From positions 186,001 through 250,000 of the IMG/VR virus record IMGVR_UViG_3300047476_002078: a stretch of DNA of 64,000 nt, one strand, 5' to 3'. The position numbers and the translations under genes were made by a program. The notes under the pieces are model-generated. The model saw only the letters and a program-made list of their open reading frames with translations. It made no database searches and had not been told where the DNA came from. Of the stretch, positions 1 through 64,000 are shown piece by piece. How positions within the stretch are numbered: position 1 is the first letter of the stretch; every line of letters starts with the position of its first letter.

Positions 1-1
1 C

Positions 2-466
2 CCATTAAAAGGTTTAGCTACAACCAAGTCGAGATTGATTGCTGATTTTGGCGATTTAAAAATTATGACTCCTATGCCAGAAGATAGATTCGTTAATCCT
101 GAAAACGCTTTTGCTACTCCAAAAGATAGTAAAATTGTAGGATTTAACAGGAAGCAATTAATTGATGCTTTGAAATACACTCGTGCAATGGCGGATAAGC
201 ATGATTTGAAATCTAAATTTATTGTGAATGGTGATGTAACAGAGATTACTTCTTATACTGAAAATTCAAAATCAAAAGATTCTTTAAAAAGCAGAAGTAA
301 TGAAAAAATGACTTTTTCTTTAAATTGTGAGTATCTTATTGAGTTACTTTCATGCTTAAATAAAGAAGACGTAGAATTTCATGTTGTAGGTAAGGGAACT
401 TCGGGTCAAATTACTTATAGGACTGACAATTACCAATACGTTACTTCAATGTATAGCCAAGGATAG
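2..466 (+). CDS. dnaN: DNA polymerase III beta-type sliding clamp, C-terminal part (5' truncated by window edge)
   Basis: Frame is open from position 2. FNRKQLIDAL and FSLNCEYLIELLSCL resemble beta-clamp domain II/III motifs; lies directly upstream of dnaX. Confidence 0.65.
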   Translation, partial: PLKGLATTKSRLIADFGDLKIMTPMPEDRFVNPENAFATPKDSKIVGFNRKQLIDALKYTRAMADKHDLKSKFIVNGDVTEITSYTENSKSKDSLKSRSNEKMTFSLNCEYLIELLSCLNKEDVEFHVVGKGTSGQITYRTDNYQYVTSMYSQG

Positions 467-474
467 AGGTTAGC

Positions 475-1893
475 TTGTTATCTAAGAAATATAGACCTTC
501 TACATTTGCAGATTTAATCGGACAAGAGGATAATGTAATCATTCTAAAAGAGTACATCAAGAATGGTTTAATTACTCCTCTTCTCTTTACAGGTCCTTTC
601 GGTAGTGGAAAAACTTCAGCTTCTCGTGTAACAGCTAAAGCTATACTATGCCACAATTTAACTGAAGAACTAGAGCCTTGTTGCAAATGTCAAAGCTGTA
701 TTGATTTCTCAGAAGATAGAAATATTAATTATACAGAGATAGACGCAGCTTCAAACGGCGATGTTGAATCAATAAGAAATCTTAGAGAGCAAGTAGGGTA
801 CTCTTCAGTAGGTTCAAAGTTTAAAATTACAAATATTGATGAAGCACATAACATAACTAAAGCAGGTTATAACGCCTTATTAAAACAATTAGAAGAAGGT
901 TACGAGCATCATATTTTTATGTTTTGTACAAATGAGCCTGAGAAAATGTTATCCACGGTTCGATCTCGCTGTTGGAGAATTCATAGTCAAGCAGTCTCCT
1001 CTGAAAATTTATTTGAATACGTAAAAAACATTGCAGCGAAAGAAAAAATAAATGCTGAAGAAGAGGCGTTGAAACTAATCTGTGATGTTACCGCTCCGCA
1101 TATAAGAGATACTCTAAACGCAATAGATTTTCTAAACTATAAAGGTAGTGTTAATAAATCTGACGTTGAAGTTTATTTCCAAATATCTGACAAAAATAAA
1201 TTTTTAGAAATGTTGATATATTTAAAAACAGATTTGCCTAAAGCTATATACGCTTTGGATGAATTATCGAGTAGATATGATATTGATACTATTTTTTCAA
1301 AATTGGTTGAACAGTGTTTAATCCTAGAATCAAAAATAAAAGGGGTTAATTTAAAACATGACTATGTTGATTCTGAATTATTGGAACAAGCCCTTTCTCT
1401 TAAAATTGATTTTTTAGGAGTATCTTCATATCTGTTAAAAGTAGATAGACATGTTGATATGATCTACCTAAAGCACTTACTTCTTGAACTTAATAGAATT
1501 TTAAATGACGAAACCACGGCACAGTATGGAACCCCTGTTCATATTATTCGTGATATTCAAGTAATAAATTCGACACAAATAGGCGATATACCTAAAAATA
1601 TTGAAAAACCTATTGAAACGACAACTATAATATCTCCTGAAGAGGCATCGTTTAGCGGTTTTGATATAAGCAACATAATGAAGTTGTCTGACGCAAAACC
1701 TAAAAAATTGAACGATACCCAAAAACTGAAAAGTGTAAATGTTAAAACCGCATTTGGAAGTACAAAAGGGGCTGTCGAAAACGAACAATATCTTACAAAC
1801 AAGATCGGAAATAAACCTGTTCCTGTTTCAGATGTTAAAGCGTATTTAGACAAAGTGTTGGCGAAAAATGATAGCAAGAAAAAACAAATTTAA
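475..1893 (+). CDS. dnaX: DNA polymerase III subunit gamma/tau (clamp-loader ATPase)
   Basis: KYRPSTFADLIGQE start, Walker A GPFGSGKT, Zn module C..PCCKCQSC, EIDAAS, Walker B-like IDEAH, TVRSRC (SRC motif). Confidence 0.93.
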   Translation: MLSKKYRPSTFADLIGQEDNVIILKEYIKNGLITPLLFTGPFGSGKTSASRVTAKAILCHNLTEELEPCCKCQSCIDFSEDRNINYTEIDAASNGDVESIRNLREQVGYSSVGSKFKITNIDEAHNITKAGYNALLKQLEEGYEHHIFMFCTNEPEKMLSTVRSRCWRIHSQAVSSENLFEYVKNIAAKEKINAEEEALKLICDVTAPHIRDTLNAIDFLNYKGSVNKSDVEVYFQISDKNKFLEMLIYLKTDLPKAIYALDELSSRYDIDTIFSKLVEQCLILESKIKGVNLKHDYVDSELLEQALSLKIDFLGVSSYLLKVDRHVDMIYLKHLLLELNRILNDETTAQYGTPVHIIRDIQVINSTQIGDIPKNIEKPIETTTIISPEEASFSGFDISNIMKLSDAKPKKLNDTQKLKSVNVKTAFGSTKGAVENEQYLTNKIGNKPVPVSDVKAYLDKVLAKNDSKKKQI

Positions 1894-2539
1894 ACCTACC
1901 GTAAAAAAGAAAGCATCTTCCGTAAAATCTAAGTCTAAATCCCCTCCTAAGAAACAAGTTAAAAAACAAATTAAAATTTTTGAAAAAACATCTAACTGGG
2001 TAGCACTAGAGCTAACCCAGCGAGGAGAAACGGAAAAAGACGTTCAAATACTTGTTGATCTCATCAAAAGAAGTCTGGGCGACCCAAATTTAGAAATATT
2101 CGTTCCCATTTACTATGAAAATGAAGAATTTTTTGAAAAAAATGTTTCTCTTTTTAGCGGTTACTTCTTTATACGTCATGCAAAAGGATTGCCTTACCAC
2201 AAGTTAAAAGAAACTAAGTATTTTGAAGGGGTGGTTTGTAATCCTATGACAAATGAACCTGAAATAATCCCAAATTCTCAAATAGACTCACTTAAAGAAA
2301 AGTTTGAAAATTTAATTGAACAAGCATCACAAATAAAAGTTGGTCAAACTGTTAGGCTTTTGGATGGTCTTTATAAGAATTTAACAGGCAAAGTTACAAG
2401 AGTAATTAAAAAAGAAAAAATGTGCATCATTAAAATTACAAGTTTAAAAAGCCGGAATATCACAATATCTGCTCCTTTTATGAGTGTTCTTGTGGAAGAG
2501 GATATGGAAGACAATTCAGATGTTCCGACATTTTTTTAA
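1868..2539 (+). CDS. nusG: NusG/RfaH-family transcription elongation/antitermination factor with Lys-rich N-terminal extension
   Basis: NGN-like WVALELT..GE, IFVPI, LFSGYFFI; KOW motif IKVGQTVRLLDGLYKNLTGKV. Confidence 0.8.
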   Translation: MIARKNKFKPTVKKKASSVKSKSKSPPKKQVKKQIKIFEKTSNWVALELTQRGETEKDVQILVDLIKRSLGDPNLEIFVPIYYENEEFFEKNVSLFSGYFFIRHAKGLPYHKLKETKYFEGVVCNPMTNEPEIIPNSQIDSLKEKFENLIEQASQIKVGQTVRLLDGLYKNLTGKVTRVIKKEKMCIIKITSLKSRNITISAPFMSVLVEEDMEDNSDVPTFF

Positions 2540-2545
2540 GGGGTA

Positions 2546-3178
2546 TTGATGGGTTCAATATTTGTTCAAGCTATTGATTCTAATGAATTAGAAGCACGAT
2601 TTAGCAATGATGACAGGTTAATGTACTTTGGTCAAAGTAAGTATTCTCTTGATGATGTAAAACCTTACTTGGCAATGCTACCGAAAAAAGAAGCTGATTT
2701 GATTTTGATGTATTACATACTTAAAAAAGATCAAAAAGAGATAGCAAAAATTTTAAATTTATCCCAAGGCGGAGTATCTCACCGAATCGCTCGTGCCCGT
2801 GAAAGACTTAAATTTCTTATTTCTATTCCTAAATTTTCTCGATCTGAACTATTTGAAGACCTAAAAAACATAATTGAAGAAGAAGTTGATTTAATTATCA
2901 TGTGGGAGCTTTATAAAACTACATGTCAAAGCCAAGTTGCGGAAGTTGTCGGAATGACCCAATCAAGAGTCAGACACCGCTTTATGAAGTCTTTAAAGAT
3001 ACTTGAAGATAAATCAGAAACATGTGAAAAATTAAAAATATACTTTGAAGCTTTTCACCAAATATCAAAAAATTTCAATATTCTGCATGAAATTAGTCTT
3101 CCTAAGTGGGCACATAAGAATAAGGACTACAAAGATATTCGTTTGAAGAATGTAAAGAAGGCTAAAAAATCGAAGTAA
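2546..3178 (+). CDS. Protein with two sigma70 region-4-like HTH domains
   Basis: LPKKEADLILMYYILKKDQKEIAKILNLSQGGVSHRIARARERLK is a typical sigma-4 HTH; second copy TCQSQVAEVVGMTQSRVRHRFMKSLKIL. No region 2 seen. Confidence 0.7.
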   Translation: MMGSIFVQAIDSNELEARFSNDDRLMYFGQSKYSLDDVKPYLAMLPKKEADLILMYYILKKDQKEIAKILNLSQGGVSHRIARARERLKFLISIPKFSRSELFEDLKNIIEEEVDLIIMWELYKTTCQSQVAEVVGMTQSRVRHRFMKSLKILEDKSETCEKLKIYFEAFHQISKNFNILHEISLPKWAHKNKDYKDIRLKNVKKAKKSK

Positions 3179-3203
3179 TTGTCTAATAATTAATATTTTT
3201 ATT

Positions 3204-4076
3204 ATGAAAATAAGCCTTAAAAAAAGGTCTGACACTGACCCATCTTCTCCAAATAGAGCGTTTGATTGGCAAACAGGCAAGACCTATACGCAATTTCAAA
3301 GATTCCGTATGCCCGGTGAAGATAGAAACACTCATAGCGTTCTACCGGGCGACTCACTGGCAAACCCTTTTCTTAAAATACATCCAAAGTATTTGAGAAA
3401 AATGTATCAAATAGAAACTGACATCAAAGTAAAGAAGTTAATTTGGAAGGCTTTGAAGCAATGGGCACGTTTGTATAGTGATTCACTAATAAATCCTTAT
3501 AAATACGATAAATATTTCAATGATATAAAAAATGATTATAAATATTTAGATAACGTGGCGGAAAAAATATCTTCAAAATTCGCTGAATTTTATCCTTCAC
3601 GGAATTTATTTTATTATCAGTCAGGAGAAACTAACCAATATCCTAACATAGATGATGGTTATTTAGAGCCTACTGTTGGAGATTCAGATGAATTACATAA
3701 CCGTAAATTATTTGTATATCCAAATAAATATGAGCAAAATAGACCTGAGAATCCTTCGTGGGGTGAGGGAGATTTTCAAACCCCTTATGATGGAGAAATT
3801 AACAAAGACTTGGACATTAATAGGGGAGCGAAAATGAGTTTTTTTGATACATTCGTGTGGGGCGAGGTAGAAAATCTCGATAACCTATTCAATAAAAATA
3901 AAAAAGCTTCAATGAAGAAAGTATCTAAAATAGTTAAAGTTGCTGATTTAGAAAATTTCACAAAAATAGGTGAAAACCTTTTGGTTCATAAAAGCGATAA
4001 AGACCTTTGGGCTATGGAAACAGATGATAATGGAAACATAGTTATTAGCAGACTTTTTGAAGGCGATATAATTTAA
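3204..4076 (+). CDS. Hypothetical protein (head-module neighbourhood)
   Basis: 290-aa ORF collinear with its neighbours; no family recognised. Confidence 0.6.
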   Translation: MKISLKKRSDTDPSSPNRAFDWQTGKTYTQFQRFRMPGEDRNTHSVLPGDSLANPFLKIHPKYLRKMYQIETDIKVKKLIWKALKQWARLYSDSLINPYKYDKYFNDIKNDYKYLDNVAEKISSKFAEFYPSRNLFYYQSGETNQYPNIDDGYLEPTVGDSDELHNRKLFVYPNKYEQNRPENPSWGEGDFQTPYDGEINKDLDINRGAKMSFFDTFVWGEVENLDNLFNKNKKASMKKVSKIVKVADLENFTKIGENLLVHKSDKDLWAMETDDNGNIVISRLFEGDII

Positions 4077-4088
4077 GGATAAAAGTAT

Positions 4089-5555
4089 ATGTCAAAAAAC
4101 ACAATCGACAATTTTTTTAACGACGCTGTAGCAGACCATGAATGGTTGGATGCTAATGATAAGGTGAACGCACCTTTTAGCGATTACCCAAGCTACAATA
4201 AACTTCCTGAATTAGCTTTTCAAGAAATGCCTCAACCTTTACATAAAGATTTTTTGAAAACCAAAGAAGCTAACATTGAAAAGGTTTCCAACGAAGTTAA
4301 AAAACAACTTATGTTAGGAAAATCTTTAAAACATGTTAAAGAGTCTGTGATTGATAACTTACCTGTGTCTATTAAGGTTTCTGCTTATCATGAACTAACT
4401 AAAATCGCAGAAGAGTTTCCTTTATTAGGAACGGTGTATATTGAACCTTCAGCATTTGGAGATAATGCAAAAAGTTGTGTTAATGGGTCTAATATACTCA
4501 ATCAAAAAAATTCTAGTAAACTTGCTATCTATGCCAAAAAGATGGCTTCTTGCGGTGGATGCTCTTATAACCAAGGTGGGGTTTGCAGACTTTACAAAAA
4601 AGCCTTAGTAGAAGAAATTCCTTATACTGAAAAAACATTTAACCATTATAAAAATCATCTCGTAGTCGCAAATAAAGTCGCTTCATCAAAGCAAATAACT
4701 TCTAAAGAAGAGTTAAAAAACGCTTTAATGTCTATCAACAGTGTTAAAAAAGAAGCTTCATCTGTTGTTTACCACAATGAATCTAAGCGTACAGCTACTA
4801 CAAAATCAGCAACATATAATTTTGAAAATAAAGAAAAGATAGATATTTCAAAAGATTTATCTTTGAAACTCGCTTCGGGAATTGAAGCAAGTATTTTTAA
4901 AAATTATGTAACGACTAAATATTCTTCTGAGTATAAAAAATATCCTGAAGTTTTTTCTAAATATGCAGGATTTGTAGGAAGTTTAGGTCGAGTTTTTATT
5001 GAATTATCCGCTTTTAATTCTTTAGCAGAAGCTAAAAATTTTATTGTCAGAAATGCAAGTAAAGTTCCTTTTGTTTTATCTGATAACAAAAGAAAATATA
5101 CTGATCTTGATGAAAAATTCTTGGGTAAAAAAATCATATCTTCTTTAAAAGAAATCCCTATGAAATATTGGGAAAACAATTTAAAAGGTTTCTCTTTCAA
5201 TCCGTCTGATTTGAAGTCTAACCCTCTAGCTGTCACGAAAAAAGCTTTTCTCAAAACAGAGAAAGTCAAAACTGCTTCCCATGTAGAAACTTTTGATATG
5301 GAAAGAGAAATTGATATTAATGGTTTTGACCCATCGTATAATAATTCTGATAAAAAGATTCAACCTAAGATTAAAAAGGAAAGAGAAGTAAAAAGCTCCA
5401 AGCCCGTGCCTGCCGAAGGTTTTAAGAAATCAGCTACATCTTTAGTCGAAACTGTTAAAACAGAAGACGCAAAGGTTAAGGTTAGATTAGATAAATCATT
5501 AGAAGTTGAAATGGAATCAACTGATTTCGATCAGAGCATATCAAAATACTTATAA
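4089..5555 (+). CDS. Hypothetical protein with Cys cluster, rich in [KR]-x-A-[ST] motifs; possible head/internal protein
   Basis: 488-aa ORF; C..CGGC..C cluster; nine [KR]xA[ST] motifs; upstream of the terminase genes. Confidence 0.55.
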   Translation: MSKNTIDNFFNDAVADHEWLDANDKVNAPFSDYPSYNKLPELAFQEMPQPLHKDFLKTKEANIEKVSNEVKKQLMLGKSLKHVKESVIDNLPVSIKVSAYHELTKIAEEFPLLGTVYIEPSAFGDNAKSCVNGSNILNQKNSSKLAIYAKKMASCGGCSYNQGGVCRLYKKALVEEIPYTEKTFNHYKNHLVVANKVASSKQITSKEELKNALMSINSVKKEASSVVYHNESKRTATTKSATYNFENKEKIDISKDLSLKLASGIEASIFKNYVTTKYSSEYKKYPEVFSKYAGFVGSLGRVFIELSAFNSLAEAKNFIVRNASKVPFVLSDNKRKYTDLDEKFLGKKIISSLKEIPMKYWENNLKGFSFNPSDLKSNPLAVTKKAFLKTEKVKTASHVETFDMEREIDINGFDPSYNNSDKKIQPKIKKEREVKSSKPVPAEGFKKSATSLVETVKTEDAKVKVRLDKSLEVEMESTDFDQSISKYL

Positions 5556-5567
5556 ATCTGACTCTCG

Positions 5568-5599
5568 AAGCTACAATAGACTATGTACTATTGTAGCTT
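5568..5599. promoter_or_regulatory. Perfect 12-8-12 inverted repeat (terminator, operator or packaging-related site)
   Basis: AAGCTACAATAG-actatgta-CTATTGTAGCTT, intergenic, just upstream of the AGGAG ribosome-binding site (RBS) of the putative terS. Confidence 0.55.
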
Positions 5600-5614
5600 T
5601 GGTTTAGGAGTCTT

Positions 5615-6268
5615 ATGTCAAACGATAAAAAATATAAAGAAATAGATTTAGATAATATCGAAAATGATGATGATTTAAAAAGAAAGGCTGAAGCTCTGAT
5701 CGAGCAAGAAGTCTCTAAAAACTCCTCTTATACTTCAAGCTACAGTCAACCTATTATACCTACAACAATACACGGCTCAGTACCTTCCCCTTCACAAAAA
5801 ATTGATGCTGATAAATACAAAAGCGAAAAAACTAACTTTATCGTGGAGGATAATCTTTTAAAGATGATACGTGAAGGTTCCAACAGCTTTGCTTTGCTAG
5901 ATAAAGTGATTGAAGAGATAGCCGAAGAATCAGCCAGTTTAAAATTTGATCGTAATTTCAGTGAAAGCCTTTTCGCTTTAGCTGGAGAGAACACTAAAGT
6001 TTCAAAAGCTAGAGCACAAATTCTGAAAACAATTGGTGATCTTCTTGTTACTAAGAGGGAGCTTGCAAAAAACGATGTTATTAATTTGAAGGGCAAGAGG
6101 ATGCAAGCAGTCTTCAAATATTTTATGACAGTCATCAAAACATCCATAGATCAAACTGAATCAATACTTCCAGAGCAAAAAGAACTTTTTTGGTCTAACC
6201 TGCAAAAGAATTTAGTTGATTTTGAAGAAAACGCTGAAAAAGTTATGTCAAAAGTAGAGGAAGAATGA
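5615..6268 (+). CDS. Probable terminase small subunit
   Basis: Directly upstream of TerL with ATGA overlap; helical/coiled-coil character. Assignment rests on position only. Confidence 0.45.
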   Translation: MSNDKKYKEIDLDNIENDDDLKRKAEALIEQEVSKNSSYTSSYSQPIIPTTIHGSVPSPSQKIDADKYKSEKTNFIVEDNLLKMIREGSNSFALLDKVIEEIAEESASLKFDRNFSESLFALAGENTKVSKARAQILKTIGDLLVTKRELAKNDVINLKGKRMQAVFKYFMTVIKTSIDQTESILPEQKELFWSNLQKNLVDFEENAEKVMSKVEEE

Positions 6269-8982
6269 GCATTGCAAATTTAGCAGGTTCTTTCATCCAG
6301 CAAAATGATGATGGAAGAGTTGCAGACATTATTACTTTTTGTGAGGCTCCTTGGGGTTTAAATATGAACCTCAAGACAGGTAACACAACTTTAAGACCTG
6401 TTCAAAAATTAGTAATGAAGTGTTACTACAATCTTGAACTTGATAATAAAGAAAAATCAATTATCGTTCGAGACTTCTTGAACGAAGAAGAAAAATACAG
6501 ATTCACAGAACAAGAATATCTTCACTTCCTTTATAACGAAGGAAGAACAAACATAAAAGAAGTTGGAAGTAAGTTAAGAAACGAATTAGTTTTAGTGGCT
6601 GGTCGAAGGGGAGGAAAATGCCTCAAAGAAGGAACGCTTATTTTAACTCCCAAAGGTCCTGTAGAAATTGAAAAAATTAAAGCAGGCGACACAGTTTATG
6701 GATACAATGCAGATGGTTCAGTAAGCCCTACTAAAGTTTTGAATGTAGCCGATCAAGGTATTCAAGAAGTTGTTGATTTAACTTCAGGTACAGAAGTTAT
6801 TCAAACTTGTACATTTAATCACAAATGGTTGACTATAGATGAAATAAACGACAAAAAAACTGAAAAAACACCTTCAACTTTTTGTAAAAGAGAGGGGAAT
6901 CAGTATGCAAATATTGTAAGAAAAATAATTAAAATACCTTGTGGAGATGTTGAAGAGTCTCATGCTTATGGTATCGGAAAATATCCGTGGGGAAAAATTG
7001 TAGATTTAGATGTCGTTAAAAAATGGAATCGTGAGTCTTTGTTAAATTTTTTAGCAGGTTTTCTTGATACTGATGGAAGCGTAAGCGTTTCAGAAAATAC
7101 AATTTCAATAGAATTTTTTTGTCAATCAAAGTCGATTCTTGAAGCAGTAGATTACGCTTTTTTAACTTTGTTCCAATATAAACTTAATTGGAGCATTGAT
7201 AAACGAGATGTAAATGAAACTGTTTATCGACTAAGAATGAAAAACAATTTTTTTGCTAAAGCCGCTTTGCGTGAACTTAATGATTATTTGGTTAATCCTG
7301 CAAGAAAATGGAAACCTGAATATGAATCATTTTTGGAAAATAACTCTAATCCTTATTATGTCGGAGTAAAATTAGGTAAAAAATATGAAGCTAGAACTTA
7401 TGATATTGAAGTAGATAATGAAACAAGTCTTTATGTTTTAGCAAACCAAGGATTAGTAACACACAATAGTAAATTAGGTGCTATTGTTTCTGCTTACGAG
7501 GCATACAGCTTAATTAAAAAACAACATCCTCAAAGAGCTTACGGTCTTACAGACAACGCTGAGATTTATCTTACAACCGTTGCAACATCCACAGAGCAGG
7601 CGGAACTCCTCTTTAATGATATTGCTGCTTATATAGACAGTTCTCAATTTTTTAACCGCTACAAGAATGACCCTACTCTTCAGTTCATGAAGTTGAGATC
7701 ACCTTATGATATTGAAAATAGCGGTCAAGATGGTCGAACTTCAATCATTATTAAAGCCGCTCCGTGTTCCGGTCGAGGTCTTCGTGGTATGGCAAACATT
7801 GTTATTATCATGGATGAGCAAGCCCACTTTATTGATTCTTCTACCAACAAATCTGACGCTGCTATTTATGAAGCTGTAACACCTTCAACTCTTTCATTTG
7901 GTAAAGATGCTAGAATTTTAAATATTAGTTCTCCTCTTAACAAACAGGGAAAACTTTGGGAATTATACAACGCATCATTTCAATCTGAAAAGATTTTAAT
8001 GTTTCAAATACCGACGTGGGAACTTTACCCTCAAGTTGACTCCTCTGAATTAAGAGAAAGATACCGCCGAAATCCAGATGTATATTGGTGTGAAATTGGA
8101 GCAAAATTTTCTGATACCGTAAAATCTTGGATGCCTGTTGAACAGTTGGTAAAATGTATAGAGCCTACCCTCAAGCCAAAGCTTAGAGGTCTTCCAAAAA
8201 CGGAACACTTTATGGGGATTGATATAGGTCTTAAAAAAGACCAAACTGCCATAACTGTTCTTCATGTTGAAAACAAGAGAGAGCCTGTTTTCAATGTAAA
8301 CGGTCAATTAATTGACGAAATCATAGTTCCAAAATACGAGCTTGATTACCAAGAGGTTTTACAAGCAGGCGTTGGTAAACACGTAGGTAGAGAGTTTTTA
8401 GATTTCGATAATATCGCTGACAGGATTGAAAGTGTCTGTAAAGATTTTATGGTCGTGAAAGGTTTATTTGACCAATATAACGGCGTTCCTTTGATGCAAT
8501 CTCTCCAGAAAAAAGGATTGAACCAGTTTTCTATGGTGTATTTTGACCGTAGATTCAATTCAGAACTTTACAATAATTTTATGCTTCAAGTCATTGATGG
8601 GAAATTAGTTTTATTCGACGACCCTGAATCAAGTCAGCCCTTGGCTGAAGGTAAGCATGGACCTTTTATTTCTGAAATAATTGACCTTCAGAGTGAATTT
8701 ATATCAAAATATATTACACAGGTGTTTGCTCCCGAAATTGAAGGTAAGCACGATGACCGCTCTGACTCATTTGTTCGAGCTTTGTGGTGTGCGACGGAAT
8801 GGCTTACAAAAAATAAAGATAATTCGGGGCAGTTTTTACCGTCTTTGCAATTTACGGAAAATGGTAATTCTTCAGGTATGCAAGCAAGGAAGCATAGACC
8901 TTACATGAATCAAAGAGTTGGAACGTCTAACAATAGAGCTAGTCCATACTCCGTGTTTTTTAATAAGAGAGGAAGGCGTTGA
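6265..8982 (+). CDS. terL: Terminase large subunit containing an intein
   Basis: Walker A LVAGRRGGK/S split by the intein, Walker B IVIIMDEQ, RNase H-like nuclease motifs MGIDIG, FDQYN and HDDRSDS; upstream of portal. Confidence 0.92.
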   Translation: MSIANLAGSFIQQNDDGRVADIITFCEAPWGLNMNLKTGNTTLRPVQKLVMKCYYNLELDNKEKSIIVRDFLNEEEKYRFTEQEYLHFLYNEGRTNIKEVGSKLRNELVLVAGRRGGKCLKEGTLILTPKGPVEIEKIKAGDTVYGYNADGSVSPTKVLNVADQGIQEVVDLTSGTEVIQTCTFNHKWLTIDEINDKKTEKTPSTFCKREGNQYANIVRKIIKIPCGDVEESHAYGIGKYPWGKIVDLDVVKKWNRESLLNFLAGFLDTDGSVSVSENTISIEFFCQSKSILEAVDYAFLTLFQYKLNWSIDKRDVNETVYRLRMKNNFFAKAALRELNDYLVNPARKWKPEYESFLENNSNPYYVGVKLGKKYEARTYDIEVDNETSLYVLANQGLVTHNSKLGAIVSAYEAYSLIKKQHPQRAYGLTDNAEIYLTTVATSTEQAELLFNDIAAYIDSSQFFNRYKNDPTLQFMKLRSPYDIENSGQDGRTSIIIKAAPCSGRGLRGMANIVIIMDEQAHFIDSSTNKSDAAIYEAVTPSTLSFGKDARILNISSPLNKQGKLWELYNASFQSEKILMFQIPTWELYPQVDSSELRERYRRNPDVYWCEIGAKFSDTVKSWMPVEQLVKCIEPTLKPKLRGLPKTEHFMGIDIGLKKDQTAITVLHVENKREPVFNVNGQLIDEIIVPKYELDYQEVLQAGVGKHVGREFLDFDNIADRIESVCKDFMVVKGLFDQYNGVPLMQSLQKKGLNQFSMVYFDRRFNSELYNNFMLQVIDGKLVLFDDPESSQPLAEGKHGPFISEIIDLQSEFISKYITQVFAPEIEGKHDDRSDSFVRALWCATEWLTKNKDNSGQFLPSLQFTENGNSSGMQARKHRPYMNQRVGTSNNRASPYSVFFNKRGRR
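6619..7467 (+). other. Intein (283 aa) with partial LAGLIDADG homing endonuclease
   Basis: Starts CLKEGTLILT (block A, Cys1), ends LVTHN followed by +1 Ser; internal FLAGFLDTDGSV motif. Removal restores GRRGGKS. Confidence 0.93.
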
Positions 8983-9344
8983 AAATTAAAAACCAAGATG
9001 AAGCCAGAAAGGTTTTGAGCAAAGTTAATGAGAAAAGCCGCCAAATGCTTGCAGACTTTTACGAACTTCAAAAAAACCTGACTGAATTAGAAAGGTTTTT
9101 TAGATCAGACTCGGAAAATTACAAAAATTTTACTAATGTTAATTCTATTCGGATTGCAGGGAACGAAATAGCTAGAATCAGTCGTAAAGTTCCTCCTGTA
9201 GGTTCGGTTTTAAAGCACCTATCTAACATTACATACCCTTTGACTTTTACGGAAGAACCTTTTGTGTATCCAAAAAAAGAATCTCCTAATAAAATCAATA
9301 AGAATGTAGTTGTACCTAAAATAAATTTGGAAGATGAAGAATAA
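8979..9344 (+). CDS. Hypothetical protein
   Basis: 121-aa ORF overlapping the terL stop and abutting the portal start. Confidence 0.6.
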   Translation: MKIKNQDEARKVLSKVNEKSRQMLADFYELQKNLTELERFFRSDSENYKNFTNVNSIRIAGNEIARISRKVPPVGSVLKHLSNITYPLTFTEEPFVYPKKESPNKINKNVVVPKINLEDEE

Positions 9345-11050
9345 TGGAAAATAATAAGAAAAAGATGCCTGTAGTTCAGGTAAATAAAAATCCACATCCC
9401 TCAAAAGTTAAAAATAACCGTAAGTACGCTACCGCTCAGTTGACTCGAAATAAGACGGCAAGCCCTGATACAATGTTATCTTCCGCTAGTAATATATTTT
9501 CGTTTCAGTTAGGTACAGACTTTCTTGAAAAACCACAAAACCTTAAAGAGAAGCGAGCGGTATATAGATACTTGGCTAGTTCAGATGAGTTCGTAAATCG
9601 TGCTTTAGAACTCAAGGTTTCGATACCTTTATCTAAAGTCAGACTTAATCCTCCCGATGGAAGAAACTTTGAAAAGAATCAATACATTTTAGATTTTTAT
9701 GAAAAGATGTGTAATAGAATCAAACTTTTTGAGCGTTTATGCCAAATTGTTTACGAGTATTATCTTCATGGAGTTTGTTACACTTTTACAGAAGATCAAG
9801 ATGAAGACGAAGAACTTGATCTTGAAAATTTAGATGCTGAATTAGCAAAAATGCTTGAAGATGAGAAAAAAGAATTAGCAAACGGTCAACCTCTTGCTAA
9901 AGATAAATATGACGTAGTTGAGCCTTCTTATGAAGGGTGGAAAAGACTTGTAATTCTTCCTCCAGACGCAGTTGAAGTAACAACATATCCATTTAGTGAC
10001 AGGGTTGACGTTAGAGTAATACCTCCAGTCAACACGAAGAATAATCAGCTTTCTCCTGACGAAGAAGGGGTTCTATCCGGAATACCTGAAGAAATTAAAA
10101 ATTCTATGCAGGAAGGAAAAATTCCTCTCGATACAGACCCTAATACAGGTTCATTTGTTCACGTATTAAAGAGAGGGGGAAGTTATTACGATGATTTAGG
10201 TCAATCTCTGTTAGACCCTATTCTCGGAACAATGGTTTATAGAGAAAAACTTCGTCAAGCTCAAACATCAATTGCTTCAAGACACATGACTCCTATTAGA
10301 GTGGTTTGGGGTGAGAATTTGTCTTCTTTCCACGTTGATGATTTAAGAGCACAGGTTGATCTTGCCTTGCAAGACCCTGATTATTCAATCATCGCTAACT
10401 ATGAAATTAACTGGCAAGAGTTCGGCTCTAACGACAGATTAATGGATTTAACTTCTGAGTACGAAGAAACAGAAAAAAGAATGATGGTAGCATTAGGATT
10501 CACTTCTGAAATTTTAAGAGGTGAGGGAACCTATGCAGGAAACAGACTTAATCTTGAAATTATCAACACTGAATTTTTACATCTACGTCAAATCATATCT
10601 TCTTTTATTGAAGAGTATATCTTTGCCCCAATTGCAAAGAGGAAAGGTTTTTACGAAATAGATAAATTCGGGAACAAAAAATTGCTTTATCCTAAATTGA
10701 GCTTTAGCCGTCTTGCCCTTAAAGACAACCAAGAAGTGTTTAGCTCCTTACTCGATTTATATCAGAAAGGTGCTATACCTATCTCTTATGTTCTTGATTT
10801 ATTTAACATTGATGATAAGTCAGCCTTTAAAGAAATGAAAGATGACTTATTTACGCCTAGAGACTCTACGTATAATGAGTTTTTACGAGGTATTAATCAG
10901 TCTGTTTCTCAAAAATTTGCAGATGAAACCAATATTTTTGATCTTTTTGTAGATAAGCTAAAAAATGTGGGTATTAAAAAGCAAGAGGCTCCTCAAGAAG
11001 GGGGAGGAGATATGGCTAGATTTGCAAACAAAAGTCAAAATAAAGTATGA
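9344..11050 (+). CDS. Portal protein
   Basis: 568 aa, downstream of TerL, helical portal-like pattern (RMMVALGFTSEILRGEGTYAG, FIEEYIFAPIA). Confidence 0.75.
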   Translation: MENNKKKMPVVQVNKNPHPSKVKNNRKYATAQLTRNKTASPDTMLSSASNIFSFQLGTDFLEKPQNLKEKRAVYRYLASSDEFVNRALELKVSIPLSKVRLNPPDGRNFEKNQYILDFYEKMCNRIKLFERLCQIVYEYYLHGVCYTFTEDQDEDEELDLENLDAELAKMLEDEKKELANGQPLAKDKYDVVEPSYEGWKRLVILPPDAVEVTTYPFSDRVDVRVIPPVNTKNNQLSPDEEGVLSGIPEEIKNSMQEGKIPLDTDPNTGSFVHVLKRGGSYYDDLGQSLLDPILGTMVYREKLRQAQTSIASRHMTPIRVVWGENLSSFHVDDLRAQVDLALQDPDYSIIANYEINWQEFGSNDRLMDLTSEYEETEKRMMVALGFTSEILRGEGTYAGNRLNLEIINTEFLHLRQIISSFIEEYIFAPIAKRKGFYEIDKFGNKKLLYPKLSFSRLALKDNQEVFSSLLDLYQKGAIPISYVLDLFNIDDKSAFKEMKDDLFTPRDSTYNEFLRGINQSVSQKFADETNIFDLFVDKLKNVGIKKQEAPQEGGGDMARFANKSQNKV

Positions 11051-11069
11051 ATTTTTACCTTTATAGAAA

Positions 11070-11300
11070 ATGACTGTAGCAGAGAAATTTATTAAAAATT
11101 TAAAGGCGTTAGCAGATAAAAAAGTATTTACTGAAGAAGAAGTATCTTTCATTCTTTTGTCTTTACAAGAAACCGCTACTTTATCGCCATTAGAACTCAT
11201 AAGTCTGCTAGATAATGTAGATGTCTGCTTTGAGGAAGCATTAAAAGAAATGCCCCAAGATGAGTTTGACGCTTTGAAAAAAGAATTGCTTGAGGAGTAA
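11070..11300 (+). CDS. Hypothetical protein
   Basis: 76-aa acidic ORF in the operon; its 3' end carries the RBS of the next gene. Confidence 0.5.
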   Translation: MTVAEKFIKNLKALADKKVFTEEEVSFILLSLQETATLSPLELISLLDNVDVCFEEALKEMPQDEFDALKKELLEE

Positions 11301-11302
11301 AA

Positions 11303-13078
11303 ATGTCATTCGTTAAACGCTTATCACCTTTAGTAACAGTTAAAAGAAAGACAAATACGGATAAGGTTCCCACAGGTCTTCTTGGAACTAATGCTGTAAG
11401 CACAAATATGTTACAGAATGGTGCTGTGACTCTTGAAAAGCTCTCATTTGATATTGGTGGATATGTTGGAAGTTTTACTAACCGAATTCCAAGTGTTGTA
11501 ACAAGCGGAACAGAGGGACAAGCGGTTTATTTCAACGGCACTTCTTATGTTCCTTGTATTGCGGATGATTTATCAACATCTAAGTTTTCAGGTATTTTAG
11601 TTTTAAATACGTTTACGAATCAATTAGACTTAGTAACTTCTGGAGTAGTTTCAGGATACACTGGTTTAGTAGCAGGGACGATTTTTTATTTAAGTCAAAG
11701 TAATGCAGGTGAAATAACAGACGTGCGTCCTTTTACTGGAATTGTTCGTCCTATCGGAATTGCAATTTCTAATTCTGAAATTCAAATAATCCAACCGATA
11801 ACGCAAAATATTAGTAATGAGTCTTCGATTATACGAAAAGCCCCGATGGCAGATGTAGGCTTAGGTAAAGCTGTTTATTATAATTCATCAACAAATGCTT
11901 TTGAATTAGCCGATAACACATCATTCGCTCTTTCAAGAGTTGTAGGTCTTTCGCTTTTAAATGAATTAGGAGTAGCCACAGATATATTACTATCAGGAAT
12001 TATTGAACTTTCTGGATTATCTGTAGGCTCGACTTATTTTTTAGATGCTTCAGGAGAGATTACAGACACTTCACCAAGCTCAGGTTTTGCAGTTGAGATT
12101 GGAAAAGCTATCACGGAAACGAAACTTTTAGTTGATATTAAATATCTTGGTATTTATAGTGCAGGAACAGGTCCGACTACGATTAACTGGAACAATGGTG
12201 ATGTTCAATCTTGTAGCGTGACTGCTAACATTACAACATTTAGTAACGGCGTATCTGGTAAAATTTATACTTTAATTACGACTACTAACGGAACTCAATA
12301 TAGTTTTCCTAGCTCAGTAACGCCTTCAACATCTAGTAGTTCTTTACCTAACGGCTCAGTAGTTGTTTATCAATTTCTTTGTGAAAGCCCCTCAGTTTAC
12401 AGAAATATTTCTTATGGGGAACCTACAACATTTTTTAGTGCAGGAACAGGTCCGACTACGATTAACTGGAACAACGGTTCTACTCAATCATTAACTTTAA
12501 CTGCTAACATTACAAGCTTCAACAATGGAGTAGCTGGCAGGCTATACACTTTGCTCGTTACCTCTAATGGTACTTCTTATACCCTTCCAACATCTTTAGT
12601 AAATTGGGATGGAATAGTTCCTCAATCAGGAGCGACTTTTACCCTCCTTATATTATGTATTGATTCATCGACATACAGAATTTTAAATACTCCGTACATA
12701 ACTTCAAACGAGTATGATTACGTTGTTGGTACTTCATCACAAGTAACTAACGGTCTGGCTACACATTCAAGTTTACAGTCTGCAATCACACAAGCTGCTG
12801 CTAACTCTAAAATTTTAATTTTAAAAGGTTACTCCCTTTCAGAAAATGTTACCTTGAATAAAACTATGAATATCGACGGCGAAGGTAGAACTTCCGCCAT
12901 AACAGGTAATTTGACTCTTGGAGCGGACTGCGACTTTAGCATAATTAGAGATATAAGAGTTACGGGAAATGTCGTTTTTAGTGCAGGCTCAAGTTTTAAT
13001 TTTTTACGAGACTCTTGGGTGGGAGGAACTGTTACTGATTCCGGAACAAGTAATTCAGTATTAGTAATACAGGCTTAA
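11303..13078 (+). CDS. Virion fibre/decoration protein (two cement-like repeats, two 93-aa repeats, C-terminal beta-helix-like segment)
   Basis: Gly/Thr/Ser-rich; repeated G.AVY...G....SG...GL..G..Y.L...G.IT modules; tandem TTINWNNG..QS..TANIT.F.NG..G..YTL units. Confidence 0.65.
   Translation: MSFVKRLSPLVTVKRKTNTDKVPTGLLGTNAVSTNMLQNGAVTLEKLSFDIGGYVGSFTNRIPSVVTSGTEGQAVYFNGTSYVPCIADDLSTSKFSGILVLNTFTNQLDLVTSGVVSGYTGLVAGTIFYLSQSNAGEITDVRPFTGIVRPIGIAISNSEIQIIQPITQNISNESSIIRKAPMADVGLGKAVYYNSSTNAFELADNTSFALSRVVGLSLLNELGVATDILLSGIIELSGLSVGSTYFLDASGEITDTSPSSGFAVEIGKAITETKLLVDIKYLGIYSAGTGPTTINWNNGDVQSCSVTANITTFSNGVSGKIYTLITTTNGTQYSFPSSVTPSTSSSSLPNGSVVVYQFLCESPSVYRNISYGEPTTFFSAGTGPTTINWNNGSTQSLTLTANITSFNNGVAGRLYTLLVTSNGTSYTLPTSLVNWDGIVPQSGATFTLLILCIDSSTYRILNTPYITSNEYDYVVGTSSQVTNGLATHSSLQSAITQAAANSKILILKGYSLSENVTLNKTMNIDGEGRTSAITGNLTLGADCDFSIIRDIRVTGNVVFSAGSSFNFLRDSWVGGTVTDSGTSNSVLVIQA
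12157..12474 (+). repeat. Intragenic tandem duplication, period 279 nt, with a 39-bp identical core
   Basis: TAGTGCAGGAACAGGTCCGACTACGATTAACTGGAACAA at 12157-12195 and 12436-12474. Confidence 0.9.
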
Positions 13079-13082
13079 CCAA

Positions 13083-15140
13083 ATGACTATTTTAGAATCC
13101 AGAGTTAGGACATTAACGACTACAGAGCACTTGTCAAATTTGACAACATTATCTTCTGGAACTCTTTCTTGTTCTATTACTGCTTCTGCGGTGAGTGTAG
13201 GTTTAGCTTGGTCAGCTTCAGCGTCTATATCATCTGCCCGTTACCATGTTTCAGGCTCAGGGAGCCAAAATGCTGCCTTTGTAGCTAATGGTATTACTAG
13301 CACCGCCCCTTCTCCAACTGGTGCTCAAAGTCCAATGTCTCTACTAACAGTTGAAGCTTTTAATGGAACCAACTGGTTTTCAAGAGCCGACACCTTAGCT
13401 CGAAGATTCCAAGGAGCTTCTTTTGGTAATTATGCTGGAACGATTGTAGTCGGCGGAGAAAATTATGCTATTGGCGTAGTTACTATAAACGGCGTTGCGA
13501 CAAATTATGAAATCACTTTAAGTCAATCTGAAATTCATACAATTATATTAAACTCATGGAGATCGTCATCTAACCTAAACACAGATAGAAGATTGTTATC
13601 TGCCTGCGGTACAGTCAATGCAGGTTTGACTGTGGCAGGATACAGAATAAACTCTGTTTCAAATGTTACCGAAAAATTTAATGGTCTTGTTTGGTCTAAT
13701 AGCGGAGCAGTCACGGCTAGATACGGTTCTGCTTCAACAGGCTCTCAAAATGCAGCTTTATGTTTCGGTGGATTTACTACAGGAGTCTTATCAATAACTG
13801 AAAAATTTAATGGGAATACTTGGTCATCCACAGGGTCAATGCCTACAGCTTTACACGCTCATTCAGGAGCAGGAAGCGGAAACTATGCTCTTTCTATTTC
13901 AGGATACACGACTGTAGGAACTACTGTATGCCAAAGGTTTAACGTATCTACTTGGTCAACATCTCAGTCAAATATAACAGCTAGATGGTGGACAGGGGGA
14001 GCAGGTACACAAAACAAGGCTTTAGTATTTGGAGGCTCCTCTACTACAATATCTGAAAAATATAATGGTAACGCTTTACTTCAAATAAAAGTTTATTCGA
14101 GACATGAAGAGGATAACAGTAATCAATCCACTTCAATAAAAGTATTAGAAGAAGCTCACATAGAGATTACGAACTTTCCTTACGCTAATCTTTTAGAAAG
14201 AACTGAACTTCAAGAAATAAGTTTATCAGAAGATGATGGATGTTGGTCTAGTTCTTCTGGAGCTATGACTGTCGCTAGACAAGGTTGTATGGCTACAGGA
14301 ACATATAGAACAGCATTAATTTTTGGGGGTTTTACATCTTTAGGAGTTACTGTTCCAGTCAGTTCAATAGTCACAGAAAAATTTAATCTTGATGTAGTTA
14401 CAGCTTCAGCTAACATGCTCTTAGGAACTTGGAATATGGGGTGCTCTGGTACTCAGAACGCTACATTTAGTTTTGGGGGGAATGCTTCTCAAAGCCCTTT
14501 TATAAGAAATAATTCATATAGTTTTAATGGAACATCTTGGAGCAGTAGCTCTGCTACTTTAAATGTTAGCAGACAGTCTTTAGCAGGATTAGGGGCTTCA
14601 TTATCAGCTTTTGCTATTGGAGGAAGTTCTGGTACAGAAATTTTTAGATCAACTGAAATTTATAATGGAACATCTTGGAGTAATTCACAAAACTTAAATA
14701 TCCCAAGAGAGGCGGCAGAAGGAACAGGAAGTGTGAACTCTGCTATTATTGTAAATGGTAGATTTGAACTTTCTGGTAATAGAACTAGGTCAACTGAAAA
14801 ATTTAATGGGGTTTCTTGGTCTTCTTCTGATATGCCTGTTGTTTCTTTTGCTTCTGGTGGAATATCAGGAACACAAAACAATTGTGTATTTTTTGGAGGT
14901 TTCTCTACTTCAGTTACTTCTCTAACACAAGTTTATAACGGTACAACTTGGTTTTTAACTGGAGCTATGGTTTCAGGAAGACATCAACATGGAGGTTGCG
15001 GAACGCAATCTTACGCAATTGCGACGGGAGGATTTACTACAGCTATAGCAAACTCTATAGAAAGAAGACTTGATAGATTTGCACCTACCGTTACAGGAAC
15101 CTTATCGTTAAATAACTTAACGAGTGGTACAATATCATAA
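13083..15140 (+). CDS. Kelch-like repeat (beta-propeller) virion protein
   Basis: About a dozen repeats of type TE.FNG..WS..G.M..AR....G.GTQN.AL.FGG, in two blocks separated by an acidic linker. Confidence 0.8.
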   Translation: MTILESRVRTLTTTEHLSNLTTLSSGTLSCSITASAVSVGLAWSASASISSARYHVSGSGSQNAAFVANGITSTAPSPTGAQSPMSLLTVEAFNGTNWFSRADTLARRFQGASFGNYAGTIVVGGENYAIGVVTINGVATNYEITLSQSEIHTIILNSWRSSSNLNTDRRLLSACGTVNAGLTVAGYRINSVSNVTEKFNGLVWSNSGAVTARYGSASTGSQNAALCFGGFTTGVLSITEKFNGNTWSSTGSMPTALHAHSGAGSGNYALSISGYTTVGTTVCQRFNVSTWSTSQSNITARWWTGGAGTQNKALVFGGSSTTISEKYNGNALLQIKVYSRHEEDNSNQSTSIKVLEEAHIEITNFPYANLLERTELQEISLSEDDGCWSSSSGAMTVARQGCMATGTYRTALIFGGFTSLGVTVPVSSIVTEKFNLDVVTASANMLLGTWNMGCSGTQNATFSFGGNASQSPFIRNNSYSFNGTSWSSSSATLNVSRQSLAGLGASLSAFAIGGSSGTEIFRSTEIYNGTSWSNSQNLNIPREAAEGTGSVNSAIIVNGRFELSGNRTRSTEKFNGVSWSSSDMPVVSFASGGISGTQNNCVFFGGFSTSVTSLTQVYNGTTWFLTGAMVSGRHQHGGCGTQSYAIATGGFTTAIANSIERRLDRFAPTVTGTLSLNNLTSGTIS

Positions 15141-15159
15141 ATATAGATGGAGAAAAAAT

Positions 15160-15903
15160 ATGTCAGAAATAATTCCAATTTTAGGAAATGCTACAGTATC
15201 AGAAGTAATTGAAGCTGTTAAGCATATACCTATCCTTAAAAATGAAGATATTTCTTTTTTGCAAGAAAACTCTCGTCATCTCGCAACAGTAATTGAAAAG
15301 ACACACATTTGGAGAACAGATACTCAAAAACTATCTATCATTAATGATGTTCAGTTTCCAACAGCACACGCTAAACTGCACCAATCTATGTTAGAGCAAA
15401 AAGTTCAGTTCGACCAAGCTATGTATCTGGCGAAAGATTTTGAGTTTAAAAAATTAGAGGCAGAAGAAAAACAATTAGACTTGTCAGAACTTGGTGATTC
15501 AGCAAGGGATAAAATTAAAAAGAAAAAATTAGAAATTGAACTTCAATTTATAAACTATGAATTGAAGCAAATGCAAATTTCTATGCACTATAGGATGGAA
15601 GAAATTAAAGGTTGGCAAAAGATTCAAAATGAACTTTTAGATGATCTAAGAGCTTCAGGTATGTCTGAAGAGGAAATTTGGTCTAAAAACGCAGGCGAGC
15701 TTAAATTTATGTTTTACTACGCTCTCAACAATCTTCAATCACTTCCAACTACAACTGATAGTGCTGAACGCTCGAATCTTATTTCTATTGCACTTTTTTC
15801 TTACAAGAACGCTCAAAGAGCAGGTATGTTGGAAGAATTTAAAAAAGGTTGCAATTCTATTCAATTAGATTCTTTAAACTGGTTAGAAAAACAATTGGGG
15901 TAA
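15160..15903 (+). CDS. Coiled-coil protein of the type often found beside Kelch-repeat phage fibre genes
   Basis: Start moved to ATG 15160 (GGAG RBS). WRTDTQ..SIINDVQFPT.HAK..Q resembles phage proteins adjacent to Kelch genes (recalled, not searched). Confidence 0.55.
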   Translation: MSEIIPILGNATVSEVIEAVKHIPILKNEDISFLQENSRHLATVIEKTHIWRTDTQKLSIINDVQFPTAHAKLHQSMLEQKVQFDQAMYLAKDFEFKKLEAEEKQLDLSELGDSARDKIKKKKLEIELQFINYELKQMQISMHYRMEEIKGWQKIQNELLDDLRASGMSEEEIWSKNAGELKFMFYYALNNLQSLPTTTDSAERSNLISIALFSYKNAQRAGMLEEFKKGCNSIQLDSLNWLEKQLG

Positions 15904-15906
15904 AAT

Positions 15907-16329
15907 ATGTGGGAAAATTTAATCGCTAAAGCGAGAACACTTGCAATGTACTATCATACAGCACATTGGCAAGTTCATGGTTCACTTTATTATTCAGATC
16001 ATTTACTTTTTGAAAGACTTTATAATTCTTCAACAGAAGACATTGATAAGCTTGCGGAAAGAGCTATAGGAATCACAGGCGATATTGGGGTTGTTAATTT
16101 GAATAACATCTTATCTTTGATGTGTGCGGAGGCTGTAAAGCTACCTTATGAGTGCAAAGAAAATATTCAATACGCTCAAGCAGCATTACTTTTAGAAAAA
16201 GACTTTATATCTTGTTTAAATGAATGTGAGGCTAATGCTGAATCCGCAGGAACTAAAGATTTGTTAGCAGGAATATCAGATAAACATGAAGAACATATTT
16301 ATCTTTTACAGCAAAGAGTTTCTAAATAA
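15907..16329 (+). CDS. Dps/ferritin-like protein
   Basis: HTAHWQVHG, HLLFERLY, DIDKLAERA and KHEEH give the Dps-type four-helix ferroxidase pattern. Confidence 0.75.
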   Translation: MWENLIAKARTLAMYYHTAHWQVHGSLYYSDHLLFERLYNSSTEDIDKLAERAIGITGDIGVVNLNNILSLMCAEAVKLPYECKENIQYAQAALLLEKDFISCLNECEANAESAGTKDLLAGISDKHEEHIYLLQQRVSK

Positions 16330-16592
16330 TGTTTGGTAATATCCCAGAAGAAGTTTTAAATGCAATAGTTCCAGATGTTGATAGTGAAACTACACTGAGA
16401 CAACATCTGGAGTTTTTCAATGCTGAAATTGATGTAGCCTTGTGGCAAACAGAGTATTCTGATTATTTATCACGTTTAGTTTTAAAAGAATTTATCGCTT
16501 GGTCTAAAGATTATATCTATCTTCAAAGCATGAATGTTTTTGGAGAGACTATTTTAAAAATACCTAAAAATCCACCACAAATATCAGAATAA
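16329..16592 (+). CDS. Hypothetical protein
   Basis: 87-aa ORF coupled by TAATG overlap. Confidence 0.5.
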   Translation: MFGNIPEEVLNAIVPDVDSETTLRQHLEFFNAEIDVALWQTEYSDYLSRLVLKEFIAWSKDYIYLQSMNVFGETILKIPKNPPQISE

Positions 16593-17501
16593 ACTTTCGA
16601 TTGTTGCCATCCACTTCTTAGTTATTTCACAAGTTTTATAATATTGAACTGCTTGATTACCGTTCTCAATAATTTGTTTGTGGTTTATGTCTGAAAGCTT
16701 TTTTAAAATATCTGTAACGTCTTCAAAGCTGTGGTACAGGTATCCATTAACAGCGTGATCTATTGTGGCTCTATAAGAAGGAATTGGCGAAGCTAATGGT
16801 ATCAAGCTGTTTGCCCAAGAAGTAACGACTTTGATTACGCTTTTATTGACACCTGTAACAAAATCATGAGCACAAATAGCTACATGACACTTTCTGTATT
16901 CATCTAGCCACCAATAAGGATTGCCTCCATAATCATCCTCTTCTCTGAAATAATCTCTGCCATCATTGGGGTATCCTATGACTTTAAAATCCCATCCAGC
17001 TTCTTCTACATGTTTACGATACATGTTAGCTAGTTGTGGATTACCTCCACTGTAAACGGCTGTTAATTTTTCATGTTTCTTTGGATAATTAGAGCAATCG
17101 TAAAAAACATCATCGGCAGGGTCATCTATATGAACACATTTACCTAGTTTATGTGTAGTCTCTGTGTGATAAGCAAGCATTGGGCTTACACATATAACAA
17201 AGTCCACAAGAGAAAATATTTCTTTCTGATACGGAAAAGAAAATATACTCTCCATGTGGTGAAAGAAAGTTTTTATTCCAGCATCTTTACATTTTTTAAC
17301 TGTTTGAAGAGTTATCTCATCAACAGAGCAGAAAATGACAGCATTGAGTTTATTATCAAAAATTTCATTTGGATGACTTACTATAAAAGACTGCCACCCC
17401 AATAAGTTCATATTACTATGAACGAAATTTTTAATTCTTAGGTTTGGGTCTTTTAAATTGAAGATGCTTGCACCAAACATCCACCCTATTTTTCTAAACA
17501 T
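16584..17501 (-). CDS. Glycosyltransferase (GT-B, GT4-like)
   Basis: Start moved to 17501 (TGATG overlap). KVVTSWANSLIPLASPIPSYRATIDHAVNGYL is a typical GT4 C-terminal motif. Confidence 0.75.
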   Translation of the reverse strand: MFRKIGWMFGASIFNLKDPNLRIKNFVHSNMNLLGWQSFIVSHPNEIFDNKLNAVIFCSVDEITLQTVKKCKDAGIKTFFHHMESIFSFPYQKEIFSLVDFVICVSPMLAYHTETTHKLGKCVHIDDPADDVFYDCSNYPKKHEKLTAVYSGGNPQLANMYRKHVEEAGWDFKVIGYPNDGRDYFREEDDYGGNPYWWLDEYRKCHVAICAHDFVTGVNKSVIKVVTSWANSLIPLASPIPSYRATIDHAVNGYLYHSFEDVTDILKKLSDINHKQIIENGNQAVQYYKTCEITKKWMATIESLF

Positions 17502-18091
17502 CAAATTAAACCAAGACGCTTTCTTTCTTGCGTCCAAAAATCAGGTTTTACTACTCTGATATGATATTTTATTTCATCTACCACGTTCCAATATCTATGT
17601 CTGGCAATCTGTTGTTCTTCCTCTGACCTATTTTCTAAATATTTAAAATCCGGAAAATAGCCAAACTCTATTTTTTCAACTTCTACTGTGCATAGAATCC
17701 ATGTTTCAGAAATACTCCCTTTCCTTACTAGAGTGTTACCGCAAGGTTTGTGAGTTCCGCTAAAGAAGCTAAAGGCGTATTCATTAAATCTATTATTGAT
17801 ATGGAATGGGTTAGCTATAGTGTGATGAGAATGAGCATAAGGGACTTTAATGAGCCATTTAGCGTCAGGCTTACTTACTCTATACATTTCTTCCAAGCAA
17901 TGAACATAGCCTTTTACAGGGTCTAAATGTTCTAAGCAATGCGAACTATAAATTTCATCAACAGAATCGTTTTCAAAAGGTAATTTATCTACGTTGAAAT
18001 CCATCACATGATTTACTTTTGGATGAACCAAGCAATCAATATTGAAATAACCTTCTAGCGGAATAGGACCGCCTCCAATTTCTACTTTCAC
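17501..18091 (-). CDS. Class I SAM-dependent methyltransferase
   Basis: VEIGGG motif I, GYFNID, LPFENDSVDEIYSSHCLEHL, RVSKPDA. Confidence 0.85.
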   Translation of the reverse strand: MKVEIGGGPIPLEGYFNIDCLVHPKVNHVMDFNVDKLPFENDSVDEIYSSHCLEHLDPVKGYVHCLEEMYRVSKPDAKWLIKVPYAHSHHTIANPFHINNRFNEYAFSFFSGTHKPCGNTLVRKGSISETWILCTVEVEKIEFGYFPDFKYLENRSEEEQQIARHRYWNVVDEIKYHIRVVKPDFWTQERKRLGLI

Positions 18092-19377
18092 ATTAGCTCC
18101 TGTACGATTGCAAACCCGTTGCCTTCTTTAAATTCAAAATAGGATTTATTCTTTTTATACTCATTAAAGAAATTTTTATTGTCTTCTTGAGTATTGCTAA
18201 TAAGAAGCAATCCACCTTTTTTGAGTTTTGATAAAGCTACTCTTAGGTCTGTTGGATTTGTTTCTCTAACAACATGAATTAAATCATACTGTTCGTCAAA
18301 ACCCAAAACACTTTTAGAAAAGTTTTGATAAGTTTTATTAGTTTCTTTTAATGGATGTTCGCTATACGAGGATATTTTAGAATTAGAACCGCTTTTTAAT
18401 AGTGCTTCGCACATTGTATAATATAACTGCCCCTGATTTGTCCCTAGTTCTAAAATATTTATGTTTTCACTTTTTGCTTGTAGGTAAATAAGATTGAAAA
18501 CTGTGTCTATTAAATGTTTTGTAGGCTCAAACCATTTTAACCAGTTCAAGTCAAAAGATGTTTTAAAACATTCTATTTTTTTAAGAAGTTTTTCTAATTC
18601 GGAGTCAGGGTATATATCACAAGATTCTAATTGATAATTTGATTTATCTATAGAAATAGCTTTTTTAAAAGATGCTGTATTAGACTGATTTGGATGTAAA
18701 TTTTCCATCTCTTCATTCCATTTAAGCCAAACATCTTTATACCAAGATTCCATTGAAGGGTCAGCATGAGAAAAGGTTCTTATTTTTCTCAGCATAGACT
18801 CATCACTTCTGACGTAACTATAATGATGACAAATTAAATCTTGAGGAAAAAAGGTGTACCATTTCCCTCTTGTGATAATAGCTCTAGCCTCATTGAAATA
18901 AAGTAAGTCTTGCTCTGTACTAGCAAAAGAAGGTAAAGCTGCTACAGTATTACTTATACAATGCTTTGTATCTTTCCAATAAACTTGGTGCGGTGATAGA
19001 TAAACCGAAAAATCCTGCTTGAAAACTCTTTCATGTAATTGGTTTTTTAAATCAGCATAATTATACATCTCGTCGTCATCAATTATAAAATTCCACTGAA
19101 TACCTTGTTCCCGACATCTTTTTAAACCAAAATTTCTTTGTTCTGCTTCAGACTTCCAGTATCCTGAAACGACCTCAATTTTATGGTGAGGGTCATACAT
19201 CTTTAAAATGTCGGAATAAGTTTGTTCGACAATTTTGTAATCACCTTCACCATTCCAAGGCTTGAAATTTAAGAGAAAAAGAATTTTATCCATCAATGGG
19301 TAAACTCTTCTTACGGACTCGGCTAAAAAACCAGAATTTTCATATACACAATATACGGCGGCTACTTTTTGCATCAT
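18088..19377 (-). CDS. Glycosyltransferase family 2-like domain fused to a methyltransferase-like domain
   Basis: N-terminal GT-A pattern (VYENSGFL, QRNFGL, IIDDDE DxD, HHYSYVR); C-terminal ILELGTNQG, YDLIHV and LKKGGLLLI. Confidence 0.7.
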   Translation of the reverse strand: MMQKVAAVYCVYENSGFLAESVRRVYPLMDKILFLLNFKPWNGEGDYKIVEQTYSDILKMYDPHHKIEVVSGYWKSEAEQRNFGLKRCREQGIQWNFIIDDDEMYNYADLKNQLHERVFKQDFSVYLSPHQVYWKDTKHCISNTVAALPSFASTEQDLLYFNEARAIITRGKWYTFFPQDLICHHYSYVRSDESMLRKIRTFSHADPSMESWYKDVWLKWNEEMENLHPNQSNTASFKKAISIDKSNYQLESCDIYPDSELEKLLKKIECFKTSFDLNWLKWFEPTKHLIDTVFNLIYLQAKSENINILELGTNQGQLYYTMCEALLKSGSNSKISSYSEHPLKETNKTYQNFSKSVLGFDEQYDLIHVVRETNPTDLRVALSKLKKGGLLLISNTQEDNKNFFNEYKKNKSYFEFKEGNGFAIVQELM

Positions 19378-19398
19378 AATTGATACTATAGGAAAAAG

Positions 19399-19409
19399 TT
19401 TACCGTAAA
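19399..19409. promoter_or_regulatory. Palindrome TTTAC-C-GTAAA; on the minus strand followed after 8 nt by TATAGT (-10-like)
   Basis: Intergenic, upstream of the minus-strand GT/MTase operon; the same palindrome recurs elsewhere in the window. Confidence 0.45.
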
Positions 19410-19430
19410 TCTAATATTTATTTTAAAATC

Positions 19431-19967
19431 TTAATCCGAAAGAAGTTTATCTAAATATTCCCACATTTTTGTTGACTCTGTGCAACTTGAATTGAATAGA
19501 TTTTGTCTGAATTGAGAGTATTCTTTTTTATACTTACGCAACATTTTACCCCCGTCATACTTGGAAGATACGATAGAGGTTTCAACATTAGTAATTCTGT
19601 CTGCTAATTTTAAAATAACAGCGTAACGATTTTGTTTTAACTTTGCGTAAGTTTTTTGAAGTTTTTCTTCTCTGTTTGAACTCGGCTCATTTGTAACACA
19701 CCATACAAGTTCAGCAATCTCTTTTCCGAACTTTTCTTCAATAAATTCTTTTGTTATCTCAGTGTCTTCCACAATATCATGGAGCCATGAAGCTACACTT
19801 AGTCTGGCGTAATTTTCATTTTTGTGGTCAGGATGGAAGCCGAACCTGATAAGTACATTTTGAACATTTTTTAAATGCTCAGTGTATGGCTCATTTCCAT
19901 ATCTTTGATCTGCATGGTTTTCAAAAGCAAGTTCAACAGCTAGTTCTAATAATTTTGAGTAGTTCAT
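19431..19967 (-). CDS. HD-domain (p)ppGpp-hydrolase-like protein (SpoT/Mesh1 small alarmone hydrolase family)
   Basis: H.DQRY, EPYTEH, WLHDIVEDT, FGKEIAELV..VT and KLADRITN match RelA/SpoT hydrolase-domain motifs; no synthetase domain. Confidence 0.85.
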   Translation of the reverse strand: MNYSKLLELAVELAFENHADQRYGNEPYTEHLKNVQNVLIRFGFHPDHKNENYARLSVASWLHDIVEDTEITKEFIEEKFGKEIAELVWCVTNEPSSNREEKLQKTYAKLKQNRYAVILKLADRITNVETSIVSSKYDGGKMLRKYKKEYSQFRQNLFNSSCTESTKMWEYLDKLLSD

Positions 19968-19969
19968 TT

Positions 19970-20194
19970 TTATTTATTATACTTATTTTTAGCATAATCC
20001 CAAAGAAGATTTTGTTTTTCGTCATCTAGCTCACATAGACCTACAAACAGATTTTTCCTTAAACCTTGAAATTTGTTAAGCCAGTATTCTTCGCTAAATT
20101 CATCTGACACCTCTACATTCAAAGCCTTCGCAAATTCTCTAAAATCCATACAATAAATAACCTTTAATACTTTCATGGCTTCATCACCTTTCAT
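19970..20194 (-). CDS. Hypothetical protein
   Basis: 74-aa ORF with AAGGAG RBS. Confidence 0.55.
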   Translation of the reverse strand: MKGDEAMKVLKVIYCMDFREFAKALNVEVSDEFSEEYWLNKFQGLRKNLFVGLCELDDEKQNLLWDYAKNKYNK

Positions 20195-20233
20195 AAAAAC
20201 TCCTTAAATAGCTGCTTTTATTAGCCTCACTTA

Positions 20234-20277
20234 CTATACCGATTCCACTCATAGAGGCAATAGTGGAATCGGTATAG
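20234..20277. promoter_or_regulatory. Perfect 16-12-16 inverted repeat between divergent operons
   Basis: CTATACCGATTCCACT (20234-20249), spacer CATAGAGGCAAT, AGTGGAATCGGTATAG (20262-20277); imperfect extension to CTCA/TGAG. Confidence 0.85.
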
Positions 20278-20305
20278 CACTTGAGAAAAGGACAAAGGAG
20301 CCTGT

Positions 20306-21244
20306 ATGAATGACAAAAAATTCGGTATTGAAATTGAGTTTATTAGCCCTATGAAAAGAAGTTCTATTTTTCAGAAGTTGGTAGCAAGAGGTATCAAAGT
20401 AGTTTCCTCTGATAGCTATGCTTCTAACTATCACCAAAAAAACAATGATTACACTAATTGGATGTTAGCAAGTGATAGTTCAGTCAGAGAGTCAGGGAAT
20501 GACGGACACGAACTTACTTCTCCTCCTCTTGTTGGTGAAGAAGGTATGAGGCAATTAAAAATTGTTTTAGAGGTTTTATCTTCTGTTAAAGCTAAAATCA
20601 ATCGCACTTGCGGTCTTCATGTTCATCACGAAGTTGATAGACTTATGGCTAGAACTGCCCTTGCTAAAATGTTTGTAAAATACCAATCAGCTTTGTATGC
20701 AGTAATTTCAAAAAATAGAGAAAGTAACCACTACTGTAAACCTCTTCCTGACGACTTCATCAAAATTGCAAATCCAAACGGTGACAGAAGTCAGCGATAC
20801 TATGGATTGAATTTTTTACCAGTAGATAAAGGTCATATCGAGTTCCGACTGCATCACGGTTCTATATGTTACGCAGAAATCAGAAATTGGGTTATACTTA
20901 CTCAAAGACTTGTAGAAGTTTCTCAAAAGCCTCTTATTAGAGATGAACTAAAAGTAAAAATTATAGAGATTCTTTCAAACCAAATGCTTTCATTCGACAA
21001 TCTAGTAAGAGAGATATTTAACCAAGGTTTGAGATTTACTGAACAGGAAATTAAAACATGCCTTGAAAAAAATTACTTCAGCAAAATTTCAGACGGTTCT
21101 AATGAATGGTTTACCGCAATCGAACACAAATCTCTAGTTGAGGAAATGCTAGAGGTTCTTGATCTTAAAGATAGCGACATTGAATTGTTTTACCGAGCTA
21201 GAGAAGAAATGAGAAATGTATTTGGAGATGCGAGGGCAGTATGA
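20306..21244 (+). CDS. Putative amidoligase (Amidoligase_2 family)
   Basis: FGIEIEF, W.L.SDSSV, ELTSPPL, INRTCGLHVH, RYYGLNF, IEFRLH.G. Confidence 0.85.
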   Translation: MNDKKFGIEIEFISPMKRSSIFQKLVARGIKVVSSDSYASNYHQKNNDYTNWMLASDSSVRESGNDGHELTSPPLVGEEGMRQLKIVLEVLSSVKAKINRTCGLHVHHEVDRLMARTALAKMFVKYQSALYAVISKNRESNHYCKPLPDDFIKIANPNGDRSQRYYGLNFLPVDKGHIEFRLHHGSICYAEIRNWVILTQRLVEVSQKPLIRDELKVKIIEILSNQMLSFDNLVREIFNQGLRFTEQEIKTCLEKNYFSKISDGSNEWFTAIEHKSLVEEMLEVLDLKDSDIELFYRAREEMRNVFGDARAV

Positions 21245-21795
21245 CAAGTAGTTTAACCGAAAAGAAATTTTTAACCGATGAAGAAAGAGAATCTCTCTTT
21301 GATCTTTTGAACAGGCACAAAGGGGAGAGGGATTCTATCATGATTCGATTGGCTTTATTTACTGGAGCCAGAGGAGCTTCAGAAATATTACCGCTAAAGC
21401 CTAAAGATTTTGGTAACAATAGTGTAACGATTAAAGCTTCTAAAAATTCTTTCGATAGAACAGTTCCTCTCGACGTTTCTTTTTTCAGGGAAATCCAAGC
21501 CTATATCTCTTCAAATAATATTGGAAGAGATGAAAGAATATTCCCTATCTCAGATAGGCAATGGAGAAGAATTTGGGATTATTGGCGACCTAATTCATCC
21601 AAAGGTTCGCATTGTCTAAGACATACGGCAGGAACATTACTATATATAAATTGTAGAGATTTAATGACCGTTAGAGCCTTTCTAGGTCACAAACAAATAA
21701 ACAATACTATGATATATTTGCAATATGTTGAGGGGGCTAGAAGTCTCAGATCAAAAATGAAAGGTATGTGGAAAAAGAATATTGATGACGCATAG
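21241..21795 (+). CDS. Tyrosine recombinase, catalytic domain only
   Basis: R (TGAR), K, HCLRH (H-x-x-R), LGH and TMIY catalytic Tyr; 184 aa. Confidence 0.9.
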   Translation: MTSSLTEKKFLTDEERESLFDLLNRHKGERDSIMIRLALFTGARGASEILPLKPKDFGNNSVTIKASKNSFDRTVPLDVSFFREIQAYISSNNIGRDERIFPISDRQWRRIWDYWRPNSSKGSHCLRHTAGTLLYINCRDLMTVRAFLGHKQINNTMIYLQYVEGARSLRSKMKGMWKKNIDDA

Positions 21796-21847
21796 CAATT
21801 TTTCAATTTTTACACTACTGTATATTATTTCTTAAAGAGGTAAAGTC

Positions 21848-22504
21848 ATGGATAAAATGAATCTTTCAGACTATTTTCATAAAGGTTACACATCTACGAA
21901 TATTCCAGAAGTAGAAGAACTTTTGCCTTTTTTGAGAAGCCAAAAATGGCACACTGTTGAAAATAGTTATCAGGAATTTGCTGAAGGTAATACTTTTACT
22001 TTACCTTTGTCTGCGGATTGGGACTTCAAATCTCATCAAAACAAAATACCTTCGTCGCTGTATGAGGCTATTAAAGATTTAGCCAGTTCTGGTTACTACG
22101 AATGGTTTACTCAAATATATGGCAATTTTACTCAAATTACCGTAATGCTTACAAAAATGGAAAAGGGTTCGGGATACGATTGGTATCAAGACACAAAACT
22201 TGGTGCTTTTAATGGAAACCTTTTATTTATTACGCCAGAAGTTTTTGATGAATCTGACGGTGGAGAAATTTCTTTAGGTATATGTGACTCTTCCCCAACA
22301 GGAAAACCTTTGTCTGATACAGTCATACCTCTTGAACATTTTATTCCTACGAACGGACTTATGATTACCAACTATAACATTAACCCGAATGTTATAAGAA
22401 AAATAAACCCATTAAAAACAGACAAGGAGCTTTATATCCTTCATTTTTATCTAGGCTATGTTGAAAATACGCTTATGAAGGAAATGAATGTTTCACATAG
22501 TTAA
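21848..22504 (+). CDS. 2OG-Fe(II) oxygenase-like protein with degenerate metal ligands
   Basis: Aligns by eye with 47578..48237, but WHQD is WYQD and the distal His is Arg. Confidence 0.6.
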   Translation: MDKMNLSDYFHKGYTSTNIPEVEELLPFLRSQKWHTVENSYQEFAEGNTFTLPLSADWDFKSHQNKIPSSLYEAIKDLASSGYYEWFTQIYGNFTQITVMLTKMEKGSGYDWYQDTKLGAFNGNLLFITPEVFDESDGGEISLGICDSSPTGKPLSDTVIPLEHFIPTNGLMITNYNINPNVIRKINPLKTDKELYILHFYLGYVENTLMKEMNVSHS

Positions 22505-23366
22505 TGACTGTTATCTGGATTTAATAGGTTCACCAAAAAAAGAAAATTGTAAGGTAGTACAACTTTTAACTTTTGAAGATAGTTCATTTTTCAAAAGTAT
22601 TGAAGATATAAAAGAAAAAGTTTGTTTTCACTTGTCTAGCAATGATCTTTGTTTTGCTATCGTGTGTTTTTTAAAAGAAGTTTACCCAAGTATTCCAAAA
22701 GAAGAAATTAAAAATCTTTATGATTTAACAATTGAAAGGTTTGTCATTCAAATTTCTTTAATAAACAATCAAGACTATAGCTCTTTAAAAAATAAAAATT
22801 TTAATACTATGTATGAACAAGCGGTTGTTCATAAATCAGTAAATAAAAATTTAATAGGTGTTGAATATTTGATTGGTAATTTTTTTGCACATACAGGTTT
22901 TTATGGTGCAGAAAATTATCCAAATCGAAATGTTTTAGTTAATAGATTAAAAAAGTTTTTCGATGACTCAAAGTATAAAACTGTAGATGAGATAAAAAAA
23001 GAATTAATCTATAAAATAGACCGTATTGATAAAAGTATAATCCCTTTACTTACAAAAGATAAATTGAGCAACTTTGAAATTAAAACTCTTTCCAACACTT
23101 TTGCTAGTTTTTATAAAAAGTATGCGGAAGGTTATTCAAGTAAATACCAAGAACTATCAACTTTGAATGATTTTCTTTTATCTGTAGAGGAAGCTGAAAT
23201 TGAAGATGAAGGTTATTTAAAATTCTTATTAAAAGATGTTAAAAGACCTCATAGCATACTGTTTTGCACTCATACCTATATCAATAAAGTTAATCTTTTT
23301 TTAATCAATTATTTTTATGATTCTTTTCTGAATAAAGGTATCGCAAACAGGCACTACTTCTTATAA
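22488..23366 (+). CDS. Hypothetical protein
   Basis: 292-aa ORF overlapping the preceding gene. Confidence 0.55.
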   Translation: MFHIVNDCYLDLIGSPKKENCKVVQLLTFEDSSFFKSIEDIKEKVCFHLSSNDLCFAIVCFLKEVYPSIPKEEIKNLYDLTIERFVIQISLINNQDYSSLKNKNFNTMYEQAVVHKSVNKNLIGVEYLIGNFFAHTGFYGAENYPNRNVLVNRLKKFFDDSKYKTVDEIKKELIYKIDRIDKSIIPLLTKDKLSNFEIKTLSNTFASFYKKYAEGYSSKYQELSTLNDFLLSVEEAEIEDEGYLKFLLKDVKRPHSILFCTHTYINKVNLFLINYFYDSFLNKGIANRHYFL

Positions 23367-23367
23367 A

Positions 23368-23398
23368 GAAGCCTCTCGTTTTTTAGGCGAGAGGCTTC
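23368..23398. terminator. Probable bidirectional intrinsic terminator
   Basis: GAAGCCTCTCG-ttttttagg-CGAGAGGCTTC 11-bp stem between convergent genes; followed by TTT on the minus strand. Confidence 0.7.
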
Positions 23399-23431
23399 CG
23401 ACACCTCGACGGTAGCGAATCCTTCGGGGGT

Positions 23432-24715
23432 TTAACCGTATAAAGTCAGTGTAGCAAATTTGTTTGGATAAATAATAAAACTATCTAATCTAACAGTTCC
23501 AGCATTTGCAGATATTTCAATGCGAGGTTGTAGCCAACGTGTGTTTGTCGGTAATGTACCTGCGGTTGAGCCTTCTTTTGTACTTATATTTTGAACATAA
23601 GCGTATGTCGTACTGTTATAAACTACACCATTAGCTAGAAAATTATTTTGAACAGCATTATGAGAAATTTCTGTTTGTGTTGAATCAAACCCTCTATATC
23701 CAAGGCTAATTGTAGCACTCGCAGTTGAGGCGTAGTTAGCGAATCCTCCGATTCCTACATCTGGATTAACAGCATATACTGTATTTAAAACCCAGACTCC
23801 TGTTCCAGTAAATTCAAACGCACCTGTTCCCATTTTTGAAGGAGCGGAAGCATTGTATGTAACAGTTCCCGTCCCTGAAATTAACTGAAAAAAAGCAAGC
23901 CCTGAAGATTTTTGAGCATAGTTAATTGGGCAAAAAACTTCATTACTGTATGATTGAAAAAACATTGGAGTAATGTTTATTCTGATTCCATCTGTTTCAT
24001 CGGTATTTCCAACCAGAACTACTAATCCATGATCGGGTTTTTCAGAAGTAACTGCACCTGCTACTGTTTGACTAAGATAACACGAAGCATTTGAACCTAT
24101 AGGAATTATTGTGTTTGAAAACGGTAAAGAAGATGCGGTCAGTCCTGTGCTTGGTGCTAATCCAGAGATGTAAACATCTCCAGTACCTCCGGAAACATTT
24201 TGAATAATACCAACAGCTTTCGCATTGGTAAGACTATCAGCTATCGCAGGAACATAAGAGGAACCATCAAATCTGACTATATTTCCGTTAGAGCATCCCA
24301 CTTGAGGAACTTGTCTCAGTACGCTCCCGATTTCATTTTTAATTGATGTTATTATTGTAGAGCTATTTAACGCTATGCCTAAAAAAACAGGTAGGCTAGG
24401 TTTTGTGCTTGTTAATCCACCTGCCGTAGTTGAACTCAGATAATATGACGTTCCTGCCGTTAATCCACTGAATCCAGACAAAATTCCATTAGCGATAATT
24501 AAATCACCTGTATTTGTATCAGAATTTTTATTTACAATAAAACCTATAGCATCGGCGTTGGTTGAGGTGTCTGCTTGAGCTTGGACAAAAATGGTTCCGT
24601 TGAACCGAACAACATCTCCATCATTAACAGAAGGGTCGATTGCCACGCTTAAAATATATTGTGTATTTACTCTAGGGTCGTCGCCCTTAATCCACCAGAT
24701 CGTAGGTTGTGTCAT
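23432..24715 (-). CDS. Virion fibre/decoration protein with two cement-like repeats and a C-terminal beta-sandwich (CBM-like) region
   Basis: Start moved to ATG 24715 (GAGGA RBS). GDVVRFNG..A.AD....AIG..G...GL.AG..YYLS repeats like those of 11303..13078; last gene of the baseplate operon. Confidence 0.65.
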   Translation of the reverse strand: MTQPTIWWIKGDDPRVNTQYILSVAIDPSVNDGDVVRFNGTIFVQAQADTSTNADAIGFIVNKNSDTNTGDLIIANGILSGFSGLTAGTSYYLSSTTAGGLTSTKPSLPVFLGIALNSSTIITSIKNEIGSVLRQVPQVGCSNGNIVRFDGSSYVPAIADSLTNAKAVGIIQNVSGGTGDVYISGLAPSTGLTASSLPFSNTIIPIGSNASCYLSQTVAGAVTSEKPDHGLVVLVGNTDETDGIRINITPMFFQSYSNEVFCPINYAQKSSGLAFFQLISGTGTVTYNASAPSKMGTGAFEFTGTGVWVLNTVYAVNPDVGIGGFANYASTASATISLGYRGFDSTQTEISHNAVQNNFLANGVVYNSTTYAYVQNISTKEGSTAGTLPTNTRWLQPRIEISANAGTVRLDSFIIYPNKFATLTLYG

Positions 24716-24759
24716 ATTTAAAATCCTCAATTCATTGAAAAATTAGCCAAATATCACGT

Positions 24760-26808
24760 TTATATAGTGTTACATGTAACCGTTACTGCACCTATCAGAG
24801 GTAAACCTGTTAGATAATCCTTGTGCCCTGCGGGACCGGAATTCACAACTCCTCCTTGTGTACTACTGCCTATTCTTACAATAGGAGCTTTTGCAGTAAT
24901 TTGGAGAGCTTTCATAGTTATCGTTAAAGCCTCTAGGCTCATTTGCCCGACTTTTGTTCCAATACTCACGTTTCCTAAAAGAGTCTCAATATTGATATTT
25001 CCAAGTTTTACTCCAACTTTAAAATTACCAATACCTACATCTGTGGTTTTTCCGCCAACTAAAATCTGTTCTTTATAGTTACCTGCTACTAATTTTTGAG
25101 TATAACTTCCTAGAAGCATTTCTAGTTCTTTATCTCCTAACAAAATTCTTTCTTTATCGGCGGCTAAACCTCCAGCCGCTAAGTTAGGAGCAGCAATAAC
25201 TACTTTTCTTCCTGCTCCAATATTTGATTGGTAGTCTGCGGTAACATTTTCTTTTAAACCTCCACCGTAGTTATTAGATTTATCATTGATAAAGTTATCA
25301 ACTTTTTTACCTAAAACACGATGTTCTAGCTTTCCATGTATAAGATAAATGTCATCTCCTTTAACTTCAGTAAACCTATTACCGTCAATTACAAGATCAA
25401 CATTATTTTTTATTCTTCCACGAATTGAATTTTTTCCTGCGTCTGAACCAACAATTTCAAAATTTAATCCGTTAGTCATTAGAACATCAAGGCTTCGATT
25501 GTTTGTAGATTCCCCACCTATAAATACTTGTGCTCCTCCAAGTAGATCAAGTATAAGAGATTTTCCATCTGAGGCTTCTTTACCAATCATCATTTTTAAA
25601 GAGCCTGCCATACCAATATTTGCTGATCTTCCAGCACCTAAAGGATGAATTGAACTACTCTTATCTAAACTAAACTCTAAAACTCCTTCTTTGGTAAAAT
25701 TGAAAGATGTTAAAGTGTTTGGTATTTTAACTTGAAAAGCACCTGCTTGAGTTTTTTCTCCATTGATTCCGTTTTCATTAACTACTTGTTGTTCTGTGGC
25801 AATGATATTGTCAGGAGTTCTTGTTTTATTATCTGCAAAAGTTACAGGCATTAAAATTTTGCCGTAGTTCTTTCTACCTTCTGAAGAAATAGCATCATTT
25901 CCTACTAAGGTTCCAACTACAAGAGATACGAGAGGCTTAGTTACCTTCCCACTTTCTTGTGAATTGTTTGCCTTGTATAAAGGGCTTAAATTAGCTCCAC
26001 CACTAGATTCTTCTGGTAAGTCTAAAGAAAGGTCTGAATATTCTTTTAAATCAAGTCTAAACTCGGTGTATCCGTTTATACCGTTATTGTCTATGGAAAG
26101 GGTTCCGTAAGGGTTTTGAGCGGTTTTAGGAGCATCTGTGACTCTATAAAAGAGTCTTCCATCTGTAAGATATTGAGAAGCATCTAGGAACTGAGTTCCA
26201 AAATCTTTGTTACCTATAAGTTCATTTCTATGAATAAAACCGAAGTTTATTCTTCCTGCTTTGGAGTTTAAAACTTGGTTCTGAGACATAATAGAAGCTA
26301 TTTGAGAAAAAGGGTCGAGATTTATTTCATTCATTGCTGAATTTTGTAAAAACACGCCTTCATCTAACCTTAAATCTGCTCCTGCTTTTGAGGACACCCA
26401 AAAGTCTCCGGGGTATAATTTCCAGTTTTTAAATCTTTGTGTTAGAGCAATTTGGTCTGAACTATTTTCTATATTACTTCTTAGATAAACAGGTTCAAAA
26501 TCGTAAGAAAAGAAAATATTGCGTGGAATGAATCCAAGAATACATGGGTATCCTTGATTATTGGCAAGTCTAAAATAATAACAAACTACAATTGAACCAA
26601 TATCAGGCATACCTCCCATGAAACTGTTAGGAGCGATAAATGGATTTGCTACCATTACGTCAGTAGCGTAATTTTCTCCATCTAAGTATTTAATATCAAC
26701 AGTGTGTTTAAAGTAATCAACTCTAGTGATTTCTGCGAATCTTAAAAAATCAAAACTTGTTCCACTACTTTTGAAATTGCTATAAGGTTTATTATCCCAT
26801 TTTGCCAT
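24760..26808 (-). CDS. Baseplate central spike (gp5/gpV/VgrG-like)
   Basis: N-terminal OB-fold pattern (AEITRVDY..TVDI, GGMPDIGSIVVC) and C-terminal Gly/Ile-rich beta-helix repeats; follows the hub gene. Confidence 0.7.
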   Translation of the reverse strand: MAKWDNKPYSNFKSSGTSFDFLRFAEITRVDYFKHTVDIKYLDGENYATDVMVANPFIAPNSFMGGMPDIGSIVVCYYFRLANNQGYPCILGFIPRNIFFSYDFEPVYLRSNIENSSDQIALTQRFKNWKLYPGDFWVSSKAGADLRLDEGVFLQNSAMNEINLDPFSQIASIMSQNQVLNSKAGRINFGFIHRNELIGNKDFGTQFLDASQYLTDGRLFYRVTDAPKTAQNPYGTLSIDNNGINGYTEFRLDLKEYSDLSLDLPEESSGGANLSPLYKANNSQESGKVTKPLVSLVVGTLVGNDAISSEGRKNYGKILMPVTFADNKTRTPDNIIATEQQVVNENGINGEKTQAGAFQVKIPNTLTSFNFTKEGVLEFSLDKSSSIHPLGAGRSANIGMAGSLKMMIGKEASDGKSLILDLLGGAQVFIGGESTNNRSLDVLMTNGLNFEIVGSDAGKNSIRGRIKNNVDLVIDGNRFTEVKGDDIYLIHGKLEHRVLGKKVDNFINDKSNNYGGGLKENVTADYQSNIGAGRKVVIAAPNLAAGGLAADKERILLGDKELEMLLGSYTQKLVAGNYKEQILVGGKTTDVGIGNFKVGVKLGNINIETLLGNVSIGTKVGQMSLEALTITMKALQITAKAPIVRIGSSTQGGVVNSGPAGHKDYLTGLPLIGAVTVTCNTI

Positions 26809-26812
26809 ACGA

Positions 26813-28963
26813 TTACTTCTTTTCTTTCACATTAATATTAGTCATATCTTTAGCTTTAGGATTCTTTGATTCTTTTCTTGTTGTAGATACTGTAGCTCTT
26901 TCTTGTTTTCTGCTAGTTATATTCATGTTTGCAAGGGCTTCGGCAGGTCTTCTTCTTGTAATATCTTCTGTCAATAAAGAAGTATCTAAATCTAATGCTC
27001 CTGCTTTAGGTTGTAATATTCCAAAAGAGTCTAATATTAAATCTGCCCCGTGAGATATAATTCCAATAAGCTCATATCCATCATAGTCTGTTATGTTTTG
27101 AACTTGATTATTATAGAAAGGTACTTGTTTATCTGAACTTCTAGCTTTTGATACTGTTCTTACTCTTGAAAAGTTTGTAGCCGTTCCAACTATTTGACCT
27201 TTTCTTTCTGCTTCTAAATGCTGTCTATCTATAAAAGTTTTAGGAAGATTGCTTGAAACGTCTTGTGCAGGTCTTAGCGTCATGCTTGAACCCAAGTCTG
27301 ATTTATATCTAAACGCTTCGACTGTTAATGTGGTTTGAAAAGAATTACCGAAGGAGAAGCTATGGTTTATTCCTGTTACATAAGCATAGCAATCTCGTGA
27401 TTCAAAATAAATTGGAAAGCCCAATTTTATTTCAGGGGTTCCAATAATAGTTATAGTTCCTTGAGTTCTTCTTGAATTATAAATATCCATTTGATTTTGA
27501 GCATAGATAGCTAACAATTGAGTAAATGATATTTTACCGCTTCTTCTAACCATCATTTGCATGTCGGTTTGTTGTGAACGTATTCCAAACTGGCGAGCGA
27601 GTTTTGCATCTAAAGCAGAACCCATTTCTTTTATTTCAGAAGTCATTCCTACTTCTTGAGATATGTTTCCTCTAACAGAAAAAACAGTCATCACATCATC
27701 TGTTTCTTGAAGAGAAAAAGACATTACATCTTCATCTTTAACAACAAAAGGTCTGTAAGTTTTTACATCTAAATTAAACAAAGGAGGTTTAAAATAAATT
27801 GTTCCATCTAGTGACATGAAGAATTCATACCCTATATAGTCTCTACAAATAATACAAATATCTAGTAATGCTTGGTACTCAGAATTGATGACATCTATTC
27901 CAACTAATTGTCCAAAAGGTGCTGCGTTTTCTATTAGTTTATCTAACTCACGCTCAATGGTATTATCTCTAAAATTATTTCCTATAGCTCTTGACTCAGC
28001 ATCACTAATAACATTTATTTGACCTTTGAACACGTTAGAATCAGCTTCTTCAATTAGTTCTTCTCTTTGATCGTAAACTTCTTTTTTTCCAGTTACTTGT
28101 TTTTCGTCAGTGTTTAATTTTTTCTCATTCTTTTTAACAAGACTAGCTGGTGGAGTGTACCCGTATATAATCATGGATAGTAGATTTGTATCTGACCTCT
28201 CTGGAACAGAACCATCAAAAATCAACTGGAACCTGTTTCTCCAGTAACTTTCAACCATAGCATCTCTTTGAATATCTTTAAAGGTTTTAGCCTCGGCTTG
28301 AGGGTCAAATACTACATTTCGTATAGCAAAAGCCACGTTGTTAAATGTTTCCGGAACTACTACAGCATTTATGAATTTATTTCCGTAATCTCCTCCACCT
28401 AATGCCCAATTTACTAATTTTTTAACTAACTCTTTTGGACTCTCATCTTTGAAGTTACTTGCAAAAACCGTTGCCGAAGCCCCTGTTGATACAGCATTAA
28501 GAATACTTGGATGATGATTGGTTTTTACTATTTTTAACCAATATAACAAATCTTGACACTGGAATGATAGACTATGTTGATCTCCAGAGTAGTCATCTGA
28601 AATTGAAGTAATGATTCCATGAAATTGCTGATAAGCTTTTGGTAAACTTAAACTTCCATCATCATCATAAAGGTAAAACCTACCTTTGATGAATATTTTA
28701 ATTTCACTCATTACAGGTATGAGACACTTACCGTTTTTAAAATACTTAAATTCTTCATTTCTAGGAACAATTATTGTAAAGCTTGCTGTAGATGGAGGGC
28801 TATCGACGTTACCATTGATATTTATCTGCGATATATCGTCGTTAAAAGGTACTCGTTGCCCATTAGAAGATGAAATAAAAGATTCTTGGTTTATGATAAC
28901 AAATGCGTCTGGAGCGACACGTTTTAAATTTTTTTGTTTTTGACCGTTTTTTATATTCTTCAT
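26813..28963 (-). CDS. Baseplate hub protein (gp27/gpD-like)
   Basis: FHGIITSISDDY, LSFQCQD, FFMSLDGTIYFKPP, GTITIIGTPEIKLG, YVTGINHSF pattern. Confidence 0.7.
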   Translation of the reverse strand: MKNIKNGQKQKNLKRVAPDAFVIINQESFISSSNGQRVPFNDDISQININGNVDSPPSTASFTIIVPRNEEFKYFKNGKCLIPVMSEIKIFIKGRFYLYDDDGSLSLPKAYQQFHGIITSISDDYSGDQHSLSFQCQDLLYWLKIVKTNHHPSILNAVSTGASATVFASNFKDESPKELVKKLVNWALGGGDYGNKFINAVVVPETFNNVAFAIRNVVFDPQAEAKTFKDIQRDAMVESYWRNRFQLIFDGSVPERSDTNLLSMIIYGYTPPASLVKKNEKKLNTDEKQVTGKKEVYDQREELIEEADSNVFKGQINVISDAESRAIGNNFRDNTIERELDKLIENAAPFGQLVGIDVINSEYQALLDICIICRDYIGYEFFMSLDGTIYFKPPLFNLDVKTYRPFVVKDEDVMSFSLQETDDVMTVFSVRGNISQEVGMTSEIKEMGSALDAKLARQFGIRSQQTDMQMMVRRSGKISFTQLLAIYAQNQMDIYNSRRTQGTITIIGTPEIKLGFPIYFESRDCYAYVTGINHSFSFGNSFQTTLTVEAFRYKSDLGSSMTLRPAQDVSSNLPKTFIDRQHLEAERKGQIVGTATNFSRVRTVSKARSSDKQVPFYNNQVQNITDYDGYELIGIISHGADLILDSFGILQPKAGALDLDTSLLTEDITRRRPAEALANMNITSRKQERATVSTTRKESKNPKAKDMTNINVKEKK

Positions 28964-30120
28964 TATCTTTGTTGTATTCTTTTAGTTAATGATGCTACGC
29001 CTCCAGAAGTCTGTTGACCGAACTGATAAGGCTTTCCGTTATTACTAGAGTTCGCTAAGTTTTGAAGTCTCAAACTTTCTTGAGTGTTATTAGCTATTGT
29101 AGATAAAAAGTTTTGTCTTGCTATTCTGTTTTGCTGTTCTAAGAAATTTGATTGTTCTACTGTTGATTGAGTAGGAACTAATCTGACAGCACCTTGTCTT
29201 AGTTGCTGTACGTTAGTCCCAGAAGGAGTGATGTCATGGATGCTGATAGATTCAGAAACATTAAAGGTAAATGTATATTCTAATGTAAAAGGTTTATCTA
29301 CAGATTCGGTAATTGAAAACGAGTCAAAAGTACCTCTGAATAGTTCATATCCGTACAATATTTCAATATACCCTACATCCAAAATTCTTCTATTAGTGCT
29401 AGGAGCGTCTTCTGAGCCTTCGTAGCTGTTACCGTATAAGCACCCATTATTTCTGAATATCTGAATTAAATTCATTAAATTTGTAAAAGACGGTGTTTGT
29501 CTTTTATATGTTCTCGTTAAACCTGTTTCTTGAGTATAAAAACCTCCAATAGAACCAGTAGCAGTTATTTGTTCTAATTCTTCTCCCCACCTTTCAGTCT
29601 TGATTCCATTACGAACATAGTTATTATTTTGTACTTTATTATTCGCTCTTGACCAATTAGCTGGATTTACAAATAAAAAAAATGGGGGCGGAGCTAAAAA
29701 ATTTTCAGCTTGAACAACTCCGGGTAAAATAACATTAAAAATCATAGGCATTAGTGGTATTCGTGAAGGAATTAAACCTTTTAAATATTTAGCCTGCAAA
29801 GAAACCTTGTATGTGTCTAATGTTTGAAGTCTTGTAAAAGCTTCATTGCTTTCATTAATATCACTTCTATCAAACAACCTATTACCACGTATTTGATTGA
29901 TTCCTGACCGTGAAACTCTAGGGTCTAAATCTAATTTATATTGAGACATCAATTGATTTATTCTTGTTTGAGTAGAGGCTGTAAAAAGAGGCTCACCTTT
30001 TGTACTTGTAGCATTAAAAATCTGTTTGTTTAAATTTAATAGTCGCTCATCTGCCGATTTTTGAACCTCTTCTTTGAAAGTTCCTAAACTTTGTGCCCAA
30101 GACCTTAGTGTTCCACTCAT
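28963..30120 (-). CDS. Baseplate/tail-tube initiator-like protein with N-terminal extension
   Basis: FLFVNPANW, ERWGEELEQITATGS, FRGTFDSFSITES.KPF..YTFTF; paralogue of the next gene; lies between tape measure and hub. Confidence 0.55.
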   Translation of the reverse strand: MSGTLRSWAQSLGTFKEEVQKSADERLLNLNKQIFNATSTKGEPLFTASTQTRINQLMSQYKLDLDPRVSRSGINQIRGNRLFDRSDINESNEAFTRLQTLDTYKVSLQAKYLKGLIPSRIPLMPMIFNVILPGVVQAENFLAPPPFFLFVNPANWSRANNKVQNNNYVRNGIKTERWGEELEQITATGSIGGFYTQETGLTRTYKRQTPSFTNLMNLIQIFRNNGCLYGNSYEGSEDAPSTNRRILDVGYIEILYGYELFRGTFDSFSITESVDKPFTLEYTFTFNVSESISIHDITPSGTNVQQLRQGAVRLVPTQSTVEQSNFLEQQNRIARQNFLSTIANNTQESLRLQNLANSSNNGKPYQFGQQTSGGVASLTKRIQQR

Positions 30121-30644
30121 ACTATAACCTGTGTCCTTTTAACTTCAAAAGCAAAATTAAATACATATCTAAAAGGATTATCTATAGTTTCGTCCCAATT
30201 GAATGATTGAAATTGACCAAAAAGTTTATAGGTATCATATTCAATGAAAACATCTCCTTGGTTTACAATGTTTCCAAGATTGTCATACACACAAGCGTTA
30301 TTTTTATAAATGGCTAGTATTTCTTGAAAATTTATCATGGATAAAGTTTCGTGCCTTCTTGTTACATTTAAACCTGTTTCTAAACTGAGAAAAGAGCCAG
30401 TAGATGCTTCAATGTTTACAACGTCTAGTTCATCGCCCCAATGCTCCTCAATCCACCCACCTCTCGTTCTTTGTCTTGTGATTATCTTTTTGTATTGAAA
30501 ATTTATGCTTGTCGGGTTTATGTGAAATTGAATAACAGGAATGAAAACTCTTCTATTAGAAGTATCAACAAGATTTTCAATACCTATCTTAAAAGGTATC
30601 ACTTCTAGTTTACTTGAAGGTCTGGCAGGGGTTCTAATTCTCAT
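30117..30644 (-). CDS. Baseplate/tail-tube initiator-like protein
   Basis: FHINPTSI, EHWGDELDVVNIEASTG, LFGQFQSFNW.E..PF..FNFAF. Confidence 0.55.
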   Translation of the reverse strand: MRIRTPARPSSKLEVIPFKIGIENLVDTSNRRVFIPVIQFHINPTSINFQYKKIITRQRTRGGWIEEHWGDELDVVNIEASTGSFLSLETGLNVTRRHETLSMINFQEILAIYKNNACVYDNLGNIVNQGDVFIEYDTYKLFGQFQSFNWDETIDNPFRYVFNFAFEVKRTQVIV

Positions 30645-33262
30645 TAACTATTTCTCTGTTGCTCGTAATTAATTTTTTTGACAATTGTTTTTAAAGCTTC
30701 TCCATTTTCTAGTTGTAGGACAGCATCTATATTAATAACGGTTTGACCTTGAGATGTTCCTGCTTGATTTGCGGTTTTGTTTTTAGCACCGTCTTCAATA
30801 TAAGTTGTAGATTTTTTTTCAGGTAAATCATCCCATGAACCAGTAGAGCCTTTTCCTTTAAATGTTCCACCTTTTGTATCAAAAGGCATAGTTCCCCAAG
30901 GATTAAACTCTTCAGGTTTTGTTTCAGGTCTAGGAAAAATTAAACCGTCTTGTTTTTCTATTGAAGGTGAAATCATATTCTCTTTTAACATATTCTTTTT
31001 TTGTTCAGGGGTGGCTCTATAGTAATACATACTTTTTTTAATATCTGAACCTGCTGCCGATGTTTGATTACTATAAGCCCTTTCTTTAGATTGTTGTATT
31101 AATCTTTCTGCTTCACTTCTTAGTCTTTCTTGATTTTTTTCTGTGTCTCTAGCATTTTTTAGTCTTTTGTCTCTTTCTTCTCTATTTCCTTTCCATCCAA
31201 ATAAATCTAAAATTACATTTACAGCTTCTTCTAGTAAATTAGCTATGCTTACTAGAATGTTATTTGTCATATCCCCAGCACCACTTATCGCTGTGACTGT
31301 TCTTGAGGCTATATTTTTTGCTTCTTCTGTTGCCTCAAGCTGTGCTTTAAAATTCTTATCAAATTCTGCGGAAGACATAACCTCCGCAGGGGTTTTTCCA
31401 GTCTGAATAGCTAATGTTTGAACTGTGCTTAAAAGAGTTCTCATGTCTTCAGCGGAACGGTCATACATCGCACCCATTACTTTTAATCTTTCTGGATTAA
31501 AAATAGCTTTATCTAAATCTTCATTAGTGTTTAGTTTTTGAGCATTTAGCATTGCCTTAACTTCGCCTGCAACACCTAAACCCCTTTCTATGGCAGCACC
31601 GCCTCTTAATGTTCCGCCTTTTTCTATTTCTTGAAGGTATCTCTGTCTTTCAAATAGCTGGTTTCTTTCTGCCTCAGACATTCCACCGATACCTCCCTCA
31701 ATCTGTTTTTGGATTTCTTTAAGTTCTATTTGAGCTTGTTTTCTATAAGCTCCTCCACTTAAAGCCATTCGACGAAATCCCTCGTCCATACCTTTAGTAG
31801 AAAAACCTGCTAAAGTATCCATCATTTTGGCTATTTGTTTTTGTGAATATCCTCCTCGGCTTCCTAAGTCGGACAGAACTTTAGAAAAAGTTTTTGTTTG
31901 ATCTACAAATATATTAAATTGTGCTGATACTGACTGAATCACAGATAAAAAATTATTTGCAGTCATGCTAGAATTTTTAATGTCGTGATTTAATGTTGCA
32001 AAAGTATCTTGAATAGAATCTATACCTTTTGCATAAGAGGAATAATACTCACCGACTATTTTTCCGCCTTCTTCAATATCTAATCCAAAATTTCTAGCAG
32101 CCGTAGCTGAAATTTCTGTAGCTCTAGTTAAATCTTTATACCCTCCAACCAAATTTTTAACACTCATTCCACTTTGCATTAAAGCGTTCATAGTGTTTTG
32201 GATTTCTTCACTTGTTAATCTAAGATTATTCACTAACATAGGATTTTGTGCGTAAGACATTTTGTTTACTTCTTCGTTCAAATCTAAAATATCTCGATTT
32301 GATAATCCTGCACTACCTATACCTTTGGCTAAGTTTCTATTTATTTCTTTTTGAGCAGCGTCAGCGGCTATCAATATACCACCTAAAGCAAATGCCCATC
32401 CCCCTAAAACATTTGTTAAAGTCGAAACAACTCCTGATAAAACTTTAAAAACTCCTCCAAGCTTTCCTCCAACCCCAGCTAGTTTACTGAATGTTTTTGC
32501 AGTATCTACCATTCCTTCTCTAACTTTAACCCCTTTACCTGACATACCTCCGCTTAATTTATCCGCTACTCCTGATAAGAAACTTTTAGTTTGTGTTTTT
32601 AAAGCAACCTTGGCACTTTGTTGAGAATATTTAAGACGTATCTCTTCTAACTTTGACTGCCTTTCAGAAGAATCTTCTATGTTTTCTAAAGTTGATAGCT
32701 GTTCTTTTAAATTACCTAGCTCTTTATCTATTAATTGGTTTCTTTTTTTTAAAGAATCCTCATCGTCAGATTCAAAAGTAGCCTGACTTCTTAATTGTTT
32801 TTCATACTCTGCGACAGCTTCATTCGCTTTCTGAAAGCCTTGCATGTCCCTGTTGTATTTTACTGTTTCGGTTTTTAATTTTTTGATATTAGCTTGTATT
32901 CTTTCAGCCGCTTCATTTTCAGCTTTACCGATATTTCTACCATCTTGAACTTTTGCAAGTATTTCTTGGTCTTTCCTGATTTGCTGATTAATTTTTAAAG
33001 CTCTATTTTGAAATCTCAATGCTTTTTTAGAATTATCAATGTTGCTAAAGCCTGTTTCTTTAAGAGCGTCGTTCAACTCTTTGGTTATTTTTATTGCGTC
33101 CATTTGGGAGGTTTTAAACCTCTTAGAACTTAAAGCATTTAATTTACTGATAAGTTTGTTAGATTCAAGGGCTGTTTTAGTAACAGAATTTATGGCGGAA
33201 ATGGCTTCACCTGACTCCACTTCAAATGATAATTCAATACTTTGTTCGTCTTTTTTTGCCAT
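30644..33262 (-). CDS. Tape measure protein
   Basis: 872 aa, helical coiled-coil with a central Gly/Ala hydrophobic segment (LGGWAFALGGILIAA); upstream of the baseplate genes. Confidence 0.7.
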   Translation of the reverse strand: MAKKDEQSIELSFEVESGEAISAINSVTKTALESNKLISKLNALSSKRFKTSQMDAIKITKELNDALKETGFSNIDNSKKALRFQNRALKINQQIRKDQEILAKVQDGRNIGKAENEAAERIQANIKKLKTETVKYNRDMQGFQKANEAVAEYEKQLRSQATFESDDEDSLKKRNQLIDKELGNLKEQLSTLENIEDSSERQSKLEEIRLKYSQQSAKVALKTQTKSFLSGVADKLSGGMSGKGVKVREGMVDTAKTFSKLAGVGGKLGGVFKVLSGVVSTLTNVLGGWAFALGGILIAADAAQKEINRNLAKGIGSAGLSNRDILDLNEEVNKMSYAQNPMLVNNLRLTSEEIQNTMNALMQSGMSVKNLVGGYKDLTRATEISATAARNFGLDIEEGGKIVGEYYSSYAKGIDSIQDTFATLNHDIKNSSMTANNFLSVIQSVSAQFNIFVDQTKTFSKVLSDLGSRGGYSQKQIAKMMDTLAGFSTKGMDEGFRRMALSGGAYRKQAQIELKEIQKQIEGGIGGMSEAERNQLFERQRYLQEIEKGGTLRGGAAIERGLGVAGEVKAMLNAQKLNTNEDLDKAIFNPERLKVMGAMYDRSAEDMRTLLSTVQTLAIQTGKTPAEVMSSAEFDKNFKAQLEATEEAKNIASRTVTAISGAGDMTNNILVSIANLLEEAVNVILDLFGWKGNREERDKRLKNARDTEKNQERLRSEAERLIQQSKERAYSNQTSAAGSDIKKSMYYYRATPEQKKNMLKENMISPSIEKQDGLIFPRPETKPEEFNPWGTMPFDTKGGTFKGKGSTGSWDDLPEKKSTTYIEDGAKNKTANQAGTSQGQTVINIDAVLQLENGEALKTIVKKINYEQQRNS

Positions 33263-33341
33263 GTACAGAATTCCTAAAAAATATGCCTACATATCTATAA
33301 TAATTAAAGAACTAATTTGAGCGGTAAGAAGGAGAAATTAA

Positions 33342-33569
33342 ATGGAAGTTGTTGGTTTTTTCCCGTCCAAAGGTAAGATTGAATTTATTGTAGTTAAAAA
33401 CACAAATAATCAATATCAGACCATTTCAAAAAACTTAAATTGGTATATTTCCGACAGATGGGGAGCTAAAGCTATTCTTGATTTCGCTATATCAAAAGGC
33501 TTTTTAGAGCTTCCAAAACCTATGGATTTTGACTTTTTTATCCATAACTTATCTCAATTTGAAAAGTAG
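33342..33569 (+). CDS. Hypothetical protein
   Basis: AAGGAG RBS; TATAAT at 33296-33301 upstream. Confidence 0.55.
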   Translation: MEVVGFFPSKGKIEFIVVKNTNNQYQTISKNLNWYISDRWGAKAILDFAISKGFLELPKPMDFDFFIHNLSQFEK

Positions 33570-33577
33570 GTATAACC

Positions 33578-34360
33578 ATGAAATACTTAATTTTTATTCT
33601 TTTTTTAACAGGATGTGCTTCTATAGCACCTCAAAAATTAAACCCTTCTGTTTACTATAAAAACGACATCTGTTTTACCTATCAAAGAGATATATCTAAG
33701 CATGGAGAAGCTCCAACTTGGTATAGAAACAAGATTAAAAGAGTTCCTAAAGTTTTCAAACGTGACAAAATATATCAAGAAATTGAAATATGCGGTTCCG
33801 GAGTTTTACCGTTTGATGACTCTTACAATGTACGAGTTAATCACTCCGCAAACATGAATTTTTTTGCAATGAATACATGTCATAGAGAGATTACGACAGA
33901 AAATCCTGACAGAGGTTTCTTTAAAAAAGATGGTCAATATTTCGTAGATTACAAACCTACTATGGAATCAGGAAAAGCATGTCCTTTGTTTGTAGCTACT
34001 TACAACCGTGAAGGTAAACACGGTTGGGGCGTTCTGGCTTTTGAGCACCCTAGATTCAAAATGAAGTCTAAAATGCAATGTAACGGTGATGAATTAGAGT
34101 TCAATGGTGTTTCTCTATGTGAGTCAAAATTAGGTCTTTTGCAAAAAATAGAATTCCCTGAAGAAGTGGTGTCTGCCGAGCCTGTAAACGGCTCTGCCGA
34201 AAGAAAAGAACCTTGTCCAAAATTATCATCTTCCGATAATAAAACTTTTGAATTTATTATGCCTCCGAGAGAGTGTATTTACGGTTTTGTAGGAAAAACT
34301 TCTAAGCAGTTACACAAATTATACACTATCGGATACGAAGAATTAATCGTTAGGGAGTAA
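33578..34360 (+). CDS. Cys-rich lipoprotein
   Basis: Signal peptide MKYLIFILFLTG-C (lipobox); eight further Cys residues. Confidence 0.7.
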   Translation: MKYLIFILFLTGCASIAPQKLNPSVYYKNDICFTYQRDISKHGEAPTWYRNKIKRVPKVFKRDKIYQEIEICGSGVLPFDDSYNVRVNHSANMNFFAMNTCHREITTENPDRGFFKKDGQYFVDYKPTMESGKACPLFVATYNREGKHGWGVLAFEHPRFKMKSKMQCNGDELEFNGVSLCESKLGLLQKIEFPEEVVSAEPVNGSAERKEPCPKLSSSDNKTFEFIMPPRECIYGFVGKTSKQLHKLYTIGYEELIVRE

Positions 34361-34364
34361 AATT

Positions 34365-34559
34365 ATGATGGAATTAGTAGCCACTCTTGTACTAGGTATC
34401 TTGAAGTGGGTGTTTCAGATGCGAAGCAATAAAAAATTAAGTAATGAAGAATTTCTGGCACATATAAAAGCACACCAAGACCGTAGAAGTAATGCAGGTA
34501 AAGCTGCTCTTGATTTTGAAGAATCTATGAAAAAAGCCGAGGAAGAAGCTAATAAATGA
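34365..34559 (+). CDS. Small membrane protein (N-terminal TM, coiled-coil tail)
   Basis: LVATLVLGILKWVF hydrophobic segment; GGAG RBS. Confidence 0.55.
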   Translation: MMELVATLVLGILKWVFQMRSNKKLSNEEFLAHIKAHQDRRSNAGKAALDFEESMKKAEEEANK

Positions 34560-34594
34560 TTGCTTAATGAGTAAAAATTTATAAACTTTGTTTT

Positions 34595-34807
34595 ATGGAA
34601 ATTAAAAAACCTAGAGGCTATAGATTCGTAGATAAAGTCAACGATACTTACATATTTTGTAAACCAAAACCTAACGGATTTTCTTGGAAGGTGATAGGAG
34701 CGGAAAATTCTGAAGGGTTGAGAGCAAAATATGATGTCTTATCAGAAGATTCTTACGAAACTACTTTAAACACTATCAAATTAAATGCAGAGAAAGGTAA
34801 GTATTAA
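34595..34807 (+). CDS. Hypothetical protein
   Basis: 70-aa ORF in the operon. Confidence 0.5.
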   Translation: MEIKKPRGYRFVDKVNDTYIFCKPKPNGFSWKVIGAENSEGLRAKYDVLSEDSYETTLNTIKLNAEKGKY

Positions 34808-35027
34808 CGGTATTCTATAAGCTGAATTAATTCTTTGGCTTGATTAGAAATATCTTTTAATGATCTTACCATTTTTGAGGTAGCACTTGAGCTTTCTTGC
34901 CAATCCCAGCTAAATGGATTGTCTGTTCTTTTTTCAATGTTCTTTTTTAGCAAATTTGATTGATAAGATAATTCTTTTAATTCTCTTTCAGCTTGAATTA
35001 TAAAGTCGTTTATTTATTTGAAAACAT
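34804..35027 (-). pseudogene. Small ORF with an apparent 1-bp frameshift after codon 5
   Basis: ATG TTT TCA AAT AAA TAA; adding one A gives MFSNKINDFIIQAERELKELSYQ...IEYR*, filling the gap between annotated genes. Confidence 0.5.
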
Positions 35028-35031
35028 AGTT

Positions 35032-35322
35032 TTAGCAAACAACAGTTGCGACTTTTCCGTAATTCATAAAAATTTGATAAGCTTTTAAAGCTATTGAAGG
35101 AGGAAGGATTTCTTTAGCAGCCTCGGCACGTCTTTTTGCCTTGAGTGCGTCTTTAATAGATTTTGCCATTTGTCTGCAAAGCTGAAGCATCTTGTCTTCG
35201 CTTCCTTTAGACTTTGTAACAATATCTTCAAGACGTTTATAGTCTTTTTCTTCAGGTTCGTCGGTTTTACCGTCAGTTAGTTTAGCTTCAAGAAATCGAA
35301 TTTGATCTATTAAGTTTTTCAT
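35032..35322 (-). CDS. Hypothetical protein
   Basis: 96-aa helical ORF in the minus-strand run. Confidence 0.55.
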   Translation of the reverse strand: MKNLIDQIRFLEAKLTDGKTDEPEEKDYKRLEDIVTKSKGSEDKMLQLCRQMAKSIKDALKAKRRAEAAKEILPPSIALKAYQIFMNYGKVATVVC

Positions 35323-35346
35323 ATACTGATTAAATAAATTAAACTT

Positions 35347-35622
35347 TTATGAAATCTTTTCCATTTCCCATACAGAATTTACGGTATCTATGACAAATGA
35401 AGTTTTTACTTTAGTTATTTTTTGAATAGTATCTGTAGAAAACTGAAAAGGTTTTTCGTCGAAAACAGTATTTTCTAATTTTAGAAATAAGCTCTTTTCT
35501 ATTTTTTCTGGTTCTATTTCGATACCTTCTACGTTTACCAATATTCCTTGAATTTCAAAACCTACAGGAAAAAGTCCTTGGTTATTGCTTTTGCTTGATC
35601 TTTTTTTAAGATAAACTCTCAT
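35347..35622 (-). CDS. Hypothetical protein
   Basis: 91-aa ORF abutting the next gene. Confidence 0.5.
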   Translation of the reverse strand: MRVYLKKRSSKSNNQGLFPVGFEIQGILVNVEGIEIEPEKIEKSLFLKLENTVFDEKPFQFSTDTIQKITKVKTSFVIDTVNSVWEMEKIS

Positions 35623-35961
35623 TTAAGCCCCTGTATTTCTGTCTCTAAGATGTTTAATAACTTGAATAAGGTTTCTTTGCAGTTCTTCTTGATTAGTAAA
35701 ACCTCTATTGATTAAAAGATTTTCAATAACTAATATCGAACCTCTGACAATTTCCCATTCTGTTAAATTCATATCTTTCATTTGGTCAAAAAGAACCTTT
35801 TTACGTTCTTCCCCAACAATAACTTTGATAAGCTCTATACGCTCTTTTAATTTAACCATCTGGAGAGTTTGTTCTCCAGATGGTGTAGTTATGGATGAAA
35901 GAGCTTTCAATTGATTTTTATAATCCTCTAGCATCAAAGTTAGTCTGTTTTCATCTAGCAT
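35623..35961 (-). CDS. Hypothetical coiled-coil protein
   Basis: 112-aa ORF coupled to phoH (TAATG overlap). Confidence 0.55.
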   Translation of the reverse strand: MLDENRLTLMLEDYKNQLKALSSITTPSGEQTLQMVKLKERIELIKVIVGEERKKVLFDQMKDMNLTEWEIVRGSILVIENLLINRGFTNQEELQRNLIQVIKHLRDRNTGA

Positions 35962-36836
35962 TACTCTTCCTCAAATATTTTTGTGAACAGTTCTGCTACG
36001 GGACCTCTTTCAACTTTGAGAAGATGTATGTGACCTGTAATTGGAGACTGTTTAAATATTTCACTCTCAATGACTTTCATAATTCCGGGCTTAAACCCCT
36101 TAGTTTTTACATCTACTTGATTATAGTCTCCTGATATGATTAAACGTGACTCTTCACCAATACGTGTTCCAAGAGTCTTTATGATGTGGTCATCTACGTT
36201 TTGAGCTTCATCTAAGTAAACAACAGTGTTTCCAGAAAAACTTACACCTCGCATTAATTCTAAAGGCATAAATTCTATTAACCCTTTCGTTAAAAACATA
36301 TCAAAATAAGATTTACCTTTATCGCCAGCAAGTTTATCAAAAAGGTACTTAAAATTAAGCAGGAAAGGGGCAAATTTCTCATCGCTATCGCCCGGAACAG
36401 TACCGTAATACTTCGACCCTCCGACAATTTCCATCGGTTTACTTATGACAATTTTATCAATTTTCTTTTTTGTTAATGCGTCGCACAAGTAAGAGCCAAT
36501 GAGAAGAGATTTTCCTGTTCCTGCTTTTCCTGTAACTGTTACAACTTTAAGAGATTCGTCTGCCAGTACATTAAATAGCATGATCTGTTCTTTATTTTTT
36601 GGAACAACTCCGAAGAAATCCCAGTTTTGTTTGATCGGAACTATTTTCTTTCCGTCAGTTGATATTTTAGCAAGGGCGGAAGTTTGACCAGCGGATTTTA
36701 AAACTAAAAATTGATTAGGGTATAAATCCGCTTTTAATTTTAACGTAGATAAATCAATAAAACCATTTTCATAAAATTTTTGGATGTCATTAAAATCTTC
36801 AAGAACAGAGACTCCAGTAAACTTATCTTTCATCAA
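35961..36836 (-). CDS. phoH: PhoH-family ATPase
   Basis: GKAGTGKS Walker A, KIVISKP, PG...EKFAPF, IEFMPLELMRGVSF, LDEAQN, LGTRIGE.SR...GD..Q.D. Confidence 0.92.
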   Translation of the reverse strand: MMKDKFTGVSVLEDFNDIQKFYENGFIDLSTLKLKADLYPNQFLVLKSAGQTSALAKISTDGKKIVPIKQNWDFFGVVPKNKEQIMLFNVLADESLKVVTVTGKAGTGKSLLIGSYLCDALTKKKIDKIVISKPMEIVGGSKYYGTVPGDSDEKFAPFLLNFKYLFDKLAGDKGKSYFDMFLTKGLIEFMPLELMRGVSFSGNTVVYLDEAQNVDDHIIKTLGTRIGEESRLIISGDYNQVDVKTKGFKPGIMKVIESEIFKQSPITGHIHLLKVERGPVAELFTKIFEEE

Positions 36837-36848
36837 ATTTCCCTTTAT

Positions 36849-36866
36849 AAAAAGCCATTAGTGGCT
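36849..36866 (-). terminator. Possible weak intrinsic terminator after the sigma gene
   Basis: Minus strand AGCCA-ctaa-TGGCT followed by TTTT; only a 5-bp stem. Confidence 0.3.
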
Positions 36867-36893
36867 CCTATAATAATAAAAACAAAAGGATTA

Positions 36894-38042
36894 CTAACCT
36901 GTGACGAGTTTCTTAATATCTTTGAGAATGAAATCCTTTGTTTGATTTAAAGATGAATTGTTTACTTGATAAGTTTTTGCTATTTCTTTGTTAGTTTTTC
37001 CGTTCAACATCATTCTAAATAATTTATATGTAACGTCTGACTGAGTATTCAAAAAGTATTTTCCTTCCACCATTTCAAAAAGCTCTGAATGATTTTCTTG
37101 AAAATAAGAAATTATAAACCAAGTTAAATTTTCAATTTGATCGAATACTAAGTGAGATTTAAAATTAGTTTGATAGACGTAAGGTTTCCCTTTTTTATAT
37201 CTCATAACAACTCTGTGTACAAAACCGTTAGATTCTAGCTCTGTAAGTATTTCATCTATCTTTTCAGAAGAATAATCTAAAACAGTTTTACATTCCATTA
37301 GCGTAGGCTGACAGTTTGATATGAAATTAAAAACGTCAGAAGCTTCGTAAGAGAGTTTGCTAAAATCTAAAATTCTTTTTTTAACCCCTGCTACATTTTC
37401 CCACAAGTTATTATTTTCCGAAGTTTCAATCGAACCTTTTTTAAACTTTTCCCAAATATCATACTTAATTTGATCTTTCTTTGGATGATAAGGATTAGAT
37501 TGAAAAGCTACTTTTTTGTCTTCTATAAAATTGCATATTTCTTTTGTACTTCTCGGTGTTTCAAAAAACTCCCATAGAGCACTATATATGGTTCCTTTTT
37601 TATAAGGATTATGAATTTTTAGATTTTTCTTTTTATGCTCTAAATGCTCTTTTATTTTTTCATCTACATCTAAAATTTCTAGTTTGTCTGAAAACGTGAA
37701 ATCAGAGTTGAAGTCTTTAATGTCAAGAATGGTTGTACCACTGTCTTCAAACATAGGAACATCAAGGCTGAGTGCGTGAGTTACCAACTCTTTATCTTCT
37801 TTAACTTTCTTACCTTTTAAGAACTTAAACAAATATGTGTAGAGATAGGTACTAAATTGAGCTTTTGTTGAATCATAAGTTTCAAAAAATTTCTTTTCTA
37901 ACAGATGTGCGTAAACATCGTTTTTAATCTCTGGTAACTCTTCAACTTTTATGTAGTTTTTGAAAGACCTACATAATATTCTTTCCAAGTCTTTATCATA
38001 TTTTTGGACAAATTCATCCAAAGTTTTACAAGGTCGTAGCAT
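36894..38042 (-). CDS. Sigma70-family factor with inserted winged-helix domains
   Basis: Region 2-like FFETYDSTKAQFSTYLY, region 3.2-like LSLDVPMFED, C-terminal HTH GKTNKEIAKTYQV; central insert with TrmB-like LSYEASDVF...LTELESNGFV.R..GKP..Y. Confidence 0.65.
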   Translation of the reverse strand: MLRPCKTLDEFVQKYDKDLERILCRSFKNYIKVEELPEIKNDVYAHLLEKKFFETYDSTKAQFSTYLYTYLFKFLKGKKVKEDKELVTHALSLDVPMFEDSGTTILDIKDFNSDFTFSDKLEILDVDEKIKEHLEHKKKNLKIHNPYKKGTIYSALWEFFETPRSTKEICNFIEDKKVAFQSNPYHPKKDQIKYDIWEKFKKGSIETSENNNLWENVAGVKKRILDFSKLSYEASDVFNFISNCQPTLMECKTVLDYSSEKIDEILTELESNGFVHRVVMRYKKGKPYVYQTNFKSHLVFDQIENLTWFIISYFQENHSELFEMVEGKYFLNTQSDVTYKLFRMMLNGKTNKEIAKTYQVNNSSLNQTKDFILKDIKKLVTG

Positions 38043-38063
38043 CCGTGCCTCCCTAATGTTATT

Positions 38064-40847
38064 TTAAATATTCAAATAATCTGCCAGAGTATCAAACCTG
38101 TTAGCGTCTAAATCATTACCTTGAGCAATGATTTGCTGTTGCATTGTTATTTTGTAAGGGTTCGTTCCTTTACACATTTTTATCAATGCTTCTATTTGGT
38201 ACATTTTTTGTTCTGTGATAAAAGAACTTTTCATTTTGTACTCATAGCTCATCCAAGCTGTAGGCTTTTTTCTTATTTCATTTTGTATTTCTTTTCCTAC
38301 AACTTTTAAAGAATTCAAATTTTTAATATATTCTGATATTCCAACTAAAAAAGCTTTTTCAGGGTCTTTAGTACAATAGTTTTTAAAAGATTCAATGGCA
38401 TTTTTTAAAGAGTTCTCATCAAAATTATCCATCGCTATTATTTCGTGTTCAGGCAATAAATCTACATGTTCTTGAGGAATAGTATGTTGATCTTCTGTCA
38501 ACATTTCTACAGCTTTAGCAGCATTTTCGGAATTTAAAGATTCAACATCAAAAAAGTCATCGTTGATTGTTTCTTCTTTAGGAACACTAAGTTGTTCCAT
38601 TTTTTGTTCTATTTTTTCTGTGACTGGAGTTGGGTCTTCCCCAACAGGTTTTAAAGTTTTTGGGTCTAAAGACATAGCGAGTGCTTTTACTAATCTAAGG
38701 TTATCGTTAAGCTTTTCTAATAAATGAGGATTTTTTTGAAAATATTCATATTCAACGTCCCAATTATCTCCTACTTCGCAATCCATTGAAAGAGGAACCG
38801 CCCATTTTAAAACCCCTTGAAGAATAGTGTCCATGGACATTAAATTCATCAACTCCGGAATATGGACATCCATTTTATCTTCTTTGATCTCAAAAACTAA
38901 TTCATCGTGAACCGTAATGAGCATACGAACTTCATCATTAGACTTTGCTATGTATTCATTTGTGCGAACCATAGCCATTTTCATAATATCTCCACCTGCA
39001 CCTTGAATTGGAGTATTAATCGCTAACCTTTCAGACTCGGCTCTTTCTCTATTTATTTCTGATTTAATCATAGGAAGAGGTCTTCTTCTTCCTAATGGGG
39101 TGGAAGCGTACATGTTTTTATGAGCTTTTTTCTTGGTAGTATCCATCCACCTTTTTAAATCGCCAAGACCGCCAATCATTCGTTGTTGAAACTCTTTTGC
39201 CTCTTCAAAACTAGATTTAATTTTTCTTGAAATAGCAGAAGGACCTCCACCATAAAGGGTTTGGAAGTTAATTGCTTTTGAGGCATCCCGTTGATGCCCA
39301 TCTGGATTTTGAGTCTTAAATACAATTTTTGCTGTTTCTGTGTGAAGGTCGCCTGTGCCTTCTAAGAACTCTTTAATCCATATTTTTTCTTGAGAGACGT
39401 TAGCCGCCACCCTAAGCTCTTGTCCTGAATAGTCAATTGCGGCTAATTTATATCCGGGTCTGGCTCTAATACACGATCTGAGAAAGAAACCTGAGCCTTT
39501 CTTTTTTACTAATTCTAGGATTGGAATCGGATTTCCATTCTTGTCATATTTGTCTTTCTTTTTGAGAGGTTTGGTCAAAGCTTGAATGTTGACCCCGGAG
39601 TAACCTTCGTGAGCCTCTCCACCTTGGGACGCAAATCTGCCTGTTTCCACTCTCCAAGGAACAAACTTAAATTTAACTTCATTAAACTCGTCAGCCCTTG
39701 TTAAAAAATTATCAAGGTATGTGCCAACCGTTTTATTTATATCACGTAAGGTAAGAATTATATCTATCAAAGGGCATGTATCTATAAAAGGTTTTAGAGC
39801 CTCTTCGCCAGTCTCTATCTTCTTTTCACCCTTTTCTATAATGTAATTACCCTTGTCATCTTTAGCATAAATATCAAGATTGAAAGGAGGGCTAGTTAAA
39901 ATTTTTCCTACTTGAGCAGGAGAGGCGAGATTGGCAGAATACCCAAGAATTTTTGCAGCTTCATCTTGCAGTTCTAATTTTAATCCTAATAGGATGGATT
40001 TAAACTCTTTAATTTTTTCAATATCAATTAAGCATTTGTTTCTTTCCATTTGCCTAATAGCAAAAGTACAGCGTCTTTCTAGGTAGTAAATAAAAGCTTG
40101 TTCGTCAGCAACATGTTTTAATTTTTGATATAAATGATAAGTACATATAGCATCGGAAGCGGCGTACACAGTAGTCTTCTCATCATTGATAGGGTCTAAA
40201 GTGTAAAATTTAATATCTTTTTTGGTTTGAAAGATGTCAGTCAATTCCAACATTTTCATACCTAATAAACTTTCAGATAAAGCTTTTAGACCTTTTGATT
40301 TTAAAGAAGAATCCCACAAGTAAGCTAAACAGAAAGTATCATGAAACATTAGCTCTTTTATTTGCAATCTCTTATTGCTATCCACAGGAACCATTTTGTG
40401 TTCCTCTGGCTTTTTTACTTCTGGTATCTGAAAATTATTAGCGTGTAGTATTTCGTGATCGTATAGAGAGTTATGATAAATTGTTACACAACCATCCAGT
40501 ATTTTTTGTATTTCAATTTTAGCTAAGTCGTAATCAATATTAAGTTCAGATAATCTATGAAAAACTCCCTCATCTTCATAACCGTGATTTACTGGAACAT
40601 AATATCCAGTTTCCCCGTCAAAGCATAAAGCGTAGCCTGCGATAAATGTGTTGCATTTACCATTATAAACACGGGAATCAAGACCTGAAGTTTCCAAGTC
40701 AAGAACACACATGCCTGCTTTAATAGCCTTGTCTGCGATCTCTCTAAGTTGATGAATATCTTTTACACATATAAAAGATTTTTCCTTCATCCAAGGAAAT
40801 CTGTCAAAAAGTGAAACGCCTGTAATTTCTTCATCTGATAATAGCAT
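38064..40847 (-). CDS. polA: Family A DNA polymerase (3'-5' exonuclease plus polymerase) with ~230-aa C-terminal extension
   Basis: ExoI DLETSG, ExoII HNSLYD, ExoIII YAASDA; motif A DYSGQELR, motif B R..SKAINF..LYG, motif C TVHDELVF. No 5'-3' exonuclease domain. Confidence 0.95.
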   Translation of the reverse strand: MLLSDEEITGVSLFDRFPWMKEKSFICVKDIHQLREIADKAIKAGMCVLDLETSGLDSRVYNGKCNTFIAGYALCFDGETGYYVPVNHGYEDEGVFHRLSELNIDYDLAKIEIQKILDGCVTIYHNSLYDHEILHANNFQIPEVKKPEEHKMVPVDSNKRLQIKELMFHDTFCLAYLWDSSLKSKGLKALSESLLGMKMLELTDIFQTKKDIKFYTLDPINDEKTTVYAASDAICTYHLYQKLKHVADEQAFIYYLERRCTFAIRQMERNKCLIDIEKIKEFKSILLGLKLELQDEAAKILGYSANLASPAQVGKILTSPPFNLDIYAKDDKGNYIIEKGEKKIETGEEALKPFIDTCPLIDIILTLRDINKTVGTYLDNFLTRADEFNEVKFKFVPWRVETGRFASQGGEAHEGYSGVNIQALTKPLKKKDKYDKNGNPIPILELVKKKGSGFFLRSCIRARPGYKLAAIDYSGQELRVAANVSQEKIWIKEFLEGTGDLHTETAKIVFKTQNPDGHQRDASKAINFQTLYGGGPSAISRKIKSSFEEAKEFQQRMIGGLGDLKRWMDTTKKKAHKNMYASTPLGRRRPLPMIKSEINRERAESERLAINTPIQGAGGDIMKMAMVRTNEYIAKSNDEVRMLITVHDELVFEIKEDKMDVHIPELMNLMSMDTILQGVLKWAVPLSMDCEVGDNWDVEYEYFQKNPHLLEKLNDNLRLVKALAMSLDPKTLKPVGEDPTPVTEKIEQKMEQLSVPKEETINDDFFDVESLNSENAAKAVEMLTEDQHTIPQEHVDLLPEHEIIAMDNFDENSLKNAIESFKNYCTKDPEKAFLVGISEYIKNLNSLKVVGKEIQNEIRKKPTAWMSYEYKMKSSFITEQKMYQIEALIKMCKGTNPYKITMQQQIIAQGNDLDANRFDTLADYLNI

Positions 40848-40863
40848 TTAAAAAGAATATGAA

Positions 40864-40874
40864 ATTACGGTAAA
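40864..40874. promoter_or_regulatory. ATTAC-G-GTAAA palindrome variant upstream of polA
   Basis: Lies in the 39-bp intergenic gap; one mismatch to TTTACSGTAAA. Confidence 0.35.
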
Positions 40875-40886
40875 AAAAGCAAGAAC

Positions 40887-41612
40887 TCAAAATGCCATAA
40901 AAATAAACGCACCGTTTCTTTTATTCTTTTCATCCATGCGACTAAACAAACAGTCCTGTTCATTAAAGTACATAATTGGAGATTTATTTGGTGTGGCATA
41001 AAGAACATTGAAAGATAATAAGAACTGTTTACCGTAACATTTAAAGATCGGAGATTGTAACGGTATTTTCAAAAAACCTTTTTCATAATTTTCAGATAAA
41101 GATACTTTCCCAACACGTAAAAGTTTTTGGCTTAAAGTATCATAAAGATTATAAGACAGTATCGCATTGTGTCTTAGAGCGTCTTCAGTTTTTATCTTTA
41201 TTTTTATCTCTTCTAAAGTGGGTTTAAAGTAATCGAAAACTTGACCGAATTTTTTATCTTTAGTAAGAAGGTATTCTAATTCTCCATGAGGCTGGTAACA
41301 TCCTAAAATTGATGGGATGTCGGGGGTTTTATTCCAAAATTCTTCAATCAAACGGTATGCTTGTGTGAGAGGGTCTGGAAATTCGTTTATAAATTTGTAT
41401 TTATTGGTATCTTTGTTCAAAAGTATCTTATCACAAAAATATTTCTCAGCTTGGTCAAAACCGTCAGGAAGTAGTAAGCAAAAGTCGTATAAAGAGCTAT
41501 CTAAAAAATCTTTATAGAAATACTGTTTGGTGATAACACGACTTTTTAAGTTCAAGTAAATTGGATGGTTTTCATATTCACGTTTAAAATAAACGAAAGC
41601 TAATTTAATCAT
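40887..41612 (-). CDS. Hypothetical protein
   Basis: 241-aa ORF between the GT cluster and polA. Confidence 0.55.
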   Translation of the reverse strand: MIKLAFVYFKREYENHPIYLNLKSRVITKQYFYKDFLDSSLYDFCLLLPDGFDQAEKYFCDKILLNKDTNKYKFINEFPDPLTQAYRLIEEFWNKTPDIPSILGCYQPHGELEYLLTKDKKFGQVFDYFKPTLEEIKIKIKTEDALRHNAILSYNLYDTLSQKLLRVGKVSLSENYEKGFLKIPLQSPIFKCYGKQFLLSFNVLYATPNKSPIMYFNEQDCLFSRMDEKNKRNGAFIFMAF

Positions 41613-42399
41613 TTAAAACCTCTATCCAATCTACTGCTCTATTGTAGTTCAAATGATTTTTTAAAACGTAATCTCTAGTTATTTGAGAAATATATTCAAA
41701 AGATTCTGGAGATACCTTATAAAACTCTAAGAAGTCTTCTAATTCATTGTGTTTAGAAGGTCTAAAAAATTCTTTATAACTTAAAGGTATGTCGAACTGA
41801 CTGTATATTTTTTCAAATTCGTTTTCTATTTCTGGAGTGCTTAATGAAATAACAGGTATTTTTCTAACCCAAGCTTCAAAAAGTGCTTTTAAGTTTGTCG
41901 CAAGTACAAAATCCGCTTTATATTCATAAGTAAATTCAAAATTTAAGTTTAATTCTTTGGCATCTTCTAACGAATCGGTACATACAAAAATTTTTTTACC
42001 TTTTAAAAATTTTTTACAATCTTGGAGAAGTTTAACATCTTCTTTAAAACCTACCCACAAGCAAGTATTTAACTCTAAATTTTTTGATTTTCTAGGAACT
42101 CTGTAATCAACTCCATAATTAAAATTACGTTGATTTTTAAAAGTTTTAATATACTTTTCTGATAGACCGTCTATGAAAATTTTGTTTGTTTTTTGCCTAA
42201 GTATCAAATCAATATTTTTATCAATTAGATCAGAGGATATTACTAGATGGGAATAATTACCAAAAGGTATAAAAGACTCTGCTGAAACACCTTCAAAGGT
42301 ATTTAAAATTTGGACAAGGCTACTGAGACGTTGGTAGCTTTTAGACATTTTTTCAGATTCAAACCAAATACCTATTTTCATTCTAATAATTTTGACCAC
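41605..42399 (-). CDS. Divergent GT-B-like glycosyltransferase
   Basis: ADFVL...EAWVRKIPVISL and YVLKNH...RA..W resemble the GT-B C-terminal domain; inside the sugar cluster. Confidence 0.5.
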   Translation of the reverse strand: MVKIIRMKIGIWFESEKMSKSYQRLSSLVQILNTFEGVSAESFIPFGNYSHLVISSDLIDKNIDLILRQKTNKIFIDGLSEKYIKTFKNQRNFNYGVDYRVPRKSKNLELNTCLWVGFKEDVKLLQDCKKFLKGKKIFVCTDSLEDAKELNLNFEFTYEYKADFVLATNLKALFEAWVRKIPVISLSTPEIENEFEKIYSQFDIPLSYKEFFRPSKHNELEDFLEFYKVSPESFEYISQITRDYVLKNHLNYNRAVDWIEVLND

Positions 42400-43394
42400 T
42401 TTTCATAAAACTTGTTCGTTGAAAATTTTTTCAACATGGTTTTTCTAGCGTTATAACCCATTTCGATAGCACGTTCAGGATTTGCAAGAAGATATATTGC
42501 ATAGTTTCTGAGTTCATATACATTGTTGCTGTAAAAACCATTATAACCGTTTTTAATTACCTTAGATTCACCAAAATAATTTGTGGTAACAGGCACACTT
42601 CCTAAAAGCATCGACTCATATAAGTTATGATGCCAAGGTTCTCTGACATGAGTATTTAAGTAACAACTGTATTGACCTATGAAATCCAAATAATCATAAA
42701 AATTTATGATAGATTTCTCATTTGAATTTTCTTCAATTGAAGGGGGAGTTATTTCTTTTGCTATCCCTATTGGGTCTTTTCCTATAACTTCCACGCCTAA
42801 ACCTAAGCAAACTTTGTCGAATATTTTATATCCAGAGTATTGAGGATTCGTTGCCAAGAAAGGAGAAACGCTTACAAATTTACTCTTAGTTTTTGGAACA
42901 TAAGGATAATGTTGATAAGATAAGGTGGGTTCTATTATCAAAGAATTTTTGAAATTCCATTTACTTTGGGCTTCAAAGTTTGGAAATATAACCAAATCAT
43001 CTTGAATAAAATCTTCTAACTCTTTTTTTGCTTCTTGGTCTATTTTTAAATTATCTTCAAAATAAAAATCTGGCTCAAATCTTCCTTCAAGAGCAGGAAC
43101 GCCGTGGCATACAAAAACTTTTTTAATAGGGATTTTTGCTAATTTTCTAAAAACTTCTCCAAAATCACTTCTAACATTTTTTCCGGGATTTAAAACCATT
43201 TCGTTAAAATGAAGAACAAAAGCTTTATAGTTTTTAAGATCAATGTCTTCTATTTTTACAACTTTACAATTTTCGGAAAAAGGTCGAGCAGAATGGTTCC
43301 AAGGAAAAACATTAGGAAGATCAAGGTAATGGAATTGCCCTATTTTGTTTAACTCATATTGATAAATCACGTTCCATCGGTAAGTTAAATACAT
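42378..43394 (-). CDS. Glycosyltransferase family 4-like
   Basis: YESMLLGSVPVTT, IKNGYNGF, MGYNARK...KFS..F.EKW. Confidence 0.85.
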   Translation of the reverse strand: MYLTYRWNVIYQYELNKIGQFHYLDLPNVFPWNHSARPFSENCKVVKIEDIDLKNYKAFVLHFNEMVLNPGKNVRSDFGEVFRKLAKIPIKKVFVCHGVPALEGRFEPDFYFEDNLKIDQEAKKELEDFIQDDLVIFPNFEAQSKWNFKNSLIIEPTLSYQHYPYVPKTKSKFVSVSPFLATNPQYSGYKIFDKVCLGLGVEVIGKDPIGIAKEITPPSIEENSNEKSIINFYDYLDFIGQYSCYLNTHVREPWHHNLYESMLLGSVPVTTNYFGESKVIKNGYNGFYSNNVYELRNYAIYLLANPERAIEMGYNARKTMLKKFSTNKFYEKWSKLLE

Positions 43395-44227
43395 TTTCCC
43401 AAGTAGCTTGCTAGATGTTCATCCCATGAATACATCGGAGCTTGCTCTTTCTCCATTTTTGTTACATCAAGAACTCCGAACTTAGGTCTTTTCGCAGGTC
43501 TTGGAAACTCTTCTGAGTTACAAGGAATAACTTCTACTTTTTTGTTTTTAAGAATCTCTTTAGCAAAATCATACCAAGAACAGTAATCTGAAGCCCCTAA
43601 ATGAAAGCACCCTTTAGCATTGTTTGTTACTAAATAATGAATCGCCTTTGAAAGTAAAAACGTGCTTGTAGGTCTTCCAAACTGATCGTTTACTACTTTT
43701 ATTACTTTATTTTTTTCTGCAATTTTTAACATAGTATCAACAAAATTAGGTCCGTTTATTCCAAAGAGCCACTGAACTCTTAAAAGTAAATAATCTAGCC
43801 CTTGCTCGTTTTCTAAAGCAAGTTCACCCAAAAATTTTGAATGACCATAATGATTTATTGGCGATCTCTCGTCATTTTCCTTGTAGAAAGAAATAGAGTT
43901 GCCGTCAAACACGTAGTCTGTACTAAAATGAACGAACTTAGCTTTTATTAAATTACTATACTTTGCTAAGTAATGAACCGCAGTTGAATTTACTTTGTAA
44001 CAAGTAGGGTCTATTTCACAGTTATCTACTTTAGTGAAGGCAGCACAATTCACTACAATGTTTGGTCTAATTTGTAGTAAAGCTGTTTCAACTTCTTTTT
44101 TATTTGTAATGTCTAGCTGACTTTTATCAAAAGCATATACGTTAGCATCTCCAAATAAAGGGATTAAATCCCTTGCTAACATTCCGTTTGAACCTGTAAA
44201 AAGAATTCTTGTCTTGTTCATTTCCAC
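43385..44227 (-). CDS. rmlD: dTDP-4-dehydrorhamnose reductase
   Basis: GSNGML, VVNCAAFTKVD, STDYVFDG, YGHSK (YxxxK), V.DQFGRPT, RPAKRP...LD. Confidence 0.93.
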   Translation of the reverse strand: MEMNKTRILFTGSNGMLARDLIPLFGDANVYAFDKSQLDITNKKEVETALLQIRPNIVVNCAAFTKVDNCEIDPTCYKVNSTAVHYLAKYSNLIKAKFVHFSTDYVFDGNSISFYKENDERSPINHYGHSKFLGELALENEQGLDYLLLRVQWLFGINGPNFVDTMLKIAEKNKVIKVVNDQFGRPTSTFLLSKAIHYLVTNNAKGCFHLGASDYCSWYDFAKEILKNKKVEVIPCNSEEFPRPAKRPKFGVLDVTKMEKEQAPMYSWDEHLASYLGKCI

Positions 44228-45180
44228 ACAGCCTTATAATTTTCTTCTAACCAAATCCAATTTTCTTTGTACCATTTAACGGTTTTTTCAAGACCTGTTC
44301 GGATGTCAACTTGTGGTTCCCATCCAAGTTTTTTAATTTTCGAGCAGTCCACACTGTATCTAAAGTCATGCCCTTTTCGGTCTTCTACAAAGTTTATCGA
44401 ATACGATTTATTTAAAATACCGCCCAAAATGCTGATAATGGATAGATTTGATTTTTCATTTTCAGAACCTACATTGTAGGTTTCCCCAATAATGCCTTTT
44501 TCGGCTACTACTCTAACTGCTCTTGCAGCGTCTTCTACAAACAACCACTCTCTAATATTTTGCCCTGTACCGTAGATAGGCAAGTCTTTTTCTGTTTCTA
44601 TTAAATACATCATTCGTGGTAATAATTTTTCTGGTAATTGTCGAGGACCGTAGCAATTAGATGGGCATATATTAACTACAGGTAGATCAAATGTTTCTTT
44701 AAATGCGTTAGCGAAGAGAAGCTGAGAAGCTTTTGAAGCTGAGTAGATATTCCTCGGATTAATTGGGGTATCTTCAGTAAAACTTGAATCTTCTCTTTTA
44801 AGATGACCGTAAACTTCATCGGTTCCAAAATTAACAATTTTCGGCACTTTATATTGAAGGCATACTTGAAATAGATTAGCAGAGCCTAGAATATTAGTCA
44901 TAATAAAGTCTTCGTAACCTTTAATTGATTTATCAACTGAAGATTCTGCGGCAGCGTGAATTACTAAATCAAAACACCCATGCTCAACGAAAACATCTTT
45001 TATATCTTCTATATTTTTTAAATTTCCTTGAAAGAAAGTACAATCTACTTCATTCAAATGTTGTTTAAAACCGCTATACTCTAGGCTATCAAAAACTACT
45101 GTTTTGTATCCAGCATTTACAAACTCTCGAACTACTTGAGAGCCTATAAATCCACACCCTCCTGTTATAAGAACCTTCAT
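44218..45180 (-). CDS. rmlB: dTDP-glucose 4,6-dehydratase
   Basis: GGCGFIG, HAAAESSVD.SI, GTDEVYG, YSASK, SNCYGPRQ.PEKL, REWLFVED, DRKGHD.RY. Confidence 0.93.
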   Translation of the reverse strand: MKVLITGGCGFIGSQVVREFVNAGYKTVVFDSLEYSGFKQHLNEVDCTFFQGNLKNIEDIKDVFVEHGCFDLVIHAAAESSVDKSIKGYEDFIMTNILGSANLFQVCLQYKVPKIVNFGTDEVYGHLKREDSSFTEDTPINPRNIYSASKASQLLFANAFKETFDLPVVNICPSNCYGPRQLPEKLLPRMMYLIETEKDLPIYGTGQNIREWLFVEDAARAVRVVAEKGIIGETYNVGSENEKSNLSIISILGGILNKSYSINFVEDRKGHDFRYSVDCSKIKKLGWEPQVDIRTGLEKTVKWYKENWIWLEENYKAVWK

Positions 45181-46044
45181 TTATACTCTCCACTTATCTA
45201 ATTTTTTTATGTGTTTTTTTAATTCATCTTTTATTTCTTCAGAATTTTTTTCGATTAGTCCTTCAGCTTTTGTTTTTGAAAAAGGTAATGCTAAGTCTAA
45301 CGAAAAGTGTTTATCAAAACGCTCTTTGTATTTATCTTTATTAGCGTGAATAAAATTAGCCCCATTAAGAAGTGTTTCAGGCGAGCCTAAATCTGTCCAG
45401 TATCCTTTTAAAAGACCCCAATTAAGATTTTGCTGATCGTGATAATGCTGAATAATGTCAGTAACTTCTAGTTCCCCTCTATTTGAAGGTTTCAAAGTCT
45501 TGATAATATCAAAAACATCTTTATCGAAAATATAAGCTCCTACAATTGCTAAATTAGATTCTGGATTTTTTGGTTTTTCTACAATTTTTGTAATTTTACC
45601 ATCAACAACAGTTGCCACGCCGTAAGCGGAAGGGTCTGTGACTTCTTTTAGAAGAACCTTTCCTCCGCCTTTATAATCTTTAACGAAATCAGTTAAATCA
45701 TCTTCAAATAAGTTATCCCCAAGAATGACACATACAGGTTTACCTTCAGCGAAAGGTTTAGCACATCTTAGGGCATCACCGATTCCACCTTCACCATACT
45801 GTCGAGCATAGTTTAGAGATTTAAGACCAAATTCACGACCATTTCCTAGATAATCCATAGTGTCTCCACTATGTCTTCCTCCAGTAACAATAACCACTTC
45901 ATCAATCCCTGCTTCCACTAAACTTAGAAGAGGATAGTCCATCATAGGTCGGTTATAAACATAACATAAATGCTTGTTTGTTATTCTATGAGTGTAGTAA
46001 CCCATTCTTGTTCCTAATCCACCAGATAAAATAACACCTATCAT
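45181..46044 (-). CDS. rmlA: Glucose-1-phosphate thymidylyltransferase
   Basis: ILSGGLGTR, TNKH..VY.RPM, Q...GGI.DA, ILGDN.F, EKP..P.SNLA..G.Y, PS.RGELE.TD, W.DLG. Confidence 0.93.
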   Translation of the reverse strand: MIGVILSGGLGTRMGYYTHRITNKHLCYVYNRPMMDYPLLSLVEAGIDEVVIVTGGRHSGDTMDYLGNGREFGLKSLNYARQYGEGGIGDALRCAKPFAEGKPVCVILGDNLFEDDLTDFVKDYKGGGKVLLKEVTDPSAYGVATVVDGKITKIVEKPKNPESNLAIVGAYIFDKDVFDIIKTLKPSNRGELEVTDIIQHYHDQQNLNWGLLKGYWTDLGSPETLLNGANFIHANKDKYKERFDKHFSLDLALPFSKTKAEGLIEKNSEEIKDELKKHIKKLDKWRV

Positions 46045-46060
46045 AAAAATCCTCCGTAAA

Positions 46061-47200
46061 TTATTTAATGTTCAAAACTGAATTATAAGCGTTCATCCAA
46101 AGGTTTACATTGTTTGAAATGTTATAATCTTTCAAAGCAGTTAAATAACCGTTTTCAGCTAAAAACCCTTGTTGAATTGGATTTTGAATAATTAACTTTA
46201 AATGCTTGTACCAATCTTCTGCAATGCCGTCAGAGTTTAAATCATTAGAGCAAAGATAACCATTTATGCCATGAGTGATTGTTTTTGAATAATTTTCAAC
46301 TTTTGATGCAATTACTGACGCTTTCAAGGCAAAAGACTCTATAACTTTAAGATTGCTTTTTGCTCTGTTAAACGGGAGTTCAACTATCGGGCACACTGAA
46401 ATAGTCGGACCTATTTTTATTAAAGTGTGTAAAACTCCGTGAAAATTATTAACTGCAATAGGGTCAACAATGACTAATTGATCTGGAATATCCTTCATGT
46501 AATCTAAAAATTCGGCAGTACAGCACCCAACTTTCATGATAATTAATTCTGGGTTTTCATGAGCTAAGAGAGCTAACGTCTTATCTACTATTTTTAAATC
46601 TTCCCGATGTGTAGGTGAACCCCACCACATGATTTTTAATTTACCTTTTAGTTTACGCATAACTTCATCTTGAGGCAAAACTTGATTAGTTTTGTTTCGA
46701 GATAAAATATTTTTTGGGTCTTTGAACACTATATACTTATAAAAATGATCGGAAGGCAGTCCTGAGAAATTTTTTATCTGCTCTATGTCCATACTGTTCG
46801 GTAAAACAAATATGTTTGGATTAAGAGCTAAATTAACCTTTCTAAGATAATCTGTTGTGACTGTGCAAGCGTCACAATTTTTTATAAAATTTATTATCTT
46901 TTCTTTTTTATCTTTATAAAAACTGTGAGCAGAATTCCATTCTGGTATTTCAGTCATTAAATCATCAAATTCTAAAATAACAGGCTTGTTTAATGATTTT
47001 GCAATCTCAATATACGGAAAAACACTATCTTGGTACTGCTTTTGTATGATGATAATGTCTGCCCATTCCAATTCTTCTTTATCGTACTTAAAAGATATAC
47101 GAGCAGTAACATTAGGAATTTTATTCAAATATTTAAAAGGTATTTGAAGTCTAAACAGACCACACCCATCAAATCCTGAAATGTATCCTAATATTTTCAT
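46061..47200 (-). CDS. Glycosyltransferase (GT-B, phage type)
   Basis: GCGLFRL..PF, E.DDL, CD..TVTT.YL, V.PNS, WWGS.TH..DL, FNRAKSNLK..E, ASKV..YS. Confidence 0.85.
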   Translation of the reverse strand: MKILGYISGFDGCGLFRLQIPFKYLNKIPNVTARISFKYDKEELEWADIIIIQKQYQDSVFPYIEIAKSLNKPVILEFDDLMTEIPEWNSAHSFYKDKKEKIINFIKNCDACTVTTDYLRKVNLALNPNIFVLPNSMDIEQIKNFSGLPSDHFYKYIVFKDPKNILSRNKTNQVLPQDEVMRKLKGKLKIMWWGSPTHREDLKIVDKTLALLAHENPELIIMKVGCCTAEFLDYMKDIPDQLVIVDPIAVNNFHGVLHTLIKIGPTISVCPIVELPFNRAKSNLKVIESFALKASVIASKVENYSKTITHGINGYLCSNDLNSDGIAEDWYKHLKLIIQNPIQQGFLAENGYLTALKDYNISNNVNLWMNAYNSVLNIK

Positions 47201-47262
47201 TTTTTCTCATTGCATTAAATAAATTTTTATCTTTTTAACTATAATAGCAAAGAAGAGGTTTA

Positions 47263-47490
47263 ATGAAATCTTTTTTAATTGCAAATTTGAATGATCTGGA
47301 AACCTTGAAAGGTTCGAGTGTTAAAGATTTAACTGTTATTGCTAAAAGACTTGAGGATGTTCTTGTTACGGATTTTTTTAATTTTCCTGAAAGAAGTATT
47401 ACCGTAAATTTTAATCCTTTAAATGGTCGTATATCTTTAGAATTTTGTCTTAAAAACAATGAGTTTTTGGCTATAGGTGACAAGGAATGA
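47263..47490 (+). CDS. Hypothetical protein
   Basis: GAGG RBS; TATAAT at 47240-47245; lies in the gap between two minus-strand genes. Confidence 0.5.
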   Translation: MKSFLIANLNDLETLKGSSVKDLTVIAKRLEDVLVTDFFNFPERSITVNFNPLNGRISLEFCLKNNEFLAIGDKE

Positions 47491-47591
47491 AAAAATTACT
47501 TTTTTTAGGTCTTGTTATCAGTGTCATAATTTTTAAAGGTTTTGCTATTGAAAGTTGTGAGAAAATAAAAAGTAAATTCAAAAAAGGTTAG
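47487..47591 (+). CDS. 34-aa membrane peptide (not in the ORF track)
   Basis: ATGA overlap with the previous stop; MKKLLFLGLVISVIIFKGFAIESCEKIKSKFKKG; AAGGA upstream. Confidence 0.5.
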   Translation: MKKLLFLGLVISVIIFKGFAIESCEKIKSKFKKG

Positions 47592-48237
47592 CTATTTTAT
47601 TTTTATCTGTATTTTCTTTATAACCGAATCTACATATTAAACTGTATCTTTCAATGTCAGCATTTAGTTTATTTACTTTATGGCAAAATATAGGAACTAC
47701 GTTACATATCGACACAAGCACTCCATGAACAGGTAATACTTCACCTGTTTTAATAACACTTGATGCTATGCCCCATCCGTTATTATCTAAATTCCATTTA
47801 CCTAGTTCTAAGTGACCTCCCCAGTCTAAGTTCCAAACCTTCTGGGTTGTTAAATATAAAACATTGGTAATGTGTACACCTTCATGCACATCTTGATGCC
47901 AATTTAATCCTGTTCCTTGATTATACTTATGTAGCATTACATTGAATTGACTGAATTCACCGTAAATTAAATTAAAGTAATCAAAGTAAGGCTCTTGTGA
48001 AAGTTTTTTCCAAAAATTTAAAAATTCACTAGGAACAATATTATCAGATGTTTTATTACTGTAGCCTGTATCCCAAATAGGAATAAGAGGGTTTGTATCA
48101 ATTAGCTGTGATTCTCTGTTGAATTTTTCTTGGAAAACAAGGTTTAGAAGTTTATCACTTTCGATCTCATCTAAATAATTAACAGTGAAGCCTTTTGTAA
48201 AATACTCTTCAATATTAAATTGTTTATTTTTTAACAT
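47578..48237 (-). CDS. 2OG-Fe(II) oxygenase (prolyl-4-hydroxylase-like)
   Basis: WHQD (HxD), VLYLT..W...WGG.LEL, distal HKV and 2OG-binding R (ERYSL). Confidence 0.85.
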   Translation of the reverse strand: MLKNKQFNIEEYFTKGFTVNYLDEIESDKLLNLVFQEKFNRESQLIDTNPLIPIWDTGYSNKTSDNIVPSEFLNFWKKLSQEPYFDYFNLIYGEFSQFNVMLHKYNQGTGLNWHQDVHEGVHITNVLYLTTQKVWNLDWGGHLELGKWNLDNNGWGIASSVIKTGEVLPVHGVLVSICNVVPIFCHKVNKLNADIERYSLICRFGYKENTDKNKIANLF

Positions 48238-48763
48238 TTAAAATCTCTTGAGCTTTTAACTTGACTTTATCAATCAATTCAAAGTTATTATTTTTAAAAG
48301 CGTCATCTAAAACGTATAAGAGCTTTGAATATTTCTCTAAGCCTATTTCCTTTTTCTTATCAATCAAAAATTTTTCGGTTCTATTGAATTCATACTCGAT
48401 AGAAACTTTTGGTTTTTCTATTTCATCTGAAAATATTTTTTCAACTTCTTCTTCAACTTCTTCTAGTTTGGGTATGTTGTACTTTTGTTCTAAAGCTCTT
48501 AAAGCATTTGGTAGTTTTTCTATATGCTCTTTTTCTTGAAAGAAAGAAATAACATCAAAGTGCCTATGACAAGCAAAACAATGAAAGTGCCCTTCTGCAT
48601 ATACGTGAGCCGATGGAGTGTTGTCTCTTCCATGAAAGGGACAACGCATTTGGAACTCATCTCCGACGTATTGATTAGGAAGTAGTCCGTAGTCTTGTAT
48701 TAAACTTCGTATTTTTACACGACTTTTTATGTTATCTATACGTTTTTTTAATAGATCACTCAC
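48224..48763 (-). CDS. Stand-alone CHC2 zinc finger (DnaG primase zinc-binding domain)
   Basis: CPFH..D.TPS..V....FHCFAC....DVI.F; no TOPRIM domain. Confidence 0.85.
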   Translation of the reverse strand: MSDLLKKRIDNIKSRVKIRSLIQDYGLLPNQYVGDEFQMRCPFHGRDNTPSAHVYAEGHFHCFACHRHFDVISFFQEKEHIEKLPNALRALEQKYNIPKLEEVEEEVEKIFSDEIEKPKVSIEYEFNRTEKFLIDKKKEIGLEKYSKLLYVLDDAFKNNNFELIDKVKLKAQEILNVKK

Positions 48764-50268
48764 AAGCTTGCTTCAACTACTTTTCCTAGAGGTACATCAT
48801 AGTGGTCAGCGTTAAACCAAATTCTACCACAAGATAAAGCAGTTTCTCCTATGAAAGGTTTAAAAATGGCTCCATGTCTGTTTTTGATACAACCTATATG
48901 AATTGTATTACTATCTCTCAATTCTTGGTTTAGGTAAGTGTAAATAACGTAATCTGCCGATCTTTCAGCTTCGTTGGCGTAAGATAAATGGAAGGTGTTA
49001 TAAACAGGTTTATCAATATCTTTAAAGGATTTGCTTTCTCCTTCTTTCTCTGTTCTTTTAACAACATCTTTTTTACCTTCACGGTTAATTTGGAAAGGGC
49101 ATAGCATTGCTACTCCTTCATTACCGTTAAAGGTCAGAGCTAAGTTTTTTAGCTTCTTCATGATCTGGTTGAGTGCTGCACCTTCATTCATATTCTTTGA
49201 ATGGTCGTCAGGAATCATTAGTCCGGGGTAATCCACAATAACTAAATGTATTGGAGCGATTCTATTAAAGTAGTTTAATTTTGCAGCCAACAGAGTTGGA
49301 GTCAATTCTGAGTTAGGTTCCCACACAGTAAAGTTTCCGTATGGAACAGTTTTATCTTTTCTTGTAGCTCCTCTCAATGACCAGTCTGTAAGAGCGAACT
49401 TGTACCAAAATTCTTGCCTTGGTGACATTTCTCCGTTCTTTATCTCATCACGAGTCATAGTAATATCGCAGTTATTTTCTCTTTGTAGAACTGGATTGTT
49501 AGCATGAATACAATAAAGAATATCTTCAAGGTTCTCTTTGGACATTTCGAGAGTTACGTATAGAACATTAAATCCGCCTTGTACGCAGGCATTATAAGCC
49601 CAGTTTATTGCGAGAGTTGTTTTACACTCACCTACGGAGCCAGCGATCAACATCATCTCTTTTCGCTTGATACCTTTGACATTGACATCAATTTCTCTCA
49701 ATCCACTAAGAATACCGTAATTTGCTAAAGAGTTTTCTTTGGCTGCTAAATAACGCTCGTAAGCAGTATTAGTTGCTTTAGAAAGTTCTACTTCTGTTTT
49801 TTCTTGCAAAGATTGATAGTAAAACTGTTCAGAATTTTCAATCACATAATCAAGAGCATCTTTTGTTCCTTTAAGGAGTCTTTTACCGATTTTAAATTCT
49901 TGATTGTTAATATCATTAGCTTCTTTTAAAACCTTGTTAAAAGATTTTCTGTGAAGTTCAGTGATACACTCTTTTATGATAAACTTAAAACCTGAGCCTG
50001 TATGAAGAGGGTAATTTTTTAAGTCTTCTAATTCGTCTTTTTCATCGAGCATGGCTCGTGAAACAAACTCTTCTTGTAAAAAATTAACAGTAGGGTAATC
50101 GTTTAGATCATTGTAATAGCTTTTAATAAAATCATATACGTTCTGTAAGGAAGAACTAACTTCTTTAAAGTTTACAGGACTATCCAATACTAAAAAAGCA
50201 TTGTCAGCTAGATTATCATTTTCGTTAATTCTAATTAAGCATCTTAAAAATCTTCTTGCTACTTCCAT
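48760..50268 (-). CDS. dnaB: DnaB-like replicative helicase
   Basis: Walker A variant GSVGECKT, VTLEM, IVDYPGLM, FQINREG, AERSAD, KNRHG. Confidence 0.88.
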   Translation of the reverse strand: MEVARRFLRCLIRINENDNLADNAFLVLDSPVNFKEVSSSLQNVYDFIKSYYNDLNDYPTVNFLQEEFVSRAMLDEKDELEDLKNYPLHTGSGFKFIIKECITELHRKSFNKVLKEANDINNQEFKIGKRLLKGTKDALDYVIENSEQFYYQSLQEKTEVELSKATNTAYERYLAAKENSLANYGILSGLREIDVNVKGIKRKEMMLIAGSVGECKTTLAINWAYNACVQGGFNVLYVTLEMSKENLEDILYCIHANNPVLQRENNCDITMTRDEIKNGEMSPRQEFWYKFALTDWSLRGATRKDKTVPYGNFTVWEPNSELTPTLLAAKLNYFNRIAPIHLVIVDYPGLMIPDDHSKNMNEGAALNQIMKKLKNLALTFNGNEGVAMLCPFQINREGKKDVVKRTEKEGESKSFKDIDKPVYNTFHLSYANEAERSADYVIYTYLNQELRDSNTIHIGCIKNRHGAIFKPFIGETALSCGRIWFNADHYDVPLGKVVEASL

Positions 50269-50269
50269 A

Positions 50270-51118
50270 CTACTTGCCCTTTTTGTTTTTAGCTTTTTTG
50301 GCTAGGGCGGTGATTGATCTATTTATATCGCCACTTGTAGGAGTTGATATTGAAGTTACGGCTAAAGTTTCTTCTATGTAAAAATCATCTTTTTTACCTT
50401 GAAACTCGCTAGAACCTAAATTTACTTTTGGTAATTTTTGAATTCGATTACGTAAGTCAGAATCTACATGTTTATTTGTAACGGTTGGAGTTTTATTTAG
50501 AAACCAAATAGGTAAAAAGTTTCGCTCTCTATGGGTCATTAATTCACTCAAATGGGGAACATCTGAAACATTGAAATGACTTTCTTCTTCTAAATCAAAT
50601 ATCAATAATTTGTATCTATCTAATTGGTTAAAGTTACTACTATCACCATCAAATTTTAAACTACGCAAATCTGGGACAGTTAAAAATTTATAATCGAAAT
50701 CTGTGCATTTAAAGTCCCAAATTAAATCTCGTATAAATGTTTTTAAATGCAAACAAAAATGAGTGTATTCACTAATAACAAAAGAATGTGAAAGCATTTT
50801 TGTATTTGGGTTGTAGAGTTTTAACAAATGTGTTGTTTCAGGTGTTTCAAACTTTAATTGTTTTAGCCTGTTATCATAGTATAAGCTGGCTTTAAACTCT
50901 TTTTCGGCTCCACATCTTATTCTGAGAAAGTCTTTCTTTTTGTCATCCCAGACTCGATGAGATTCGTCGAATCTTGAAATTTTTTTACCGTATATTTTTA
51001 GGCAATACGGACAAAGCATAGATTCGTCTCTGTTTGAGGCATCATCGTTTGGTAATGAATTGAAAGCTTTTAAAGCTTCTTCTGCTACCTTCATAAGTTT
51101 TTTAATGTCATCTGCCAT
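50270..51118 (-). CDS. Degenerate DnaC/DnaI-like helicase-loader candidate
   Basis: N-terminal CPYC...C; KLLIFDLE (Walker B-like) and LSELMTHRE..LPIWF resemble DnaC/IstB; no Walker A seen; directly upstream of dnaB. Confidence 0.4.
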   Translation of the reverse strand: MADDIKKLMKVAEEALKAFNSLPNDDASNRDESMLCPYCLKIYGKKISRFDESHRVWDDKKKDFLRIRCGAEKEFKASLYYDNRLKQLKFETPETTHLLKLYNPNTKMLSHSFVISEYTHFCLHLKTFIRDLIWDFKCTDFDYKFLTVPDLRSLKFDGDSSNFNQLDRYKLLIFDLEEESHFNVSDVPHLSELMTHRERNFLPIWFLNKTPTVTNKHVDSDLRNRIQKLPKVNLGSSEFQGKKDDFYIEETLAVTSISTPTSGDINRSITALAKKAKNKKGK

Positions 51119-52670
51119 GAGCGTCTCTCACCATTTCATTGAAGAGGTTACTAGAAAAGTCTTCATCAAAAGCCAATTCTCCTGTTTTCATCTCTCCAAA
51201 AACCGAGGCTACCAATCCCTGTTTACTTTTTAGAGTCTTTAAAACGTGTTCATCAATCGTTTTACGGTTCACTAAATGAAGAACTAGGATGGAAGAATGT
51301 TCACTTCCTATCCTTTGTGCTCGTCCAACGAGTTGTAAATAATCACCGTAACTCCAAGGATTGTCAAAAAATATAAAAGTTGAAGCAATTTGTAAGTTAA
51401 TGGATTCACTTCCAGCACGGTTAATAAAAATAACATTGACACCGCTTTCTTTATCTTGGAAGGACTTTTTATTTTCTTCCCGTTCATCGGAGTCTTCATC
51501 TCCGGTGATGCGTGTCATTTTTATTTTTTTCTTATTAAAAAGTTCTTCAAATCTGTCGATCTGTTTTTTGAAATTAGTAAAGATGATTACTTTTTCATCA
51601 ATCAACTCATCTTCTAATAATCTAAACAGTTCTTCTTCTTTTGAAGAATCAGCATCAATTCCAACAATGTTTGGAGAATTAGAAATTTGTTGGCAATATA
51701 TTAACGCTGACAATCTTTCTACTTTCTTTTCTTCTCCATTATCGAGATTTAAAATACCTTGTAATGCCTCTTGATATATTTCTTCTTGCCTAGTTTTAAG
51801 CTCTAACTCAATCGTTTTGCTAATCAATACAGGCAATTCTTTTGCTACATCTTCTTTTTTTCTTCCTAAAAAATAAGGGTCAATATTTAGTCTGAACTGG
51901 TTCAAATTTTTGTACCCTACGACTTTTGGTATTTTTCTTTTAACTTTTCCAAAAACCATGGGCATTAACACAGTACGACAATAATCTTTTCGGAATTGAG
52001 TTATGTTCTTAAACAGTCCCGGAACTATCGCAGAATAAATAGAAAAAGCTTCTTCTAATCTGTTTTTAATGATTGTAGCACTTAGCCCTACAGACCTTTT
52101 TGCTTTGAATGACGTTTCTTTTACGGCTCTAAAAGTTATAGTCTTTTGATTTTTAAAATATGAAGCCTCATCAAAAATAACCATGTACTCCCCTAATTGA
52201 GGTACTAAGGTTTCATATTCTTCAATCAAAGTATTGTAATTCATAATCATTACATCTACGTTGTTTTTGAAGAACTCTGATATTTGATATTTGCGTGATT
52301 CCCCTGATTTTAAAACAACTTTATCTACTTTTACGGTGAAAGAGCCTATGACTTGTGCTGTCAAAACCGTAAATTTTTCAACTTCAGACTTCCATTGATA
52401 CAAAGCAGACTTTGATGCAATAACTAATAATTTTAAATTACGGTTTTTTTCTTTTTGGTAGCAAAAGGCTGCTAAAGATTGAAGAGTTTTTCCAAGACCT
52501 GCCGCATCCCCTAGAACCATTCGAGAACATGCTATTAGGTGATACACTCCTATAGCTTGATAGTTTCTAAGTTTGACTTCTTGTTTTATTAATGCACAAT
52601 GTTTTAGAACAAGATTGTCTTGTTGTCTTATTTCTAAAAGGCGTGTATAGTTTTCTGGAACAGGGAGCAT
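51108..52670 (-). CDS. SNF2-family (SF2) helicase
   Basis: LRNYQ, LGDAAGLGKT, IFDEAS, GLSAT...N...E, GSESINLQ.A...F...W, Q..GRAQRIG. Confidence 0.92.
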   Translation of the reverse strand: MLPVPENYTRLLEIRQQDNLVLKHCALIKQEVKLRNYQAIGVYHLIACSRMVLGDAAGLGKTLQSLAAFCYQKEKNRNLKLLVIASKSALYQWKSEVEKFTVLTAQVIGSFTVKVDKVVLKSGESRKYQISEFFKNNVDVMIMNYNTLIEEYETLVPQLGEYMVIFDEASYFKNQKTITFRAVKETSFKAKRSVGLSATIIKNRLEEAFSIYSAIVPGLFKNITQFRKDYCRTVLMPMVFGKVKRKIPKVVGYKNLNQFRLNIDPYFLGRKKEDVAKELPVLISKTIELELKTRQEEIYQEALQGILNLDNGEEKKVERLSALIYCQQISNSPNIVGIDADSSKEEELFRLLEDELIDEKVIIFTNFKKQIDRFEELFNKKKIKMTRITGDEDSDEREENKKSFQDKESGVNVIFINRAGSESINLQIASTFIFFDNPWSYGDYLQLVGRAQRIGSEHSSILVLHLVNRKTIDEHVLKTLKSKQGLVASVFGEMKTGELAFDEDFSSNLFNEMVRDAHGR

Positions 52671-52675
52671 ATTAT

Positions 52676-53644
52676 ATGAGTAATGATTTTAACGTAAAAA
52701 CACAAGAAAATTTTGATAGTCAATTTGACGGTAATAACACAGATAACGTAAAAGCGTTACAAAACATCCTTCAAACTACGGAAAACCCAAATCAAGTTAT
52801 ACGGTCATTAGTAGGTGATACTGTTTATGATTTTTATTTTGGTGAAGATAATAGCAAAGACGTTGCTAATTTATTGTCCGATTGCATAAGTAAAGATAAA
52901 TGGGGAGAGTTCCTAGACAAGTTCAAAAACGGGGAAGTTTCAAAAGATGATATGGTAGATGTTGTTCTATTGTCTCATCTACATGCCGTAGAAAGAGCAA
53001 ATCCAGTTTCTTCTCCAGAAGAAATCGTTGATAGAGCTTTTGAGTCTAAACTGAAAGGTAAATTAGGTCGTAAGCTTATTGCTAACACTATATCTACTTT
53101 ATCTGAAGCTAAACTTTTAAACGCCCCTAAAGAAGCTGTACAGGCTTTGCTTAGTTTTGAAATGAATAAAAGCGATACGAGGGCAGAAGATCAAGCTAAA
53201 CTTCTCCCTACTATCGGTGAACAGGTTAAAGAAGCCGTTGATAAGTCTTACGAATCTTTCCTTAACTCTTTTAATGTTTACGATAATATTAGAGATATTA
53301 CGGTAGAAGAACTTTTAGGAAGATTAGAGAATCAAGAAGACCCTTATTTTGGTATAACTCACCATATTATATTCGATATGGGGTGGGAGTCTGTAAGTCG
53401 AAACAAACCTAATGAAAAATGCTTGTCTATTTACGTTTGTGAACTTGATAAGGCTTGGACAGATTCAATGGAATCTAATGTAAAGCAATCTGATCGACAC
53501 ATGACTAGGTATCTCGTTAGAGATGTTCAAAAAGGCGACATTGAAACTATTAACACTATTAAAAATAAAATTTTTGAAGTGTACACAAGCAGAATTCAAG
53601 AAAAAATTGATTTCTTTAATGTTATTTGGAGCAGGGAGAATTAA
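52676..53644 (+). CDS. Hypothetical protein
   Basis: Start moved to ATG 52676 (GGGAG upstream) to avoid a head-to-head overlap with SNF2. Confidence 0.55.
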   Translation: MSNDFNVKTQENFDSQFDGNNTDNVKALQNILQTTENPNQVIRSLVGDTVYDFYFGEDNSKDVANLLSDCISKDKWGEFLDKFKNGEVSKDDMVDVVLLSHLHAVERANPVSSPEEIVDRAFESKLKGKLGRKLIANTISTLSEAKLLNAPKEAVQALLSFEMNKSDTRAEDQAKLLPTIGEQVKEAVDKSYESFLNSFNVYDNIRDITVEELLGRLENQEDPYFGITHHIIFDMGWESVSRNKPNEKCLSIYVCELDKAWTDSMESNVKQSDRHMTRYLVRDVQKGDIETINTIKNKIFEVYTSRIQEKIDFFNVIWSREN

Positions 53645-53646
53645 TA

Positions 53647-53988
53647 ATGGAGTTTGTTGATACACTTCCAAAGTTAGAAATTGATTTAGAAAATCAAAAA
53701 TTAAGAATTTCCGATTTAGAAGTAAAACTTATAAAAAAGTTACTTATTGATTCTGATAAAATTATTGTTGAAAAATACAGGGTTTTTGTCCCTGATTTTA
53801 AGTTTGAAAATGATTGGGAAAATTTCATAGGTTCGGATACCGTGAGTCAAGATGAAGCTGTAGAAGATTGGGATAAACAACCAAGCCATGTTTTTCTTGA
53901 TAGAAAATCCAGAAAACCTCTTCTTTATACATTCATAATCGACAAAGAAAACAAATTATTTTTTGAAAGCAAAAGAGTTGAAAGCTAG
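53647..53988 (+). CDS. Hypothetical protein
   Basis: Start moved to ATG 53647 after the previous stop; GGGAG upstream. Confidence 0.55.
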   Translation: MEFVDTLPKLEIDLENQKLRISDLEVKLIKKLLIDSDKIIVEKYRVFVPDFKFENDWENFIGSDTVSQDEAVEDWDKQPSHVFLDRKSRKPLLYTFIIDKENKLFFESKRVES

Positions 53989-54007
53989 GTTTAACTAACC
54001 TAGCTTT
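53981..54007. terminator. Probable bidirectional intrinsic terminator
   Basis: AAAGCTAGGTT-taact-AACCTAGCTTT perfect 11-bp stem spanning two convergent stop codons. Confidence 0.65.
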
Positions 54008-54348
54008 TTATTTATTTCTTGATTGAACTTATTTTTAAAGTGATTAAAAGATGAGATTATTTCAGGGTAATAGATAGCTATTTTTTGATAGTATGGATTT
54101 TCAAAGTCAGAATTAAAACTTTCATGAATATTTTTTAAATTCTTTTTACATTCTTCAAACTGCATTTCTATTTTTTCTTTATTTTCTAAAGAACAGTTGG
54201 TAAGTCTTTTTTCATATCTACTGATTTGAGGTATTTCAGATTGCAGTATATGTATCTTGTTGTGCATTTCATTAAGAAACTTTTGTAAGGACATTAGCCC
54301 AAAACGTAAAGGTCTTCCGCAAACTTCACAACAAGAACTACCTGCCAT
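53995..54348 (-). CDS. Hypothetical protein with N-terminal CxxC knuckle and coiled coil
   Basis: SCCEVCGRPL at the N-terminus. Confidence 0.5.
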   Translation of the reverse strand: MAGSSCCEVCGRPLRFGLMSLQKFLNEMHNKIHILQSEIPQISRYEKRLTNCSLENKEKIEMQFEECKKNLKNIHESFNSDFENPYYQKIAIYYPEIISSFNHFKNKFNQEINKKLG

Positions 54349-54352
54349 GCTT

Positions 54353-55354
54353 TTAACCTAATCTGAGTAATATTTTTGAAGCTATTTTTTTCTTAGCTAC
54401 TAATATTTCTCTAGCATCTTCAAAAGAAGATAACTCTAGTTTTTTGAAAATCTTTCCTAAATCTTTAACGAAGTATTGAACAAAATCTGAAAACTTTTTA
54501 TCGTCCATATTTAGTTCGTTCATGAATTTCTTTTGATCTGCTTTAACAAACGGGTCGAATCCGTCAGCTATGAGATTTAAAGCCTTTTCATATAAAGGAT
54601 TTAACTTTTTAACTTCTTGATAAAGTTCTTTTTTTATAGCTTTTGCTTCGTTTTTAGTGTGGCTTGATTCATCTTGAAAAAGTTTATCTTCTCTCACTCC
54701 ATCAAATGACTCATCATCTCTTGATATTATCCTTACGGCAGTATTAAGAGCATCTTCTGTTTTGTTAGTTTTTTCTAAAATTTTGATAGCCATATTTTTT
54801 GCAGCCGTGTACCAAAATTTAGTGAAAGAACCTATTGAAGGATTGTAGCTCTTAAATATAGCGTCTCTTATTCTTTTACCTTGCATTACTTTTTCAGGAC
54901 TAATTTTTTTTGTTGGTGTTTTTTCACCGTCATAAAATTTCTTTAAATAAGACAAATCTGGTATGTTGTATTCTTTGGATAGACTAACAATCCAGTCATT
55001 ATCAATTATTTGTTCAAAGCTTAAACCTTTTGATTTAAGGTTTATGACAGCTACAGGAAGCATTTGAAATTTTAAGTATTTGTAATCAAACTTTTTTTCT
55101 TCATCTGTAAGATTTGGGAATATTAAACGATGTACAGCATCTATAGCTATATGTTCATAATAATCTTTAGCTCCTGCATCTTTGGCAGCTTTGAACGCTA
55201 AGTTCATTAAATTTGTATTTTTAGGTAAGTTTATTTCGTGTTCTTTTGCTAACTCAATTAACATATTGTTAAATCTAGTTATTTCTGCGTTTGCAAAAAT
55301 CTTTCGTTTAATTTTTTCAAAAACTGAGTTTGCTATTTTTTTATAATTTATCAT
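54353..55354 (-). CDS. Divergent ECF-like sigma factor candidate
   Basis: FKSYNPSIGSFTKFWYTAAKNMAIKIL resembles region 2.3-2.4; AKD...EHIAIDAV resembles 2.1-2.2; C-terminal LYEKALNL.ADG..QKKFMNELNM resembles a sigma-4 HTH. Confidence 0.5.
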   Translation of the reverse strand: MINYKKIANSVFEKIKRKIFANAEITRFNNMLIELAKEHEINLPKNTNLMNLAFKAAKDAGAKDYYEHIAIDAVHRLIFPNLTDEEKKFDYKYLKFQMLPVAVINLKSKGLSFEQIIDNDWIVSLSKEYNIPDLSYLKKFYDGEKTPTKKISPEKVMQGKRIRDAIFKSYNPSIGSFTKFWYTAAKNMAIKILEKTNKTEDALNTAVRIISRDDESFDGVREDKLFQDESSHTKNEAKAIKKELYQEVKKLNPLYEKALNLIADGFDPFVKADQKKFMNELNMDDKKFSDFVQYFVKDLGKIFKKLELSSFEDAREILVAKKKIASKILLRLG

Positions 55355-58300
55355 AACTTACCTAGAGGTCTTCCTTTAATTTTGAATAAATCAAACGAGT
55401 TATTTGAAGAGAAATCAGAGTTGGTTATTTCAACGCTTGTTTCTGTAGTCATTCTTGTTTCAACTCTTAAAACGTACTCACCTCTTTCAAAATTTCCTGT
55501 AGGGTCTTCTAAAACTTGTTCGAGCATAAACATAACAGTTTGTTTCTTAACAGAGTTAATAGTATCCATACCAACTGAATAGAAATTTGAACCTTTAAAA
55601 GTACCTCGGTTATTGATTACATTATCTTTAGAAATGTAATTTTCTCTGCCTGATACATAAGGTTGTACTCTAGTCGAGGTTTCATCGTTAATACCAGAAA
55701 CAATAGGCACGTCAAAAGAATAGGCTCTGTTTTTGAAGAAATTGATACCTGCCCCGTCACTTAAAGGATAGCTTCCTTTTTGACGTAAAAATTTCATAAT
55801 TCTTTGTTCTTTTTGACCATACCAAATTTCTCCATCTTGAGGAGCCACAACATTTGGATTATCTATTTCAATATATGGAGGAATGATATTAAACCCATAA
55901 ACTTTTTCCGAAGGAGAGTTTACTAAACTAATAAATTTAACTCTAACAACTGTGGTAGATGAAGAATCTCCTCCAGTTCTTGAAGTAAACTCTAATCTAT
56001 TCCAACCTGTTACAAAATTTAAAGCTTCGTAAGAATGGAATGTATCGTCTTCACAAATTAAGTGCATTGAAAAGTTTTCAACTTTAGATTGATCTGGTAT
56101 AAAAACCCAGTAAACTAAACGGCTTCCAGCCACTACATTTCCATCAACATCAATTAGTGCTGACCAGTCATTGTAAAATGTTTCTTTTGAAATCTCTGCA
56201 AGACTTCCGCTTGTTCCTGTTTTGTTAAATCTTAAAGTAGGTCTTAGATACATACTTCTAATATCATCTGTTCTGATTCCAGACGTATCTAAATTATCAG
56301 ATTCCCAGTCATGAAGAACTTCAAAATCATTGCTAGAAAACCCTCCGCTTATTGTGTAGTCAGCGTCAAGACTTATGCCTTTATGATAAGGGTAAATTTC
56401 TGCACCTAAAGGTTCGTTTCCTAAATCAGAATCTTTATCTGAGAAAGCCTTTGGTAATTTTACAGAGATAGGGGAATAAGCATCTGGAACGGTAGAGTTA
56501 AATCCATTTGTTCCAGAAGTGTGAACTAAGAACCCTCTTGCTTGATCTATCAAACGTGTTCTTACGAATGAATTTACTCCATTACCAAATGATTGCTTCG
56601 CAGTAACTCCTTGGTATGGCGTAAACATATAAAAAATTTGTAATTGCTGATTTGAATCTAAAGCTTTTGATCTATTTACTGTGATAGAAATTGTGTTGTT
56701 TTGACTTACTCCTATAGGAGAATCAAGTTGAACAGTAATAAAATTTCCATCAATAGTGGTAGTACATGGAGTTGCAAGACCATCAATGTAACAAATGTCT
56801 TGGTAGGTGCTTAAAGATAACTTTTCAGATTGAGCAGAATAGATAATTCCTGTAGAAGCAATCGTTATTTGAGTTAAATTTTGCCCGTTAAGAACAGTCT
56901 TACTTAAAATTTCAATTTGAGAAAGATTTGTAATAGATTTGGTTTTTTCTTGAATAAGAGCAGCATTATTAGCAAGACCTACTGCAAAAACCATAGGAGT
57001 ATTTACAGGTACAGCGTTATTAAAAATAACTGTAATCGTATTATCAAAATTTTGATTTATCTGTTGTATGCTCAATGGAGAAGTTGATCTGGAAATTAAA
57101 GTTCCACTGACTGTAATATAATGAACATGAGTAATAGGGATAGTGCCGTAATTGGCAGGTAGTGTATAACTTTGAGTACCGTCTCCAAATACTTGTAAAA
57201 ATCCTAAAGTAGTGAATCCTTCTTTTTCATTCTTCCCGATTCTGTAGTCTTGTGCTGTTAAATTTGAAACTAAAGAACCTGATCTGATTCCATCAAGATC
57301 ATTTTCGGATACAAAGCTAAAATTAACATTGTCACGTACTTCAAAAATTCTTTTTATTTCAGTTGGAACGAATGTTAATCCGTTTCCATTAGGATAAGCA
57401 ATTTCATACTCAACATAAAGCTGTTGATTAGAAACACCTGTAGGAACTTCTCCTAGTGTTATGATTAAAGCTGTATCCCCAACAGGTTCAATTACACTTG
57501 GAATTTCAACTTTTGATTCAGAAGCTCCTGATTTTACAACTGCGAAAACCTTTAAAGGGTTTCTTCCAAATGTCGTTCCTACTGGGTTTGAACCAAGCAA
57601 GTTTAGATTGAATTGATCTCCTAGAGTCCAGTTGATACCTTTAACTTCTGTTCTATCAGTAAGAGAGAATCTTTGAATTGTTTTTTGAATTGTGTCAGCA
57701 TCACTGAATACACGTCTTTGACCATTTGGGGCAGCTATGTCTAATGCTCCAGTCTGGTCAACTGTGGAAATACCATCTACATGAAGACCTGTAGCATTAA
57801 ATGATAAATCTGCTCCTAGAACAGATTCAGTTAAAACAGTATTTAGGTTTCCTTCGAGTAGGCTTTTAAAAGCAAAATCAAGTTGATGTGTATTTACACT
57901 AATAACGCAAGTATGTCTTAAATCTTCAATATCCCCGATTTCTATTTTATCGTTAAAATATCCGTCTGGTCTGTCTGAATTTCCTTGAGCAATTGTTTTT
58001 CCTGCTCCGTTAAGATTCAGTAAACTAAAAGGGGAAGCGTTTCTTCTGTGTATTCTAAAAAGAGGTATAGCGTATGAATAACCATCAACTGTACCTAAAT
58101 CTGAAATAGAAGAAGAGTCTCCATTACCTGCTCTGTATAGTCCGGAATCATCTAATGCTTTTTCAAAAGAATAAGCTAAACTCGTATTCCCTCTTCCTGC
58201 TTGAGCTTTGACGTTGTTAGTGTCAAGAATACCTTCAGGAAAACCTGCAAAATTAACTCCAGTGACTACACGGATACGATACTGCATTTGAACACGTTGC

Positions 58301-58857
58301 GTAGTATCTGTTCCGATAGGGCTGTAATAAATGTCATCATCAAGATGTTCCATTCCGCTTTGGACGTTACCAAATTTATAAATTTTTCCACTTTCAGGAC
58401 GGTTTGCTAAAGAGTTTGGAAATAATTCTTGATACCACACTTCAAGAAAAACTAAATCTTGTCTTGAACCTGAAGATGGAGCGGGAGGCAAAGTAATTGC
58501 TAGTTTTGATTGATCGCTTGTATTAGTTCCGCCAACATCAAGAACTTCACCTAAAACATTAACCTTAAATGGTAGTCCAAGAAAATTTCTTACTATAAAT
58601 TGATTGGGAGTTTCAGTTAAGTTTACTCCGTAGGCGTTACCATTATTATCATATCCAATTTCAAAAGCGTTTACATCCATAGGATAGAAACCGCTCGTCA
58701 TTAGCTCACGAACTTGCATTTTATTTAAGTCGTGTGCTAAATCTCCAACGAAGTTAAGTTCTGAATCCAGAGGCGGTTTACTTGGTTTGAAAATTACACT
58801 TCTGTAGCTTGTGTTGTTTGATTCAAGAGTTCTAGTTGTTCCAGTATAACTTTTCAT
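55351..58857 (-). CDS. Large virion structural protein (baseplate/fibre-associated), paralogue 1
   Basis: N-terminal F.P.KPPLDSELN reminiscent of DUF6519-type proteins; D.VFLEVW, R.Q.QYRIRV, LGTVDGY.YA.P; beta-rich body. Confidence 0.65.
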   Translation of the reverse strand: MKSYTGTTRTLESNNTSYRSVIFKPSKPPLDSELNFVGDLAHDLNKMQVRELMTSGFYPMDVNAFEIGYDNNGNAYGVNLTETPNQFIVRNFLGLPFKVNVLGEVLDVGGTNTSDQSKLAITLPPAPSSGSRQDLVFLEVWYQELFPNSLANRPESGKIYKFGNVQSGMEHLDDDIYYSPIGTDTTQRVQMQYRIRVVTGVNFAGFPEGILDTNNVKAQAGRGNTSLAYSFEKALDDSGLYRAGNGDSSSISDLGTVDGYSYAIPLFRIHRRNASPFSLLNLNGAGKTIAQGNSDRPDGYFNDKIEIGDIEDLRHTCVISVNTHQLDFAFKSLLEGNLNTVLTESVLGADLSFNATGLHVDGISTVDQTGALDIAAPNGQRRVFSDADTIQKTIQRFSLTDRTEVKGINWTLGDQFNLNLLGSNPVGTTFGRNPLKVFAVVKSGASESKVEIPSVIEPVGDTALIITLGEVPTGVSNQQLYVEYEIAYPNGNGLTFVPTEIKRIFEVRDNVNFSFVSENDLDGIRSGSLVSNLTAQDYRIGKNEKEGFTTLGFLQVFGDGTQSYTLPANYGTIPITHVHYITVSGTLISRSTSPLSIQQINQNFDNTITVIFNNAVPVNTPMVFAVGLANNAALIQEKTKSITNLSQIEILSKTVLNGQNLTQITIASTGIIYSAQSEKLSLSTYQDICYIDGLATPCTTTIDGNFITVQLDSPIGVSQNNTISITVNRSKALDSNQQLQIFYMFTPYQGVTAKQSFGNGVNSFVRTRLIDQARGFLVHTSGTNGFNSTVPDAYSPISVKLPKAFSDKDSDLGNEPLGAEIYPYHKGISLDADYTISGGFSSNDFEVLHDWESDNLDTSGIRTDDIRSMYLRPTLRFNKTGTSGSLAEISKETFYNDWSALIDVDGNVVAGSRLVYWVFIPDQSKVENFSMHLICEDDTFHSYEALNFVTGWNRLEFTSRTGGDSSSTTVVRVKFISLVNSPSEKVYGFNIIPPYIEIDNPNVVAPQDGEIWYGQKEQRIMKFLRQKGSYPLSDGAGINFFKNRAYSFDVPIVSGINDETSTRVQPYVSGRENYISKDNVINNRGTFKGSNFYSVGMDTINSVKKQTVMFMLEQVLEDPTGNFERGEYVLRVETRMTTETSVEITNSDFSSNNSFDLFKIKGRPLGKL

Positions 58858-58861
58858 TATT

Positions 58862-61800
58862 TTAAACCTTCTGATTTATACTCAGTCTTCTGTTTTTAGT
58901 GTAAAAGAAATCCGCAGCTATTACGACACGGTTAGCTTCATTCAAGGTTCCCTCTAAGCTAGTAACCTCTAAATTATTGTTAAAAATTAAATGATTAGCT
59001 GAACCGACTTTTAGTAAGTTAAATTCAGGTCTATTCACACTCTCGATATTTGATGTGGTGGTTATGACAAAAGACAAAAGCTCTCCTTCTAAAACGCCTT
59101 TTCCTATAGCTAAACCGTGAATAATATTTAAAGTATTGCTTCCAGTTCTATATTTTATAACCACTTTATCAGTCAGAGCAGGAGCTTCCCTTAAAACAAT
59201 CATTCCTTCATTTCCAAAAACTTCCAGAATATCTTCTGGTTCTAGTTCTACACCATTTTTCACTACAACTAAATCAGGTGCATATATTTCCCAATCTGCC
59301 GTTGTTGAAGATTCTGAAAAAGGAGTTTTAATTACTAAGGTCGCATCATCGGTAATTTTTGAAACTTCATACCAAGTAGTAGAACCCATAGGTCTGATTA
59401 AATAGCCCGGTCTTAAAGAGCGTGTGAAAAAAGCGTTTAATCCGCTTACTGTAGTTGAGGCATTGTTGAAAACAGCTAATCCTACCATTTTCCAAGTACG
59501 ACTTAAACATACGGTATTATAAATAGCCATTATTTTTCTTGAAACTTTAAATATTCTGTTTCCACCATTTACTTGTAAAGTTACGTTCTCTTCTAACCTT
59601 TCAACAAGGTCGTCAACTCTGTACGAAATTTTTGGAGAATTTAAAGAACATCCTCTTTGTACGGCGTATGGAGAAGCATCACTTTCTTTTTTAAGAACTA
59701 AAGTGTCTCCAATTTTAAGAGATTTTGTTTCAGGATAACCGTCATATCTATAAGTTAATTCTTTGATACTTCCAATAGCTTTGCTGTTAGGAATCAAAAG
59801 ATTTGAATTATCTAGCTGGTAGTCATAATCCGTTGAGTTTAACGGAAGCCTTGTGGAAATTCCGTAGATACCTTCACTGATCTGTGATGGAATTTGTGGA
59901 GCACCTTCATAATTTTTAGGATTGCTACTGCCTGTACCATTAGTTGTTATTTTTGCATTGTCGCACAAATAAACAACTTCAGCTTCTAATGTTTCACCTG
60001 TTGAAATTAAGCTACTAAGACCTTGATAAGGAACATAATCGTAGGTGATTGTGTATTGGTCTGTAGCTAAAGGGGCAAAGCTACCTATCATAGGAATGTA
60101 GATAATTTTTCCTGCTTCAGGAGCTAATGGAAAGTTAATCGTAATTCGTGATGAATTTAAGCCTATAACAGAGCTTATTTCAACCCACTTACCATCGCTT
60201 GTTTGAGTGTCTGCTACGTAAGCGTGAGCCTTATAAGAACTACCGTCGTAAAGCCCTGCCACTCCATAAACAAATTCCATTTTGTTTAAAACTTGAGTGA
60301 CTGGTGAAATGTTATATTGATTTGCCCCTGTTGAGGTCAGTTGATACATCAAGGTCTGAGAAAAATTTTCTAAACCTTTGTTCTTTCTATTTATCTCACA
60401 AGCATATCCACTCATTAAGACAGTTACTTTTATAATGTCATTTAAAGTCGGGAAATAAGATTGAAAATTTATTTCAAAAGACCCGTCAGCACGTCTTAAA
60501 ACTTTAGGATTGTTGGAAAATCCTAATGGTATGTCTTGCCCACCTGAAAACTGCACTCTTCCAATTGTGAGAACAGTTCTTCCATCAATAGTAGAAGGTA
60601 TAGTTACTTTGCCTGAACCGTTTCCAGTAATGTGGTAAACTCTCTCAATGACACCGCCTCTAAAATTTTCTTGTTGAGAGGTAGGGTTTATAAATCGGCT
60701 TACTGGAAAAATTGTTTGAGAGTCTCTCCAAGTGCCTTGAACTACTCTATTTAATTCTTGTGATATTACTTTTTCATCTTCAGTGAAAACTACATCCGTA
60801 GCTTTCATATCATCTCTTATATTATAAACATTTCTAGGTATTTGAAAAAGTCCGGAACCCGAAGGAATCACTAAATCATATTCTATGATGATAGGTTTTC
60901 CTGCTAAGTCTCCAGCGGCGGATGGTCTGAAAGTGACTTTATCTTTATTTGTTCTGTCTCCGAGATTAGACCAACCATTAATTCCCACATTGGCAGGGAT
61001 TATTTCTAGCCCTGTCTGAGCGTTATATATCTTTGGAACATTTTCTGCTCCTATAAATGGATTGTAACTTCTATACTGTTCAGAATCAGTTACCGTGTAA
61101 AATTGCGGAGGAAATATTTCTAATTGGTTTACCGAATTTAAAGTAGCGGCAGCTAAATAAATTACAGTTCTTTGAGTTTTTTCAGAGTCAGTAAAATTTC
61201 TTTTTACGTTGTTAGGTCTGCGTAAAAAACTCTCATTGATATTTGGTCGATCTGTTGCTGAAATACCGTCAATTTGGATATTAACTGAAGAAAAAATATC
61301 AGGTCGATCTCCTAATATTAATCTGTCAGGGATACCTCTAATAAGATTATCGAAAGATTCCTCACAAATAGCTTTTAAATCTTCTTCTATGGCTACAGTG
61401 TGTCTTAAATCTTCTATGTCAAAACGATATATTTCATCTCCGAAAATACCGTCAGGTCGATCTGAATTTCCTTGTGATAAAAGCTTGGAAGCTCCATTTG
61501 GATTTGAATTTGAATAGATTGTTTTATTTTTTCTGTGAAGGCTACATAAAGGCAATGCGTACACATATCCATCTACAGTTCCAAGATCATTTGCAGACTG
61601 TTCTGTTCCATTCCCTGCTACATAATGACCCATCTCTGTTTTTTGGAAAACATAGTTAGGATTTGAGACAGGTAAACTTTTAGCACCTTGCCCAAAAATA
61701 GACGGATGCCCTAATCCTTCTCGATAAGATACTAAATCTACCCCTTCTGAGACTCTAATTCGGTACTTAGTTTGTACTCGAACGGAGGTTTCTCTATTTA

Positions 61801-62323
61801 CGGAAGGGTCAATCAAATCATTCGTAAAAGGAGATAAAGCGGTTTGAGCATTTCCAAATTTGTTGATAGCACTTGAAGGGTTTACTAACTCGTCCCACAC
61901 TTCTAAGAAAACGACATCATCTCTGGAACCTGATTCAGGTCCATCTCCAACAAGAAAAACTAATTCATCTTCTTGGTTTGATAAAATCTTCCAGATGTTA
62001 TCAGAAGCTCCAATTTGGAATTGGTTTGTACCTGCTCCCAAGAACAATATTTTTCCATTGATTAAAACTAAAGGGTTTTTAATCTTGATGGCATTTTTCC
62101 AAAAACTACTTCCGTTTTCAGGTCGAGTAGTGATCTCACCACGAGTAATGAAACCAGATTTGTGAAAAGACCGTAAAATATCACTAATAATAGTATTTTG
62201 AATATTTTGAAGTAAATTGAACTCAGAGTCCAAAGGCGGTCTAAGTGGTTGAAAAACAACTGAATTAAAAGATTTATCTTTTGCTTCAAGAACTCTTGAG
62301 ACTTTGTTTCCTAATTTCTGCAT
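58862..62323 (-). CDS. Large virion structural protein (baseplate/fibre-associated), paralogue 2
   Basis: Shares PPLDSE.N, DDVVFLEVW, LGTVDGYVYA.P and QGNSDRPDG...DIEDLRH blocks with the adjacent gene. Confidence 0.65.
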   Translation of the reverse strand: MQKLGNKVSRVLEAKDKSFNSVVFQPLRPPLDSEFNLLQNIQNTIISDILRSFHKSGFITRGEITTRPENGSSFWKNAIKIKNPLVLINGKILFLGAGTNQFQIGASDNIWKILSNQEDELVFLVGDGPESGSRDDVVFLEVWDELVNPSSAINKFGNAQTALSPFTNDLIDPSVNRETSVRVQTKYRIRVSEGVDLVSYREGLGHPSIFGQGAKSLPVSNPNYVFQKTEMGHYVAGNGTEQSANDLGTVDGYVYALPLCSLHRKNKTIYSNSNPNGASKLLSQGNSDRPDGIFGDEIYRFDIEDLRHTVAIEEDLKAICEESFDNLIRGIPDRLILGDRPDIFSSVNIQIDGISATDRPNINESFLRRPNNVKRNFTDSEKTQRTVIYLAAATLNSVNQLEIFPPQFYTVTDSEQYRSYNPFIGAENVPKIYNAQTGLEIIPANVGINGWSNLGDRTNKDKVTFRPSAAGDLAGKPIIIEYDLVIPSGSGLFQIPRNVYNIRDDMKATDVVFTEDEKVISQELNRVVQGTWRDSQTIFPVSRFINPTSQQENFRGGVIERVYHITGNGSGKVTIPSTIDGRTVLTIGRVQFSGGQDIPLGFSNNPKVLRRADGSFEINFQSYFPTLNDIIKVTVLMSGYACEINRKNKGLENFSQTLMYQLTSTGANQYNISPVTQVLNKMEFVYGVAGLYDGSSYKAHAYVADTQTSDGKWVEISSVIGLNSSRITINFPLAPEAGKIIYIPMIGSFAPLATDQYTITYDYVPYQGLSSLISTGETLEAEVVYLCDNAKITTNGTGSSNPKNYEGAPQIPSQISEGIYGISTRLPLNSTDYDYQLDNSNLLIPNSKAIGSIKELTYRYDGYPETKSLKIGDTLVLKKESDASPYAVQRGCSLNSPKISYRVDDLVERLEENVTLQVNGGNRIFKVSRKIMAIYNTVCLSRTWKMVGLAVFNNASTTVSGLNAFFTRSLRPGYLIRPMGSTTWYEVSKITDDATLVIKTPFSESSTTADWEIYAPDLVVVKNGVELEPEDILEVFGNEGMIVLREAPALTDKVVIKYRTGSNTLNIIHGLAIGKGVLEGELLSFVITTTSNIESVNRPEFNLLKVGSANHLIFNNNLEVTSLEGTLNEANRVVIAADFFYTKNRRLSINQKV

Positions 62324-62378
62324 CTTCTATCTCTTCATTTCAATTTGTAGAATAATAACTATGATTTATAAATGTAAA

Positions 62379-62660
62379 TTAGTCGAAAATGCACTTTACA
62401 TAAATACCGTCATGTAAAATTATTCGTACTCCTTGTATTTTTAATTTTCCTGCTTTTGTACATTCTGGACAGAAAACTCCATCAAAATGTTCATAGATTC
62501 CCATGATTGAATTTGTTACTTTGTCTCCAATTTTAAAATATTTTTCTTTATCTTCAAAAAAGGAAGGAGTTCCTAATTCAACAGAACCTTTATAGTCACA
62601 AGTAGAGCACTTGAAACCGTCACAAAAAAATTTGTTAATCTTTATTGGAAAGTTATACAC
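62379..62660 (-). CDS. Small Zn-finger-like protein
   Basis: FKCSTC ... FCPEC paired CxxC motifs. Confidence 0.5.
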   Translation of the reverse strand: MYNFPIKINKFFCDGFKCSTCDYKGSVELGTPSFFEDKEKYFKIGDKVTNSIMGIYEHFDGVFCPECTKAGKLKIQGVRIILHDGIYVKCIFD

Positions 62661-62689
62661 AGAGATATTGTAGTAAGCAGAAAGAATAA

Positions 62690-63037
62690 TTATTCATATA
62701 AATTATAATTATTCCAATGATCTGCTTCTATCCAGCGTATTTTTTGAACACCTTTATAGTTTGGATTGTTTTGAAAAGAAGAAACTTCTTTAATCTTTTT
62801 AACAGATAATTGTTTGTAACAAGTATCACCGAAATTATCAGTGATACAAAGAACAACACAATCTTCATCGTTCAAACAATTAAAGACTTCTTCAAATATA
62901 CCGTACCCTCTATTTTGGATAGAAGGTACACAATACCATAAAACATTCCTATCAGTTTTTTTAAACTGACTCGCAGGAACAGGATTACCAGCAAGTTGGA
63001 TTAATTTAACCCAACCAGCTTCATCAACTTTAACCAT
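62690..63037 (-). CDS. Hypothetical protein
   Basis: 115-aa ORF. Confidence 0.5.
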   Translation of the reverse strand: MVKVDEAGWVKLIQLAGNPVPASQFKKTDRNVLWYCVPSIQNRGYGIFEEVFNCLNDEDCVVLCITDNFGDTCYKQLSVKKIKEVSSFQNNPNYKGVQKIRWIEADHWNNYNLYE

Positions 63038-63115
63038 TTTGAAAACATTTAATATTTATTTTTGATTACAAAGGGAAATATTAAAACCCTTTTGCCGGAC
63101 TAATTCGGTCTTTCT

Positions 63116-63530
63116 CATGAAGAACATGAAACATAAGCATGAGTTGTTTTTGTTATTTCTCCTACTACCGTTTTTTCTTCTTTAGCTTTTCTTCTAGCAA
63201 GTTACCTGCCCCCTCAGAGTCTCATAGGTTTAGTCTTTTGGAGAGTATAGTATTAAATACATCATCTCCCTAGCATCCTAATACAGGTGAGTTGCAATTT
63301 GATTATTCATAAAAAAATATTCAATTGCAATAGTATAGTTGAAAATTTTTTAAAATTTTTATTTTACGGTATTTTGTTAAATTATTTACGGTAATCTATA
63401 ACGTACTATGTTAAATTTAACAGAATTAATAACACGTATTGTTATTTTATTTTGCCATGAAGAACATGAAACATAAGCATGAGTTGTTTTTGTTATTTCT
63501 CCTACTACCGTTTTTTCTTCTTTAGCTTTT
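63116..63530. repeat. Two identical 75-bp direct repeats 340 bp apart
   Basis: CATGAAGAACATGAAACATAAGCATGAGTTGTTTTTGTTATTTCTCCTACTACCGTTTTTTCTTCTTTAGCTTTT at 63116-63190 and 63456-63530. Confidence 0.95.
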
Positions 63531-63642
63531 TTAATGCTTAAAAAAGAAAGAGAGAGATAATATATAATATAATATAGTAAAACATATATTGTTCTAATTT
63601 GACTTATTTTGTCAGGATAATAAATAAAGATTTTACGGTAAA
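63363..63642. promoter_or_regulatory. Cluster of TTTAC-G-GTAAA palindrome copies
   Basis: TTTACGGTAtt 63363-63373, TTTACGGTAAt 63384-63394 (21 bp apart), perfect TTTACGGTAAA 63632-63642. Confidence 0.55.
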
Positions 63643-63718
63643 TCAAGCTACAGTAAATTAATTAATAAACCCGTGATTAGTTTTCTTTAAAGGAATATAA
63701 ATCGGAGGGATACTTATT

Positions 63719-64000
63719 GTGGTTAAGGATGAGTTAAAACGAACCATAAAGTTTGCTGAAGGTTTAGGATTAAAAATCCGTTTTGTGAAAAGAAACGGAG
63801 ATTATCATGGTTGTTATGTTCATCCTGATAAAAAACAAACAGGTGAAATAGAAATATGTCGTGGACCTAGAACGACAGTTACATTTCAAATAATAACCCT
63901 TTTGCATGAAATAGGGCATCATTTAGATTATACGGAAAGGTTAAAGATTCCTGACGCATACTGCAAGGTAGGGGATAATTCAACCCCTAAGTGGGCAAGG
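63719..64000 (+). CDS. HExxH metallopeptidase, ImmA/IrrE-like (3' truncated by window edge)
   Basis: GGAGG RBS then GTG; frame open to the window end: MVKDELKRTIKFAEGLGLKI...ITLLHEIGHHLD. Confidence 0.7.
   Translation, partial: MVKDELKRTIKFAEGLGLKIRFVKRNGDYHGCYVHPDKKQTGEIEICRGPRTTVTFQIITLLHEIGHHLDYTERLKIPDAYCKVGDNSTPKWAR

What the first reader, a model, noticed from the sequence alone, without database searches (positions are those of the whole stretch)
4089..5555. Recurrent [K/R]-x-A-[S/T] motif: candidate prohead-protease cleavage or head-targeting signal
The 488-aa protein has nine matches: KMAS, KVAS, KEAS, RTAT, KSAT, KLAS, RNAS, KTAS, KSAT. A rough composition estimate gives about one by chance. 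The motif also ends the basic N-terminal leader of the portal (KYAT, KTAS) and occurs in 3204..4076 (KKAS), 35032..35322 (KVAT) and 54353..55354 (KIAS). T4 gp21 and phiKZ gp175 cleave head proteins at short x-x-Glu motifs; a basic-x-Ala specificity would be a different maturation code.
Basis: inference. Interest (0 to 1): 0.6.

Follow-up and report, generated by a model that had tools for sequence, protein, structure and literature searches.

The report
Likely capsid-protease cut sites (K-x-A-S)
A four-residue motif (Lys/Arg-x-Ala-Ser/Thr) that crowds one 488-residue protein of a 356-kb phage also recurs, at conserved places, in the phage's capsid protease, scaffold and portal, so it is most likely the cutting signal of that protease: a signal that resembles the herpesvirus Ala-Ser sites rather than the Glu sites known from T4 and phiKZ.

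Summary
The 488-aa ORF (4089-5555) has nine [KR]-x-A-[ST] matches against 0.8 expected. No global or local shuffle reached nine. It is the top outlier of about 560 ORFs in the complete 355,874-bp phage genome.

The next-ranked proteins cluster 108 kb away around a prohead protease (gp21/assemblin fold), an acidic scaffold and the major capsid protein. An unbiased scan of all exact three-residue gapped patterns in those seven genes puts K-x-A-S first (11 vs 1.1).

The enrichment repeats in five related huge-phage records: 2.2-5.3x around the protease, 1.1-1.5x elsewhere. All 15 members of the 488-aa family have 5-9 sites against about 1 expected.

Sites sit where capsid proteases are known to cut:
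- directly after the protease domain (61/116 homologues strict, 86/116 loose, 9% null);
- 20-45 residues before the conserved scaffold C-tail;
- in the portal N-leader;
- in disordered linkers of the 488-aa protein.

Best reading: K/R-x-A|S is this protease family's cleavage motif, and the 488-aa protein is a heavily processed head-internal substrate. Cleavage itself is inferred, not shown. This is a new variant of a known kind.

The parts
4089..5555 (+). 488-aa orphan protein (P0001) with nine [KR]-x-A-[ST] sites. Proposed to be a multiply processed head-internal (core or ejection-type) substrate of the prohead protease.
   Evidence: Searches give the counts and controls. It has no Pfam, PHROG, PDB-fold or Atlas match. 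Fourteen homologues all carry 5-9 sites against about 1 expected. The gene order X / P0001 / p217 / TerL / p121 / portal is conserved.
4476..4586 (+). Four invariant cysteines (C130, C155, C158, C166) forming a C...CxxC...C module next to 'LLGxVYI[DE]'. Probably metal-binding. KMAS151 lies inside it.
   Evidence: The alignment A1 shows the invariant columns. The module is repeated two to three times in the 640-672-aa relatives of G002, G004 and G005. Metal binding is inferred.
4674..4685 (+). Site KVAS196, at the end of a helix. Kept as a strict motif in 10 of 14 homologues.
4749..4814 (+). Disordered linker (residues 215-245, pLDDT below 50) holding three sites: KEAS221, RTAT234 and KSAT239.
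   Evidence: One search gives the pLDDT. One search shows partial conservation with turnover of positions.
4866..4877 (+). Site KLAS260, inside a helix of the confidently folded domain (250-390). Conserved as LKLASG. Cleavage here is the least certain.
5049..5060 (+). Site RNAS321, at the end of a helix in the folded domain. The same position is KTAS or KNAS in the 26-27%-identical G002 and G004 proteins.
5268..5279 (+). Site KTAS394, at the start of the disordered C-linker (391-453). The motif is kept in 10 of 14 homologues while the surrounding sequence is not, which is the behaviour of a short linear motif.
5427..5438 (+). Site KSAT447, about 40 residues before the C-end. It precedes a small conserved C-terminal beta domain (455-488).
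3204..4076 (+). 290-aa protein 'X'. KKAS233 (nt 3900-3911) precedes a conserved C-terminal 'HKSxxDLWA...RLF' domain. A site sits at this place in all 4 orthologues found.
9344..11050 (+). Portal protein. KYAT27 (nt 9422-9433) and KTAS37 (nt 9452-9463) lie in the basic N-leader. K-Y-A-T sits about 25 residues before the conserved core in G000-G003.
   Evidence: phrog_16240 at E = 1e-17.
6265..8982 (+). Large terminase carrying an intein. Together with the portal it marks this part of the window as the packaging/head block.
5615..6268 (+). 217-aa protein always found between the P0001 family and TerL. It may be the small terminase, but this is not shown. It has no motif.
   Evidence: The function is inferred from position only.

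Best explanation
Lys/Arg-x-Ala-Ser/Thr is the substrate recognition motif of this phage's prohead (capsid maturation) serine protease. The scissile bond is most likely Ala|Ser, giving P3 = K/R, P1 = Ala, P1' = Ser.

The protease is encoded 108 kb downstream of the finding, at genome 298039-299670. It is made as a precursor with these parts in order:
- a catalytic domain of about 270 residues;
- a K-A-A-S site;
- a low-complexity (PEQAQ)n linker;
- a C-terminal domain holding two more sites.

Inside the procapsid the protease would do four things:
- free itself at the post-domain site;
- cut the acidic coiled-coil scaffold 20-45 residues from its conserved C-tail, which presumably binds the capsid shell;
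- trim the portal N-leader and several small head-module proteins;
- cut the 488-aa protein of the finding at up to nine places.

The 488-aa protein is therefore best read as a head-internal core or ejection-type protein that is packaged as a precursor and processed into fragments, as T4 gp22 and the internal proteins are, or the phiKZ inner-body proteins.

Shown here: the motif statistics, the identity and fold of the protease, and the positional conservation of the sites.

Inferred: that the sites are cut, which bond is cut, and that the 488-aa protein resides in the head.
For: 1. Statistics for the 488-aa protein.
- P0001 has 9 sites against 0.79 expected. No global or local shuffle reached 9.
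- It ranks first among 552 ORFs of the complete genome.

2. Independent data set in the same genome.
- The next-ranked proteins cluster around the protease gene.
- In that seven-gene block, with the repeat masked, K.AS is the top pattern of about 48,000 exact three-residue gapped patterns. It scores 11 vs 1.12, P = 3e-8.

3. Identity of the neighbouring genes.
- Protease: phrog_18299 at E = 2e-12. The AF2 model has pLDDT 73. The best structural matches are T4 gp21 (Z 10.6, rmsd 2.2 A, 124 residues) and VZV protease (Z 10.2), ahead of all unrelated folds (6.9 or less). Foldseek's top rows are mostly herpesvirus proteases plus gp21.
- His103, Ser156 and Asp175 are invariant in 38 homologues.
- The adjacent genes are an acidic helical scaffold and the 289-aa major capsid protein (phrog_2522, E = 1e-50).

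4. Replication in five related records (25-45% identity for most head proteins).
- Protease +-4 genes are enriched 2.2-5.3x in all six records, while the rest of each record is 1.1-1.5x.
- K.AS P-values in G001-G004 combine to 1.6e-9.
- All 15 members of the P0001 family have 5-9 sites against about 1 expected. The distant homologues also show it: G002 6 vs 1.0, G004 7 vs 0.95.

5. Positions match known processing logic.
- Consensus D-x-[FY]-L-K-A-A-S lies directly after the catalytic domain in 61/116 homologues (strict) or 86/116 (loose). The null rate for random 20-residue windows is 9%.
- Sites flank 'KKGAK.L' and precede the conserved scaffold tail 'LSNLW..PDVS..F' in G000, G001, G002, G004 and G005.
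- A site lies about 12 residues from the C-end of the p240 family (3 of the 6 aligned orthologues), K-Y-A-T lies in the portal leader (G000-G003), and a site precedes the conserved C-domain of protein X (4 of 4).
- Five of the nine P0001 sites lie in linkers with pLDDT below 50.

6. Precedent.
- Herpesvirus assemblin frees itself at an R-site after the protease domain and cuts the scaffold at an M-site near its C-end (PMC4498786). An HCMV M-site substrate reads ...Asn-Ala-Ser-Ser... (bioRxiv 10.1101/2025.10.17.683123).
- T4, phiKZ and SPN3US proteases use a P3-x-P1 motif, cut core proteins at many sites, and autocleave C-terminally (PMC5694885).
Against: - No protein-level data exist. All relatives are metagenomic and unnamed, so cleavage, the scissile bond and virion residence are untested.
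- Two P0001 sites (260, 321) sit in helices of a confidently folded domain, and one (151) sits inside the Cys module. These may be structural rather than cut.
- Part of the within-family count comes from a duplicated module that carries the motif.
- The major capsid protein has no site, so the most classical substrate is absent.
- Strict K.AS is also about 1.4x over expectation in the rest of the genome. This may mean more substrates or a mild general bias.
- P0001 is encoded 108 kb from the protease in this genome, although it lies only 10-20 kb away in G002-G005.
- The complex-prediction job gave no verdict.
Confidence: 0.66

Rival explanations
1. The motif is a short linear docking or targeting signal that brings proteins into the procapsid, for example by binding the scaffold, shell or protease. 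It is not itself a scissile site. Cutting, if any, happens elsewhere.
For: The enrichment is confined to head-module proteins, and the motif is conserved within variable linkers. Both fit a binding motif as well as a cleavage motif. T4 internal proteins use a capsid-targeting sequence (PMC5694885).
Against: Known targeting sequences are single and terminal. They do not occur nine times per protein, directly after a protease domain, or just before a scaffold C-tail. The Ala-Ser core matches the scissile pair of the structurally related assemblins.
Confidence: 0.12
2. The motif is a post-translational modification site, such as phosphorylation of the Ser/Thr by a basophilic kinase that reads Lys/Arg at position -3.
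For: The form [KR]-x-x-[ST] resembles basophilic kinase sites (own knowledge). The strong Ser-over-Thr preference, 79 to 11, is compatible with this.
Against: The complete genome has no protein-kinase domain (PF00069). The invariant Ala at -1 is not a known kinase determinant. The positions at domain boundaries and just before terminal tails are typical of processing sites.
Confidence: 0.05
3. The sites are cut by a different enzyme, either a host protease or a second phage protease, rather than by the gp21/assemblin-fold prohead protease.
For: Some Firmicute phages use the host Prp protease, which cuts after Phe-Ala before Ser (own knowledge, not checked here). The identity of the acting enzyme is not shown.
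Against: The best-conserved site lies in the prohead protease itself, at its domain boundary, in a family of about 1950 proteins. The enrichment tracks that gene's neighbourhood in six genomes. Prp sites are single and N-terminal.
Confidence: 0.07
4. The pattern is chance, compositional bias or shared ancestry: post-hoc motif picking, Lys/Ala/Ser-rich helices, or a repeated module.
For: Exact K.AS in P0001 alone does not survive correction. Part of the count comes from a duplicated module.
Against: Local shuffles and permuted motifs fail to reproduce the count. K.AS is the top pattern in an independent gene set. It replicates in six genomes, and it occurs at non-homologous places with positional turnover.
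Confidence: 0.03

Closest known systems
Herpesvirus assemblin (MEROPS S21) with its release (R) and maturational (M) sites, consensus (V/L/I)-x-Ala|Ser
   Same: The fold matches: VZV protease Z 10.2, HCMV Z 7.7, KSHV Z 6.0. The precursor has the same layout of protease domain, linker and C-terminal domain, with a site directly after the catalytic domain, like the R-site. Sites lie a few tens of residues before the scaffold C-end, like the M-site (PMC4498786). The core is Ala-Ser.
   Different: P3 is Lys/Arg rather than a hydrophobic residue. The scaffold is a separate gene, not a nested in-frame product. The third catalytic residue is probably Asp175, as in T4, rather than a second His, but this was not resolved. 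The host is bacterial. Many more substrates carry sites.
T4 gp21 (S77) and phiKZ gp175 / SPN3US gp245 (S80) prohead proteases, motifs (L/I)-x-Glu| and (S/A/G)-x-Glu|
   Same: T4 gp21 is the best structural match (5jbl, Z 10.6). The His...Ser...Asp spacing is similar (PMC5694885). The motif has the same P3-x-P1 architecture. Core and internal proteins are cut at many sites. The protease autocleaves C-terminally.
   Different: P1 would be Ala, not Glu. P3 is basic, not hydrophobic or small. The major capsid protein has no site or propeptide (289 aa), whereas T4 and phiKZ capsid proteins are trimmed.
HK97 gp4 (S78) and P2 gpO-type protease-scaffold fusions
   Same: These share the clan. The protease carries a C-terminal part involved in incorporation into the capsid. 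P2 also trims its portal N-terminus. All of this is own knowledge.
   Different: No sequence or structure match to these was seen here. Their specificities are not K-x-A-S as far as I know. This was not tested.
T4 gp22 and internal proteins; phiKZ/SPN3US inner-body and ejection proteins (as analogues of the 488-aa protein)
   Same: They are proteins with several protease motifs that are processed inside the procapsid. P0001 has 5-9 sites in every family member and lies in the packaging/head gene block.
   Different: P0001 shows no homology to any of them and no match to any known fold. It has conserved Cys4 modules and globular domains, which suggests a function beyond scaffolding.

Membership tests
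gp21/assemblin-fold prohead serine proteases (clan SH); applies to the 543-aa protein L001:12039-13670 | Characteristic beta-barrel protease fold. | tested here: met
   The AF2 model has pLDDT 73. VIA-align gives T4 gp21 Z 10.6 (124 residues, 2.2 A) and VZV protease Z 10.2. The next unrelated fold scores 6.9. Foldseek's top rows are mostly herpesvirus proteases plus gp21, but with weak E-values of 0.01-0.1.
gp21/assemblin-fold prohead serine proteases (clan SH) | Invariant catalytic His and Ser about 50 residues apart, plus a third residue (Asp/Glu in phages, His in herpesviruses). | tested here: inconclusive
   H103, S156 and D175 are invariant in 38 homologues, and H207 is at least 90% conserved. 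The spacing of 53 is similar to T4 and SPN3US. I could not check the superposition of these residues on the known triads.
gp21/assemblin-fold prohead serine proteases (clan SH) | Sequence-profile match, and a gene placed beside the scaffold and major capsid genes. | tested here: met
   phrog_18299 'head maturation protease' at E = 2e-12. The acidic scaffold lies two genes downstream and the capsid protein four more genes downstream (phrog_2522, E = 1e-50). There is no Pfam hit and no PDB sequence hit.
gp21/assemblin-fold prohead serine proteases (clan SH) | Proteolytic activity on head proteins. | not testable with these tools
   This needs expression and assay, or virion proteomics.
Prohead-protease cleavage motif (applies to [KR]-x-A-[ST]) | Enriched in head-module proteins and not in other proteins of the same genome. 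| tested here: met
   Searches show 2.2-5.3x enrichment around the protease in six records against 1.1-1.5x elsewhere.
Prohead-protease cleavage motif | Conserved as a motif at domain boundaries, leaders or tails while the flanking sequence diverges. | tested here: met
Prohead-protease cleavage motif | Sites lie in accessible or disordered segments. | tested here: inconclusive
   Five of nine P0001 sites lie in linkers with pLDDT below 50. Sites 260 and 321 are in helices of the folded domain, and site 151 is in the Cys module.
Prohead-protease cleavage motif | Mature protein ends map to the motif (semi-specific peptides or N-terminal sequencing). | not testable with these tools
   No cultured member and no proteome are available. 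All relatives are metagenomic.
Herpesvirus assemblin family S21 proper | Ser-His-His triad, and a scaffold nested in-frame in the protease gene. | tested here: not met
   The scaffold is a separate gene. The triad type was not resolved. The protein is therefore not filed as S21; only the site logic is alike.
Head-internal / core protein (applies to the 488-aa P0001) | Encoded with head or packaging genes, carries protease sites, and is present in procapsids or virions. | tested here: inconclusive
   The first two features are met. Presence in the particle cannot be tested here.

The most novel reading that the evidence does not exclude
A large, so far unnamed family of T4-gp21-like prohead proteases (about 1950 metagenomic members, mostly on contigs of 100-480 kb) uses a basic-x-Ala|Ser code. 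It also uses herpesvirus-style wiring: a release site after the protease domain and maturational sites before the scaffold tail. If so, the Ala|Ser specificity and the R/M-site logic thought typical of herpesviruses also exist in tailed phages, either retained from the common ancestor of Duplodnaviria or reinvented. In that case the 488-aa Cys4-module protein is a new class of packaged, multiply processed internal head protein.
Probability: 0.45. Interest if true: 0.72.

Novelty: new variant of a known kind. Interest (0 to 1): 0.6.

Why it matters
Prohead-protease motifs allow virion substrates and mature protein ends to be predicted from sequence alone. The only well-defined phage codes are the x-x-Glu motifs of T4 and phiKZ-like phages.

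A K/R-x-Ala|Ser code would matter for three reasons:
- It would cover a widespread, uncultured huge-phage clade and give a way to annotate its head proteins, including orphan ones such as this 488-aa family.
- It would offer a specific, cheap test using recombinant protease plus peptide.
- It would link phage and herpesvirus capsid maturation at the level of site logic, not only of fold.

Tried and rejected
- **Family and fold searches on the 488-aa protein.** Pfam and PHROG scans found nothing. tblastn against 50,697 GenBank phages found nothing. The AF2 model had pLDDT 59, and the exhaustive PDB fold search gave only helical-hairpin matches with Z below 7. The ESM Atlas gave no usable hit.
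- **PDB sequence search.** A profile of the protease domain found nothing.
- **Complex prediction.** Protease residues 38-285 against P0001 residues 380-488 returned no answer (score 0.01). This is not evidence either way.
- **Hidden class of propeptide-bearing proteins.** I looked for small proteins with N-terminal sites. There were 26 observed against 17.4 expected, with no shared leader, so I did not pursue it.
- **Kinase rival.** The genome has no Pkinase domain.
- **Jug gut phages.** I considered that the phage might be one of the published 'Jug' phages (360-402 kb). Their GC content of 27-30% differs from the 34% here, and nothing else linked them, so I did not pursue it.
- **Literature.** Searches found no report of a K-x-A-S or Ala|Ser prohead-protease motif in phages. 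The library does not cover all journals, so this is weak evidence of novelty.
- **Not run.** The read-mapping tools were not used because they cannot address proteolysis.
Full report
**1. What the window is**

The window is bases 186001-250000 of a single 355,874-bp virus record. IMG/VR classes the record as complete, with direct terminal repeats. Its GC content is 34%.

The first 11 kb of the window encode, on the + strand:
- a clamp loader;
- a NusG-like protein;
- a sigma-70 region-4 protein;
- a 290-aa protein, here called 'X';
- the 488-aa protein of the finding;
- a 217-aa protein;
- a large terminase interrupted by a Hint/LAGLIDADG intein;
- a 121-aa protein;
- the portal.

Further on lie a family-A DNA polymerase, a DnaB-like helicase, an SNF2 helicase, PhoH and sugar-modifying enzymes. 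This is a huge tailed phage known only from metagenomes.

**2. The observation**

The nine [KR]-x-A-[ST] matches are present exactly as listed.
- The composition expectation is 0.79, giving Poisson P = 1.7e-7.
- None of 2000 global shuffles reached nine. Nor did any of 20000 shuffles at each block size of 15, 30 or 60 residues.
- Permuted versions of the motif occur 0-3 times (KxxAS, with one more spacer residue, 4 times).
- The other 61 ORFs of the window together have 14 matches against about 15 expected.
- Among 552 ORFs called over the whole genome, this protein is the top outlier.

One caution applies. As an exact pattern in this one protein, K.AS (5 vs 0.5) would not survive correction for the roughly 48,000 patterns one could have chosen. 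I therefore looked for independent replication.

**3. Replication inside the same genome**

The next-ranked proteins are not scattered. They cluster at genome 295.6-301.5 kb (L001:9672-15500). That block holds the following genes:

| Gene (L001) | Size | Identity | Sites |
|---|---|---|---|
| 9672-10394 | 240 aa | unknown | 2 |
| 10922-11692 | 256 aa | unknown | 2 |
| 12039-13670 | 543 aa | matches 'head maturation protease' phrog_18299, E = 2e-12 | 3 |
| 13881-14156 | 91 aa | unknown | 2 |
| 14193-15500 | 435 aa | very acidic, helical, scaffold-like | 4 |
| 16637-17506 | 289 aa | major capsid protein, phrog_2522, E = 1e-50 | 0 |

I masked the (PEQAQ)n repeat and scanned all exact three-residue patterns with up to two gaps in the seven genes around the protease. 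K.AS came first, at 11 observed vs 1.12 expected, P = 3e-8. The runner-up had P = 5e-6. Adding the 488-aa protein gives 16 vs 1.6, P = 2e-11.

**4. The protease**

Its first 285 residues, modelled with 38 homologues, reach pLDDT 73.
- An exhaustive structural comparison puts T4 gp21 first (5jbl, Z 10.6, rmsd 2.2 A over 124 residues) and varicella-zoster virus protease second (Z 10.2).
- HCMV protease scores Z 7.7 and KSHV protease Z 6.0. The best unrelated fold scores 6.9.
- Foldseek's top rows are mostly herpesvirus proteases plus gp21, though with weak E-values.
- His103, Ser156 and Asp175 are invariant. The His-Ser spacing resembles that of T4 and SPN3US (PMC5694885).
- The family is large: 1950 hits at E <= 1e-5. 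All are metagenomic, unnamed and without a Pfam domain, and many lie on contigs of 100-400 kb.

**5. Replication in other genomes**

Five related IMG/VR records were fetched whole. They are 155-436 kb long with 39-62% GC.
- Their capsid proteins are 66-93% identical to this phage's. Most other head proteins are only 25-45% identical.
- In all six records the protease +-4 genes carry 2.2-5.3 times the expected number of [KR]-x-A-[ST]. The rest of each record is at 1.1-1.5 times.
- Strict K.AS in G001-G004 gives a combined P of 1.6e-9.
- Homologues of the 488-aa protein repeat the pattern. All 15 close family members have 5-9 sites against about 1 expected. The 26-27%-identical 640-aa proteins of G002 and G004 have 6 and 7.
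- In G002-G005 that gene lies only 10-20 kb from the protease.

**6. Where the sites sit**

This is the strongest argument for cleavage.

(a) Directly after the catalytic domain the proteases read D-x-[FY]-L-K-A-A-S. Then come a low-complexity Pro/Ala/Glu/Gln linker and a C-terminal domain with further sites. Among 116 homologues, 61 keep the strict motif there and 86 a relaxed one ([KR]-x-A-[STAGN]). Only 9% of random 20-residue windows contain the strict motif.

(b) In the scaffolds of G000, G001, G002, G004 and G005, sites flank a 'KKGAK.L' stretch. They lie 20-45 residues before a conserved C-terminal tail, 'LSNLW..PDVS..F'.

(c) The p240 family has a site about 12 residues from the C-end in three of the six aligned orthologues.

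(d) The portal leader carries K-Y-A-T about 25 residues before the conserved core in four records. Extra K-T-A-S sites occur in the variable leader.

(e) Protein X (window 3204-4076) has its site just before a conserved C-terminal domain in all four orthologues found.

(f) In the 488-aa protein, five sites lie in linkers with pLDDT below 50 (residues 215-245 and 391-453). The site at 394 is kept in 10 of 14 homologues although its surroundings are not alignable.

Flanking positions show no further preference. The core is K (81%) or R, any residue, A, then S (88%) or T.

**7. Mechanism proposed**

The arrangement in (a) and (b) is that of the herpesvirus protease precursor. That enzyme frees itself at a release site after the protease domain. 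It cuts the scaffold at a maturational site near the C-end, which binds the major capsid protein (PMC4498786). Herpesvirus sites have Ala|Ser as the scissile pair. An HCMV M-site substrate reads ...Asn-Ala-Ser-Ser.... The consensus (V/L/I)-x-A|S is from my own knowledge.

T4, phiKZ and SPN3US proteases use the same P3-x-P1 layout but with Glu at P1. They cut core proteins at several sites and autocleave C-terminally.

I therefore propose K/R(P3)-x-A(P1)|S(P1') as the code of this protease family. It would drive self-release, detachment of the scaffold from the shell, trimming of the portal leader, and multiple cuts in the 488-aa protein.

The scissile bond is inferred by analogy only.

**8. 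What the 488-aa protein is**

It has no known family or fold. Its features are:
- a conserved N-terminus;
- a helical region (55-110);
- a module 'LLGxVYI[DE] ... C ... CxxC ... C' with four invariant cysteines;
- a well-folded domain (250-390) that is a Cys-less copy of the same module;
- a small C-terminal beta domain.

Larger relatives have two or three Cys-bearing modules. It always sits in the block X / this protein / p217 / TerL / p121 / portal.

Because every family member has many predicted cut sites, I read it as a packaged core or ejection-type protein precursor. My confidence in that specific role is about 0.5.

**9. Rivals**

Each rival is weighed in the Rival explanations section. 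In short:
- A non-cleaved docking motif fits the enrichment. It does not fit the multiplicity or the placement directly after the protease domain.
- A kinase site is unlikely. There is no kinase domain in the genome, and the invariant Ala is not a known kinase determinant.
- A different protease is unlikely because the best-conserved site is in the prohead protease itself.
- Chance or composition is excluded by the controls and by replication.

**10. Limits**

- Nothing here shows a cut bond.
- Sites 151, 260 and 321 may be structural.
- The capsid protein has no site.
- KVAT90 (35032-35322) and KIAS323 (54353-55354) are single, chance-level hits, and the latter is not conserved.
- Strict K.AS is mildly over-represented genome-wide.
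- The complex-prediction job returned no answer.
- Literature searches found no prior report of such a phage motif, but the library is incomplete.

**11. Verdict**

It is a new variant of a known kind of system: capsid maturation by a gp21/assemblin-fold protease with a short linear motif. Interest is 0.6.

Noticed in passing
window 6265-8982 (+): The large terminase is 905 aa and carries an intein. Hint and LAGLIDADG domains lie between the terminase ATPase and nuclease matches.
   Followed up: partly
G003:95991-98885 and G004:35156-38074 (L081, L087); also P0054, P0077, P0103, P0133: Several prohead-protease orthologues carry an intein of about 450 aa just before the catalytic His (...NY|C...HN|CEHVQ). 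The portals of G002 and G004 are about 1150 aa and have a large insertion.
   Followed up: partly
L001:12039-13670 (genome 298039-299670): The linker after the protease domain is a perfect (PEQAQ) repeat of about 20 units. The G001 orthologue has (PPAE[AQ])n at the same place. The repeat unit differs but the low-complexity linker is kept.
   Followed up: no
L001:13642-13872 (genome 299642-299872): A 76-aa extremely basic ORF (Arg/Lys-rich) lies between the protease and the 91-aa gene. It could be a DNA-binding internal protein or a spurious ORF.
   Followed up: no
genome 347836-355872 (outside the window): About 8 kb at the right end of the genome reads on the minus strand as ORFs made of five-residue CGSLN/CFALN repeats (a 15-nt period). 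The true strand and frame are uncertain. This may be a repetitive structural gene or the terminal-repeat region.
   Followed up: no
window 1868-3178 (+): A NusG/KOW-like gene and a sigma-70 region-4 gene sit directly upstream of the X / P0001 / TerL block. The same order is kept in G001, which hints at dedicated late-gene transcription factors.
   Followed up: no
window 55351-62323 (-): Two adjacent ORFs of 1168 and 1153 aa have no Pfam or PHROG match.
   Followed up: partly
P0003 / P0136 (83-96% identical homologues of the 488-aa protein): One public source names these 'anthranilate/para-aminobenzoate synthase component II'. Nothing in the sequence supports that, so it is probably an annotation error.
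   Followed up: no
window 4089-5555 and G002:105615-107537, G004:16174-18099, G005:363214-365232: The 488-aa family is built from two to three copies of a module, 'LLGxVYI[DE]' followed by C...CxxC...C. This is an undescribed and probably metal-binding repeat.
   Followed up: partly

What the first reader, a model, noticed from the sequence alone, without database searches (positions are those of the whole stretch)
36894..38042. Sigma factor with two winged-helix domains inserted between regions 3.2 and 4
Residues ~10-110 look like sigma regions 2-3.2 and ~335-380 like region 4. Between them, ~148-216 (GTIYSALWEFFETPRSTKEICNFI) resembles a HARE-HTH/wHTH and ~228-293 (LSYEASDVF...SSEKIDEILTELESNGFVHR...GKPYVY) closely resembles a TrmB/MarR-type wHTH. 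A sigma factor with built-in sequence-specific DNA-binding domains would fuse sigma and activator. I do not recognise this architecture. It is a natural candidate reader of the TTTAC-S-GTAAA palindromes.
Basis: partly seen in the sequence, partly recalled or inferred. Interest (0 to 1): 0.7.

Follow-up and report, generated by a model that had tools for sequence, protein, structure and literature searches.

The report
Phage sigma factor with winged-helix insert
A giant freshwater phage encodes an RNA-polymerase sigma factor that carries an extra ~195-residue module with a tandem pair of winged-helix-type domains between its two standard domains, a layout not found in the papers and structure libraries searched, whose role (DNA reading or partner docking) is still open.

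Summary
The ORF at 36894..38042 (minus strand, 382 aa) is real and conserved: 21 full-length homolog clusters, several on contigs of 120-480 kb. The N-terminus (residues 1-90) is a sigma-70 region-2 domain. It is significantly similar to ~200-aa phage proteins that pass Pfam's Sigma70_r2 threshold, and its model superposes on ECF sigma-2 domains. The C-terminus (335-382) is a sigma-4/LuxR-type HTH. Those short relatives run sigma-2, linker, one helix, sigma-4, so residues ~140-334 are an insertion. Within it, WH2 (224-297) is a clear winged helix (Z ~10 to MecI/MexR). WH1 (146-223) is only a probable one, and 298-334 is a small extra module. A controlled complex prediction places region 2.2 on the beta-prime clamp helices (0.72 versus 0.00 in controls). 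The complete 356-kb phage shows no RNA polymerase of its own. Its functional reading does not follow. The WH2 'recognition' helix is acidic and unconserved. The TTTAC-S-GTAAA palindrome is real (22 copies) but behaves like an operator for a dimer, precedes the sigma gene's own operon, and is absent from a related phage that keeps the protein. Verdict: a new architectural variant of a phage sigma factor; the insert's function is unknown.

The parts
36894..38042 (-). Whole gene, 382 aa plus stop codon: sigma factor with winged-helix insert
   Evidence: ORF list; 21 homolog clusters; AF2 model mean pLDDT 81.9
38048..38053 (-). Shine-Dalgarno GGGAGG, 5 nt upstream of the ATG. The gap to the polA stop is only 21 nt, so co-transcription with polA is likely
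   Evidence: Sequence read; no terminator-like site on the minus strand in the operon
37794..38042 (-). Residues 1-83: sigma region 2 (2.1-2.4), including the invariant FSTYLY.YL motif. This is the most conserved part (mean top-residue frequency 0.86)
   Evidence: predicted contact of residues 37-49 with beta-prime 263-287
37695..37793 (-). Residues 84-116: acidic linker (SLD.P..D...TL.D), equivalent to region 3.2 / the ECF linker. Low pLDDT in the free full-length model
   Evidence: predicted contacts with beta-prime 240-253 and 307-314
37638..37694 (-). Residues 117-135: helix shared with the short relatives. It is the last element before the insert
   Evidence: Alignment; predicted contacts with beta-prime 31-36 and 367-387
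37374..37607 (-). Residues 146-223: WH1, a probable winged-helix-like domain with the near-invariant motif NPYH.KKD.[IV]K[HY]..W..F
   Evidence: Model secondary structure; tandem-WH alignments; conservation; no sequence match to solved structures
37152..37373 (-). Residues 224-297: WH2, a MarR/MecI/TrmB-like winged helix with an acidic, variable helix 3 and a basic wing
   Evidence: VIA-align Z 10.6-9.0; TrmB E 0.011, Lrs14 E 0.0022; charge and conservation
37041..37151 (-). Residues 298-334: small strand-helix-hairpin module before sigma-4 (invariant F300, N305, W308, E320, Y329). Also present in the 319-aa relative P0027
36897..37040 (-). Residues 335-382: sigma region 4 / LuxR-type HTH (invariant M..NGK..K.I..T)
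40864..40874 (-). One-mismatch copy of the palindrome (TTTACCGTAAT), 16 nt upstream of the polA ATG, i.e. in front of the polA-sigma-PhoH operon
38064..40847 (-). Family A DNA polymerase, the upstream gene of the operon. The polA then sigma order is conserved in relatives
35961..36836 (-). PhoH-like ATPase, the downstream gene of the operon. Conserved after the sigma gene in the P0016 loci

Best explanation
This is a phage-encoded sigma-70-family factor, descended from an ECF-sized (about 200 aa) phage sigma lineage, that redirects the host's core RNA polymerase to phage promoters. Region 2 binds the beta-prime clamp helices and reads and melts a -10-like element. The acidic linker follows the usual path past the lid and rudder. 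The helix at 117-135 emerges near the beta-prime dock, and the C-terminal HTH acts as region 4. A ~195-residue module (WH1, WH2 and a small strand-helix-hairpin unit) is inserted between that helix and region 4, so in a holoenzyme it should sit outside the RNA-exit channel next to sigma-4, the beta flap and upstream promoter DNA. My best guess is that it is an accessory module. The strongly conserved WH1 (Lys-rich NPYH.KKD.VK motif) would provide a fixed contact with RNAP or with the DNA backbone near or upstream of -35. The fast-evolving WH2 would act as an adaptor or a non-specific, wing-mediated DNA contact. The gene is co-transcribed with replication genes, so its most likely targets are genes expressed after replication starts. 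Shown here: domain identities, insert boundaries, conservation pattern, synteny, no detectable phage RNAP, and a sigma-like predicted interface. Inferred: actual core binding, promoter class, and what the insert does.
For: Sigma-2: transitive homology to proteins passing the Pfam threshold; fold matches to sigmaE region 2 (4lup, rmsd 2.2 A over 79 columns), Mtb ECF sigmas, SigK, SigH, SigW, T4 gp55; 8 of 10 Atlas rows are sigma clusters. Sigma-4. Insert defined against the short relatives. WH2 fold. Complex prediction with B. subtilis beta-prime 1-400 and beta 760-930: score 0.72, best of 3 controls 0.00. That mark was reached by 58 of 80 solved complexes and 2 of 110 mismatched pairs. Runs agree in at least 76% of contacts and partner pLDDT is at least 77. 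The contacts are the canonical ones: residues 37-49 on beta-prime 263-287. The complete 355,874-bp genome has no RNAP beta hit and no DFDGD-type motif. The polA, sigma, PhoH order is conserved at 42% identity, and P0027 also follows polA. WH1 is conserved while WH2 is variable.
Against: The query itself does not reach any curated sigma threshold. The complex score may reflect memory of solved sigma-core complexes, and it used a surrogate host (the real host is unknown). It gave no confident contacts for sigma-4, WH1, WH2 or the beta flap. No cognate promoter was identified: the two strong upstream motifs both precede early or DNA-metabolism genes, and no late motif was found. There is no expression data. 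The WH1 fold was not verified independently.
Confidence: 0.6

Rival explanations
1. One reading: a sigma-activator fusion in which WH1 and/or WH2 bind DNA sequence-specifically, with the TTTAC-S-GTAAA palindromes as the target.
For: The palindrome is real: 22 copies against about 0.5 expected from composition, 13 of them intergenic, mostly 16-90 bp upstream of start codons. WH2 has a DNA-binding-type fold and a basic wing. The insert should lie near upstream promoter DNA.
Against: A perfect dyad implies a symmetric dimer. Its placement relative to CTATAAT boxes varies: at the -35 position, further upstream, or downstream. A copy precedes the sigma gene's own operon. There are zero copies in 155 kb of a related phage whose ortholog keeps sigma-2 and the WH1 motif (about 10 expected), and none in the relatives' loci. 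WH2 helix 3 is acidic and unconserved, and the wing is missing in P0020.
Confidence: 0.1
2. The WH pair reads a different, fixed-geometry promoter element and takes over the job of sigma region 3 (extended -10 or spacer). One candidate is the 16-nt motif (A/G)GTGGAATCGGTATAGC, found about 34 times and ending mostly 17-30 nt before start codons.
For: The motif is strand-matched, rigid in position and about 9-fold enriched upstream of genes. It has no separate -35 box, so extra contacts next to the -10 region would be needed. The protein lacks a region 3.
Against: The motif precedes early-type small genes plus a helicase, a ligase and an ATPase, while the sigma gene sits in a replication operon behind a palindrome copy. 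The motif is absent from the related record G001, though that is a 35%-complete fragment. The insert lies after the linker, not at the usual region-3 position. The phage has at least one other sigma-related protein.
Confidence: 0.12
3. The WH tandem is a protein-docking module, like the WH domains of RPA32C, ScpB or ESCRT-II. It would tether the holoenzyme to another phage or host factor (for example a replisome component, coupling late transcription to replication as T4 does through gp33 and gp45) or to an anti-sigma-like regulator.
For: The best structural neighbours include protein-binding WH domains (RPA32C Z 10.0, ScpB 9.3, ESCRT-II 8.9). Helix 3 of WH2 is acidic. The gene is embedded in the replication module.
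Against: No partner was identified. DNA-binding MarR/MecI/ArsR repressors score equally well. The basic wing is conserved in most members.
Confidence: 0.15
4. It is not an initiation factor at all. It could be a sigma mimic that occupies the clamp helices to shut off host transcription, or a PhyR-like regulator that uses a sigma-like domain only for protein-protein contacts.
For: The sigma-like fold also matched the PhyR sigma-like domain (3t0y, Z 5.1). No promoter has been assigned.
Against: The most conserved residues are those of regions 2.1-2.4, including the aromatic FSTYLY.YL stretch typical of DNA-melting region 2.3. The C-terminal HTH is conserved across the long and short forms. The phage has no RNAP of its own and needs a way to retarget host RNAP.
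Confidence: 0.05

Closest known systems
ECF (group 4) sigma factors, e.g. E. coli sigmaE, M. tuberculosis SigH/SigK, B. subtilis SigW
   Same: A sigma-2 domain, a short acidic linker and a sigma-4 HTH, with no region 3. These are the best fold matches for residues 1-90. The ~200-aa relatives of this protein have exactly this size and order.
   Different: About 250 residues separate sigma-2 from sigma-4 here. The ECF classification pipeline allows at most 50 (PMC7826278). The query does not reach the Pfam or NCBIfam cut-offs. The extra domains described in that paper are N- or C-terminal fusions, not internal.
ECF sigmas with fused regulatory domains (ECF41/ECF42-type C-terminal extensions)
   Same: A minimal sigma core enlarged by an extra folded domain within the same polypeptide.
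   Different: Those extensions are terminal and act as built-in regulators (PMC3426412 title and abstract). Here the addition is internal, lies between the linker helix and sigma-4, and is made of winged-helix-type domains.
Phage T4 late and middle transcription factors: gp55/gp33/gp45, and MotA/AsiA sigma appropriation
   Same: Phage proteins that retarget host RNAP. gp55 is a sigma-2-like protein (7d7d_F matched at Z 4.8). From established knowledge: gp33 and MotA/AsiA supply, as separate proteins, extra contacts at the beta flap and at about -30, which is where this insert is expected to sit.
   Different: In T4 those functions are separate polypeptides and gp55 has no region 4. Here sigma-2, a WH pair and sigma-4 are one chain. 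No sequence relationship to gp33, MotA or AsiA was seen.
MarR / MecI-BlaI / ArsR / TrmB winged-helix repressors
   Same: WH2 superposes on their wHTH core at Z 9-10.6 and rmsd 1.5-3 A. There are weak TrmB and Lrs14 profile hits.
   Different: Only the ~66-residue core matches. The flanking parts of those 120-146-residue repressors are unmatched, helix 3 is acidic and variable, and the Pfam scores are below threshold.
Tandem winged-helix modules (ScpB; Pol III RPC82/RPC34; TFIIE/TFE; ESCRT-II)
   Same: Foldseek aligns residues ~95-293 (WH1 plus WH2) onto both WH domains of ScpB, and onto RPC3 and ESCRT-II, at probability 0.9-0.98. From established knowledge, several of these are initiation-factor modules that sit on an RNA polymerase.
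   Different: TM-scores are low (at most 0.37), the domain orientation differs, and there is no sequence similarity. The resemblance is at fold level only.

Membership tests
Sigma-70 family | Region 2 domain recognised by the curated model (Pfam PF04542 or TIGR02937) above its cut-off | tested here: not met
   Query: TIGR02937 17.3 bits against a 42.9 cut-off. Sigma70_r2 is seen in 4 of 21 family members, best E 0.0049. The PF04542 scan of the whole genome found nothing.
Sigma-70 family | Homology of the N-terminal domain to proteins that do pass the curated region-2 model | tested here: met
   phmmer E 1e-19 to 8e-4 against 1.84 billion proteins. P0025, P0026, P0033, P0038, P0041 and P0042 score 24.1-26.4 bits against a cut-off of 24.
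Sigma-70 family | Sigma-2 fold | tested here: met
   Fragment model pLDDT 85. 4lup (sigmaE region 2) rmsd 2.2 A over 79 columns, TM 0.63 by target. The top five VIA rows are sigma chains (four annotated ECF or RpoE), Z 6.2-7.5. 8 of 10 Atlas rows are sigma clusters. Individual scores are modest; the specificity of the list carries the weight.
Sigma-70 family | Region 4 HTH at the C-terminus | tested here: inconclusive
   GerE (same HTH type) in 18 of 21 members, best E 4.6e-5. Profile hits to NarL, GerE and EvgA. hhalign E 5.7e-5 but probability only 66% to a bona fide Sigma70_r4_2 domain. Short relatives show sub-threshold Sigma70_r4/r4_2 hits in the same columns. Sequence alone cannot separate sigma-4 from a LuxR-type HTH.
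Sigma-70 family | Binds core RNAP through region 2.2 and the beta-prime clamp helices | tested here: inconclusive
   In silico only: score 0.72 against best control 0.00, with contacts 37-49 to beta-prime 263-287. A surrogate host was used and the result may come from memory of solved complexes. Real binding is not testable with these tools.
Sigma-70 family | Confers promoter-specific initiation | not testable with these tools
   No cognate promoter identified.
ECF (group 4) sigma factors, operational definition of ECF classification 2.0 | [quoted passage not shown] | tested here: met
   No Sigma70_r3 hit in the query at E up to 10, and it is not among the 25 families that most of the 21 members match.
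ECF (group 4) sigma factors, operational definition of ECF classification 2.0 | [quoted passage not shown] | tested here: not met
   About 250 residues (84-334) lie between them. The criterion is quoted from PMC7826278.
MarR/TrmB-type wHTH transcription regulators | wHTH core fold | tested here: met
   WH2, residues 224-297: Z 10.6-9.0.
MarR/TrmB-type wHTH transcription regulators | Curated family model above its cut-off, and flanking helices that form the MarR-type dimer | tested here: not met
   TrmB 15.9 bits against 25.6; MarR-type models appear in only 1-2 members. The structural alignments cover only ~66 of the 120-146 residues of the repressors.
HARE-HTH | Match of WH1 to the HARE-HTH model or fold | tested here: not met
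   HARE-HTH is not among the 25 most frequently matched of the 36 Pfam families found across the 21 members. The WH1 profile has no significant match to solved structures. The Atlas rows for 140-226 are weak and list other HTH families.

The most novel reading that the evidence does not exclude
A bacterial-type sigma factor has acquired an internal tandem winged-helix module that works on the polymerase surface the way the tandem-WH initiation factors of archaea and eukaryotes do (TFE/TFIIE, Pol III RPC82/34). It would grip upstream or spacer DNA or the clamp/flap to stabilise the open complex, making promoter recognition independent of a normal -35 contact. That would be a single-chain sigma plus co-activator, evolved in a clade of freshwater jumbo phages.
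Probability: 0.25. Interest if true: 0.8.

Novelty: new variant of a known kind. Interest (0 to 1): 0.6.

Why it matters
The sigma modifications I could find described are N-terminal additions, the non-conserved region of primary sigmas (from established knowledge), or terminal extensions of ECF sigmas. [quoted passage not shown] A sigma with a folded WH pair next to region 4 would show how a minimal sigma can take on functions that other phages supply as separate proteins (T4 gp33, MotA/AsiA). It would also be a compact tool for orthogonal transcription, and it marks an uncultivated clade of 300-480-kb freshwater phages that appear to rely on host RNAP. The family offers natural deletion variants (~200-aa, 245-aa, 319-aa and 382-aa forms) for dissecting what the insert does.

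Tried and rejected
(1) Direct family and structure-sequence searches of the query gave only sub-threshold hits, and the Skp1 hits in PDB sequences are spurious. (2) A tblastn search against 50,697 phage genomes found no match, and the DNA polymerase is at most 29% identical to any listed phage, so there is no named relative. (3) Whole-model Foldseek and VIA searches are swamped by WH2. (4) The Atlas look-up of residues 140-226 gave scores of 0.70 or less, which are leads only. (5) The test for motif co-variation across relatives failed. Only one related viral record was retrievable (G001, 155 kb, 35% complete). It lacks both motifs, and its apparent upstream 'motif' was an artefact of a collagen-like coding repeat. 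(6) A late-promoter search upstream of the large-gene regions found only sigma-70-like CTATAAT words and nothing phage-specific. (7) The 333-aa ORF at 54353..55354 was rejected as a sigma-2 paralog (hhalign probability 9%). (8) A phage RNAP was rejected; the neighbouring 1153-aa ORF resembles DUF4815 phage proteins at lead level only. (9) An internal WH1/WH2 duplication was rejected because there is no profile similarity. (10) Rfam found nothing in the window. The consensus promoter and terminator scan of the operon was no better than shuffles.

Full report
OBSERVATION. The window is part (186001-250000) of a complete, terminally repeated 355,874-bp phage genome with 34% G+C. ORF 36894..38042 on the minus strand encodes 382 aa, starting at an ATG preceded by GGGAGG. 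It lies 21 nt downstream of a family A DNA polymerase gene and 57 nt upstream of a PhoH-like gene. No terminator-like site was found on that strand, so the three genes probably form one operon inside a replication module that also holds helicases and a DnaB-like helicase. Near-identical DNA (share of sampled words 0.67-1.00) is held in four independent freshwater or lake samples. The 5.8-billion-protein collection holds 21 full-length homolog clusters (371-394 aa, 88-42% identity), several on contigs of 120-480 kb. All are unnamed or 'hypothetical', apart from one automatic 'Lrp family' label. The gene order polA, this gene, PhoH recurs at 42% identity.

DOMAINS: SIGMA-2. The decisive evidence is indirect. 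An exhaustive phmmer search of 1.84 billion representatives finds 24 more distant relatives, one of them a 94-aa fragment and the rest 182-319 aa, that match residues 1-140 at E 1e-19 to 8e-4. Six of them pass Pfam's own gathering score for Sigma70_r2, and several show Sigma70_r4, r4_2 or GerE at their C-termini.

DOMAINS: THE INSERT. In a joint alignment these short proteins run region 2, an acidic linker (SLD.P..D...TL.D), one helix, and then the C-terminal HTH, which aligns with residues 335-382 of the query. Residues ~140-334 are therefore an insertion relative to an ECF-sized phage sigma lineage. The 319-aa P0027, also encoded right after polA, has WH1 and the pre-sigma-4 module but little of WH2.

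DOMAINS: EVOLUTION OF THE INSERT. On a tree of the shared N-terminal region the long forms are compatible with one origin, with moderate support (69/79). The 202-228-aa proteins are the nearest outgroups, and P0022 and P0027 are not firmly placed.

STRUCTURE. The full-length AF2 model is confident (mean pLDDT 81.9) except for residues 84-114. A fragment model of residues 1-225 (pLDDT 85) matches almost only sigma-2 domains. These include E. coli sigmaE region 2 on -10 DNA (rmsd 2.2 A over 79 columns), mycobacterial ECF sigmas, SigK, SigH, SigW, AlgU, SigI6, sigma-28 and T4 gp55, and 8 of 10 ESM-Atlas rows are sigma clusters. The scores are modest (Z at most 7.5), so the argument rests on the specificity of the list together with the sequence link.

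STRUCTURE: WH2 AND WH1. WH2 (224-297) superposes on MecI, MexR, MepR, RPA32C and ScpB at Z 10.6-9.0. WH1 (146-223) is modelled as three helices plus a hairpin with a long H2-H3 loop. Foldseek aligns residues ~95-293 onto both WH domains of ScpB and onto RPC3 and ESCRT-II. However, its own profile matches no solved structure, and it shows no similarity to WH2. I therefore call WH1 a probable WH-like domain, and I found no support for the HARE-HTH label.

STRUCTURE: C-TERMINUS. The C-terminal profile hits LuxR/GerE-type HTH domains (NarL 1.9e-4, GerE 4e-4). It aligns onto the Sigma70_r4_2 domain of this phage's second sigma-related protein (E 5.7e-5, probability 66%).

CORE BINDING (IN SILICO). 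I used B. subtilis beta-prime 1-400 and beta 760-930 as surrogates, because the host is unknown. The phage has low G+C, frequent GGAGG sites and CTATAAT boxes. The controlled prediction scored 0.72 against 0.00 for the best of three controls. That mark was reached by 58 of 80 solved complexes and 2 of 110 mismatched pairs. Runs agree in at least 76% of contacts, and partner pLDDT is at least 77. Residues 37-49 (region 2.1/2.2) lie on beta-prime 263-287 (the clamp helices), linker residues 84-95 on beta-prime 240-253 and 307-314, and helix 117-129 on beta-prime 31-36 and 367-387. This is the canonical sigma path. Because such complexes have been solved, it shows likeness rather than proven binding. 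No confident contact was reported for sigma-4, WH1, WH2 or the flap fragment. The phage has no detectable multisubunit RNAP, so a factor that retargets host RNAP fits.

DOES THE INSERT READ DNA? Conservation is uneven. Mean top-residue frequency is 0.86 for sigma-2, 0.57 for WH1 (with the near-invariant NPYH.KKD.[IV]K[HY]..W..F), 0.41 for WH2, 0.65 for the pre-sigma-4 module and 0.62 for sigma-4. Helix 3 of WH2, the usual recognition helix, carries net charge -4 in the query and is the least conserved stretch (0.31). It is 4 residues shorter in one subclade, and P0020 lacks the wing. The wing is otherwise basic. That profile fits an adaptor or backbone contact better than a sequence-specific reader.

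THE PALINDROME. TTTAC[CG]GTAAA occurs twice in the window and 22 times in the genome, against about 0.5 expected from composition. 13 copies are intergenic, mostly 16-90 bp upstream of start codons, and some are tandem. Its position relative to CTATAAT boxes varies. It precedes genes for a DNA-binding protein, a DksA-like protein, ribonucleotide reductase and an ExoV/Dda-like helicase. A one-mismatch copy lies 16 nt upstream of the polA-sigma-PhoH operon. It is absent from the 155-kb related record G001 and from the relatives' loci. It looks like the operator of a dimeric regulator, and the sigma gene appears to be among its targets rather than encoding its reader.

OTHER UPSTREAM MOTIFS. A second, stronger element, (A/G)GTGGAATCGGTATAGC, has about 34 strand-matched copies ending mostly 17-30 nt before the ATG. 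It is concentrated at 120-160 kb, with a divergent pair in the window at 20234..20277. It precedes small genes of unknown function plus a helicase, a ligase, an AAA+ ATPase and an amidoligase. Either motif could in principle be read by a phage sigma, but nothing ties either one to this protein. No late-gene motif was found.

COMPARISON AND NOVELTY. The protein works like, and descends from, ECF-type sigma factors. [quoted passage not shown] A comparative survey of jumbo phages describes only 'minimal' and RpoD-like phage sigmas, with separate wHTH transcription factors (PMC7824862). The viral structure library contains nothing with this overall layout. I rate it a new architectural variant of a known kind. 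Its sigma identity is well supported, and the function of the insert is open.

Noticed in passing
window 20234..20246 (-) and 20265..20277 (+); genome-wide about 34 copies, mostly at genome 120-160 kb: A 16-nt strand-specific motif, (A/G)GTGGAATCGGTATAGC, ends mostly 17-30 nt upstream of start codons and is followed by GA(A/G)A...GGAGG...ATG. It precedes many small genes plus a helicase, a ligase, an AAA+ ATPase and an amidoligase. It is a candidate phage-specific promoter with no visible -35 box; an RNA-level element is also possible. Its reader is unknown.
   Followed up: partly
window 19399..19409, 63632..63642 and the variant at 40864..40874; 22 exact copies in the genome: The palindrome TTTAC[CG]GTAAA is strongly over-represented and mostly intergenic, sometimes in tandem. 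Its position relative to CTATAAT boxes varies, which is operator-like. It precedes DNA-metabolism genes and the polA-sigma-PhoH operon. It is absent from the related record G001.
   Followed up: partly
window 2546..3178 (+): A second sigma-related protein (210 aa) with a bona fide Sigma70_r4_2 domain at residues 42-88 (E 4.5e-14; PHROG sigma factor) and no detectable region 2. It could be a 'minimal sigma' or a gp33-like flap binder.
   Followed up: partly
window 54353..55354 (-), next to 55351..58857 and 58862..62323 (-): A 333-aa ORF contains a local string (F.SYNPS.GSFTKFWYTAAKN) reminiscent of sigma regions 2.2-2.4, but it is not statistically supported (hhalign probability 9%). The two adjacent ~1150-aa ORFs have no Pfam or PHROG hits. 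The 1153-aa one resembles DUF4815 phage proteins at lead level only.
   Followed up: partly
L001/L002 2208..5954 (relatives' polA): The orthologous DNA polymerase in the P0016 phage is 1248 aa (927 aa here) and carries Hom_end/LAGLIDADG domains between two DNA_pol_A segments, so it holds an intein or homing-endonuclease insertion.
   Followed up: no
G001 (L007) 1-19 kb: Very long 9-nt-periodic coding repeats of collagen-like Gly-X-Y type. They produced a false 'upstream motif' in my k-mer screen. Upstream strings near genome 347-352 kb of this phage look similar but were not examined further.
   Followed up: no
genome 250240..250665 (just outside the window's right edge): A DksA-like zinc-finger protein is encoded directly behind a palindrome copy. 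It is another phage protein that may act on host RNAP.
   Followed up: no

What the first reader, a model, noticed from the sequence alone, without database searches (positions are those of the whole stretch)
41605..48237. Phage-encoded deoxysugar synthesis, three glycosyltransferases and a hydroxylase embedded in the replication module
rmlA-rmlB-rmlD are flanked by three GT-B enzymes and a catalytically intact 2OG-Fe(II) oxygenase, between polA and primase-ZBD/dnaB. With the second cluster the window holds five GTs and two MTase domains. Hypotheses: (a) virion glycosylation, known in some mycobacteriophages and in giant viruses with their own sugar pathways, possibly on hydroxylated residues; (b) DNA hypermodification by an oxygenase-then-GT route, favoured by the genomic position although the oxygenase looks prolyl-hydroxylase-like rather than TET/JBP-like; (c) remodelling of host surface polysaccharide. 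A self-supplied rhamnose-type, methylated glycan system in a bacteriophage is the strongest candidate for an undescribed system here.
Basis: partly seen in the sequence, partly recalled or inferred. Interest (0 to 1): 0.72.

Follow-up and report, generated by a model that had tools for sequence, protein, structure and literature searches.

The report
Jumbo phage rhamnose glycosylation gene cluster
A 356-kb freshwater jumbo phage carries its own genes for making the sugar donor dTDP-rhamnose, plus three sugar-transferring enzymes, inside its DNA-replication module; they most likely decorate a giant threonine-rich collagen-like virion fibre rather than the phage DNA.

Summary
On the minus strand, 41605-48237 encodes GT264, GT338, RmlD, RmlB, RmlA, GT379 and an intact P4H/Tpa1-like 2OG-Fe(II) oxygenase, between PolA and the primase zinc-ribbon/DnaB.

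The window belongs to a 355,874-bp freshwater jumbo phage. The cluster is old and conserved: relatives keep the same gene order at 44-66% protein identity, and the nearest named cellular RmlB homologues reach 48% or less.

It is only part of a much larger glycosylation apparatus:
- RmlC sits about 210 kb away, beside two more GTs, a DegT sugar aminotransferase and thymidylate kinase.
- The genome holds about a dozen GT genes.

A 3,082-aa collagen-like gene (885 Gly-X-Y triplets, Thr every sixth residue, almost no Pro, TNF/C1q/BclA-like C-terminal head) is flanked by two large GT genes, one fused to TPR repeats. That adjacency recurs in three genomes.

Best reading (about 0.5): the cluster supplies dTDP-L-rhamnose and GTs for O-glycosylation of this fibre, as with Bacillus BclA or Mimivirus fibrils.

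DNA hypermodification is disfavoured. The only thymidylate-synthase homologue is a canonical ThyA, there is no TET/JBP enzyme, and there are no T4-type DNA GTs.

The oxygenase is one of about eight paralogues and is missing from one syntenic relative, so an oxygenase-then-GT route is unsupported.

The parts
40887..41612 (-). 241-aa conserved ORF of unknown function between the GTs and PolA. The C-terminal half is predicted to be a beta-sandwich. Whether it belongs to the system is uncertain.
   Evidence: No Pfam or PHROG hit. Atlas structure matches of TM about 0.5 to extracytoplasmic domains of GT-C-type proteins, a lead only. 24% identical counterpart at the same position in L044.
41605..42399 (-). 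GT264: compact GT-B (GT4-like) glycosyltransferase, fast-evolving.
   Evidence: Atlas structure matches to GT4 clusters, TM 0.70-0.78 over residues 7-264. Weak PF13524 hit of 15.9 bits. No tblastn-detectable counterpart in relatives, although an ORF of similar size occupies the same position.
42378..43394 (-). GT338: GT-B glycosyltransferase (GT1/GT4 clan).
   Evidence: PF00534 at 31.3 bits against a cut-off of 26.4. PDB sequence matches to TarM and TreT C-terminal domains. About 32% identical orthologues at the same position in L019, L044 and L045.
43385..44227 (-). RmlD, dTDP-4-dehydrorhamnose reductase.
   Evidence: PF04321 1.2e-83. TIGR01214 equivalog, 266 bits against a cut-off of 224.
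44218..45180 (-). RmlB, dTDP-glucose 4,6-dehydratase.
   Evidence: Best NCBIfam match TIGR01181, 328 bits (cut-off 365). Falls in a viral clade at 55-97% identity; nearest named cellular homologues are 48% or less.
45181..46044 (-). RmlA, glucose-1-phosphate thymidylyltransferase.
   Evidence: PF00483 3.4e-43. All 21 PDB matches at E<=1e-20 are G1P thymidylyltransferases, best 3hl3 at 2.3e-54. Below the NCBIfam equivalog cut-offs.
46061..47200 (-). GT379: the best-conserved GT of the cluster (50-58% identical in relatives), GT-B/GT4-like.
   Evidence: phrog_7162 glycosyltransferase 1.1e-29. Sub-threshold PF00534 and PF13692. Homologues in Phapecoctavirus, Justusliebigvirus and actinophage GTs. 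Conservation.
47201..47577 (.). 377-nt spacer between the oxygenase and GT379. Relatives have about 30 nt here. It contains a doubtful 82-aa ORF (pI 10.6).
   Evidence: No Rfam match. No promoter or terminator excess.
47578..48237 (-). 219-aa 2OG-Fe(II) oxygenase, P4H/Tpa1/OGFOD1-like DSBH with an intact HxD...H...R. It is an accessory neighbour whose substrate is unknown.
   Evidence: PF13661 and PF13640. Invariant H114, D116, H186, R197. AF2 model pLDDT 86.5. Foldseek top hits are Tpa1/OGFOD1, then P. putida P4H, PolD and AlkB/ALKBH3. One of 8-9 paralogues. Absent from L044 and G002.
16584..17537 (-). 317-aa weak GT-like ORF of the 'second cluster', next to the head-morphogenesis genes.
   Evidence: PF00534 E=0.16 and 12.5 bits. 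Its 59% identical orthologue in G001 lies next to the collagen/GT locus.
17501..18091 (-). 196-aa SAM-dependent methyltransferase (candidate sugar O- or N-methyltransferase).
   Evidence: PF08241 at 30.1 bits against a cut-off of 21.2. 75% identical orthologue in G001 beside the collagen/GT locus.
18088..19377 (-). 429-aa conserved ORF of unknown function, co-linear with the MTase.
   Evidence: No Pfam, PHROG or PDB match. 47% identical orthologue in G001 at the same relative position.

Best explanation
The cluster is the nucleotide-sugar supply arm, with three glycosyltransferases, of a genome-wide phage-autonomous glycosylation system. Its most probable product is an O-linked rhamnose-containing glycan on a virion protein, above all the giant collagen-like fibre.

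Proposed route:
1. RmlA makes dTDP-glucose from glucose-1-phosphate and dTTP.
2. RmlB dehydrates it to dTDP-4-keto-6-deoxyglucose.
3. RmlC, encoded about 210 kb away, epimerises it, and RmlD reduces it to dTDP-L-rhamnose.
4. The same 4-keto intermediate can be diverted by the DegT-type aminotransferase of the second sugar locus to an amino-dideoxyhexose.
5. The soluble GT-B enzymes of the cluster act with the GT2-TPR and triple-domain GTs beside the fibre gene and with a SAM methyltransferase. Together they build the glycan on the regularly spaced Thr residues of the (G-X-T)(G-V-Q)n triple helix, which ends in a trimeric TNF/C1q/BclA-like head.

Shown: the gene identities, pathway completeness, conserved synteny, GT-collagen adjacency and the fibre's architecture.
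Inferred: the acceptor, the sugar specificity of each GT and the timing.

The adjacent oxygenase is probably an independent accessory enzyme, not an obligatory step.
For: Pathway:
- Pathway identity is established.
- The pathway is complete only with rmlC at genome 17946-18575. That gene sits beside a GT2-like gene, a GT1-like gene, thymidylate kinase and a 694-aa GT17-like/DegT aminotransferase fusion. The cluster is therefore functionally tied to other sugar loci.

Scale:
- The genome carries about a dozen GT genes. That is far more than any described DNA-glycosylation pathway uses.

The fibre:
- The collagen-like ORF is 3,082 aa with 885 GXY triplets, 407 Thr and 431 Gln in the Y position, and 3 Pro there.
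- The same hexad is kept in G001 and in the distant G002 while X varies.
- The C-terminal domain model (pLDDT 89.6) matches TNF-like trimeric lectins at TM 0.76, exosporium ExsFA/BxpB, BclA-CTD and C1q (Atlas lead).
- It lies at the end of a Baseplate_J / tail-fibre-network module. Its C-terminal-domain homologues occur in phage contigs.

Linkage:
- GT492 (GT2+TPR) and GT783 (three GT domains) are divergently adjacent to the fibre gene.
- The arrangement is conserved in G001 at 57-61% identity and, for the GT492 type, in G002 at 32%.
- In G001 the window's 'second cluster' (GT-like, MTase, 429 aa) abuts this locus.
- In G002 the GT492/GT783 homologues abut an NTP-transferase, dehydratases, a DegT aminotransferase and Tmk.

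Other points:
- None of the 14 proteins analysed, from PolA to SNF2 and including every cluster gene, shows a membrane-helix-like segment.
- The cluster is an old resident. Synteny is kept at 44-66% identity, and cellular RmlB homologues reach 48% or less.
- phi92-like phages carry a related RmlA and GT and a 'putative dTDP glycosylation machinery', yet are exceptionally RM-sensitive (PMC8594841). This argues that such machinery need not serve DNA protection.
Against: - There is no biochemical or proteomic evidence. The acceptor is inferred from gene neighbourhoods in three related genomes that are not independent.
- The cluster is not next to the fibre gene. It lies within the replication module and is co-directional with PolA, DnaB and the primase zinc ribbon, with no intervening promoter or terminator signal. 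That placement is conserved. It suggests early or middle expression, which is what one would expect for a DNA-modifying function.
- The three cluster GTs carry no recognisable protein-binding domain.
- G002 has collagen and GT genes but only distant RmlA/RmlB-like genes (24-31% identical), and no RmlD homologue was seen in the stretches examined. Rhamnose as such is therefore not tied to the fibre.
- GT-B DNA glycosyltransferases of RB69 and DLP3 also look like generic GT4 enzymes (PMC13326640), so fold cannot discriminate between the two roles.
Confidence: 0.5

Rival explanations
1. DNA hypermodification. The oxygenase hydroxylates a base in phage DNA (for example 5mC made by the phage C5-methyltransferases, or T), and the cluster GTs attach rhamnose from self-made dTDP-L-rhamnose, protecting the DNA from restriction enzymes.
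For: - The cluster is embedded in, and co-directional with, the replication genes, and that placement is conserved across relatives.
- The oxygenase gene overlaps the primase zinc-ribbon gene.
- AlkB and ALKBH3 are among the fold matches, TM about 0.5-0.56.
- The genome has three C5-DNA methyltransferases.
- There is precedent for phage-made sugar nucleotides plus GT-B enzymes acting on DNA (PMC13326640; bioRxiv 10.1101/2023.12.21.572611).
- In Phapecoctavirus, four GTs also sit next to primase/helicase and PolI.
Against: - The only thymidylate-synthase homologue is a canonical ThyA, 456 bits against a cut-off of 327. There is no nucleotide-level hydroxymethyl or hydroxy pyrimidine route.
- No Tet_JBP match passes the cut-off. 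The best is 13 bits, in another gene.
- The top fold matches of the oxygenase are protein prolyl hydroxylases.
- The oxygenase is acidic, pI 5.8, and is one of 8-9 paralogues.
- It is absent from the otherwise syntenic L044 cluster.
- The C5-MTases lie about 150 kb away with no GT beside them.
- No T4 AGT or BGT family member is present.
- About a dozen GTs plus an aminosugar branch exceed what any known DNA glycan needs.
- phi92-like phages with comparable machinery are RM-sensitive.
Confidence: 0.13
2. Remodelling of the host cell surface during infection. The phage boosts or alters rhamnose-containing LPS, capsule or cell-wall glycans to block superinfection or to stop progeny re-adsorbing to infected cells. 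This is what has been proposed for the sugar clusters of cyanophages and other jumbo phages.
For: - Iyer et al. interpret NDP-sugar plus multi-GT clusters in jumbo phages as capsule/O-antigen diversification systems (PMC7824862).
- Early or middle co-expression with the replication genes would fit host takeover.
- GT338 and GT264 evolve fast, as expected for surface-glycan diversification.
- Soluble GT4 enzymes commonly act on lipid-linked intermediates.
Against: - The phage genome has no initiating phosphoglycosyl transferase (Bac_transf or WecA-type) and no Wzx flippase.
- None of the cluster proteins has a membrane segment.
- This reading does not explain the conserved adjacency of GTs, including a TPR fusion, to the collagen-like gene.
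- The phage appears lytic. The only integrase-like ORF is a 184-aa fragment-sized gene.
Confidence: 0.15
3. The cluster glycosylates other targets, such as the capsid or tail proteins of the virion as in mycobacteriophages, or a soluble host or phage protein or small molecule. On this reading the collagen-like fibre is served only by its own adjacent GTs.
For: - The second GT/MTase cluster abuts the head module (TerL, portal) in the window.
- Actinophage GTs are the best full-length phage matches of GT379.
- The fibre gene has its own dedicated GTs.
Against: No specific alternative acceptor could be identified. The shared need for RmlC and the links between loci seen in G001 and G002 argue for one connected system.
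Confidence: 0.15

Closest known systems
Bacillus anthracis/cereus exosporium glycoprotein BclA with its rmlACBD operon (established knowledge, from memory; the structural matches to BclA-CTD, ExsFA and BxpB are)
   Same: - A collagen-like triple helix of G-X-T repeats whose Thr residues carry rhamnose-containing O-glycans.
- A C-terminal trimeric TNF/C1q-like head.
- A dedicated dTDP-L-rhamnose pathway and GTs encoded with it.
   Different: - Here the carrier is a bacteriophage, not a spore.
- The fibre is about ten times longer: 885 triplets here, and 6,593 aa or more in G001.
- The repeat is a G-X-T/G-V-Q hexad with no Pro.
- The C-terminal domain is only 20% identical to BclA-CTD (TM 0.55) and is closer to TNF-like lectins.
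- The rml genes are split over two loci, one of them inside the replication module.
- Glycosylation has not been demonstrated.
Autonomous glycosylation of giant viruses: Mimivirus fibrils (rhamnose, viosamine) and the PBCV-1 capsid (review PMC4691112; details from memory)
   Same: - Virus-encoded nucleotide-sugar pathways (6-deoxyhexose plus an aminotransferase branch), many GTs including multi-domain ones, and methyltransferases.
- Co-occurring collagen-like proteins and hydroxylases.
- A virion surface target.
   Different: - The host is bacterial.
- The donor is dTDP-linked (bacterial Rml type) rather than UDP-L-rhamnose.
- The collagen-like repeats lack the Lys and Pro that Mimivirus L230-type hydroxylation uses.
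- There is no evidence that the oxygenase takes part.
Mycobacteriophage virion glycosylation (Freeman et al. 2023, as cited in PMC12619734)
   Same: Phage-encoded GTs decorate virion structural proteins with O-glycans.
   Different: - Those phages use host sugar nucleotides and one or two GTs adjacent to the capsid or tail genes.
- Here there is a self-supplied deoxysugar pathway, about a dozen GTs and a collagen-like acceptor candidate.
Phage DNA sugar hypermodification: T4 glucosyl-5hmC, RB69/DLP3 arabinosyl-5hoC (PMC13326640), and C5-MT + 5mYOX/TET + GT gene clusters (bioRxiv 10.1101/2023.12.21.572611)
   Same: - GT-B enzymes and, in some cases, phage-made sugar nucleotides.
- Location among replication and nucleotide-metabolism genes.
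- A formal oxygenase-plus-GT logic.
   Different: - No thymidylate-synthase-type hydroxylase, no TET/JBP oxygenase, no adjacent C5-MTase and no AGT/BGT homology.
- The oxygenase is dispensable in a relative.
'Putative dTDP glycosylation machinery' of phi92-like and phAPEC8-like E. coli phages (PMC8594841)
   Same: - Homologous RmlA (about 38% identical) and a GT of the same PHROG.
- In Phapecoctavirus nieznany a four-GT block sits directly upstream of primase/helicase and PolI.
- Its function is likewise unknown.
   Different: - I did not look for a full Rml set, a collagen-like fibre or an oxygenase in those phages.
- Their genomes are about 150 kb.
- They are experimentally RM-sensitive.
LPS/capsule-modification clusters of cyanophages and other jumbo phages (PMC7824862)
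   Same: NDP-sugar enzymes, several paralogous GTs, 2OG-Fe(II) oxygenases and methyltransferases in large aquatic phages.
   Different: That interpretation (host surface) is itself untested. Here GTs are physically linked to a virion fibre gene, and no lipid-carrier machinery is present.

Membership tests
dTDP-L-rhamnose biosynthesis (RmlABCD) | RmlA, glucose-1-phosphate thymidylyltransferase | tested here: met
   PF00483 3.4e-43. All 21 PDB hits at E<=1e-20 are G1P thymidylyltransferases. It falls below the NCBIfam equivalog cut-offs (202 against 320), so the dTTP versus UTP preference is not proven.
dTDP-L-rhamnose biosynthesis (RmlABCD) | RmlB, dTDP-glucose 4,6-dehydratase | tested here: met
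   Best NCBIfam match TIGR01181, 4.8e-98, 328 bits, slightly under the 365 cut-off. Sources name its homologues dTDP-glucose 4,6-dehydratase.
dTDP-L-rhamnose biosynthesis (RmlABCD) | RmlC, dTDP-4-dehydrorhamnose 3,5-epimerase | tested here: met
   Not in the cluster. It is present at genome 17946-18575: PF00908 2.4e-55, and TIGR01221 at 183 bits against a cut-off of 156.
dTDP-L-rhamnose biosynthesis (RmlABCD) | RmlD, dTDP-4-dehydrorhamnose reductase | tested here: met
   TIGR01214, 266 bits against a cut-off of 224.
GT-B glycosyltransferases (GT1/GT4 clan) | Sequence or fold match to the two-Rossmann GT-B architecture in all three cluster GTs | tested here: met
   GT338 passes the Pfam threshold. 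GT379 is sub-threshold in Pfam but matches phrog_7162 at 1e-29. GT264 is supported only by Atlas structure, TM 0.70-0.78. Donor and acceptor specificity cannot be tested with these tools.
2OG-Fe(II) oxygenase superfamily (P4H/PHD/Tpa1 branch) | DSBH fold with the HxD...H iron triad and a 2OG-binding Arg | tested here: met
   PF13661 and PF13640 above their cut-offs. H114, D116, H186 and R197 are invariant. The AF2 model matches Tpa1, OGFOD1 and P4H.
Collagen prolyl/lysyl hydroxylase system | A collagen substrate with Pro or Lys in the X/Y positions | tested here: not met
   Of 885 triplets, only 3 have Pro and 2 have Lys in Y, and 8 have Pro in X. The relatives' repeats are likewise T/Q in Y.
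TET/JBP (5mYOX) DNA dioxygenases | Match to the Tet_JBP family | tested here: not met
   The best PF12851 hit in the whole genome is 13.1 bits (cut-off 34.9), and it lies in a different gene. No TET or JBP structure appears among the top 50 fold matches.
Phage DNA sugar-hypermodification pathways | A source of a hydroxylated pyrimidine: a thymidylate-synthase-homologue hydroxymethylase or 5hoC synthase, or a C5-MT plus 5mYOX pair next to the GTs | tested here: not met
   There is a single thymidylate-synthase homologue and it is a canonical ThyA. The C5-MTases lie at 76.7-82.8 kb, about 150 kb from the cluster, with no GT beside them.
Phage DNA sugar-hypermodification pathways | Modified bases in virion DNA | not testable with these tools
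   Needs LC-MS of nucleosides or native-DNA long-read signal.
BclA-like glycosylated collagen-like fibre | A G-X-T collagen repeat followed by a C-terminal trimeric TNF/C1q-like domain | tested here: met
   (PF01391 6.9e-46). There is no direct Pfam BclA_C hit, so this is resemblance in fold and architecture, not demonstrated homology.
BclA-like glycosylated collagen-like fibre | Genetic linkage of the fibre gene with GTs and sugar genes | tested here: met
   GT492 and GT783 are adjacent in G000 and G001, and a GT492-like gene is adjacent in G002. The rmlC sugar locus lies 12-18 kb downstream.
BclA-like glycosylated collagen-like fibre | O-glycans actually present on the Thr residues | not testable with these tools
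   Needs virion glycoproteomics.
Lipid-linked surface polysaccharide (O-antigen/capsule) pathway | An initiating phosphoglycosyl transferase and a flippase | tested here: not met
   PF02397, PF00953 and PF01943 give no match at E<=1 in the genome. Host enzymes could substitute.

The most novel reading that the evidence does not exclude
The P4H-like oxygenase is a new kind of DNA base hydroxylase, unrelated to TET/JBP, and the cluster GTs attach L-rhamnose from phage-made dTDP-rhamnose to the hydroxylated base. That would be a deoxyhexosylated DNA base made post-replicatively inside the replication module. A less radical but still new reading is my best explanation itself: a bacteriophage with a sub-micron to micron-long collagen triple-helix fibre, densely O-rhamnosylated by a giant-virus-like autonomous glycosylation system.
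Probability: 0.1. Interest if true: 0.85.

Novelty: new variant of a known kind. Interest (0 to 1): 0.62.

Why it matters
Virus-autonomous glycosylation with self-made sugar nucleotides is a hallmark of giant eukaryotic viruses. In phages, virion glycosylation has been shown in mycobacteriophages that carry one or two GT genes; their use of host sugar donors is my recollection, not something I checked.

If this reading holds, a lineage of freshwater jumbo phages would combine:
- a full dTDP-rhamnose pathway;
- an aminosugar branch;
- about a dozen GTs;
- a methyltransferase.

All of this would serve to coat a collagen-like fibre. From 885 triplets at the textbook rise of 0.286 nm per residue, that fibre would be about 0.76 µm long, and more than twice that in a relative.

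This would give a bacterial-virus counterpart to Mimivirus fibrils and the Bacillus exosporium nap. It would suggest glycan-stabilised, proline-free collagen as a general solution. It would also provide candidate rhamnosyltransferases and a testable function for the 'dTDP glycosylation machinery' noted but unexplained in phi92-like phages.

It is also a caution against inferring DNA modification from position in a replication module alone.

Tried and rejected
- Megablast of the cluster and tblastn of the oxygenase against GenBank phages gave no match. There is no cultured close relative.
- The IMG/VR scan with the oxygenase profile found only one other record.
- Context look-ups of more distant oxygenase homologues (P0012, P0014, P0016) returned contigs too short to be informative.
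- The fold search of the oxygenase could not separate protein-acting from nucleic-acid-acting enzymes decisively. Tpa1, OGFOD1 and P4H come first, but AlkB and ALKBH3 are close behind.
- Sequence searches of the GTs against the PDB gave only generic GT4 C-terminal-domain matches. DNA GTs of RB69 and DLP3 also look like generic GT4 enzymes, so fold is not a discriminator.
- The promoter/terminator scan showed fewer sites than shuffled controls, so no operon boundaries could be called.
- Rfam found nothing in 40800-48800.
- A second methyltransferase domain and a fifth GT in the window could not be confirmed.
- 'Recently captured, decaying host DNA' is rejected: GC matches the genome, all reading frames are intact, synteny is deep, and cellular RmlB homologues reach 48% or less.
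- Classical collagen prolyl or lysyl hydroxylation of the fibre is rejected on its composition.
- I did not run complex prediction. An enzyme with a repetitive substrate is a poor case for it, and a negative result would not be informative.
- I did not run read laying. Contig-level data cannot show DNA modification.

Full report
**What is there**

The window is bases 186,001-250,000 of a single 355,874-bp IMG/VR virus record. It has 34% G+C and five tRNAs, and IMG/VR classes it as having direct terminal repeats. It is a tailed jumbo phage:
- the window holds a clamp loader, the large terminase and the portal;
- the genome has a Baseplate_J module;
- the sequence recurs in freshwater and lake metagenomes from several studies.

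On the minus strand, 41605-48237 encodes a tightly packed, partly overlapping gene row. In order of transcription it reads:
- a 219-aa 2OG-Fe(II) oxygenase;
- a 377-nt spacer;
- GT379, RmlA, RmlB, RmlD, GT338 and GT264;
- a conserved 241-aa unknown ORF;
- PolA.

Upstream of the oxygenase lie the primase zinc ribbon, DnaB, a 282-aa unknown ORF and an SNF2 helicase.

The assignments stand as follows:
- RmlD passes the NCBIfam equivalog threshold.
- RmlB falls just short of it.
- RmlA matches only solved glucose-1-phosphate thymidylyltransferases.
- GT338 passes the Pfam GT1 threshold.
- GT379 matches a phage glycosyltransferase PHROG at 1e-29.
- GT264 is a compact GT-B by structure comparison only.
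- The oxygenase has an invariant HxD...H...R. Its confident model (pLDDT 86.5) is closest to Tpa1/OGFOD1 and bacterial P4H. AlkB-type enzymes follow close behind, and no TET/JBP structure is near the top.

Its count of five GTs and two MTases for the window is confirmed only in part.

**The cluster is resident, conserved and not self-contained**

The same order (SNF2, unknown ORF, DnaB, zinc ribbon, oxygenase, GT, RmlA, RmlB, RmlD, GT, two small ORFs, PolA) occurs in relatives from other lakes. Protein identities are 44-66%.

RmlB belongs to a clade of metagenomic sequences, many on contigs of 80-312 kb. Identity to named cellular enzymes drops to 48% or less. G+C matches the genome. Recent capture of host DNA is excluded.

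The pathway lacks RmlC within the cluster. A bona fide rmlC (TIGR01221 above its cut-off) lies about 210 kb away, at genome 17946-18575. It sits in a second sugar locus with:
- a GT2-like gene and a GT1-like gene;
- thymidylate kinase;
- a 694-aa fusion of a GT17-like domain, a lumazine-binding-like domain and a DegT/DnrJ/EryC1 sugar aminotransferase.

The RmlB product is the standard substrate of such aminotransferases (established biochemistry). The phage can therefore probably make an amino-dideoxyhexose as well as L-rhamnose.

Family scans of the whole genome find further GT genes:
- a 746-aa double GT2;
- a GT8;
- a weak GT2;
- two large GTs at 343-347 kb.

Together with those above, this makes about a dozen GT genes.

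**The probable acceptor**

The contig ends lie inside a 3,082-aa ORF made of 885 Gly-X-Y triplets, arranged as (G-[E/A/T]-T)(G-V-Q) hexads. The Y position holds 407 Thr, 431 Gln and 3 Pro.

Relatives G001 (ORF of 6,593 aa or more) and the distant, complete 470-kb phage G002 (3,078 aa) keep Thr and Gln in Y while X varies.

The last 132 residues have 19 homologues, one of them in a phage contig near holin and tail-tube genes. They fold with pLDDT 89.6 into a jelly roll. Its closest structural matches are:
- trimeric TNF-like lectins (TM 0.76);
- Bacillus exosporium ExsFA/BxpB;
- BclA-CTD;
- C1q.

The gene follows a Baseplate_J / tail-fibre-network module.

Two GT genes sit divergently beside the fibre gene: a 492-aa GT2 fused to TPR repeats, and a 783-aa protein with three GT domains. 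G001 has the same pair at 57-61% identity next to its collagen gene. It also has, right beside them, the orthologues of the window's second cluster (GT-like, methyltransferase, 429-aa ORF).

In G002:
- a GT492-like gene sits directly upstream of the giant collagen gene;
- further GT492/GT783 homologues lie in an island with an NTP-transferase, two 4,6-dehydratase-like SDRs, a DegT aminotransferase and thymidylate kinase.

Gene neighbourhoods in three genomes thus link the collagen-like fibre to GTs, to nucleotide-sugar enzymes and to the methyltransferase. The need for RmlC ties the finding's cluster to that network.

**Mechanism proposed**

I commit to the following route.
1. Shown by homology: RmlA, RmlB, RmlC and RmlD make dTDP-L-rhamnose.
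2. Inferred: the soluble GTs of the cluster and of the other loci assemble a rhamnose-containing, possibly methylated and aminosugar-bearing O-glycan on the regularly spaced Thr residues of the fibre.
3. From memory: this parallels Bacillus BclA, where the Thr of G-X-T repeats carries rhamnose oligosaccharides.
4. Established for annelid cuticle collagens, also from memory: glycosylated Thr replaces hydroxyproline in stabilising the triple helix.

A canonical helix of 885 triplets would be about 0.76 µm long. I put this explanation at about 0.5. A further 0.15 goes to other protein or small-molecule acceptors.

**The oxygenase**

Nothing ties the oxygenase to the sugars except adjacency.
- The genome has 8-9 paralogues of the same Pfam type scattered along it.
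- In this genome a 377-nt spacer separates it from GT379, whereas its reading frame overlaps the primase zinc-ribbon gene.
- L044 is closer to this phage in DnaB, PolA and RmlA than the other relatives. It keeps the whole Rml/GT row but has no trace of the oxygenase.
- G002 has the collagen and GT genes but no member of this oxygenase subfamily.
- The fibre offers no Pro or Lys to hydroxylate.

Its closest folds hydroxylate ribosomal protein S23 and EF-Tu. Action on a translation factor, on another phage protein, on a nucleic acid or on a nucleotide-sugar all remain open.

**Why not DNA**

Known phage DNA glycosylation needs a hydroxylated pyrimidine. It comes either from a thymidylate-synthase homologue or from a C5-methyltransferase/TET pair encoded with the GTs (PMC13326640; bioRxiv 10.1101/2023.12.21.572611).

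Here:
- the only thymidylate-synthase homologue is a canonical ThyA;
- nothing reaches the Tet_JBP threshold;
- the three C5-methyltransferases lie about 150 kb away without GTs;
- there is no T4-type alpha- or beta-glucosyltransferase.

The cultured phages that share a related RmlA and GT are the phi92-like and phAPEC8-like phages. In the phAPEC8-like phage nieznany, four GTs also sit next to primase/helicase and PolI. The phi92-like phages are reported to carry a 'putative dTDP glycosylation machinery', and the whole group is exceptionally sensitive to restriction-modification systems (PMC8594841). Position in a replication module is therefore weak evidence.

The position is nevertheless conserved, and AlkB-like folds are near matches. 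I keep this rival at 0.13.

**Why not the host surface**

Iyer et al. proposed capsule or O-antigen diversification for comparable clusters (PMC7824862). The phage encodes no initiating phosphoglycosyl transferase and no flippase, and no cluster protein has a membrane segment. This reading also leaves the GT-collagen adjacency unexplained. I keep it at 0.15.

**Novelty**

Each ingredient is known somewhere:
- Rml genes and GTs in phages, with unknown function;
- virion glycosylation in mycobacteriophages;
- autonomous glycosylation and collagen-like proteins in giant viruses;
- BclA in Bacillus.

The library searches found no description of a bacteriophage combining a complete dTDP-rhamnose pathway and about a dozen GTs with a giant Thr-rich collagen-like fibre. 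A recent paper on other large aquatic phages notes four core GT families without assigning a target (PMC12619734).

I classify the finding as a new variant of a known kind, of moderate to high interest. Its decisive tests are experimental: virion glycoproteomics and DNA nucleoside mass spectrometry.

Noticed in passing
outside the window: genome 347431-355787, continuing at 1-892 (L017:7431-15872 plus L002:2-892): A giant 3,082-aa collagen-like ORF with 885 GXY triplets in (G-X-T)(G-V-Q) hexads, almost no Pro, and a TNF/C1q/BclA-like C-terminal head. Relatives carry versions of 6,593 aa or more (G001) and 3,078 aa (G002).
   Followed up: yes
genome ends (first and last 87 bases): The 87-bp 'direct terminal repeat' that marks the record as complete lies inside the collagen repeat array. 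It may therefore be a repeat-induced assembly overlap rather than a true terminus, and the length of the array may be mis-assembled.
   Followed up: partly
outside the window: genome 343440-347256 (L017:3440-7256, minus strand): Two large GT genes lie divergently adjacent to the collagen gene: a 492-aa GT2 fused to TPR repeats, and a 783-aa protein with GT1-, GT2- and GT4/GT1-type domains. The arrangement is conserved in G001 and partly in G002.
   Followed up: yes
outside the window: genome 12570-18982 (L002): A second sugar locus holds a 694-aa fusion (GT17-like, lumazine-binding-like and DegT aminotransferase domains), thymidylate kinase, a GT2-like gene (PF13712), a GT1-like gene and RmlC. 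A RelA/SpoT-domain gene lies at 10820-11746.
   Followed up: partly
whole genome, e.g. 49364, 101115, 104227, 174292, 266232, 266825, 281241 (genome coordinates): Eight to nine PF13640-type 2OG-Fe(II) oxygenase paralogues are scattered over the genome. The one in the finding is not unique.
   Followed up: partly
outside the window: genome 76747-82834 (L006:747-6834): Three C5-cytosine DNA methyltransferase genes, with a 143-aa 2OG-FeII_Oxy_5 fragment-sized ORF between them. The phage DNA is probably 5mC-methylated at several motifs. No GT lies beside them.
   Followed up: partly
window 47201-47577: A 377-nt spacer separates the oxygenase from GT379, where relatives have about 30 nt. It holds only doubtful ORFs on both strands, has no Rfam match and shows no clear promoter or terminator.
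   Followed up: partly
window 20306-21795: An Amidoligase_2 gene (312 aa) is followed by a short (184-aa) Phage_integrase-family ORF. This is an unusual pair in an apparently lytic jumbo phage.
   Followed up: no
window 15907-16329 and 19431-19967: A ferritin-like/Dps-like ORF and an HD-domain ORF flank the second GT/MTase cluster, next to the head-morphogenesis genes.
   Followed up: no
window 55351-62323: Two consecutive ORFs of 1,168 and 1,153 aa lie upstream of the replication genes. A 1,167-aa counterpart of the first is called at the same position in relatives, with no Pfam hit on record. I did not examine them.
   Followed up: no
relative contig of JGI sample 3300059473: The PolA orthologue of the 345-kb relative is 1,248 aa and carries Hom_end/LAGLIDADG_3 domains within DNA_pol_A, which suggests an intein or homing-endonuclease insertion absent from this phage.
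   Followed up: no
L023 (Escherichia phage nieznany, NC_052659.1 88806-91950): Four annotated GT genes lie immediately upstream of primase/helicase, a Dam-type methylase and PolI. This is the same 'GTs inside the replication module' layout, in a cultured E. coli phage group reported to be RM-sensitive.
   Followed up: partly
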